NCBI GenBank assembly: GCA_964509385.1
Contig: CAZDXY010000015.1
Coordinates: forward strand, 2,953 to 26,952
Direction: 5' to 3'
DNA: 24,000 bases
Source of the DNA: an uncultured Rikenellaceae bacterium
GTDB taxonomy: Bacteria > Bacteroidota > Bacteroidia > Bacteroidales > Tenuifilaceae
Made by a program: the position numbers and the translations under genes. Under the pieces are notes generated by a model. It was not told where the DNA came from, made no database searches, and saw only the letters and a list, made by a program, of their open reading frames with translations. Position 1 is the stretch's first letter. Every line of letters begins with the position of its first letter. Below, one piece after another: positions 1 through 24,000 of this stretch.

Positions 1-676
1 GATATTCAGCGCGTATATAAATTAAACCTTTTGTTGCACCAATGCAAAAGCCGTTGATGGTCATCGCCTCAATCACAGAATGAGGATCACCCTCAAGGAT
101 TGATCGATCCATAAATGCACCGGGGTCGCCCTCGTCGGCATTACAAACAACGTACTTCTGATCGGATTGATTTTTATGGGCAAATTCCCACTTTAAACCG
201 GTTGGAAATCCTCCACCACCACGACCACGGAGACCCGATTTCTTCATTTCGGTAATAGCTACCTGAGCACCCATATTGAAAACCAATCCCAAAGCCTGGT
301 AACCATCACGGGCAAAGTAATCCTCAATCTTTTCAGGGTCGATAACGCCACAATTACGGAGCGCTATACGAATCTGCTTCTTATTCAATTTCTCGTGCTG
401 AAGACTTTTTACCTGAACGCCTTTTACTATATGTTCGTTCACGATCTTTGTGGCATCGGAACTCTTCACCTTGGTATATATTGTGTTGTCGGGTAGAACT
501 TTAACAACTGGTCCCTCCTCGCAGAACCCAAAGCACCCTGTCAGGATCACCTGCACATCGTTTTCCAATCCATTGGCAGCAAGTTCGACCTTAAGGCTTT
601 CGGCAATGGAAAGGCTCTTCGAAGATTGGCAGCTGGTTCCCCCGCAAACGAGTATATGCGATTTGTATTTTGCCAT
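1..676 (-). CDS. NuoF-like NADH-binding flavoprotein subunit (HndC/HydB type) with N-terminal thioredoxin-like [2Fe-2S] module; N-terminal ~225 aa only, 3' end runs off the window
   Basis: Absent from the ORF track because there is no stop in the window. My minus-strand translation from ATG 676..674 reads MAKYKSHILVCGGTSCQSSKS...TGCFGFCEEGPVVKV, then ...SGLRGRGGGGFPTGLKWEF...YVVCNADEGDPGAFMDRS...GLIYIRAEY. These are the NuoF/51-kDa FMN/NADH signatures. An in-frame TAG at 691..689 fixes the start. AGGAGG lies 8 nt upstream. Confidence 0.85.
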   Translation of the reverse strand, partial: MAKYKSHILVCGGTSCQSSKSLSIAESLKVELAANGLENDVQVILTGCFGFCEEGPVVKVLPDNTIYTKVKSSDATKIVNEHIVKGVQVKSLQHEKLNKKQIRIALRNCGVIDPEKIEDYFARDGYQALGLVFNMGAQVAITEMKKSGLRGRGGGGFPTGLKWEFAHKNQSDQKYVVCNADEGDPGAFMDRSILEGDPHSVIEAMTINGFCIGATKGLIYIRAEY

Positions 677-684
677 TATATTAT

Positions 685-690
685 CCTCCT
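685..690 (-). promoter_or_regulatory. Shine-Dalgarno-like AGGAGG, 8 nt upstream of the NuoF-like start codon
   Basis: The plus strand reads cctcct at 685..690. On the minus strand this gives AGGAGGATAATATAATG. No other start codon in the window has a comparable 6-mer; the others have A/T-rich leaders. Confidence 0.5.
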
Positions 691-700
691 ATAGCGGTTA

Positions 701-1096
701 TTAATTATCAATGGAATTGTAGTTTTTGGGAATAATTCCATCCACTAATTCTCCATTCTTAATATACTTCTCGATGATCTCATCTGCTTTTTGGTTATCA
801 ACATAGCCAAAAACCACGGGTTCTTGATTGGGTAATTTCACTTCGATAGTGGGTTCAGCATAGCAGTAACCCATACAGCCAGTCTGAGTAACCATTGCAT
901 CTATGCTGCGCTTCTCCAACTCCTCGGATAAGAACTCCATTACGGTTTTAGCTCCCGAAGCGATTCCACAGGTGGCCATTGCTACCTTAATTTGAACCCG
1001 ACTATCAGGATCCTGCCCCTTTTCCCTAAGTTCGAGCTTGGATTGAAGTTGCTCTCTCAATTTTTTTAGATCGGCCAATGATTTTACTTTTGCCAT
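701..1096 (-). CDS. Thioredoxin-fold [2Fe-2S] ferredoxin, HndB-like (hydrogenase/NADH-oxidoreductase accessory subunit)
   Basis: 131-aa ORF. It has cysteine motifs AMATCGIASGA and TGCMGYCYAEP, typical of (2Fe-2S) thioredoxin-like ferredoxins. It lies 24 nt upstream of the NuoF-like gene on the same strand. Confidence 0.75.
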   Translation of the reverse strand: MAKVKSLADLKKLREQLQSKLELREKGQDPDSRVQIKVAMATCGIASGAKTVMEFLSEELEKRSIDAMVTQTGCMGYCYAEPTIEVKLPNQEPVVFGYVDNQKADEIIEKYIKNGELVDGIIPKNYNSIDN

Positions 1097-1157
1097 ATTT
1101 TTTGATGTCTAAAGGGTTTTTGTTATTTTATTAACACTAGAAATATTTTTTTCGCGA

Positions 1158-1165
1158 CAAAGTTA
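1158..1165 (-). promoter_or_regulatory. Candidate Bacteroidota -7 box (TAACTTTG on minus strand) for the hndB-like operon
   Basis: Exact match to TAnnTTTG, 62 nt upstream of the ATG at 1096. No well-spaced -33 TTTG was found, so support is weak. Confidence 0.3.
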
Positions 1166-1331
1166 TTTATTTTGCAAAACATTTTATATAAAAGGATTAT
1201 GTTTAATAACCTAGTTGATTATTTATACCTTTTCTAAAAATTGAATCTCTCATTCAAAAATAAACTAATTACTAACACTATACAAATTAGCATTGATAAA
1301 AAATTTAACTTGGAGCTCAAAATCAAGTGAA

Positions 1332-1359
1332 GATTTAAGTATAAAAAAAAACTTAAATC
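1332..1359. repeat. 9-bp perfect inverted repeat in the hndB/dcp divergent intergenic region
   Basis: gatttaagt (1332..1340) and acttaaatc (1351..1359) flank an A-rich 10-nt spacer, about 100 nt upstream of the dcp start. Confidence 0.3.
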
Positions 1360-1461
1360 ATTATAATTCAATCCCAATTTTTTAAATTGCATGGTTTTTT
1401 AGATCAATTATTGTTTTCAGTAGTATTTCACATTTAAACTTTACCTAATACACTAAATAAT

Positions 1462-3567
1462 ATGAAAAAAGTAGTCATGGTATCCATTACATTCGGATTA
1501 TTACTGGGCATGGTATCCTGCCAGAAAGAGTCAAACCCCTTGCTAGCACCTTACAACACTCCTTTCAACATACCCCCTTTCGAAAAAATAAAGGTTGAGC
1601 ATTTCGAACCTGCATTCGTTGAGGGCATGAAACAGCATAAACTTGAGATTGAGGCCATTTTAATGGATAAAAATGAGCCAACGTTTGAGAATACTATACT
1701 TGCTCTTGAGTATAGTGGAAGGCTTCTTTCTAATGTAGCAAACATTTTTTACCCACTAAGTTCAGCTAAAACTAGCCCTGAATTTCAAACTATTGCACAA
1801 TTGATCGCTCCCATGTTAAGCGGTCATATGGATGATATAAATCTTAATCCTGAACTCTTCAAACGTATCAAGGCCGTTTACGATAATAAGGATGAACTTA
1901 ATTTGAATCCCGAGCAACAAAAGTTACTTGAAAAGATTTATGATGGGTTTGTTCGTGGAGGGGCAAATCTTTCAGAAGAAAATCAAGTTCGTTTTCGTGA
2001 GATCAACGAAAAATTATCGCCCCTTACCCTTCGTTTCGGAGACAATGTGCTTGCCGAAACCAATAGTTTCCAACTGGTAATTGATGATCCCGATGATTTA
2101 GTTGGTTTACCTGAATCCGTTATTGCAGCTGCTGCTGACAAAGCAAACAGCCCAGGACTAGAGGGAAAATGGGTATTTACTCTTCATAACCCCAGTTGGA
2201 TTCCTTTCTTGCAGTACGCCGAAAATAGAGAATTACGCGAAAAACTTTATCGTGGATATTTTATGCGAGGGAACAATAACAACGAATATGACAATAAAAA
2301 TATCATAAAAGAAATTGTTCCTCTGCGTATCGAACGTGCTCAGTTATTGGGTTACCAAAGTCATGCACATTTTGTGCTGGAGAACAATATGACTAAGAAT
2401 CCTGAAACGGTTGAAAATTTCTTATTAGAACTATGGAAACCATCCCTCAATCGTGCAAAAGTTGAAGCCTATGATATGCAAAGGATGATTGATAAGGAAA
2501 GTGAAAAATTTAAATTGGCATCATGGGATTGGTGGTACTACACAGAAAAAATTCGTAAGGAAAAATTCGACCTGGATGAAGAAATGCTAAAACCCTACTT
2601 TGAACTTGAAAACGTAAAAAAAGGTATCTTTCTTTTAACTGAAAAACTTTACGGTTTAAAATACGAGAAATTGACCAATGTTCCGGTTTATCATCCTGAG
2701 GCTGAGGTTTATGAGGTTAAAGATGTTAACGATAACCACATTGGAATACTTTTCATGGACTTCCATCCCCGTGACAGCAAAAGAGGCGGTGCATGGATGA
2801 CCAGCTTTAGAGATCAGTACATAACAAGAGAAGGAGAATTTATCTCCCCCATCATTACCATAGTTTGTAACTTCACTCGCCCTACGGGCGATACACCTGC
2901 CCTGCTCTCGCTTGATGAAGTGAGCACCTTCTTTCACGAATTTGGACATGCTCTTCACGGATTGCTATCAAAAGTTATGTATCCCCGGCTTGCAGGAACC
3001 AACGTTCCCAGGGATTTTGTTGAGCTACCATCTCAAATAATGGAAAACTGGTGTACCGATCCAGAGTTTCTAAAGATGTATGCTTTTCATTACCAAACAG
3101 GTGAAACCATACCCGATGAATTAATAAAAAAGATGGAAGCCAGCGGAACCTTTAACCAGGGTTTTATTACCACTGAATACCTAGCTGCAGCAATACTTGA
3201 CATGAAGTATCATTCATTAAAATCGATTGAATACCTTGACGTTTTAGATTTTGAGAAAAAATCGATGCAAAAAATCGGTCTTATCGACGAAATAATCCCC
3301 AGGTATCGCAGCACTTATTTTCAGCATATTTTCAGCGGAGGATACTCTAGCGGTTACTACAGCTATATATGGTCGGGTGTTCTTGACGCTGACGCATATG
3401 AAGCTTTTATAGAAACAGGGAATATCTTTGATCCAGAAACCGCTAAACGATTCCGCGAGTTTGTTCTTGAGAAGGGTGGCACTGAAGATGCTGAGGTTCT
3501 TTACAGAAAATTCCGTGGTGCTGATCCTAAACCAGAAGCACTTTTAAAAAGAAGAGGATTGATTTAA
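1462..3567 (+). CDS. dcp: M3-family zinc metallopeptidase, peptidyl-dipeptidase Dcp-like, predicted lipoprotein
   Basis: 701 aa. The HEFGH zinc motif is at nt 2935..2949 (STFFHEFGHALHGLL). Length and the C-terminal YSSGYYSYIWSGVLDADAY region are typical of Dcp/oligopeptidase A. The N-terminus has a lipobox-like LLGMVSC. Confidence 0.85.
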   Translation: MKKVVMVSITFGLLLGMVSCQKESNPLLAPYNTPFNIPPFEKIKVEHFEPAFVEGMKQHKLEIEAILMDKNEPTFENTILALEYSGRLLSNVANIFYPLSSAKTSPEFQTIAQLIAPMLSGHMDDINLNPELFKRIKAVYDNKDELNLNPEQQKLLEKIYDGFVRGGANLSEENQVRFREINEKLSPLTLRFGDNVLAETNSFQLVIDDPDDLVGLPESVIAAAADKANSPGLEGKWVFTLHNPSWIPFLQYAENRELREKLYRGYFMRGNNNNEYDNKNIIKEIVPLRIERAQLLGYQSHAHFVLENNMTKNPETVENFLLELWKPSLNRAKVEAYDMQRMIDKESEKFKLASWDWWYYTEKIRKEKFDLDEEMLKPYFELENVKKGIFLLTEKLYGLKYEKLTNVPVYHPEAEVYEVKDVNDNHIGILFMDFHPRDSKRGGAWMTSFRDQYITREGEFISPIITIVCNFTRPTGDTPALLSLDEVSTFFHEFGHALHGLLSKVMYPRLAGTNVPRDFVELPSQIMENWCTDPEFLKMYAFHYQTGETIPDELIKKMEASGTFNQGFITTEYLAAAILDMKYHSLKSIEYLDVLDFEKKSMQKIGLIDEIIPRYRSTYFQHIFSGGYSSGYYSYIWSGVLDADAYEAFIETGNIFDPETAKRFREFVLEKGGTEDAEVLYRKFRGADPKPEALLKRRGLI

Positions 3568-3586
3568 TTTTCTTTATTTAATTGGT

Positions 3587-3658
3587 GAACAAGGATTAAC
3601 GATTGAAGATTTAAGAAGTGTATTTTAATCTTAGATCAAAAATCATTAATCCTTGTTC
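3587..3658. terminator. Long-loop inverted repeat between convergent dcp and DUF418 genes (possible bidirectional terminator)
   Basis: Perfect 13-bp arms: gaacaaggattaa (3587..3599) and ttaatccttgttc (3646..3658), separated by 46 nt. Located between stop codons at 3567 (+) and 3665 (-). Confidence 0.4.
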
Positions 3659-3664
3659 GTTATT

Positions 3665-4903
3665 TTATTTTTTGAATGGCTGAATCTTTAAGTATGTAAG
3701 ACTCCTCCACACCCACTCGAAAGGACCAAAATGGAATCGTTTCAACCACCAAGCACTAAAAGGGATCTGCAGTCCGTAAATAATGATTGTCAGAATAATC
3801 CCCTGCCATATTTCAATCTTTCCGAATTGGCCTAATCCGTATGAAAGAAAAACAAATGTGCAGATTATTGAGTGCATCAGGTAGTTGGTGAGAGCCATTC
3901 GCCCTACAGGAGAAAGCCATTTTGTTAAAGTTCCAAGTTTTCCCTTTGATACTAATAGCACCACCACCGAAACGTAAAGAAGGCAGAAAGAAAAACCTCC
4001 CAACGAGTGTCCTAATGTGGAGAGGAACGACCAGACATCAGGATTCATTACCTGTGCATGTTGGAATGAGTATGTATAAGCAGTATTAGCTATCAACCCA
4101 ATGCCTAATCCCCACCAAAAAGCTTTACGGAAGAAGAGTAAATTCTCCATATAATTAGCAATCATTTTTTTTCGTGCAGCCCATGCTCCAAGCAGAAACA
4201 TGGCCATTACCATGGGGTAGAAGAACAGAACACCGGGTAAAATCGCCTTATACTCTTCAATTCTAATTGCGATTATTTCGTTGAATGAACCTTGAGAATA
4301 TGCAAGTGATGCACGGTCCACCAAATCGCTAATTGCATCAATACTTTGCTGAATTCCTACTTCCATGCCTTCCCTCGCCTGCGGAATTTGTGAAAAAAGG
4401 ACGAAAATGAGAACCATAAACCCCGTGAAAACCGAGGGGATTACACCTAGTCCAATGGCCCACCCAACCAGTCTTTTGTTTGATACCTTTCGGAAAAGAA
4501 CCAGCAGCAACCCTAAAAGACCATAGAAAACAAGGATATCGCCTGGCCATAATAGTACAACGTGCACAACGCCAAATAGGAACAGAAGGAATGCCCTTCT
4601 GGCAAAAACAGGGAGGATGTTCGATCCTTCACTAGTAGTTTTGTTGATGAAAATCCAGAAACCATATCCAAAAAGCATGGAAAACATAACGTAGAACTTT
4701 CCCTCGAAGAAGAACTTGATAAACGACTCCGACAAGATATGGACAAACGAAGCATCGGGTTTTGCTCCTTGCATCATCACGCTAAACGGTTGAAAGAATA
4801 ATGGCATATTCACCATTAGTATACCAAAAATGGCTAAACCTCGCAGAGTGTCAAGTAATGTTATTCTTTCAGTCTGATCAATGGGTGAAAAGGTATTTTT
4901 CAT
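3665..4903 (-). CDS. DUF418 / YeiB-like polytopic membrane protein
   Basis: 412 aa and multi-TM. N-terminal LDTLRGLAIFGILMVNMP and C-terminal GRMALTNYLMHS...RFHFGPFEWVWRSLTY are the characteristic YeiB/DUF418 motifs. Confidence 0.85.
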   Translation of the reverse strand: MKNTFSPIDQTERITLLDTLRGLAIFGILMVNMPLFFQPFSVMMQGAKPDASFVHILSESFIKFFFEGKFYVMFSMLFGYGFWIFINKTTSEGSNILPVFARRAFLLFLFGVVHVVLLWPGDILVFYGLLGLLLVLFRKVSNKRLVGWAIGLGVIPSVFTGFMVLIFVLFSQIPQAREGMEVGIQQSIDAISDLVDRASLAYSQGSFNEIIAIRIEEYKAILPGVLFFYPMVMAMFLLGAWAARKKMIANYMENLLFFRKAFWWGLGIGLIANTAYTYSFQHAQVMNPDVWSFLSTLGHSLGGFSFCLLYVSVVVLLVSKGKLGTLTKWLSPVGRMALTNYLMHSIICTFVFLSYGLGQFGKIEIWQGIILTIIIYGLQIPFSAWWLKRFHFGPFEWVWRSLTYLKIQPFKK

Positions 4904-4942
4904 GATAATTTTTTTAATAATTTAGGGTTGAATATTCACTTT

Positions 4943-4950
4943 TATTTTTG
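4943..4950 (+). promoter_or_regulatory. Candidate -7 box TATTTTTG far upstream of the TonB-dependent receptor operon
   Basis: Exact TAnnTTTG match. TTTA (not TTTG) lies 18 nt upstream. It would imply a leader of roughly 260 nt before ATG 5222. Speculative. Confidence 0.2.
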
Positions 4951-5221
4951 AAAAAAATTATTTGCATTTTTTTTAAATTTTCTAAATAAAAACTCGCCTT
5001 AAATTTTTACTATCCTCTCTTCATCAACATATTTAACAAAAAATAGATTCAAACGATTGTAAAAATAAACTAACTATTACCTTCGTAAAAAGAAAAAATT
5101 ACTAAACTTCTATTAAACTGAACCTACTTTTAGCATTCTAAATGATAGTGCTGTAAAATAATCCTATTCTCATAAGGTTTACCCAGTTAACAAAATGCTA
5201 ATTTATAGATAAATAAATAAT

Positions 5222-7921
5222 ATGTCATTTTTTTTTAGTCTAAGAAAGACTTTTACCGTTTTTTTATTCTTATTCTCTCAAATTTCTATTTCGCAATTTG
5301 CTTTTTCTCAGGATAGTAATAAACCTATACTGCAATTGCTTTTGGAATTACAACAAATGCACTCGCAGAAAATTTTATACAATTCAATTTGGTTTGAAGG
5401 AGACTCTGCCAGCGAAAGAATACTATCTCTTCCTCTTAATGAAGCGCTAAACGTCATGCTTTCTGATCAGAATATGGATGTTATTTCATTTCAACGGAAT
5501 TTAATTATTGTACCCAAAGAGTCTGCTCCATTATCACTTAACGAAATGCAGGATACTCGACATGTAATTGGGAACACAATAAAATACGGAAAGTATTCAA
5601 GAGCATCTGTCAACGGAAAAGTTGTTGATGGAGAAACCGGAGAACCACTAATAGGAGCAATCATTTACATTGAAAGTTTGGCACAAGGTACAAGCACAGA
5701 TATGAATGGAAATTACTCCATTGAACTTCCTGTAGGAGAACATCTCTTGAAGTTGTCGTACATAGGATATGGCGAATCTTTTCACCCAATACGACTACTT
5801 AGTCCTGGGGAATTAAATCTTGAAATTTTTGAGAAAAGTCATGCACTTGAAAGCGTAAGTATCTATGCAAAAAGGGAAGATTTAAATATATCCCAAACTC
5901 AAATGAGCATTGTTCGTATCGATGCAAAGTCTATTCGTTTACTTCCCACATCTCTTGGCGAAACAGATGTAATAAAAAGTATAGCGCTTATGCCTGGTGT
6001 TCAGTCGGTTGGAGAATTTGGCTCTGGCTTTAATGTTAGGGGTGGTAGTGCTGATCAAAACTTAATTCTTATTGAAGGAGTTCCCCTATTTAACTCATCC
6101 CATCTTTTTGGTTTAACGTCTCTTGTTAATCCAGACATGGTTAGCAGTATTACTCTAATAAAAGCAGGTATACCTGCAAAATTTGGAGAACGAGCCTCTT
6201 CTGTGATGGATATTCGCATTGGCGGTGGTAATGAAGGAAAATTTCGGGTTAATGGAGGTGTTGGTTTGTTAAACAGCAGGTTGAGCATTGAAACCCCTTT
6301 TCCTAGGAAAAAAGGTTATTTTTTAATTGGTGGCAGGTCGACTTACTCAAACTGGTTGCTCAATAAACTTCCCAACGAAGATCTGATGAATAGTTCAGCA
6401 CTTTTCTATGATATCAATGGGTTAATAACCTTTCCATTAAATTCTAACCATAGTATAACCATATTTGGCTACACCAGCTACGACTCTTTTTCGTTAAGTG
6501 ATAACATTGACTATAATTATTCAAGTAACCTGGCCTCTTTTAGATTGGCAGGGCACCTAACAAGCAAACTTCTATCCAACCTCACTTTAGGGTATAGTTC
6601 CTATAATTATGGAATGGATAACAACAACACAATTAATCCAATAAATGCAAATCGTTTCCAATCAGGAATATCGCATAACAGCCTTAAATGGAATCTGAAT
6701 TACTACAGGACCCCAGGTCATGCAATGGAATTTGGTATAAACACGATTTTATACGGAATAGAACCCGGTAAAATCATGCCTATTGGCATTCAGTCAACTG
6801 TAAATCAACACTCACTCGAAAAAGAGCAAGCCCTTGAACTTTCTCTATATTTTGGCAATACCATTGAAATTACCGAAGAGTTTAGTGCTGATATGGGCTT
6901 ACGACTATCGCAGTTCCTTAAATTAGGACCAGGAACCTCCCGCATATATAGTAACGATTTTCCTATGTCAGTTGTAAGCATAATTAATAGTCAGAACTAT
7001 GAGAAAAATGAAATTATGGCTTATCACATTGGCCTTGAGCCACGAATGGGACTAAGGTATCAGTTAAACCCAACCAGTTCATTTAAGTTAAGCTATAATA
7101 GGGGAACCCAATTTGTAAATCTTGTTTCGACAACTGCCATTTCTACTCCATCTGATGTTTGGTACTTAAGTAACGAACACTACGCTCCCACTTTAGTTGA
7201 TCAATTAGCATTGGGATTTTTCAAAAACTTTAGTAATAATGCTATCGAATCATCCATTGAATTATACTATAAAAATCTTCAGAACGTACTGGAAACCAAA
7301 AACAACGCTCAAATATTGATGAACACAATGCTTGAAGCTGATCTCATTGCTTGCAATGGTTATAGCTATGGCTTAGAATTATACTTTAAAAAGATTTCGG
7401 GAAATTTAACGGGTTGGATTAGTTATACTTTTTCCCAGTCCATGAGAAAAACTTCAGCCATTCATTCCGAAGAACAGATTAATGCCAATGAATATTTCCC
7501 ATCCAATTTCGATAGCCCTCACAATCTTGTGTTAAATAGTAACCTCAACCTTAGCCGACGTTGGAGAGTAGGCGCCTCATTTACTTACAATACAGGTAGA
7601 CCGATTACTTTACCAGAACTCTCCTATGGTATAAATGGTCACCAATTAATACACTATTCTGATCGGAATAAGTATCGGCTACCTGACTATCACAGGTTAG
7701 ATTTATCGTTAAGTTATGACGGATCACTAAGGCTCACAAAGAAATGGAAAAGCTTTTGGACTATTTCCGTAATTAACGTATACTCCCGCAAGAATATACA
7801 TTCCATATACTACGAAAAGACAACACCTTCTCCCATGAATAATTATCAAAAATACAGCCTTTATAAGCTAACAATAATTGGAAGGCCTTTACCAACACTT
7901 ACATACAACTTTACATTCTAA
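5222..7921 (+). CDS. TonB-dependent outer-membrane receptor with N-terminal STN-like extension and CarboxypepD_reg-like domain
   Basis: 899 aa with a signal peptide. An STN-like stretch spans roughly nt 5324..5516. The CarboxypepD_reg motif is VNGKVVDGETGEPLIGAIIYIE...TDMNGNYSIELPVGEHLLKLSYIGYG. Plug motifs are GETDVIKSIALMPGVQS, FNVRGGSADQNLILIEGVPLFNSSHLFG. The C-terminus is aromatic (TYNFTF). Confidence 0.88.
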   Translation: MSFFFSLRKTFTVFLFLFSQISISQFAFSQDSNKPILQLLLELQQMHSQKILYNSIWFEGDSASERILSLPLNEALNVMLSDQNMDVISFQRNLIIVPKESAPLSLNEMQDTRHVIGNTIKYGKYSRASVNGKVVDGETGEPLIGAIIYIESLAQGTSTDMNGNYSIELPVGEHLLKLSYIGYGESFHPIRLLSPGELNLEIFEKSHALESVSIYAKREDLNISQTQMSIVRIDAKSIRLLPTSLGETDVIKSIALMPGVQSVGEFGSGFNVRGGSADQNLILIEGVPLFNSSHLFGLTSLVNPDMVSSITLIKAGIPAKFGERASSVMDIRIGGGNEGKFRVNGGVGLLNSRLSIETPFPRKKGYFLIGGRSTYSNWLLNKLPNEDLMNSSALFYDINGLITFPLNSNHSITIFGYTSYDSFSLSDNIDYNYSSNLASFRLAGHLTSKLLSNLTLGYSSYNYGMDNNNTINPINANRFQSGISHNSLKWNLNYYRTPGHAMEFGINTILYGIEPGKIMPIGIQSTVNQHSLEKEQALELSLYFGNTIEITEEFSADMGLRLSQFLKLGPGTSRIYSNDFPMSVVSIINSQNYEKNEIMAYHIGLEPRMGLRYQLNPTSSFKLSYNRGTQFVNLVSTTAISTPSDVWYLSNEHYAPTLVDQLALGFFKNFSNNAIESSIELYYKNLQNVLETKNNAQILMNTMLEADLIACNGYSYGLELYFKKISGNLTGWISYTFSQSMRKTSAIHSEEQINANEYFPSNFDSPHNLVLNSNLNLSRRWRVGASFTYNTGRPITLPELSYGINGHQLIHYSDRNKYRLPDYHRLDLSLSYDGSLRLTKKWKSFWTISVINVYSRKNIHSIYYEKTTPSPMNNYQKYSLYKLTIIGRPLPTLTYNFTF

Positions 7922-7933
7922 TATTTAAAAAAA

Positions 7934-9022
7934 ATGACAATACCTAGAATAATTATAATATTGGTTTCAGCACTTTGTATTTTTCTTTATGCTTGCAGAG
8001 AGATTTACGAACCTACTATTGATATTAAAGGGAATGCTCTTGTTGTTCAGGGATTAATTACTGATCAACCTGGACCATATCACATTAAACTAACAACCAC
8101 AATTCCTTTCAACTCTGGACAAAAATCTGTTCCTGTTGAAGGCGCACAAGTTTCTGTAGATGACGATCAGGGTGCAACTTATATCTTCAGTGAGGTTTTT
8201 CCGGGTGAATATCGCTCATCAGAGACGATGATTGGAATGATTGGAAGAAGTTATACTTTAAATATACATACTCAGGATGGTAATAATTACACATCCTCAC
8301 CCCAAACAATGCTGCCAAGCATAGATATCTTATCAATAAAACCAGAAATAGCCATAAAAACTGAAGTTTATGAGGACGAGCTTGGCAATCTGGTTCTCAG
8401 GGAAATTCAGGGCGTCAATGCGATCCTTCAGGTGGATGAAAATTATGAAAACAATCCCATGATACGTTTCGATTCAAAGATCGTAGTACAATATGTTTAC
8501 CCTTCGGGTGAAGATCCACCTGAAGGACCCGGACCGTTATGGTATTGCTGGAAAATATACGAACAGGCACAAGGTATTTATAACATTAACTTTCCTACTG
8601 TCGATAATACTCCTGGAGATATTAGCAACACAGTTGTTGCTTTTATTCCTAGAAGATCGGTTAAGTATTATTCTCTTCCCTGGGATAGATTAATTCAAGG
8701 TATACTACTTAAAGTTTCTGTTTACACACTAAACCAAAACTCTTATCAATATTACTACGAAGTAATAAAACAGATTAATTCCGATGAAAGTTTATTTTCT
8801 CCTATTCCTTCACAAATAAATAGTAATATGAGATGTGTTAATGATCCCAATAAAATTGTAGTTGGGCATTTCGAAGCTTCTTCTGAAATAACGAATGGAT
8901 ATATTGTAAGGGATCGGTTTTATCCTGAGCAAGTAAATTTCGAACTGACAAATAAGCTGGATTCAATTCCCCCATCAAATTGTTTTGATAATGTTAAACC
9001 TGATTTTTGGGTAAATAACTAA
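7934..9022 (+). CDS. DUF4249-family lipoprotein
   Basis: 362 aa with a lipobox-like FLYAC. The N-terminal pattern ALVVQGLITDQPGPYHIKLTTTIPF...PVEGAQVSVDDDQGATYIFSE..PGEYRS...GRSYTLNIHTQDGNNYTS matches my recollection of the DUF4249 family, which typically follows CarboxypepD_reg TonB-dependent receptors. Starts 12 nt after the receptor stop. Confidence 0.72.
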   Translation: MTIPRIIIILVSALCIFLYACREIYEPTIDIKGNALVVQGLITDQPGPYHIKLTTTIPFNSGQKSVPVEGAQVSVDDDQGATYIFSEVFPGEYRSSETMIGMIGRSYTLNIHTQDGNNYTSSPQTMLPSIDILSIKPEIAIKTEVYEDELGNLVLREIQGVNAILQVDENYENNPMIRFDSKIVVQYVYPSGEDPPEGPGPLWYCWKIYEQAQGIYNINFPTVDNTPGDISNTVVAFIPRRSVKYYSLPWDRLIQGILLKVSVYTLNQNSYQYYYEVIKQINSDESLFSPIPSQINSNMRCVNDPNKIVVGHFEASSEITNGYIVRDRFYPEQVNFELTNKLDSIPPSNCFDNVKPDFWVNN

Positions 9023-9029
9023 TATTATT

Positions 9030-11312
9030 ATGCTAATTAATAAAACAATAATAACAAGTTTTCTAGTTATCTTCCTTTTAACCGATGGATTTTGCAATGC
9101 AAAATTTGCTCTTTCAGAATTTGTACCCAACGAAAATTTATATATACATACCGATAAAGATATTTACTTCTCGGGGGATAGAGTTTTTTTCAAAACCTAT
9201 CTAAACGTTGGAAAAGACGTTAACAATTCCCTAATAAGCAAAGTTTTATACATTGCCTCTTATGCTCCAAACGGAAGCATGATTGATAGCATTGAAATGT
9301 TCTCTCCAAATCTTTTTAATCATGGAAGTTTTTTCCTTCCCGATACTTTAAAAACTGGATTATATAGATTAGTTGGTTGGACAAATAATATGCTTATTAC
9401 AAATACGCCCTTTTTTGTTAAACAAATCATTGTGATAAACAGATTCGATGAAGATCCTATAAAAACCATTGGATTATACTGTCAAAAACCCATTGAAGTT
9501 ATTGTAGAAGGTGGTGGACTTACATATGGTATAGAAAATCAATTGGCTGTTCTTTACTACAATCAAGATTTCACTGAAAAGCATGCATATATAATTGAAA
9601 ATGATTCGGATACAACAACGACTTTTGAAATTAATGATTTAGGTTTCTCGATATTTTCTTTTACTCCTGAATCAAAAAAAGATTATTCCATTCACTTTCC
9701 AAAGAAAGATCCAATTAAAATCCCCTCAAATACTCTTGAAAAGAACTTATTAATGATTCGACAATCAGAAGGGGATCAAATTTCAGTGCTTGTTCAACCC
9801 TCAAAATCCACAAATAATGTTTTTATTAAAATCTCGCAAGGAAATGTAATCCTAAAAGAAAGCTATGTCGATTTAAAACAAACAGTCAATGAGTTTAAAT
9901 TTGATGCTGGTAAATTCCCTTTGGGGCTCCTAACCATTGCCCTTTTAGATTCAAACAGAGATGTTATAAAGGAGGAATTTTATGTTAATCGCATGAATTG
10001 TCAAGGCATTAAAGTCAATACAGATAAAGAAAATTATGGCACAAGGGAAAAGGTTAACCTAATATTTAACAAATCCATCCTTACAGCTGATATTGCATCT
10101 GCATCTCTATCGGTTACAAGGGATGAAACGCTTTTGGCAAATAACTCACCAAGCATTCATTCCTTCAATGAATTTGATAATAAAGAAAATCATTACTACG
10201 TAACAAATTACGCTATTAACTCTTTCGTAACCAAGGATTACTCATTAATACCTTCTCAAAGATTTCAGAATTTACAATTTGAGATGATTATTCCTGAAAA
10301 CCATGGTTCGATTTTAAGTGGAAAAGTTATTGACAAAACCTCAAGATTACCCATTTCTAGAGCAATTGTTTTTCTTTCCACTCAGGATACCATTGTTAAT
10401 TTGAAATATTCAGAAACATACCTAGATGGCTCTTTCTTCTTTCTAATGACCGATTACTATAAGAACAAGGGCATTTACCTTAGCATATATGATCCTTTGA
10501 ATTTGTATAATGCAGAAATAGTAATTAGAAATAAGTTTAATCCTCTACCCTATACACCAAACAAAATAATAGTACACAATAATCTATCTCAATATATTGA
10601 GGACACTAAAATAATAAAACGTGTTCAAAAATCTTTTGGAATAAATCATTTGCCACAAGAAAGTCATCGGTTAAAAGTAAAACAATCAATACCAACACTT
10701 TACCATAATCCTACCTTTAAATATAAAACATTAGATTATGTATCATTGGATAACTTTTCGGAAATAGCATACGAAATAATCCCTATACTTAGAATAAGGA
10801 AAGAGAAAGGGAAATTCACTGCAAGAATGATAAATTCAAGCACAAGGGAATTCTTCCCTCAGGAACCAGTAATTTTTCTAAATGGAGTCTACATGTCAAA
10901 TATTAATGACATTATACACCTATCATCAAAAGATATTAAATCGATTGAACTTATTAGTCATTCTAGCATCCTGGGAAATATTGAATTTAATGGAATCCTT
11001 TCGATTTTTACAAATGAACCTGCAGATAATATCTTCCAAAAAGACCATAAAAAGCCAGTGTATTTTAACATAGATAGGGATAAAATAAATTTCTTATCGC
11101 CAAAATACGACGATGATCAAAAAATAGATCAATATTTTCCTGATCTCAGAGAAACCATAACCTGGATTCCAAACCTTGAACTAATCGATGGCTTTCCATC
11201 GAATATCTCATTCTATACTAGTGATGTAGTGGGAAATTATTCAATTATTATCGAAGGAATTTTAATAAATGGAAAACCCTTCTCACAAAGAATACCTTTA
11301 ATTGTTAAATAA
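9030..11312 (+). CDS. Secreted hypothetical protein with MG2 (alpha-2-macroglobulin N-terminal)-like, CarboxypepD_reg-like and Plug-like segments; no beta-barrel
   Basis: 760 aa with a signal peptide. MG2-like: YIHTDKDIYFSGDRVFFKTYL...HGSFFLPDTLKTGLYRLVGW (~9138..9420). Second MG-like: IKVNTDKENYGTREKVNLIF (~10008..10140). CarboxypepD_reg-like: GSILSGKVIDKTSRLPISRAIVFLS...YLDGSFFF (~10305..10490). Plug-like: EPVIFLNGVYMSNINDIIHLSSKDIKSIELISHSSILGNIEFNGILSIFT (~10862..11018). It ends ...IPLIVK with no aromatic OMP terminus. Domain calls are motif-level only. Confidence 0.6.
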   Translation: MLINKTIITSFLVIFLLTDGFCNAKFALSEFVPNENLYIHTDKDIYFSGDRVFFKTYLNVGKDVNNSLISKVLYIASYAPNGSMIDSIEMFSPNLFNHGSFFLPDTLKTGLYRLVGWTNNMLITNTPFFVKQIIVINRFDEDPIKTIGLYCQKPIEVIVEGGGLTYGIENQLAVLYYNQDFTEKHAYIIENDSDTTTTFEINDLGFSIFSFTPESKKDYSIHFPKKDPIKIPSNTLEKNLLMIRQSEGDQISVLVQPSKSTNNVFIKISQGNVILKESYVDLKQTVNEFKFDAGKFPLGLLTIALLDSNRDVIKEEFYVNRMNCQGIKVNTDKENYGTREKVNLIFNKSILTADIASASLSVTRDETLLANNSPSIHSFNEFDNKENHYYVTNYAINSFVTKDYSLIPSQRFQNLQFEMIIPENHGSILSGKVIDKTSRLPISRAIVFLSTQDTIVNLKYSETYLDGSFFFLMTDYYKNKGIYLSIYDPLNLYNAEIVIRNKFNPLPYTPNKIIVHNNLSQYIEDTKIIKRVQKSFGINHLPQESHRLKVKQSIPTLYHNPTFKYKTLDYVSLDNFSEIAYEIIPILRIRKEKGKFTARMINSSTREFFPQEPVIFLNGVYMSNINDIIHLSSKDIKSIELISHSSILGNIEFNGILSIFTNEPADNIFQKDHKKPVYFNIDRDKINFLSPKYDDDQKIDQYFPDLRETITWIPNLELIDGFPSNISFYTSDVVGNYSIIIEGILINGKPFSQRIPLIVK

Positions 11313-11314
11313 AA

Positions 11315-12034
11315 ATGAGTAATAGAAAAATATTTTTGCCCCTAGCAATAAATTTGCTTTTTCAGATAATTGGTTTTACTCAAACTAATAATACCGTTGA
11401 AATAATTGAAAAATTGAATGAATCTCACCTTTTTGGTGAAATTGTTTACAAACAAAAACCCACAAAGGGTAGTCAACTCTTACTTGAAAGTTGGAGTGAG
11501 GGAACTGTAATCCTGAAAAATGGATTCATTTCAAATAATAATCTTTTAAACTATAACGGGTACATTGATCAAGTACTTTGGTTCAATTCATCAAAAGTTA
11601 GAACAGTTATCCTTGAAAAGGAAGCCATTCATGAATTTTCACTATTCGATACGAAAACAAAAGACACTTTAATTTTCAGAAATATTGAAGCAAAGGTACC
11701 ATTCTACAGTTTACCGCCTAGTTTTTTTGCTCAAGTATTATACGAAGGAAACATTGTCCTATTTGTTTTTAGACAGATTATTGATGCAGGTATTTATTCG
11801 TACCAAGAGAATAATAGCACTTTTGAAATTCCGATAGTAAAACCAAGAAATTTATACTTCATCAAACTAGCTAATAATGATGTTATTCCTATAAAGAAAA
11901 TCAACAAAAGATCAATTTTTAATGCCCTTCCTTCAGAAAAAGATCATATAAAAAAATTTATAAGTCATAACAAGTTTTCCATAAAGAATGAGAAAGATCT
12001 AATAAGAATTATCAACTTTCTTGATATCGAATAA
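11315..12034 (+). CDS. Small secreted hypothetical protein (recurrent Bacteroidota family, no named domain recognised)
   Basis: 239 aa with a signal peptide (LAINLLFQIIGFTQ). The pattern GSQLLLESWSEGTVILKNG...LLNYNGYIDQVLWF ... and the C-terminal K-rich tail ...KKFISHNKFSIKNEKDLIRIINFLD resemble uncharacterised Bacteroidota proteins I recall. Starts 2 nt after the upstream stop. Confidence 0.55.
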   Translation: MSNRKIFLPLAINLLFQIIGFTQTNNTVEIIEKLNESHLFGEIVYKQKPTKGSQLLLESWSEGTVILKNGFISNNNLLNYNGYIDQVLWFNSSKVRTVILEKEAIHEFSLFDTKTKDTLIFRNIEAKVPFYSLPPSFFAQVLYEGNIVLFVFRQIIDAGIYSYQENNSTFEIPIVKPRNLYFIKLANNDVIPIKKINKRSIFNALPSEKDHIKKFISHNKFSIKNEKDLIRIINFLDIE

Positions 12035-12051
12035 AAAAAATTTAAGAAAAA

Positions 12052-12083
12052 CTTGACATTTATGTTATATATTTCTAACTTTG
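12052..12083 (+). promoter_or_regulatory. Bacteroidota-type promoter for the membrane-protein/XRE bicistron
   Basis: cTTG (12052..12055) - N20 - TAACTTTG (12076..12083). The -7 box is an exact TAnnTTTG match, 34 nt before ATG 12117. Confidence 0.5.
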
Positions 12084-12102
12084 TGTTAGAATTTTATAAC
12101 AT
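12062..12102. promoter_or_regulatory. 41-bp imperfect palindrome (candidate operator) overlapping the -7 box
   Basis: The left arm is atgttatatatttctaac (12062..12079). The right arm is gttagaattttataacat (12085..12102). 16 of 18 positions are complementary, with a 5-nt centre tttgt. The inner 7 bp (ttctaac/gttagaa) are perfect. Confidence 0.5.
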
Positions 12103-12116
12103 TAAATCCAAAAAAA

Positions 12117-12515
12117 ATGAAAAGATCAACATTAATTTTTATCATTGCAGCACTTGTATTGATTACAAGTGCAATCTGGTTTTTCTTAAGCTATAAAGGG
12201 TCAAGTATTATGGAAAACTTCCATTTTCTTGTAATTACCCTTTTAGTTGTATTTGCTCTCTTCATTGGAGTTAAACGAATTTCAAGTGAAAAACGGGGTG
12301 AACCTAGTGAGGATGAAATGTCGAAAAAAGTGATGCAGAAAGCCGCTTCGCTTTCGTACTTCATTTCCCTGTATTTGTGGGTCTTCATGATCTACATCAA
12401 GGATAAAGTAACCATGGATGTTGAAGTGCTAATGGGTTCAGGAATTCTTGGTATGGCTGTAATCTTTGCGCTAAGTTGGCTCTACTTTAACTTTAGAGGT
12501 ATAAGAAATGGATAA
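12117..12515 (+). CDS. Small 4-TM membrane protein (DUF2178-like)
   Basis: 132 aa with four hydrophobic segments. The central charged loop [22 protein letters not shown] is reminiscent of DUF2178-type proteins that pair with short XRE regulators. Its stop overlaps the next gene's start. Confidence 0.6.
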
Positions 12516-12705
12516 TCGGATTAAAGAGCTGCGAGCCAGATTTAACCTTACCCAAGATGACCTTGCCAGAAAAGTAAATGTGCGAAGGGAAACCATTGTT
12601 TTTCTGGAGAAGGGTAAATATAACCCCTCACTTAAACTGGCATGGGATATCGCACAGGTTTTTGGCGAAAAAATCGAAGATATATTTTTATTTACAGAGG
12701 AATAA
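12508..12705 (+). CDS. Short XRE-family helix-turn-helix transcriptional regulator
   Basis: 65 aa. [58 protein letters not shown] is a canonical HTH_3/XRE (COG1476-like) sequence. There is an 8-nt overlap (ATGGATAA) with the upstream membrane-protein gene. Confidence 0.88.
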
Positions 12706-12706
12706 T

Positions 12707-12745
12707 TGTACCCGTCAGATCGCTTTTGTAGGTCTGACGGGTATA
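12707..12745. terminator. Bidirectional intrinsic terminator hairpin between the XRE gene (+) and lpdA (-)
   Basis: The stem tacccgtcagatc (12709..12721) pairs with ggtctgacgggta (12731..12743), with one G-U pair and a 9-nt loop gcttttgta. It sits between stops at 12705 (+) and 12750 (-). Confidence 0.65.
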
Positions 12746-12749
12746 TGCT

Positions 12750-14138
12750 TTACATATGAATCACCTCGCCATAAGCTGCAGCAGCAGCTTCCATAATGGC
12801 CTCACTCATGGTTGGATGTGGATGAATGCTTTTAATAAGTTCATGACCTGTAGTCTCAAGATTACGGGCTACAACCATCTCTGCAATCATTTCGGTTACA
12901 TTTCCACCAATCATGTGTGCCCCTAGCAATTCACCATATTTGGCGTCAAAAATAAGCTTCACAAAGCCATCGTGCATACCTGCTGCGGTTGCTTTTCCTG
13001 ATGCGGTAAAGGGAAACTTACCAACCTTAATCTCATATCCTGCCTCTTGGGCAGCCTTTTCGGTCATGCCCACCGATGAAACCTCGGGCATGGTGTAGGT
13101 ACAACCAGGGATATTCTTATAGTTTATTGGGTGCACATCCATTCCTGCAATCTTCTCAACACAAACAATACCCTCGGCAGATGCCACGTGAGCAAGTGCT
13201 GGGCCTGGAATGATATCACCAATTGCGTAAATTCCGTCAATGTTGGTACGATAATACTCATCAACCTTCACCCTGCCATTTTCAATGGCAACGCCTACCT
13301 CTTCAAGTCCAATCCCTTCAATGTTAGGAGTAATACCCACAGCCGATAATACGATCTCGGACTCAACAACTTCCTCGCCTTTCCTGGTTTTTATGGTAAC
13401 CCTGCAAAGATCACCGCTGGTGTCAACCGCTTCAACGGTTGAATCAGTCATTACCTTTATCTTTGCTTTTTTGAATGAACGCTCAAGGGTTTTGGAAACC
13501 TCTTCATCCTCAAGAGGTACAACATTTGGCATGAATTCAACTAAAGTAACCTCTGTGCCAATGGCATTGTAGAAGTATGCAAATTCACTACCAATTGCAC
13601 CAGAACCTACAACCACCATCGACTTAGGCTGTTTAGGAAGAGAAAGCGCTTGGCGGTAGCCAATAATTTTTCCTCCATCCTGCTTGAGATTGGGTAATTC
13701 CCGAGACCGTGCTCCTGTGGCAAAAATGATATGTTTGGCTGTATATTCTTGGTTTTTTCCATCCAAACCCGTTACGATAACAACACCCTTACTCTTTAGC
13801 TTACCAAAACCAGCTATAACATCAATCTTATTTTTTTTGAAAAGGAACTGTATACCCTTACTCATGCTATCAGCTACTCCACGGCTTCGTTCAATCATTT
13901 TTGCAAAATCGGGTTTTACATCGCTTGCCATAACACCATACTCAAGGGCATGCTGAGCATACTCGTAAACTTGAGCGCTTTTTAAAAGCGCCTTGGTAGG
14001 AATACATCCCCAATTGAGGCAGATTCCACCGAGGTTTTCCTTCTCCACAACTCCAACCTTTAAACCCAATTGGCTAGCTCTAATTGCTGCCACGTAACCC
14101 CCAGGGCCACTCCCAATAACAATAACATCGTAGTTCAT
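12750..14138 (-). CDS. lpdA: Dihydrolipoyl dehydrogenase (E3)
   Basis: 462 aa. It has the FAD motif VIVIGSGPGGYVAA, the redox-active disulfide GGICLNWGCIPTKALL, a second dinucleotide motif VVVGSGAIGSEFA and a C-terminal HPHPTMSE interface motif. Confidence 0.93.
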   Translation of the reverse strand: MNYDVIVIGSGPGGYVAAIRASQLGLKVGVVEKENLGGICLNWGCIPTKALLKSAQVYEYAQHALEYGVMASDVKPDFAKMIERSRGVADSMSKGIQFLFKKNKIDVIAGFGKLKSKGVVIVTGLDGKNQEYTAKHIIFATGARSRELPNLKQDGGKIIGYRQALSLPKQPKSMVVVGSGAIGSEFAYFYNAIGTEVTLVEFMPNVVPLEDEEVSKTLERSFKKAKIKVMTDSTVEAVDTSGDLCRVTIKTRKGEEVVESEIVLSAVGITPNIEGIGLEEVGVAIENGRVKVDEYYRTNIDGIYAIGDIIPGPALAHVASAEGIVCVEKIAGMDVHPINYKNIPGCTYTMPEVSSVGMTEKAAQEAGYEIKVGKFPFTASGKATAAGMHDGFVKLIFDAKYGELLGAHMIGGNVTEMIAEMVVARNLETTGHELIKSIHPHPTMSEAIMEAAAAAYGEVIHM

Positions 14139-14175
14139 GGTTATTTGCGTATTATTTTGTTCAAAATTTAGTTAA

Positions 14176-15018
14176 TTACAAATTAAATTGATTATGGTTG
14201 ATTTTTTCTCTTAAAAAACGAAAAAATCTAGCTATTAAAAAAATGATTACCAGCGAAATAATAATTGTTGCACCCGAAGGCACGTTCAGTCCATATGAAA
14301 TTAATAGTCCTACCAATGATCCAACAAAACCAATTAATACCGATGCGAATATAATGTTCTTAAATTTCTTAGTAAAAAGGTTTGTTATGGTTGGTGGTAC
14401 TGTGAGCAAAGAAATCAGAAGGATTATACCTACCAATCTAATGCTCAAAACAATGGTCATTGCTAAAAAAGCTTTAAGGATATAAGTAAAGAGTTTCTCT
14501 GGAATTTTCTGTGTTCTTGCAAAGTTTGGATCAAAAGCAAGGTAAAGTATTGGGCGATAAAAAATAATAAAGAACGATATCATTACTATGTCTAGTCCGA
14601 GCAATAAGTATATATCCTGTTTAGAAACAGTAAGAATTGATCCAAAAAGAAAGCTCATAAGGTTTGGAGCATATCCTGGGGTTAAAAAAACAAAGAAAAC
14701 ACCAATTGCCATACCCACTGACCAAAGCATACCAATTGCAGAGTCCTCACGCACCCTAAATTTGGTGGATAATACTTCTACTCCAAATGCAGTAATCACT
14801 GCGAAAACCATTGCCCCAAGAATAGGGTTTAATCCAAGGTAATATGCTATTCCAATACCACCAAAAGAAGCGTGTGTAATGCCACCGCTAAAGAAAACTA
14901 ACCTACGAGCTACGATGTAAGTACCAACCAACCCTGCAGCCACAGAAACCAGTAATGCTGCCCAAAAAGCATTTAATACAAATTGGTATTGAAGTATGTC
15001 TGAAAAAAAACTAAACAT
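14176..15018 (-). CDS. znuB: Metal (Zn/Mn-type) ABC transporter permease, ABC-3 family
   Basis: Polytopic membrane protein typical of ZnuB/TroC. I place the start at the internal ATG (MFSFFSDILQ..., 15018..15016) rather than the ORF-track 15093. The longer form would overlap the upstream ATPase gene by 61 nt and adds a non-hydrophobic Cys/His-rich leader. Metal specificity is inferred only from the neighbouring binding protein. Confidence 0.8.
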   Translation of the reverse strand: MFSFFSDILQYQFVLNAFWAALLVSVAAGLVGTYIVARRLVFFSGGITHASFGGIGIAYYLGLNPILGAMVFAVITAFGVEVLSTKFRVREDSAIGMLWSVGMAIGVFFVFLTPGYAPNLMSFLFGSILTVSKQDIYLLLGLDIVMISFFIIFYRPILYLAFDPNFARTQKIPEKLFTYILKAFLAMTIVLSIRLVGIILLISLLTVPPTITNLFTKKFKNIIFASVLIGFVGSLVGLLISYGLNVPSGATIIISLVIIFLIARFFRFLREKINHNQFNL

Positions 15019-15032
15019 ATTATCCAAATAAA

Positions 15033-15776
15033 TTAGTGCTTGGTTAAAACAGTATGAGGAACAGGTCCATGTGCTATGATTTGTATTGGGCAATCATAGG
15101 CAGCCAATTGTTCAGTGGTTATTAAATTTGATGGATGATAATGCAGGTGCCTGTTAACACAGGCAATAGTCTTAACATGAGAAGTTATGGTTCCCAAATC
15201 GTGTGATACCATTATTATGGCCATCTCCTTATTTAATTCCTTTAGCAATTCATAGAGTTCCTTTTCAAACTTATTGTCAACAAAAGTATTGGGTTCATCA
15301 AGTATTAATAGTCGAGGGTGTGAAACTAGTGCTCTGCTTAAAAAAACACGTTGCATTTGTCCTCCTGAAAGTTCACCGATTACTTTGTCCTTTAGGCTTT
15401 GGATTCCCAAACGGTTAAGAAGATCCAATGCCATTCGTTTATCCTGTGCGGTATACCTTCCACCAATTCCCTTTCTCCCCAATAAACCCGAAAGTACAAC
15501 TTCCATAACCGAGATGGGAAATTTCTTATCTATTCCAACCACCTGAGGAAGATAGCCAAAAATAGTATCATTTGGATTAAGCTTAAAAAATTCAACTGAA
15601 CCTTTTTTTGGTTTTAGCTCTCCTAATATCAACTTCAAAAGGGTGGTTTTTCCTCCGCCATTTGGACCAATAACACCAACAAAATCGAAATCGGAGATTA
15701 CTAAATTAACATCTCTAAGAATCAATTCATCGTCGTAGCCAACCGATGCTGAAGTAATTTCTAGTATTTTACCCAT
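15033..15776 (-). CDS. znuC: Metal ABC transporter ATP-binding protein
   Basis: 247 aa with Walker A GPNGGGKTT, signature LSGGQMQRV and Walker B LLILDEP. Flanked by cognate binding-protein and permease genes. Confidence 0.88.
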   Translation of the reverse strand: MGKILEITSASVGYDDELILRDVNLVISDFDFVGVIGPNGGGKTTLLKLILGELKPKKGSVEFFKLNPNDTIFGYLPQVVGIDKKFPISVMEVVLSGLLGRKGIGGRYTAQDKRMALDLLNRLGIQSLKDKVIGELSGGQMQRVFLSRALVSHPRLLILDEPNTFVDNKFEKELYELLKELNKEMAIIMVSHDLGTITSHVKTIACVNRHLHYHPSNLITTEQLAAYDCPIQIIAHGPVPHTVLTKH

Positions 15777-15782
15777 TATAAA

Positions 15783-16661
15783 TTAGTTTCCGTTTAAAGC
15801 ATCCTTAAAAAGATCAGCTGTAAGAAACATGTTGCTTAGCCAATTATAATCTAGCGGATCAATCACAACTACTTTACTCCCAATGTCATCTGCAATTGTT
15901 TTCGCCATACTCGCATCAAACTCTTTCTGAATAAAAATGGTTTTTACACCTTCGTTTTTTGCATCTTTCAAAACCGATTTCATATGCTTCATGGATGGAG
16001 ATTTACCATCTTCTTCCAATGAAACCTGCACCAAACCATAATCCCTTGCAAAATAGGTGAATGCAGGGTGAAAAATGAAAAACTTATTTGTAGAAACATC
16101 CTGAAAAGAACTTTTCAAATATGAGTCTAAACTATCAATTTCAGCAATAAATAATTGGGTATTTGCTCTAAAAACTGAATCATTCTTAGGAAAAAGCTCG
16201 GAAAGGGTAATGTATATGGAATTCACCATTTTTTTTACCTCAACTGGCGATAGCCAAACATGCGGATCAAAACCGTGGCTGTGTGAATGGTCATGATGAA
16301 TACATTGTCCCTCGATCAGATTAAACTCGTTGGAGTGATTGATAAAAAGAGTATAAATGTTATTCCCTTGTATTTTTTTTAGTGTAGTTTTCTCAAAATC
16401 TAATAGTCCAAGCGAAAAATAGGCTAAAGAATTACTTAAGGTTTTAATTTGAAATGGTGTGGGCTCATAAGTTTCGGGGCTAGAACCTGAAGGTACCATT
16501 ACACTAACATTTAACAATGTATCGGCTATACGTTCAACAAAATACTTCTGGGGTAAAATGCTTACCATTACATTGGGCTTATCAAAACCAGATGGTTGAT
16601 AAGTACAACCAGAACTTAGCAATACTATTATAAAAGCAATAAGGGTCAAACTTCTTAACAT
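15783..16661 (-). CDS. znuA: Metal ABC transporter substrate-binding lipoprotein (ZnuA/TroA cluster-9 family), probably zinc
   Basis: 292 aa with lipobox LLSSGC. The His-rich segment CIHHDHSHSHGFDPHVWLSP includes the conserved DPHxW motif. Confidence 0.82.
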   Translation of the reverse strand: MLRSLTLIAFIIVLLSSGCTYQPSGFDKPNVMVSILPQKYFVERIADTLLNVSVMVPSGSSPETYEPTPFQIKTLSNSLAYFSLGLLDFEKTTLKKIQGNNIYTLFINHSNEFNLIEGQCIHHDHSHSHGFDPHVWLSPVEVKKMVNSIYITLSELFPKNDSVFRANTQLFIAEIDSLDSYLKSSFQDVSTNKFFIFHPAFTYFARDYGLVQVSLEEDGKSPSMKHMKSVLKDAKNEGVKTIFIQKEFDASMAKTIADDIGSKVVVIDPLDYNWLSNMFLTADLFKDALNGN

Positions 16662-16689
16662 TTCGTTTAATTATATTGAAAAATTTAAT

Positions 16690-16720
16690 CAAAACTACCT
16701 ACTATTCCTCAAAACACAAA
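16690..16720 (-). promoter_or_regulatory. Consensus Bacteroidota promoter for the znuA-like operon
   Basis: The minus strand reads TTTG (16720..16717) - N19 - TAGTTTTG (16697..16690). Both elements are exact matches to the -33 TTTG / -7 TAnnTTTG consensus. The -7 box ends 28 nt before ATG 16661. Confidence 0.55.
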
Positions 16721-16867
16721 AAGAATCAAAAAGTTTTACAGTACAATAACTTATTCAAGATTAAAGCCGATAAATTGAAGTATACTCACTAAAAATCAAA
16801 TTTTTCGAAAATAAGTCTACAACAATCGTTTTTTTTTTATTTCTTTGATTAAAGAAAAAGCAATAAA

Positions 16868-19414
16868 ATGTTTCGAAAAATTTCATTCATTCTCTTACTA
16901 TTTGTCAATCAGCTATCATTTAGCCAATCCACTGACAGTAAAATAGATAGCCTTAATAATTTATTACAAACTGCAAATGATGTTGATAAGATCGCAATTT
17001 ACATTGAACTAAGCGATATTAAAATTTATGAAGAAGATGGACTTTCATATGCAAAGCAGGCATATGAACTTGCTAAGAAAATAAAGGATTCCAACGCTCA
17101 AGCCGACGCTTTAAACGCAATGGGCAAAGTATACTACGCCCAATATCAGGAAGACAAAGCTCTTGATTGTTTTATACAATCTTTGAGTCTATCAGAAAAG
17201 GTAAACGATTTAAACTTAATGGGTAAGAACCTCCGTAGCATTGGACAAGCCTACTATGCCATTGATTCCATAGACAAATTCAAATTATATACTAATAAAG
17301 CATTAGAACTATCGAGAAGAATTAATGATAGACTACTTGAAGCTGACGCTTTAATCGACATGGGGACGTTGAAAACCCTAGAAGGCAAACCTGACTCAGC
17401 ACTAATCTTGCTTAAGCAAGCATTAAATATTCGGCTTGAAGAGAATGCCATGCTTGACGTAGCCCATGCATATAACAGGCTTGGTAGATTATACGATGAT
17501 ATTGGAGAGACAAAAAATGCCATTGAAAGCTATCAAAAAGAAATTGAAATAAAAGAATCGCAGGGAGATTTTGCTGGGCTATATTTAGCATACTATAACT
17601 TAGGTAGAGTTCACTATAGGCCTGGAAACTACCAACTTGCACTTGAGCAATTTCAGAACAGCCTTATTATTGCTGAACGCATAAGGCATCAGTATTATAT
17701 TGCCATTGCCTGCAACGAGATTGGTATTATATATGAAAACCTATCGCAAAGTGCCCTTTCTGTTGATGACAATGAAATTCATTTTAAAAAAGCACTTGAA
17801 TTTCATGAAAGAGCATTAAGCTTATTTAAGTCGGATGATAATCTTACGATGGTTGCCCGCTCGTTGAATAACATTGCCAACACAAATTCACGTCTTGCCA
17901 TTAACACTTTTGTTGCCAAGTATGGAGAAGCTTGGGAAGACTCACTTTATAAAATACCTTCCAATGATATACTATTATCCTTCTCAAAAACCATTGATTA
18001 CTACAATCAAGCACTTGAAATTTTTGAGGAAATTGAAGATGCTATTGAAATCGCTAAAGTGTATATCAACTTGGGAAGCCACTACAATTGGGTTCGTAAC
18101 TGGACTCAAGCACAAGATTTTATAAACAAAGGATTAGGTCTTGCAAAGAAACTCAATAGTCGTCAAGAAATATCAAATGCACTTTTTGCATTGGGTGAAA
18201 CAAATTTTAGAAAAGGTAATCTTAATCTTGCCGAACGCTACTTTTTTGAAAGTGCAAGCATTGCTGAGGATCTTGGGCTAATAGATGATCTAAGGCACAG
18301 CTATAATAAGCTGTCAAAGATATACGAGCAACAGGGAGAAATGGCGAATGCTCTGATCTACTACAAAAAATCTACACAAATAAAAGATCAAATATTCTCG
18401 GAAAAAAGCCAAAAGGCCATAACCGAGATGCAAACAAAGTATGAAACTGAGAAGAAAGAGCAGGAGATCAAACTCCTTAGCAATGAGAAAGCCCTACTTC
18501 ACTCTGAGAATCAAAGGCAAAGATTGGTGATCTTCATAACAATCGGAGGATTACTTGTAATACTAGCTTTCGCCGGTTTGTTGATAAATATGATTCGCCA
18601 AAAGCAGCGAGCCAATAAGATACTTGAAGAGAAAAACGAGCTCATATCTCATCAAAAGCAAGAGATAACCGATAGTATCCGCTACGCTAGTCGGATTCAA
18701 AACGCCATTCTACCATCGGAAAATTTGTTAAACACTGCTCTTAAAGAGCACTTCGTACTATTCCTTCCCCGCGATATTGTGAGCGGAGACTTCTACTGGT
18801 TCACCAAGAAAGATAACAAAATGGTTCTGGTTGCTGCCGATTGTACCGGACATGGTGTTCCTGGTGCCTTCATGAGCATGCTAGGGGTTTCATTCCTATA
18901 CGAAATAGTGAATAAAGAAGGGATTATGCAGCCTGCACAAATCCTGAATATGCTTCGGGAGTTGGTTAAGGTTACCCTTTCACAAACAGGAAAACAGAAT
19001 GAGCAAAAGGATGGGATGGACATATCTCTCAGCCTTCTAGACCTAAAAAAAATGCGTCTTGAATGGGCAGGAGCATATAACCCATTATACCTTATCAGAA
19101 AGGGCGAGCTCATTGAGTATAAAGCTGACAAAATGCCTGTGGCAATTCACATAAATGACGACAAGACCTTTACCAATAACGAAATAGAACTTCAGGCTGG
19201 GGACACCTTCTACATGTTCTCAGATGGATTTCCCGACCAGTTTGGGGGGCAGGATGGAAGAAAATTCATGTCGAAACGCTTTAAAGAACTACTTGTTGAA
19301 ATCAACCATTTGTCCATGGAGGAGCAAAAAAACACACTTCATCAAGCCCATCTAAAATGGCGAGAGGGTTATGAACAGATTGACGATGTGGTTATTTTTG
19401 GTGTTAGGGTTTGA
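16868..19414 (+). CDS. TPR-repeat sensor protein with a single TM helix and C-terminal PP2C/SpoIIE serine phosphatase domain
   Basis: 848 aa with a signal peptide. About 500 aa of TPR-like repeats (recurrent A..Y..LG..Y....y.kAle) are followed by a coiled-coil KKEQEIKLLSNEKALL. The TM helix LVIFITIGGLLVILAFAGLLINMI lies at about nt 18523..18595. The PP2C motifs are ASRIQNAILP, SGDFYWF, VAADCTGHGVPGAFMS, MFSDGF and DDVVIFGVRV. Confidence 0.88.
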   Translation: MFRKISFILLLFVNQLSFSQSTDSKIDSLNNLLQTANDVDKIAIYIELSDIKIYEEDGLSYAKQAYELAKKIKDSNAQADALNAMGKVYYAQYQEDKALDCFIQSLSLSEKVNDLNLMGKNLRSIGQAYYAIDSIDKFKLYTNKALELSRRINDRLLEADALIDMGTLKTLEGKPDSALILLKQALNIRLEENAMLDVAHAYNRLGRLYDDIGETKNAIESYQKEIEIKESQGDFAGLYLAYYNLGRVHYRPGNYQLALEQFQNSLIIAERIRHQYYIAIACNEIGIIYENLSQSALSVDDNEIHFKKALEFHERALSLFKSDDNLTMVARSLNNIANTNSRLAINTFVAKYGEAWEDSLYKIPSNDILLSFSKTIDYYNQALEIFEEIEDAIEIAKVYINLGSHYNWVRNWTQAQDFINKGLGLAKKLNSRQEISNALFALGETNFRKGNLNLAERYFFESASIAEDLGLIDDLRHSYNKLSKIYEQQGEMANALIYYKKSTQIKDQIFSEKSQKAITEMQTKYETEKKEQEIKLLSNEKALLHSENQRQRLVIFITIGGLLVILAFAGLLINMIRQKQRANKILEEKNELISHQKQEITDSIRYASRIQNAILPSENLLNTALKEHFVLFLPRDIVSGDFYWFTKKDNKMVLVAADCTGHGVPGAFMSMLGVSFLYEIVNKEGIMQPAQILNMLRELVKVTLSQTGKQNEQKDGMDISLSLLDLKKMRLEWAGAYNPLYLIRKGELIEYKADKMPVAIHINDDKTFTNNEIELQAGDTFYMFSDGFPDQFGGQDGRKFMSKRFKELLVEINHLSMEEQKNTLHQAHLKWREGYEQIDDVVIFGVRV

Positions 19415-19511
19415 TGAAGTGTAACAAATATATCCTAAAAATCCTATCGCAAACTAATATTTACTCCTTGATAGTTCCCTTCGAATAAAGTAGATTCAAA
19501 TCAAAAAAGTT

Positions 19512-19519
19512 TACCTTTG
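19512..19519 (+). promoter_or_regulatory. Candidate -7 box TACCTTTG upstream of meaB
   Basis: Exact TAnnTTTG match ending 20 nt before ATG 19540. No clear -33 TTTG. Confidence 0.4.
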
Positions 19520-19539
19520 CCCTGAATTTTATTATTCTT

Positions 19540-20628
19540 ATGGTTGGTAAGAAAGAGTTTAAGTCTGCACTTATTGTTAATCCTGGAGTTGATCAACCCT
19601 CGTCCATTAATATGGATGCGTTGCAAAAAATGAAAAGGCATAGAAAAAGGTTGCTAAGCGCTGATCATTATTTCGAGGGCATACTAAAACGGAATATCAC
19701 CATCCTCAGCCAGGCCATTACTCTTGTTGAAAGCTCATTGCCCGAACATCATGAAATTGGACAGCAGGTTATTGAAAAGTGTTTGCCATATACTGGGAAT
19801 TCACTTAGAATAGGAATTACAGGGGTTCCTGGTGTAGGTAAAAGCTCATTTATTGAAGCACTGGGGGGCACAATTACTTCTCTTGGGGGTAAGTTAGCGG
19901 TTCTTGCGATAGATCCTAGCAGTGAAAGGAGTAAGGGTAGCATATTGGGTGACAAAACCCGAATGGAAACCCTGTGTTCTGATCCAAATGCATTTATCAG
20001 ACCTTCACCCTCGGCAGGTTCACTGGGGGGAGTGGCTAGAAAAACCCGGGAAACCATTTTTCTTTGCGAAGCAGCGGGATTCAATACTATTTTTATTGAA
20101 ACAGTTGGCGTTGGCCAAAGTGAAACCGCTGTCCATTCGATGGTGGATTTCTTCTTACTACTTATGCTAGCCGGTGCAGGTGACGAGTTACAAGGGATAA
20201 AACGTGGAATAATGGAAATGGCCGATCTGATAGCAATCACAAAAGCCGATGGTGATAATATTCAGAAAGCCGATCTAGCAAAAGCACAATATGAAAATGC
20301 CCTGCATCTTTTCCCCCCTGTTGATTCTGGCTGGGCTCCACTTGTCAGGACATGTTCATCTGTTACAAAAATGGGATTACAAGAGATATGGGAAGATATG
20401 CTAGACTATATGCAATTTGCAAAGAAGAATAATTATTTTTTTAACCGTAGACTAAAGCAATCAACTTTTTGGATGCATCAAACCATATTAGACTCACTCA
20501 AGGATGACTTTTACAATAATCCTTTGGTTAAGGATACTCTGAAATCAGCTGAAATGGATTTGATTGATGGCAAGATCAGCTCATTTTCCGCAGCCAAAAA
20601 TGTCCTCGATTTTTACCGAAAACTTTAA
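19540..20628 (+). CDS. meaB: Methylmalonyl-CoA mutase-associated G3E GTPase (MeaB/ArgK)
   Basis: 362 aa. P-loop GITGVPGVGKSSFIEALG, then LAIDPSS, GSILGDKTRM, IFIETVGVGQSE and ITKADGD are the ordered MeaB/ArgK motifs. Confidence 0.9.
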   Translation: MVGKKEFKSALIVNPGVDQPSSINMDALQKMKRHRKRLLSADHYFEGILKRNITILSQAITLVESSLPEHHEIGQQVIEKCLPYTGNSLRIGITGVPGVGKSSFIEALGGTITSLGGKLAVLAIDPSSERSKGSILGDKTRMETLCSDPNAFIRPSPSAGSLGGVARKTRETIFLCEAAGFNTIFIETVGVGQSETAVHSMVDFFLLLMLAGAGDELQGIKRGIMEMADLIAITKADGDNIQKADLAKAQYENALHLFPPVDSGWAPLVRTCSSVTKMGLQEIWEDMLDYMQFAKKNNYFFNRRLKQSTFWMHQTILDSLKDDFYNNPLVKDTLKSAEMDLIDGKISSFSAAKNVLDFYRKL

Positions 20629-20678
20629 ACAAAGATTGAATATCAATTGTTAATCATAAAATTTAAAAATCGAAAAAA

Positions 20679-21782
20679 ATGAAAAAAATTCTGGTTCTAC
20701 CCCTAGTGATCTTTGTAATGCTTTCTTGCTCAAGCAATAAGTATAAGATTAATGGCGATATTGAAAGGGCACCTGAGCAAACTGTTTACCTAATGCAGAT
20801 CATGGAGAACGACTATATTACAGTAGATTCCACTTTAATTAAGGATGGCAAGTTTACTTTTAAAGGATCTGTTCCATATCCTGACATTTATGCCATACAT
20901 TTCGATCAAACTCAGGAACGCATTGTCCTTTTTCTTGAAAATTCTGACATTACCATTATTGGAAGTATGAATGATTTTCAAGCGATTGAAATCGTGGGAT
21001 CTGAGTCGCACAATATACTGTTAGATTTCAATAAACTTGCTGAAGAAAAAAGCCAAACCTTGATGGATATTAGTTTTCAGTATCAGTCTGCTGCCATGGA
21101 TGGAATACTAACATCCACCCTTGAGGAAGAATTGACCAACGAGTATATGGCAGAGATAGAGATATTTATGGGTCATATCAAACAATTCGTTAAGGACAAC
21201 AACCATTCGGTTGTTTCGGCATACATTACTCTAATCCATTTGATTGATCAACTAGAGTTGACTGAACTACAAGAAATTGCTGGAGCCTTCCCCTCAAATA
21301 TTCAAGAATCTCAATTTGTTGCAGCATTGAATGATCATTTAGCCGTTGAGATGCGAACATCCATTGGTCAACCCTATACTGATTTTATCCTATCCGATCC
21401 TCTGGGACAGGAAATAGCGTTATCCACATTCGTTGGAGAAAATTATGTTTTACTTGATTTTTGGGCAGGTTGGTGTGCTCCATGTCGTCAGGAAAATCCA
21501 CATCTAGTAAAACTGTACAATACTTATAAATCAAAAGGTTTTGATATTTACGGAGTTTCTTTTGATCGTAGCCGAGACCAATGGCTTGAGGCTATCAAAC
21601 AGGATGGTCTGCTTTGGACCCAAGTTTCTGATCTGACAGGTTGGGAAAGCCCCATAGCAAAGCTTTACGGCATCATGTCGATACCAGCAAATCTACTGAT
21701 ATCTCCCACTGGGCAGATTATCGCAAAAAATCTTAGGGGTAGCGATTTAGAAGATAAGCTTAAAGAGATTTTTGGAGAATAA
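20679..21782 (+). CDS. TlpA-family thiol:disulfide oxidoreductase lipoprotein with N-terminal DUF4369-like domain
   Basis: 367 aa with lipobox MLSC. The DUF4369-like N-terminus is YKINGDIE...VYLMQ...DSTLIKDGKFTFKGSVPYPDIYAI. The C-terminal thioredoxin fold has LLDFWAGWCAPCRQENPHL. Confidence 0.88.
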   Translation: MKKILVLPLVIFVMLSCSSNKYKINGDIERAPEQTVYLMQIMENDYITVDSTLIKDGKFTFKGSVPYPDIYAIHFDQTQERIVLFLENSDITIIGSMNDFQAIEIVGSESHNILLDFNKLAEEKSQTLMDISFQYQSAAMDGILTSTLEEELTNEYMAEIEIFMGHIKQFVKDNNHSVVSAYITLIHLIDQLELTELQEIAGAFPSNIQESQFVAALNDHLAVEMRTSIGQPYTDFILSDPLGQEIALSTFVGENYVLLDFWAGWCAPCRQENPHLVKLYNTYKSKGFDIYGVSFDRSRDQWLEAIKQDGLLWTQVSDLTGWESPIAKLYGIMSIPANLLISPTGQIIAKNLRGSDLEDKLKEIFGE

Positions 21783-21800
21783 TTCCCCTTATCAAACAGT

Positions 21801-21835
21801 GAGGTTGTATCATAATAAAGATTTGATACAAACTC
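21801..21835. terminator. Bidirectional terminator hairpin between the tlpA-like gene (+) and the BamA-family gene (-)
   Basis: gaggttgtatca (21801..21812) pairs with tgatacaaactc (21824..21835). That is an 8-bp perfect core plus 3 bp beyond one mismatch, with an 11-nt loop, followed by attgttatttt on the plus strand. Confidence 0.55.
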
Positions 21836-21866
21836 ATTGTTATTTTAAAAATAGTTCAGCCTTTTT

Positions 21867-24000
21867 CTAGAATGGGTATCCTATTCCAAAATTTAGCACA
21901 AAATCTGATCGTTTATAGCGTCGATTAAATGGAATCCAATGAACATTTTGACTTTCAAAATCACTAATAGTAGAAACATTTATTCCTGGATCATATACTT
22001 TTATTCCCAAGTCGAACCTAATAACAAAGAAACCCAAATCCATTCTTATACCTGTTCCTGTTCCTAAGGCAAGCTGCTTATAGAATTCATTAATCTTAAA
22101 AAGGGCTCCTGGACGTTCATCGGCAGATGAAATAGCCCAAATATTTCCTGCATCTAGGAAAAGAGCACCTTCTAACATCCAAATGAGTTTAAAACGATAC
22201 TCCATGTTTGCCTCCAATTTAATGTCAGCTGTTTGGTTTGGAATAATACCTTCCTTGGCTTCCACATAAGTTCCTGGGCCCAAACTTCGAGCATTCCATC
22301 CTCTTATTCCAGTAGATCCCCCTGAGAAGTATTTCTTTTCGAATGGTAAAGCTTTTGAATTACCGTATGGTAATCCTGCTCCTGCATAAGCACGATACAC
22401 GAATGTGTTATTCTCATCAAGGACATGGTTAAATGTATAGTTTATATCGCTACGAATAAACTGAGAAAAACTAATGTTGAAAATTTTATATGTATCATCC
22501 TCCGCTTTTTGGCCCCAGATTGAATAAGCACCATTTAGCATATTTCCAGAAAGTTCCAAATTTAACCTAACAATAGAAAAGTTATCTCTAGGACTTATCT
22601 GGTTATTATAAATCATGCTATAACTCGACAGAGTTACTAACTGGCTTATGTAGCTATTCTCGAGGTATGTATCGCGAATTATTTCGTAAAAAGATGAGGA
22701 GATGGAATAAATATTAATTAAATTGATCTCTGCAGGTGTTATTGTATGCGAAAACTTTCTTTCACCTCTCCAGTTATACCCAAAACTTAGCCCTGCAACA
22801 GTTCTGGTGTATTGAGGGCGATTCTGATAGTTGTAGGACGAAGATATCTGGGTTCGGGGATTATATTGACCAAGAACTTTTTGAAAATACTGGGGACCAA
22901 GAAATCGGGGAAATCCAAATCCAATCGAGCCTCCATACTCAAGAGCATTGTCAAATCCTGTTCGATCGGAGGATAAGATCTCTACCATTCCTCTTAGCTT
23001 AATATCGAAAGTTTCAGCACCTCTGAAAATATTTTTATGCTGATAGTTAAGGTTCCCTTCAATACCTATATCCGATGCAGAGTTTGTCCCAACCAAGTCT
23101 ACTTGATAACTTTGCAATGTATGAGGTGTAAGTTGAATATGGCAATTTATTTGTCCAAAATCCTTTCTCTCCGATGAAGCATTATTGTTAAAAAAAAGAA
23201 AATTATCATCAACAAAGTAACCATTGTCTTTTTCGATATATTCTTCAAAGAATACATTCACAACCCTATACAATCTCAATGACGCTAGTTTGCTTCGTGT
23301 AATCTTAACAGTACTCTCGGAGTAAAGATTTCCGGGCTTAATTAGATTAGAATTGGTTAATGTCTTTAACTTTATTCCAGGATCTTTATGAAAAACAAAA
23401 AACTGATTTTCATATCGAATTGTATCTAATAATTTGGACTGCTGATATTGAAAGAAATTTACCGGATCATAATTTGGATAGAAAAAAACATTATTTATTT
23501 CGTACTTTTTGTAGGTTTGAGGAATGCGCTCTCCAAATTGATCACGAATAAACCTATTCCTAATGTAAAGTTCCAAATCAACTTTCCTATTAGAAACGCT
23601 TGTGTCTGCATTAAAGGTTATAAAATCGCGTGAAAAGAAAAAGTATCCCTCTTCCTTTAAGAGTTTCTCTATTCTAATCCGTTCTTCTTTCAGAAGGTCA
23701 ATATCAAAATGGGCTCCTTTTTTCAGAATCCTATTAATGGTATCGTTAATAACTATTCGACGAATTGATGCATCCTCTATTACATAGCTAATTTTACTAA
23801 TCTTATATGGCAATCCAGGTTTTACTAAATAGGATACCTCTGCTTTTTTCCTATCGTATTCTGTACTATTAATAACATTTGAGTTATAATATCCCTTTGA
23901 ATCTAAAAATCTTTTAAGATTGGTGGTTGATTGATGGGATAGAAAAGTATCCAAAATAACAGGTTCCTCTCCAATTGTCTTTAGCCATCTACTAAAACCC
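21867..24000 (-). CDS. BamA/TamA-family (Omp85, surface antigen D15) outer-membrane protein; N-terminus lies beyond the window
   Basis: POTRA-like repeats are followed by a beta-barrel with GGSTGIRGW and a C-terminal FGIGYPF aromatic terminus. The ORF-track start (TTG at 23954) is an artefact. The frame stays open to nt 24000 (...GFSRWLKTIGEEPVILDTFLS...). Confidence 0.85.
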   Translation of the reverse strand, partial: GFSRWLKTIGEEPVILDTFLSHQSTTNLKRFLDSKGYYNSNVINSTEYDRKKAEVSYLVKPGLPYKISKISYVIEDASIRRIVINDTINRILKKGAHFDIDLLKEERIRIEKLLKEEGYFFFSRDFITFNADTSVSNRKVDLELYIRNRFIRDQFGERIPQTYKKYEINNVFFYPNYDPVNFFQYQQSKLLDTIRYENQFFVFHKDPGIKLKTLTNSNLIKPGNLYSESTVKITRSKLASLRLYRVVNVFFEEYIEKDNGYFVDDNFLFFNNNASSERKDFGQINCHIQLTPHTLQSYQVDLVGTNSASDIGIEGNLNYQHKNIFRGAETFDIKLRGMVEILSSDRTGFDNALEYGGSIGFGFPRFLGPQYFQKVLGQYNPRTQISSSYNYQNRPQYTRTVAGLSFGYNWRGERKFSHTITPAEINLINIYSISSSFYEIIRDTYLENSYISQLVTLSSYSMIYNNQISPRDNFSIVRLNLELSGNMLNGAYSIWGQKAEDDTYKIFNISFSQFIRSDINYTFNHVLDENNTFVYRAYAGAGLPYGNSKALPFEKKYFSGGSTGIRGWNARSLGPGTYVEAKEGIIPNQTADIKLEANMEYRFKLIWMLEGALFLDAGNIWAISSADERPGALFKINEFYKQLALGTGTGIRMDLGFFVIRFDLGIKVYDPGINVSTISDFESQNVHWIPFNRRYKRSDFVLNFGIGYPF

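Follow-up and report, generated by a model that had tools for sequence, protein, structure and literature searches.

Two exported protein families recur beside a TonB-dependent receptor and a DUF4249 lipoprotein in a four-gene Bacteroidota operon

Two undescribed exported protein families, called G3 and G4 here after genes 3 and 4 of the operon, repeatedly sit beside a known pair of a TonB-dependent transporter (TBDT) and a DUF4249 lipoprotein in other bacteria. We regard this as our main new result. The stretch that we analyzed, 24,000 nt from an uncultured Rikenellaceae bacterium of gut or sediment, is referred to below as the window, and its features are collected in Table 1. On sequence evidence the four-gene arrangement exceeds chance because the same families recur together in differing orders, and we lean towards the explanation that the operon's four products make up a TonB-dependent outer-membrane uptake system.

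Table 1. Coordinates of the operon, its protein domains and its 5' region in the window.
Feature	Position	Strand	Basis
ORF-free AT-rich 5' region, 318 bp	4904..5221	.	GC 0.21
Gene 1, 899-aa non-SusC TBDT	5222..7921	+	Pfam, TIGR04056, homologs
Receptor STN/FecR_C-like N-terminal extension, ~residues 35-100	5324..5521	+	homolog Pfam matches
Receptor CarboxypepD_reg (NTE-type Ig-like) domain, residues 130-211	5609..5854	+	Pfam
Receptor Plug domain, residues 245-326	5954..6199	+	Pfam
Gene 2, 362-aa DUF4249 lipoprotein, putative surface lid	7934..9022	+	PF14054
Gene 3 (G3), 760-aa exported barrel-less multidomain protein	9030..11312	+	signal peptide, AF2, profiles
G3 macroglobulin-like beta-sandwich chain, ~residues 36-365	9135..10124	+	MG2, Foldseek
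G3 CarboxypepD_reg-like domain, ~residues 428-500	10311..10529	+	PF13620, hhalign, PDB profile
G3 Plug-like domain, ~residues 555-667	10692..11030	+	family HMM, PDB profile hits
G3 C-terminal beta-sandwich, residues 705-760	11142..11309	+	conserved D705-R707-W712-P714 motif
Gene 4 (G4), 239-aa exported protein	11315..12034	+	AF2 model, signal peptide

We re-checked the open reading frames of the window and the four same-strand genes, with gaps of 12, 7 and 2 nt, matched the original prediction exactly. It had also given all four proteins N-terminal export signals, which we could read in 4/4 sequences, and had treated the genes as a single tightly coupled unit. The gaps leave no room for a promoter and a scan of all three junctions found no terminator-like site, so the four genes read as one real, tightly packed operon. 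At homologous loci (L numbers) the junctions are zero or overlapping, for example 12283/12284 in L004 and 3626/3626 in L012.

The flanks are also much as predicted. No ORF of at least 25 aa lies within the 5' region, which presumably carries the operon promoter and leader. It has one copy of the Bacteroidota-type -7 motif TATTTTTG at 4943 (chance expectation ~0.2) and shares 83% identity with the corresponding region of the orthologous L004 locus; an Rfam search of the region gave no match. In the spacer 12035-12116, where a downstream promoter and palindrome had been predicted, we see the palindrome TTCTAAC-N5-GTTAGAA and a TAnnTTTG motif. A GC contrast between position 9061 and lpdA, first sampled by hand, is real on a computed profile (0.29-0.32 over 9000-12000 and 0.42-0.46 in lpdA). 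Per gene, GC is 0.363, 0.353, 0.306 and 0.285 for genes 1-4 and 0.441 for lpdA, with 0.361 for the whole window and a GC3 of 0.24-0.25 in genes 3-4. Genes 3-4 do have a lower G+C, but the difference is modest and alone it is no proof of foreign origin. Among the neighbors, a znuABC-type ABC system (ZnuA/ABC-3/ABC_tran genes, 14176-16661) lies 2 kb downstream of the operon on the opposite strand. A DUF2178 + XRE pair is also found downstream and is missing from L001 and L003, and in Rikenellaceae versions an exported M3 peptidase (an oligopeptidase lipoprotein) is immediately upstream of the operon.

Gene 1 was confirmed as a TonB-dependent receptor by matches to CarbopepD_reg_2 (E=5.7e-16) and Pfam Plug (40.3 bits, GA 23.9). 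It starts with the export signal MSFFFSLRKTFTVFLFLFSQISISQFAFS/QD (slashes mark cleavage points), has a candidate TonB box, ALESVSIYA, directly 5' of the Plug domain by eye only, and ends in ...YNFTF. Its 62% identical homolog in L013 matches TonB_dep_Rec_b-barrel (E=1e-21), and PF25183 OMP_b-brl_4 was matched in the L006 and L013 receptors. Against TIGR04056 the protein scores 72.8 bits where the cutoff is 368, and we found no SusD, CAZyme, ECF sigma or anti-sigma gene in the operon or elsewhere in the window. The earlier statements that the set holds no such genes and that it is not a PUL both agree with this.

The part of the receptor before its CarboxypepD_reg domain looks STN-like. Pfam STN was not detected on the window receptor's own N-terminus, and the Pfam thresholds are reached in receptor homologs 32% identical to gene 1. 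STN scores 34.4 bits with the isolated N-terminus of L006, 28.6 with the whole protein and 28.5 in L040 (GA 28.4), and FecR_C scores 25-31 bits (GA 24.4) in L006, L040 and L016. An extension of similar length was present in 10/10 receptors inspected. The original prediction had excluded trans-envelope signaling, and this stands as far as the missing sigma/anti-sigma pair goes, but not for the receptor family, which has the STN/FecR_C-like domain. The module could instead be mainly a sensor, in which the STN-like domain reports substrate binding to G3 and G4, and these stand in for the periplasmic portion of a FecR-type anti-sigma factor and hand the signal on to a regulator encoded elsewhere. 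Such a role would suit the STN and FecR_C matches and the absence of sigma and anti-sigma genes from all of the loci. Contact of STN domains with anti-sigma factors is established (Gray et al. 2021, PMC7782687), and BT2172, the receptor of a published pair, is described as a signal-transduction TBDT. We consider it unlikely, however. Neither G3 nor G4 has a transmembrane segment apart from the signal peptide, so they would not be able to reach the cytoplasm alone, and no regulator is conserved in the neighborhood, given the loci that lack the DUF2178 + XRE pair. In addition, the STN-like domain of the window receptor comes before the NTE, which is the reverse of what is reported for signaling SusCs (Gray et al. 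2021).

Gene 2 is a DUF4249 lipoprotein, as proposed (PF14054, E=6.5e-27, 95.2 bits). It has the lipobox LYA/C with Cys21, and the acidic +2 residue after this Cys is conserved among homologs. Some loci have several copies (one or two in L006 and L040, two to four in L007, L016 and L017), which fits a substrate-binding surface component. We do not agree that the receptor-DUF4249 pairing is uncharacterized. Price, Deutschbauer & Arkin 2023 (bioRxiv 10.1101/2023.03.17.533168) already proposed that the DUF4249 protein BT2173 serves as a lid for its TBDT, BT2172, citing cofitness and AlphaFold-Multimer contacts, and a conserved TBDT+DUF4249 operon is reported from dozens of genera (Price & Arkin, PLoS One 2024, PMC11003636). 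A G3-like or G4-like partner is unmentioned in these two papers.

G3 has a hydrophobic N-terminus without a lipobox, and its homologs have typical signal peptidase I sites, e.g. VDA/QN. The description of this protein as barrel-less and MG2/Plug-like holds on both counts. MG2 was matched in 15/16 family members (best E=1.4e-10), with a weak match in the window G3 itself, and a Foldseek search of the AF2 model (mean pLDDT 69) against the PDB had complement C3/C4 and bacterial alpha-2-macroglobulins at the top (E ~1e-11). Short forms of ~575 aa are without profile positions ~144-287. The Plug-like region was confirmed separately and is the best-modelled portion (pLDDT 85-91). The family HMM matches SusC-like plugs in L037 (177-235, i-E 8e-7) and L021 (9e-6), and the PDB profile matches are to plug regions of FyuA (4epa 78-166) and a SusC (6zlt_B 66-151). 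Pfam Plug is weak in the family (2/16 members), and hhalign gives a probability of 4-11% for this region with the plug of the operon's own receptor. PF13620 was matched in 6/16 members (best E=1e-8); the start of this CarboxypepD_reg-like domain pairs in hhalign with the receptor's own CarboxypepD_reg domain, and there is a PDB profile match to NOMO2. A search of G3 for a T9SS C-terminal domain gave no TIGR04183 or Por_Secre_tail match. Our view of the size and distribution of the family comes only from 19 hits in a word-indexed search and 6 genomes in a pattern scan.

The Foldseek and MG2 matches raise the question of whether G3 works in the periplasm as an alpha-2-macroglobulin-type protease trap or in defence and only happens to share an operon with a transporter, with G4 as an unrelated passenger. 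We believe this to be very unlikely. The thioester motif CxEQ is absent from the window G3 and occurs by chance in 1/16 homologs, there is no lipoprotein anchor, and 760 aa (or the shorter forms) leave no space for a bait region, thioester domain or receptor-binding domain. The linkage of G3 to the TBDT, DUF4249 and G4 also persists through gene-order changes, which does not fit with a passenger.

The AF2 model of G4 (pLDDT 93) has a beta-rich body (41-193) followed by three C-terminal helices. Its export signal reads ...IIGFT/Q, with a Gln23 that at least 90% of 75 family members share. We obtained no match to Pfam, NCBIfam or PDB sequences, no Foldseek match in the PDB below E=0.05, and the protein has no conserved polar or catalytic residues. 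At E<=1e-3 its superfamily comprises 6362 cluster representatives, and neither Pfam nor NCBIfam covers this large family of exported proteins. Three independent groups of loci (L019/21-24, L029, L037/38) have a SusC/SusD pair with a distant G4 relative downstream, and the fusion of a G4 domain with a CarboxypepD_reg domain in L037 ties the fold to TBDT periplasmic modules. The broad superfamily is also found outside TBDT loci, between era and der GTPase genes and in unrelated contexts.

We scored co-occurrence with local HMMs for all four families, and counted the type A loci, which are syntenic relatives, as one lineage. The predicted conservation of genes 3 and 4 with the receptor/DUF4249 pair survived in multiple gene orders. 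TBDT-DUF4249-G3-G4 is the order in the window, L001-L004 and L010-L015, with an additional G4' in front of the TBDT in L014. L006 and L040 have G4-TBDT-DUF4249-G3 and L007, L016 and L017 have DUF4249-G4-TBDT-G3, in the copy numbers given above, and L018 has G4-TBDT-G3 with the contig cut upstream. The non-syntenic P0012 locus has TBDT-DUF4249-G3 and then, truncated by the end of the contig, an ORF that may be G4 by position. There are at least 3 gene orders and at least 6 unrelated flanking contexts, as the flanking genes vary. G3 adjoins the TBDT, DUF4249 and G4 in every locus except for distant relatives, where G3-like proteins are solitary (L008/L009) or in a VWA/AAA_5 context (L041). Identity between the window and type B/C loci is 32-35% for the TBDT, 23-30% for DUF4249, 22-24% for G3 and ~23-25% for G4, and the four proteins diverge in step. 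Co-occurrence across these orders and contexts at 22-35% identity argues for one functional module. That genes 3 and 4 co-evolved and stayed co-localized with TBDT+DUF4249 through several rearrangements is directly supported. A metal (zinc) acquisition receptor that cooperates with the nearby znuABC transporter would be in line with that neighborhood, which is kept in L001, L003 and L004. We give this very little credence, as znuABC is on the opposite strand with lpdA and other genes between, is found at none of the type B and C loci, and has no palindromic operator in common with the operon upstream region.

We found no lipobox or T9SS C-terminal domain in either the G3 or the G4 family. As far as is known, proteins of Bacteroidota reach the cell surface by one or other of these two routes. 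With signal peptidase I signals and neither route, G3 and G4 are probably periplasmic, so the surface capture apparatus originally suggested for genes 3-4 is unlikely. Alternatively, the receptor could carry G3 and/or G4 out of the periplasm and onto the surface, to form the originally pictured capture complex with DUF4249; both are Sec-exported without another known outer-membrane route. The PF25183 matches are in line with it, and a CarboxypepD_reg-bearing receptor is a precedent for TBDT-dependent secretion (PMC6434023). We doubt it strongly: there is one precedent, from another phylum, the multidomain G3 is large for a plugged 22-strand barrel, the sequences give no sign of surface exposure, and CarboxypepD_reg and Plug-like modules are periplasmic in every TBDT studied.

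For the uptake system that we favor, gene 1 is the TBDT, with STN-like, CarboxypepD_reg, Plug and barrel parts in that order, and gene 2, the DUF4249 lipoprotein, would be a substrate-binding lid on its outer face, as proposed for such receptors. G3 and G4 are probably periplasmic accessories that may dock on the receptor's periplasmic domains, most likely on the STN-like and CarboxypepD_reg domains, which are without an anti-sigma partner in these loci. G3 would act as a rigid macroglobulin-domain scaffold that bears its own CarboxypepD_reg and Plug-like modules, and G4, with its compact beta-rich body, would be our first choice for a periplasmic protein that takes over or adapts the imported molecule. 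A glycan cargo is not indicated, as there are no CAZymes. The upstream M3 oligopeptidase lipoprotein of the Rikenellaceae versions would fit peptide uptake, and this weak hint is the only one.

Several known systems share parts of this design. Bacterial alpha-2-macroglobulins (E. coli ECAM/YfhM, Salmonella A2M) have an MG beta-sandwich chain and periplasmic export as G3 does, but G3 has no thioester, bait region, thioester/receptor-binding domains or lipid anchor, and it has the CarboxypepD_reg and Plug-like domains that they lack. By description, BT1139, BT4200 and BT4324 of B. thetaiotaomicron are like G3 in being exported with a Plug domain and no beta-barrel; they were noted and then set aside by Price et al. 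2023. In Myxococcus xanthus, Oar has been proposed to secrete the protease PopC (PMC6434023). Oar is likewise reported as a TBDT whose N-terminal domain is CarboxypepD_reg, and its linked protein is Sec-exported without another export route, in a different phylum and with no DUF4249, G3 or G4. FecA/FecR/FecI receptors and STN-bearing SusCs have the periplasmic N-terminal STN/FecR_C-like domain, but the window has no ECF sigma or anti-sigma genes and its STN-NTE order differs from that reported for signaling SusCs. SusCD/RagAB "pedal-bin" transporters and utilisomes have a surface lipoprotein as the lid of a TonB-dependent barrel, a CarboxypepD_reg (NTE) domain at the N-terminus and further accessory proteins encoded in the operon, and are also linked by the distant G4 relatives that follow SusC/SusD pairs. 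The window receptor is outside the SusC family by its TIGR04056 score, there is no SusD, glycoside hydrolase or surface glycan-binding lipoprotein, and the extra proteins are not lipoproteins. BT2172/BT2173 of B. thetaiotaomicron is a non-SusC TBDT followed by a same-strand DUF4249 lipoprotein as in the window, a pairing confined to Bacteroidota, and BT2172 is described with a signaling-type N-terminal domain where the window receptor has its STN-like extension. The module as published has two genes and the window operon has four.

The four genes form the tight operon described in the original prediction, whose interpretation of them we could support in part. The gaps between them are 12, 7 and 2 nt, and our scan found no terminator-like site at the three junctions, with overall counts equal to the shuffled expectation. 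All four proteins begin with export signals (signal peptidase I sites in the receptor, G3 and G4, a lipobox in the DUF4249 protein). In many homologous loci the junctions are 0 nt or overlapping. On balance we think that the operon probably encodes a four-component importer, and we hold our assignment of roles to its individual components with much lower confidence.

Positions of the features discussed, in window nucleotides unless residues or another locus are named
Feature	Locus	Positions	Strand	Remark
M3 peptidase	window	1462-3567	+	
5' spacer	window	4904-5221		318 bp
TAnnTTTG site	window	4943		
Gene 1, TonB-dependent transporter (TBDT, receptor)	window	5222-7921	+	899 aa
Receptor Plug	window	residues 245-326		PF07715
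Gene 2, DUF4249 lipoprotein	window	7934-9022	+	362 aa
Gene 3 (G3)	window	9030-11312	+	760 aa
G3 beta-sandwich chain	window	residues 36-365		AF2 model
G3 CarboxypepD_reg-like domain	window	residues 428-500		AF2 model
G3 Plug-like, well-modelled domain	window	residues 555-667		555-665 in the AF2 model; Plug-like by family HMM
G3 terminal sandwich	window	residues 705-760		AF2 model
Gene 4 (G4)	window	11315-12034	+	239 aa
DUF2178-like small membrane protein	window	12117-12515	+	
XRE/HTH_3 regulator	window	~12515-12700	+	
znuA/ABC-3/ABC_tran metal-uptake operon	window	14176-16661	-	
znuB ORF	window	14176-15093		TTG start
TPR-SpoIIE phosphatase	window	16868-19414	+	
M3 peptidase	L001	1719-3827		
M3 peptidase	L003	1744-3831		
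DUF4249 copies	L006	5642-8013		
DUF4249 copies	L007	370-4002		
DUF4249 copies	L016	7338-9852		
DUF4249 copies	L017	7354-9846		
Second G4 paralogue	L013	1280-2038	-	
Second G4 paralogue	L014	5281-6015	+	
CarboxypepD_reg-G4 fusion	L037	7599-8570		323 aa
Three tandem G3-like MG2 proteins	L041	5631-14223		917-983 aa

We called genes around database homologues and ran our own HMMs for the four families on all fetched loci; E-values of these local runs refer to small databases. The order TBDT-DUF4249-G3-G4 is found in the window and in the Rikenellaceae/Bacteroidales relatives L001-L004 and L010-L015, with G3 identities of 35-81%, and these loci are mutually syntenic and count as one lineage. Elsewhere the order is G4-TBDT-DUF4249-G3 with one or two DUF4249 genes (L006, L040), DUF4249-G4-TBDT-G3 with two to four (L007, L016, L017), or G4-TBDT-G3 (L018, where the contig is cut upstream). 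The flanking genes differ between the gene-order groups, and the rearranged loci share with the window proteins 32-35% identity in the TBDT, 23-30% in DUF4249, 22-24% in G3 and ~23-25% in G4. L014, arranged G4'-TBDT-DUF4249-G3-G4, bridges the window order and the G4-TBDT-DUF4249-G3 order. The P0012 locus, which has unrelated flanks, carries TBDT-DUF4249-G3 and then, where G4 would stand, an ORF truncated at the end of the contig. Because the four families stay together despite gene-order shuffling at 22-35% identity, their linkage is strong evidence that they share a function. Conserved co-occurrence of genes 3 and 4 with the receptor/DUF4249 pair was what the original prediction had offered as its test, and the test was passed.

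We sampled the G3 family with a word-indexed search, which gave 19 hits, and with a pattern scan that reached 6 genomes, all close loci. More distant G3-like proteins stand outside the module, alone in L008 and L009 and as three tandem copies in L041. The L041 copies stand behind VWA and AAA_5 (MoxR-like) genes with an ECF sigma/RskA pair nearby; this is a different system with the same macroglobulin-chain architecture.

The receptor has a Plug domain (40.3 bits against a GA of 23.9) and a CarbopepD_reg_2 domain (E=5.7e-16). Pfam gave no barrel family match to the window receptor itself. Homologous receptors do match TonB_dep_Rec_b-barrel, PF00593 (E=1e-21 in L013 and 2.5e-22 in L006), and the L013 receptor is 62% identical to that of the window and alignable over its full length. 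On the strength of these matches we assign the ~570 residues beyond the plug, which end in NFTF, to a C-terminal 22-strand beta-barrel. By eye only, there is a candidate TonB box, ALESVSIYA, ahead of the plug, and coupling to TonB-ExbBD is predicted. Membership in SusC/RagA is rejected, as TIGR04056 gives 72.8 bits where its cutoff asks for 368.25. As to a PUL, SusD and glycoside hydrolase families are absent from the four genes and from the whole window, and no CAZymes are linked to the module.

About 100 residues of the receptor precede the CarboxypepD_reg domain, and this N-terminus has no Pfam match. In homologues that are 32% identical to the window receptor the scores pass the thresholds: for STN (GA 28.4) the L006 N-terminus taken in isolation gives 34.4 bits and the whole L006 and L040 proteins give 28.6 and 28.5 bits, and FecR_C reaches up to 30.8 bits (GA 24.4). 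We believe that STN escapes detection in the window receptor because the copy there has diverged too far. Such a domain would suit a sensor in which an STN signal is relayed by G3/G4. We consider this unlikely. ECF sigma and cognate anti-sigma genes were found neither in the window nor in any related locus, and the sole sigma factor in L006 is a housekeeping-type sigma-70 ~2 kb away.

Gene 2 encodes a DUF4249 protein (PF14054, E=6.5e-27) with the lipobox LYA/C, and by the local HMMs its pairing with the TBDT is kept in every related locus (allowing for the cut contig of L018). An acidic +2 residue is conserved in homologues (C-R-E, C-K-E, C-V-E, C-R-D and C-T-E, compared without a scoring matrix). 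PDB sequence and profile searches gave no significant DUF4249 relatives. The rearranged loci L006, L007, L016 and L017 have 2-4 DUF4249 copies each, a multiplication that resembles the multiple SusD/SGBP genes of PULs and would fit a substrate-binding surface role.

DUF4249, as BT2173 of B. thetaiotaomicron, is listed among six alternative lid families, with high-confidence AlphaFold-Multimer contacts on the outward side of the receptor BT2172 and with cofitness between both genes (Price, Deutschbauer & Arkin 2023, bioRxiv 10.1101/2023.03.17.533168). According to the fast.genomics paper, the BT2172-type receptor subfamily is almost always beside a DUF4249 gene, in dozens of genera (PMC11003636). 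The pairing had been thought uncharacterised when the operon was first noticed; this was not so, as the lid role had already been proposed from AlphaFold-Multimer and cofitness (Price 2023). The support for that role is published genetics and modelling, not structures. By homology, the receptor and its DUF4249 lid would make up the outer-membrane import unit.

G3 had been described as a barrel-less MG2/Plug-like protein, and correctly. MG2 matches 15 of the 16 family members (best E=1.4e-10), with the window protein at 22.3 bits, under the GA of 32.8; CarboxypepD_reg is found in 6/16. The AF2 model (mean pLDDT 69) resolves four parts, and Foldseek ranks complement C3/C4 and bacterial alpha-2-macroglobulins at the top (E ~1e-11), so that G3 qualifies as a macroglobulin (MG) domain protein. 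The family HMM of the Plug-like domain hits SusC-like proteins in their plug (i-E 8e-7 and 9e-6), and in the PDB the family profile marginally matches FyuA and a SusC, in their plug regions; PDB searches gave no significant relatives beyond such marginal domain-level matches. Alignment of the C-terminal half to the N-terminus of the operon's own receptor with hhalign recovered no more of CarboxypepD_reg than its first 20 residues and gave the plug 4% probability, so the Plug-like call rests on the SusC-plug HMM and PDB profile matches.

Macroglobulin domains would also be expected of an alpha-2-macroglobulin-type protease trap. We regard such a trap as highly improbable, however, because the thioester is missing and the linkage to the module is conserved. 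The CxEQ motif is absent from the window protein and unconserved in the family, which disqualifies G3 as a true alpha-2-macroglobulin, and A2M, TED and A2M_recep had no matches in the window protein or the 16 family members.

The window G4 protein has no match in Pfam, NCBIfam or PDB sequences and profiles. An exhaustive profile search found 6362 cluster representatives at E<=1e-3 (1948 at E<=1e-10), and Pfam, scanned against 19 distinct G4-family representatives, matched the G4 domain itself in none. The AF2 model, built from 75 sequences (pLDDT 93), has a beta-rich body at residues 41-193 and then three helices, so the modelled C-terminus is helical and not a T9SS-type sorting domain. Foldseek returned no PDB matches below E=0.05. 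Near-invariance is confined to the post-cleavage Gln and to Gly and Phe residues, which fits a binding or scaffold protein better than an enzyme.

A metagenome scan seeded with a distant G4 branch gave 21 loci, none of which has STN-TBDT, DUF4249 or G3. In three independent groups (L019/21-24, L029 and L037/38) a G4-like gene lies directly 3' of SusC/SusD pairs; other distant G4-like genes are between era and der or in unrelated places. The family is broad, and its link to TonB-dependent receptors is recurrent, though not exclusive. In L037 the gene after SusC, SusD and a BT_3987-like gene encodes CarboxypepD_reg followed by a G4 domain, and in P0031 (724 aa) the G4 domain is preceded by a SASA sialate-O-acetylesterase-type domain. 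L013 and L014 have a second, diverged G4 paralogue just upstream of the receptor (E ~1e-14 to 1e-15 against the family HMM), additional to the G4 at the operon end.

By the sorting rules of Bacteroidota, an exported protein with neither lipobox nor T9SS C-terminal domain is expected in the periplasm. In both the G3 and the G4 family the N-termini have no conserved Cys, only signal peptidase I sites followed by Q/N. TIGR04183 had no match at E<=0.1 in G3 or G4, and Por_Secre_tail matched 1/16 G3 members at E=0.38. From these signals we infer that G3 and G4 are periplasmic; Oar-like export of the two to the cell surface we think very unlikely.

In the four-component importer, the STN-like and CarboxypepD_reg domains of the receptor, which have no anti-sigma partner in any of these loci, would be the natural partners of G3 and G4 in the periplasm. 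Two findings speak for a periplasmic assembly of such modules: G3 has CarboxypepD_reg and Plug-like modules of its own, and CarboxypepD_reg occurs fused to a relative of G4. We propose that G3 may be a scaffold or gating element and G4 an adaptor or acceptor of cargo. More tentatively, and with more doubt than belief, we suggest that G3 and G4 represent an unrecognised class of periplasmic TBDT partners that dock on STN/CarboxypepD_reg in the anti-sigma factor's place. As members of such a class, G3 would be a macroglobulin-domain scaffold whose Plug-like module is free, G4 a small protein whose fold has no solved relative, and the two would gate TonB access or take over cargo in the periplasm. 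In a more radical form, the receptor would export G3 and G4.

The 5' spacer has a GC of 0.21 and no ORF of at least 25 aa. It is 83% identical to its closest ortholog, in L004, about the same conservation as coding DNA. Long blocks identical between the two 5' regions include ATAGATTCAAACG, AAACTTCTATTAAACTG, TTAGCATTCTAAAT and AAAATAATCCTATTCTCAT; ATTAAAC…TCTAA persists in L001 and L003, and footprinting showed that short motifs alone remain in more distant orthologs. The TAnnTTTG search of the 5' region gave a single site 278 nt 5' of the ATG, which is weak evidence and would imply a long leader. Rfam had no riboswitch or leader RNA match at gathering thresholds in the whole window, nor at E<=1 in 4850-5300. 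The sigma-70 promoter and terminator scan gave counts equal to the shuffled expectation and is uninformative for a Bacteroidota genome. In the downstream spacer (82 bp), a palindrome, TTCTAAC-N5-GTTAGAA, and a TAACTTTG motif of Bacteroidota type stand ahead of the DUF2178-like/XRE pair.

A G+C contrast first sampled by hand is borne out by the computed profile (0.29-0.32 over G3-G4 against 0.42-0.46 in lpdA), and genes 2-4 have a GC3 of 0.24-0.25, compared with 0.28-0.43 elsewhere. We do not read a foreign origin from the low G+C: the GC3 difference is too modest, and the genes are syntenic across relatives.

Among the neighbouring genes, the M3 peptidase (PF01432, E=8.6e-134) has the lipoprotein signal …LLLGMVS/C-QKE and is thus exported. 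In L001 and L003 its gene is the one directly upstream of the receptor, on the same strand, and an opposite-strand DUF418 gene separates the two in the window and L004. This peptidase is the sole substrate hint, possibly toward peptide, and its association with the receptor belongs to the Rikenellaceae synteny group only. The overlapping DUF2178-like and XRE genes are present in L004 and not in L001 or L003, so they form a separate cassette, which is probably autoregulated.

The metal-uptake operon diverges from the TPR-SpoIIE gene across an AT-rich spacer of 206 bp. Its znuB ORF overlaps znuC by 61 nt, so the true start is probably further downstream. With znuABC nearby, the receptor might be imagined to import zinc, but these genes do not accompany the module elsewhere, and the two have no operator in common; comparing the TBDT and znuA upstream regions for a Zur/Fur-type operator gave A/T-run pseudo-palindromes only. 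We find a zinc receptor scarcely credible.

Bacteroidota have dozens to >100 TonB-dependent transporters per genome, and on these depends in part which nutrients are open to members of the phylum in the gut and the environment. So far, structural work has mostly dealt with the outer face, namely SusD lids, glycan-binding proteins of the surface and the alternative lids that Price et al. describe. The conserved operon offers concrete candidates for ligands of receptor NTE/STN domains that have no anti-sigma factor (NTE being the CarboxypepD_reg-type N-terminal extension). It also gives a first context for the G4 family, ~6,400 clusters at 50% identity without Pfam/NCBIfam coverage, and for the "barrel-less Plug" proteins that earlier work set aside. 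If G3 and G4 do represent a new class of partners, they could be a missing periplasmic component that is general to outer-membrane import in Bacteroidota, since G4-like genes follow SusC/SusD pairs and one G4 domain is fused to CarboxypepD_reg.

Three barrel-less Plug proteins in B. thetaiotaomicron were mentioned and then set aside by Price et al. (10.1101/2023.03.17.533168). Our full-text literature searches returned nothing else on barrel-less plug proteins, nothing on G3- or G4-like partners, and DUF4249 only in the Price papers. The core TBDT and DUF4249 pair is already known; the two papers that describe it (10.1101/2023.03.17.533168; PMC11003636) mention neither G3-like nor G4-like partners, and as far as the literature searched shows, it is undescribed that a barrel-less MG/Plug protein and a member of a large family without annotation are conserved additions to the pair. 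The receptor also differs from signalling SusCs, in which the NTE is ahead of STN in all cases (Gray et al. 2021, PMC7782687), whereas the window receptor family has the reversed order, with the STN-like domain first, then CarboxypepD_reg (NTE) and then Plug.

Follow-up and report, generated by a model that had tools for sequence, protein, structure and literature searches.

An alpha-2-macroglobulin-like scaffold with a Plug-like cassette is encoded in a conserved TonB-dependent transporter operon of Bacteroidota

The window (the whole stretch of 24,000 nucleotides analyzed here) contains a four-gene operon, conserved across Bacteroidota, that encodes a TonB-dependent transporter, a DUF4249 lipoprotein, a 760-amino-acid protein with an alpha-2-macroglobulin (A2M)-like scaffold, and a protein of about 240 amino acids, P240 (Table 1). 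The third of these, hereafter the MG/Plug-like protein, is colinear with a true A2M and carries a CarboxypepD_reg-like domain and a Plug-like module at the position of the A2M bait region. We favor, at odds only slightly better than even (about 55%), a role for this exported, non-lipidated, A2M-derived protein and its bait-position cassette as a periplasmic accessory subunit of the operon's transporter.

Table 1. Coordinates of the features discussed, in positions of the window.
Feature	Position	Strand	Evidence
Gene for the 760-aa MG-scaffold/Plug-like protein (P0001)	9030..11312	+	ORF list; full-length colinear relatives
Signal peptide, type I, aa 1-24, without conserved lipobox	9030..9101	+	Predicted helix aa 2-20; family N-termini
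MG2-like domain, aa 35-136	9132..9437	+	Pfam MG2; human A2M MG2 2p9r; true A2M P0190
Two further MG/Ig-like beta-sandwich domains, aa ~150-222 and 240-320	9477..9989	+	AF2 strands; A2M match
Second 'TDK..Y..REKV' element, three strands, aa 328-366	10011..10127	+	Motif; AF2; A2M match
CarboxypepD_reg/transthyretin-like domain, aa ~424-500	10299..10529	+	Pfam in relatives; PDB profiles; Foldseek; hhalign
Plug-like module, aa ~555-680, without recognizable TonB box	10692..11069	+	Profiles; hhalign; Foldseek; local AF2 pLDDT 88-92
C-terminal four-strand Ig-like piece, aa 696-760	11115..11309	+	Homology to post-bait A2M segment 'FPETWLW...'
TonB-dependent transporter: STN-like N-terminus, CarbopepD_reg_2, Plug, barrel, YNFTF end	5222..7921	+	Pfam; upstream in 41/41 loci
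DUF4249 lipoprotein (lipobox LYAC), proposed transporter lid	7934..9022	+	Pfam E 6.5e-27; N-terminus; directly upstream in 56/59 loci
~240-aa signal-peptide protein of unknown fold (P240)	11315..12034	+	Conserved in Bacteroidales loci; homologues elsewhere

The four genes occupy positions 5222-12034 on one strand, separated by gaps of 12, 7 and 2 nt. All four are kept in eight Bacteroidales loci at 28 to 62% identity, P240 being conserved in every one, and they are found together again in Ohtaekwangia, Flavisolibacter and other metagenome contigs. A related-locus search from one family alignment returned only six close loci. Across 80 further loci, DUF4249 was adjacent in 56 of 59, the transporter was present in 41 of 41, a P240 homologue (in these loci with its gene ahead of the transporter's) in 36 of 36, and the canonical order was kept in 35 of 36; the denominators for the transporter and for gene order are the metagenome loci with enough upstream sequence. 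DUF4249 itself varies from one to four copies per locus. The module occurs in at least four orders (Bacteroidales, Cytophagales, Chitinophagales and Flavobacteriales) and the flanking genes differ between loci; the four genes therefore travel as a unit. Within this conserved operon for TonB-dependent uptake, the MG/Plug-like protein forms a fourth, dedicated component. The initial annotation had seen a complete receptor two genes upstream, which the CarbopepD_reg_2 and Plug domains found there bear out, and had raised, as speculation, a partnership of the two proteins. Gene-order conservation strongly supports a functional partnership; for the variant in which the protein presents a TonB box, no such motif was seen by eye. 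P240 gave no match in Pfam, NCBIfam or PDB profile searches. Also weighed, and rejected, was a connection with the ZnuABC genes nearby; these lie on the opposite strand and are syntenic within Bacteroidales only.

Part of this operon has a precedent. DUF4249 proteins have been proposed to be transporter lids, predicted to bind the outer face (Price et al. 2023, bioRxiv 10.1101/2023.03.17.533168), and the Bacteroides thetaiotaomicron transporter-DUF4249 pair BT2172/BT2173 is described as cofit, with conserved adjacency (Price, Deutschbauer and Arkin 2023, bioRxiv 10.1101/2023.03.17.533168). The window has the same arrangement, with the gene of a DUF4249 lipoprotein after that of a non-SusC transporter. 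Term searches of that preprint (bioRxiv 10.1101/2023.03.17.533168) found mention of the transporter-DUF4249 pair only, and none of the MG/Plug-like and ~240-aa proteins. Our literature searches (MG2 with TonB, bacterial A2Ms with transporters, plug with MG2, and the genes flanking BT2172/BT2173) found neither protein. The size of the family, its colinearity with A2M with a module at the bait position, and the conserved four-gene operon are new here; all three, including the presence of DUF4249 and P240, had escaped the initial annotation.

The cassette consists of two domains. The first has the CarboxypepD_reg/transthyretin-like beta-sandwich fold (PF13620/PF13715), as had been suspected. Pfam PF13620 has no match in the 760-aa protein itself but detects the domain in 5 of 18 relatives, with E values down to 1e-8; profile searches reach NOMO2 (E 1.7e-4) and transthyretin-like proteins (E 2e-3), and Foldseek finds transthyretin-type folds weakly. 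The similarity of the second domain to Plug, also suggested earlier, is remote but specific to transporter plugs. Pfam Plug has no match in the protein or its relatives. When a Plug-only profile built from 53 sequences was searched against the PDB at E<=10, however, 18 of 21 matches fell on the plugs of TonB-dependent transporters, among them SusC homologues (best, E 4e-4), 8ypt (2.4e-3), RagA (0.07), FepA (0.09), Cir (0.17, profile columns 22-111 against Cir 41-135) and also FyuA. By hhalign, the N-terminal module of the neighboring receptor aligns over 186 colinear columns (P 1.8e-4). Core plug motifs are recognizable (LDGVP..., I..IEV..., G...GI..I.T), and the plug 'RG' arginine is apparently not kept in an hhalign alignment that has low confidence at that point. 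Foldseek on a model of fragment 418-705 found Cir (E 0.24, prob 0.89, 114 columns) and nothing at E<=1e-3; the fold search alone therefore does not prove a plug fold.

This cassette has the same CarboxypepD_reg-to-Plug order as the N-terminal module of Bacteroidota transporters (the SusC/RagA-type extension plus Plug). It differs in being inserted into another protein and in the long helix that AF2 places between the two domains. The region ahead of the Plug-like module consists of a long helix and a low-confidence linker, and aligns with the TonB-box region of the receptor at minimal confidence by hhalign. Inspection by eye showed no TonB-box-like motif, although the motif is too degenerate for a decisive sequence test. 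Nor is there a 22-strand barrel or an aromatic C terminus: the protein ends in IVK, as first noted; only about 80 residues, with four beta-strands in the AF2 model, follow the Plug-like module. Lysine is the last residue here and in 76 of 146 family members, whereas the upstream receptor ends in a canonical aromatic ...YNFTF.

How might such a protein act? In the reading we favor, this A2M-derived protein has kept the MG scaffold from MG2 to the bait-bearing MG domain, with the bait region replaced by a folded CarboxypepD_reg-like and Plug-like cassette whose composition and order are those of a transporter N-terminal module. After Sec export the protein would stay in the periplasm, where the rigid MG scaffold could hold a soluble copy of the transporter's own module against its periplasmic side. 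The cassette may then dock onto the STN/CarboxypepD_reg extension or the plug of the transporter, or may engage their partner TonB; in either case transport would be gated or coupled.

Nutrients enter Bacteroidota chiefly through TonB-dependent transporters, whose partners known to us so far are surface lids and surface binding proteins. Two of the four components of the module have no described function, and one of these two joins an A2M scaffold to what resembles a transporter plug, folds not known to co-occur. A periplasmic role for the MG/Plug-like protein as a subunit would mean that dedicated partners can also sit on the inner side of these transporters, and would offer a way to learn what binds the N-terminal extensions of Bacteroidota transporters. 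It would mean, too, that a plug fold can be soluble, a point relevant to the origin of plug-and-barrel transporters.

One can envision a stronger version, which we regard as doubtful: the barrel-less plug homologue on its A2M scaffold would be an obligatory periplasmic subunit, a trans-acting plug-like element that gates or energizes a widespread class of Bacteroidota transporters. Such an element might engage TonB or the periplasmic extension of the transporter, or might enter the emptied barrel from below. TonB-dependent uptake would then work by a principle not described before, and the plug fold would have its first known role outside a barrel. An in-trans plug had been raised at the outset and is not needed, the receptor having its own. 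With that plug in place and no TonB box recognized, the sequence gives no hint of what a second plug-like domain would do.

Rather than docking or coupling, the cassette could serve as a ligand-binding site, making the protein a periplasmic cargo receiver that, in the manner of a binding protein or chaperone, takes substrate from the transporter lumen and passes it on. The operon evidence is shared with the accessory-subunit reading, and export without a lipid anchor would fit equally. The apices of transporter plugs touch substrate, and at one locus an MFS transporter gene lies directly downstream. Known periplasmic binding proteins have unrelated folds, however; no ligand-binding family was recognized in the protein, and across the loci compared the operon has no conserved gene for an inner-membrane transporter. 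We consider a cargo receiver unlikely.

The AF2 model has an N-terminal helix at aa 2-20, and the N termini of the family are ordinary signal peptides. A lipobox-like pattern is present in 10 of 143 family members. In the 760-aa protein the corresponding sequence, ...LTDGFC, has F at position -1; the cysteine varies among relatives, and no lipobox cysteine is conserved across the 143 members. A lipoprotein was rejected on these grounds. Type IX secretion cargo was also rejected: Pfam and NCBIfam searches gave no match to the C-terminal sorting domain (Por_Secre_tail, PF18962/TIGR04183) at E<=1, and the C terminus is homologous to an A2M MG segment. Lipobox-directed lipoprotein export and the type IX C-terminal domain are the surface-export routes known in Bacteroidota, and the absence of both signals, which is the whole basis for the placement, points to the periplasm as the probable location.

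The same observations bear on a surface-exposed capture protein, one that would offer substrate from the outside to the DUF4249-lidded transporter, much as the glycan-binding proteins of SusC/SusD systems do. Surface binding proteins at Bacteroidota uptake loci typically carry arrays of Ig-like domains, and the surface glycan-binding proteins of the SusC/SusD "utilisome" are likewise multi-Ig-like extras encoded beside a transporter and its lid. Operon linkage counts in its favor, and the one to four DUF4249 lids per locus suggest diversification on the substrate side. The SusC/SusD glycan-binding proteins, however, are surface lipoproteins, whereas the MG/Plug-like protein has neither a conserved lipobox cysteine nor a sorting-domain match, its C-terminal piece being homologous to an A2M MG half-domain rather than a secretion tag. 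We know of no SusC/SusD surface glycan-binding protein that carries a plug-like domain. Surface capture thus seems to us a poor fit, and the MG2-based surface trap first suggested for this gene is disfavored with it.

The scaffold that would hold the cassette in the periplasmic-subunit reading is recognizably that of an A2M. From its N terminus, the protein comprises a signal peptide, an MG2-like domain, two MG-like domains, a second 'TDK' MG half-domain, the CarboxypepD_reg-like and Plug-like domains, and a short Ig-like C-terminal end (full-length AF2 model: pLDDT 78.9, pTM 0.77). The MG2-like N terminus had been read correctly. Over aa 37-120, Pfam MG2 scores 22.3 bits (E 1.7e-4), short of the required 32.8, but it picks out 17 of 18 relatives with E values down to 1.4e-10; the human A2M MG2 structure 2p9r is matched by profile (E 5e-3), and the domain aligns with the MG2 domain of the true A2M P0190 (residues 270-349). 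Searched against the PDB with Foldseek, the full-length model has C4, C3, the E. coli and Salmonella A2Ms, CD109 and TEP1 as its best matches (E ~1e-11, prob 1.0), and all of the best 50 are A2M, C3, C4, C5, CD109 or TEP1. The two domains after MG2 fall within a 119-bit colinear match to P0190 471-761, and both are missing from short family variants (relatives of 580-660 aa, loci L009-L012). The 'TDK' motif at aa 41 (YIHTDKDIYFSGDRVFFKT) recurs 290 aa later, at aa 331 (KVNTDKENYGTREKVNLIF), as the initial annotation had observed. This second element has three strands followed by a low-confidence linker in the AF2 model and lies within the colinear A2M match, upstream of the A2M bait region. 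We propose that aa 328-366 are the first half of a split MG domain, whose other half would be aa 696-760.

The C-terminal piece fixes the position of the cassette. There are three colinear HMM matches between the family and P0190; the middle one has an E value of 7e-39, and the last, aa 696-753 against P0190 1032-1089, one of 7.6e-10. Pfam A2M (PF00207) starts at residue 1045 of P0190, overlapping this last match, and the P0190 segment aligns also with human A2M 730-834. A profile of the C-terminal 75 aa alone retrieved no A2M or complement protein from the PDB, so the link of this piece to A2M is by way of the intermediate P0190 only. The C-terminal 60 aa match the post-bait 'FPETWLW' segment, and the CarboxypepD_reg and Plug-like module therefore occupies the position of the bait region. 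The roughly 280 aa at this position are not a flexible bait: most of them are confidently folded (pLDDT 80-92 in both domains), and they do not align with the corresponding region of P0190. Judged by this colinearity, the MG/Plug-like protein descends from the A2M superfamily.

Bacterial A2Ms (E. coli ECAM/YfhM, Salmonella A2M and the thioester-less YfaS type) are also Sec exported and built of MG domains with a recognizable MG2, and the family is colinear with a true A2M up to and including the bait-bearing MG domain, plus the post-bait 'FPETWLW'. The MG/Plug-like protein differs in being about half as long and not lipid anchored, in having a folded cassette for a flexible bait region, and in ending about 60 aa past the bait position, with MG7, CUB, the thioester domain and the receptor-binding domain absent. 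P0190 has CFEQ, whereas no C.EQ is present in the 760-aa protein and no C[GL]EQ in 146 relatives; Pfam finds no TED or A2M_recep in the protein or its relatives. A thioester-type protease trap, needing a bait region, CxEQ motif, TED, CUB and receptor-binding domain, was accordingly rejected. Bacterial A2Ms are encoded with pbpC or yfa genes, and the MG/Plug-like protein differs here too, being encoded within a transporter operon. Could it be a stand-alone A2M-like periplasmic protease inhibitor or defense protein, beside the transporter by chance? Its descent is clearly from a superfamily whose bacterial members are periplasmic, and an M3 peptidase gene lies upstream in Bacteroidales loci. That gene is not kept across orders, whereas 35 of 36 loci retain the arrangement with transporter and DUF4249, and the trapping parts listed above are missing. 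We regard an inhibitor as very improbable.

There remains the suggestion, raised with the initial annotation as what would overturn it, that the gene is what frameshift or truncation left of an ordinary TonB-dependent receptor, whose N terminus does have the CarboxypepD_reg and Plug-like order; this is refuted by a cassette embedded between A2M-type domains, an intact receptor with its own plug in the same operon, a next gene that starts 2 nt past the stop codon, and an architecture and C-terminal end that recur in thousands of full-length relatives. The same full-length relatives, A2M-type flanks and tight gene spacing refute a pseudogene. The ORF begins with ATG, ends in ...PLIVK, and encodes an intact protein. 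Its unnamed family is very large, with more than 10,000 clusters at 50% identity and E<=1e-30; the best-scoring representatives are mostly 780-815 aa long and colinear with the query from end to end. It was an exhaustive HMM search that revealed this size, word-indexed alignment searches having added almost nothing to a single-sequence search. Among the distant relatives, P0016 is solitary and has no transporter, and P0017, also without one, belongs to three tandem paralogues adjoining vWA/AAA genes; the scaffold is therefore not restricted to a transporter role.

The MG-scaffold protein studied here (the target) is a more substantial finding than the initial annotation supposed, with a large family, a defined architecture, and a conserved transporter operon. 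All of the sequence features quoted in that annotation are present, the TDK motifs lying at aa 41 and aa 331. Its MG2 reading is supported by a sub-threshold Pfam match in the target (E 1.7e-4) and by positive matches in 17 of 18 relatives (best E 1.4e-10). With a reasonably confident AlphaFold2 model of the full-length protein, built on 18 sequences (pLDDT 78.9, pTM 0.77), the best 50 Foldseek matches in the PDB were all A2M, complement C3/C4/C5, CD109, or TEP1, at E about 1e-11 and probability 1.0. The CarboxypepD_reg-like fold suggested for aa ~424-500 agrees with Pfam matches in relatives and with profile matches to NOMO2 and transthyretin-like proteins; Foldseek support for it was weak. 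Nor is there a barrel, as originally noted: about 80 residues with four strands follow the Plug-like module, and the last residue is lysine. No Pfam or NCBIfam model spans the C-terminal two-thirds of the family.

The comparison with true alpha-2-macroglobulins relies on P0190, a bona fide A2M with MG2 at 270-365, Pfam A2M at 1045-1135, and a thioester domain at 1250-1459 (CFEQ at 1263). The family profile aligned to it in three colinear pieces: target aa 38-116 with P0190 270-349 (22.1 bits, E 1.9e-9), aa 150-416 with 471-761 (119 bits, E 7e-39), and aa 696-753 with 1032-1089 (E 7.6e-10). Two of the pieces, the first and the last, were recovered too with a profile of the target's clade. The last spans the start of Pfam A2M, and its P0190 segment aligns to human A2M 730-834 ("VRKYFPETWIW..."), directly after the bait region (690-728 in UniProt P01023). 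Between the second and third pieces lie 280 residues, which make up the CarboxypepD_reg-like and Plug-like domains and are therefore at the bait-region position; the architecture is that of an A2M scaffold with a transporter-type cassette at this point. In the AlphaFold2 model, three strands at aa 328-366 and four at aa 709-759 sum to one MG sandwich. MG6 of C3 and A2M is a split MG domain, and we infer from the strand numbers that these two stretches form a similar one. Unlike true A2M, the target has nothing downstream of this putative split domain, and no thioester motif was found in it or in 146 relatives. In P0190 itself, the bait-region position (residues 762-1031) holds about 270 aa of low-complexity sequence with two hydrophobic, transmembrane-like stretches, unusual for a bait region.

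Of the domain calls, the Plug-like module (aa ~555-680) is the least secure. Pfam Plug did not match the target or its relatives in any Pfam search, and Foldseek with a model of fragment 418-705 gave no match below E 1e-3 (Cir ranked 20th, with E 0.24, probability 0.89, and 114 columns), but the profile similarity to transporter plugs is specific. When a 53-sequence profile of the module alone was searched against PDB sequences at E<=10, 18 of the 21 sequences matched were TonB-dependent transporters, each in its plug region; SusC homologues came first (4e-4), followed by RagA, FepA/PfeA, Cir, and FyuA. Profile-profile alignment with the N-terminal module of the operon's transporter was colinear over 186 columns (P 1.8e-4). 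The predicted order of strands and helices is also what we take to be the plug order in solved transporter structures. At the level of sequence profiles, the module appears to be a remote plug homologue.

The target gene is third in a set of four closely packed genes on the same strand, with gaps of 12, 7, and 2 nt, and the complete receptor noted two genes upstream is indeed there (see table). On the periplasmic side this transporter is extended at its N-terminus by an STN-like domain and then CarboxypepD_reg, and it has a plug of its own as well. The STN-like domain, faintly FecR_C-like, is as in signalling TonB-dependent transducers, and the same N-terminus is found in transporters of L006, L014, and L016-L018; no sigma/anti-sigma pair was seen in or beside the operon at loci with neighbouring genes listed. 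For DUF4249 lipoproteins, a role as lids of non-SusC transporters has been proposed, based on AlphaFold-Multimer contacts at the outer face, BT2172/BT2173 cofitness, and conserved adjacency (Price et al. 2023, bioRxiv 10.1101/2023.03.17.533168). Passages of that preprint and term searches of its whole text gave no mention of an MG/Plug-like protein or of a ~240-aa protein, and we found no other literature on either.

Coordinates of genes and loci (window unless a locus is named)
Feature	Locus	Position	Strand	Description
M3 peptidase	window	1462-3567		housekeeping type
DUF418 membrane protein	window	3665-4903		housekeeping type
Transporter	window	5222-7921	+	899 aa; CarbopepD_reg_2 + Plug; canonical C-terminus ...YNFTF
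STN-like domain	window	5222-5600		transporter aa 1-125
DUF4249	window	7934-9022	+	362 aa; LYAC lipobox
Target	window	9030-11312	+	760 aa; unbroken, ATG start, C-terminus ...PLIVK
P240	window	11315-12034	+	239 aa; without known domain
Flavoprotein and ZnuA/ZnuC/ZnuB	window	12750-16661	-	dihydrolipoamide-dehydrogenase-like; metal ABC importer type
TPR + SpoIIE phosphatase	window	16868-19414		housekeeping type
MeaB GTPase	window	19540-20628		housekeeping type
DUF4369 + AhpC/TSA thiol peroxidase	window	20679-21782		housekeeping type
Omp85-family protein	window	21867-23954		housekeeping type
P240	L006	3148-3885
P240	L014	3343-4074
P240	L016	3357-4088
Short variant	L009	3626-5497
Short variant	L010	6035-7777
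Short variant	L011	7986-9857
Short variant	L012	871-2850
P0017 and two following proteins	L015	5631-14223		983, 920 and 917 aa
Two consecutive modules	L021	3-10358

The same four genes occur in all eight Bacteroidales loci. With the closest genome relative set aside (an uncultured Rikenellaceae bacterium, 81% identity to the target), the proteins of these loci are 53-62% identical to the window's transporter, 39-47% to its DUF4249, 34-40% to the target, and 28-44% to the 239-aa protein. Divergent relatives (23-28% identity) likewise have a transporter and one or more DUF4249 genes upstream, as do typical members of 790-800 aa from Ohtaekwangia, Flavisolibacter, and a soil metagenome. We also scored ORFs of 80 further metagenome loci with HMMs built from the operon partners. 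In this sample, the loci most similar to one typical member and hence one large subfamily rather than the whole superfamily, DUF4249 was adjacent upstream on the same strand in 56 of 59 loci with at least 1.2 kb upstream (59/59 anywhere in the locus), the transporter was upstream on the same strand in 41/41 with at least 5.2 kb, and P240, the signal-peptide protein of ~240 aa, was upstream in 36/36 with at least 6.2 kb, 35 of these 36 having the canonical order P240, transporter, DUF4249 (one to four copies), family member. Genes flanking the operon vary between loci. The target is a fixed part of this four-gene operon for a TonB-dependent transporter. It belongs to kinds of protein already known, those of the A2M superfamily and the accessory proteins of transporters, in a form whose architecture is unusual and well defined.

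Within the Bacteroidales clade P240 comes last in the operon; in every other lineage examined it comes first, upstream of the transporter gene. The upstream protein is homologous to the window's 239-aa protein over nearly its full length (hhalign P 2e-4), and 13 sequences align along their whole length, with glycines and aromatic residues that are invariant. P240 had no match in Pfam, NCBIfam, or the PDB, which gives the system a second uncharacterised component.

At their N-termini, family members have ordinary signal peptides, many ending ...AQ. A lipobox-like pattern is found in only 10 of 143 members, the target's cysteine is preceded by phenylalanine and is not conserved among relatives, and Pfam and NCBIfam detected no type IX secretion C-terminal domain in the target. 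These two signals are, to our knowledge, the known routes to the cell surface in Bacteroidota; with both missing, the target most likely stays in the periplasm. [quoted passage not shown] There the cassette would attach either to the transporter's extension or plug or to TonB, and in this way gate or couple transport. Of the alternatives, a periplasmic receiver of cargo is the most plausible. The missing export signals speak against capture at the surface, proposed earlier as an MG2-based trap. Less favoured again is an unrelated protease inhibitor of the A2M type, given the missing bait region and thioester and the conservation of the operon.

Searched exhaustively with an HMM, 1.84 billion cluster representatives gave 20,297 family matches at E<=1e-3, of which 10,155 reached E<=1e-30; the top-scoring are mostly 780-815 aa and end-to-end colinear with the query. 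The target belongs to a Bacteroidota family that is very large and has no name, and it is not peculiar to the window. Sources, where they give names (examples are Ohtaekwangia, Flavisolibacter, and Salinimicrobium), call its members "hypothetical protein" or "MG2 domain-containing protein." The intact ORF and thousands of full-length colinear relatives refute a broken or frameshifted TonB-dependent receptor, a possibility the initial annotation had raised against itself.

Elsewhere in the window, no glycan-utilisation enzyme was found among the other genes, and the operon therefore lies outside any classical polysaccharide utilisation locus. The flavoprotein and Znu-type genes just downstream keep this position in Bacteroidales loci (L001, L003) but not outside this order; there is accordingly no support for relating them to what the transporter carries.

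Some loci depart from the usual arrangement. Among the 35 canonical loci, one, two, three, and four DUF4249 copies lie between transporter and family member in 24, 5, 3, and 3 cases (four in, for example, L031, L040, and L091); in L013, four DUF4249 genes lie upstream of the transporter instead. L021 has DUF4249 and a family member, then P240, transporter, DUF4249, and a second family member, so the system can exist in more than one copy per genome. A more distant relative, P0016, is a solitary gene. Another, P0017, is followed by two proteins with faint MG2 matches. These three paralogues stand in tandem, with vWA and AAA_5 genes and an ECF sigma/anti-sigma pair as neighbours; the transporter is absent from this locus (L015), a different context for the same scaffold.

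Length varies too. In short variants of 580-660 aa, MG2, the split MG domain, and the CarboxypepD_reg and Plug-like cassette are retained, while the two MG-like domains in the middle (target aa ~145-320) are missing and therefore dispensable. In the representative library, P0021-P0029, P0036, P0037, and P0108 are roughly double length (1450-1860 aa) and are matched by the family profile in two to four stretches, P0022 having two MG2 and two CarboxypepD_reg matches; the pattern suggests two family units fused in tandem.
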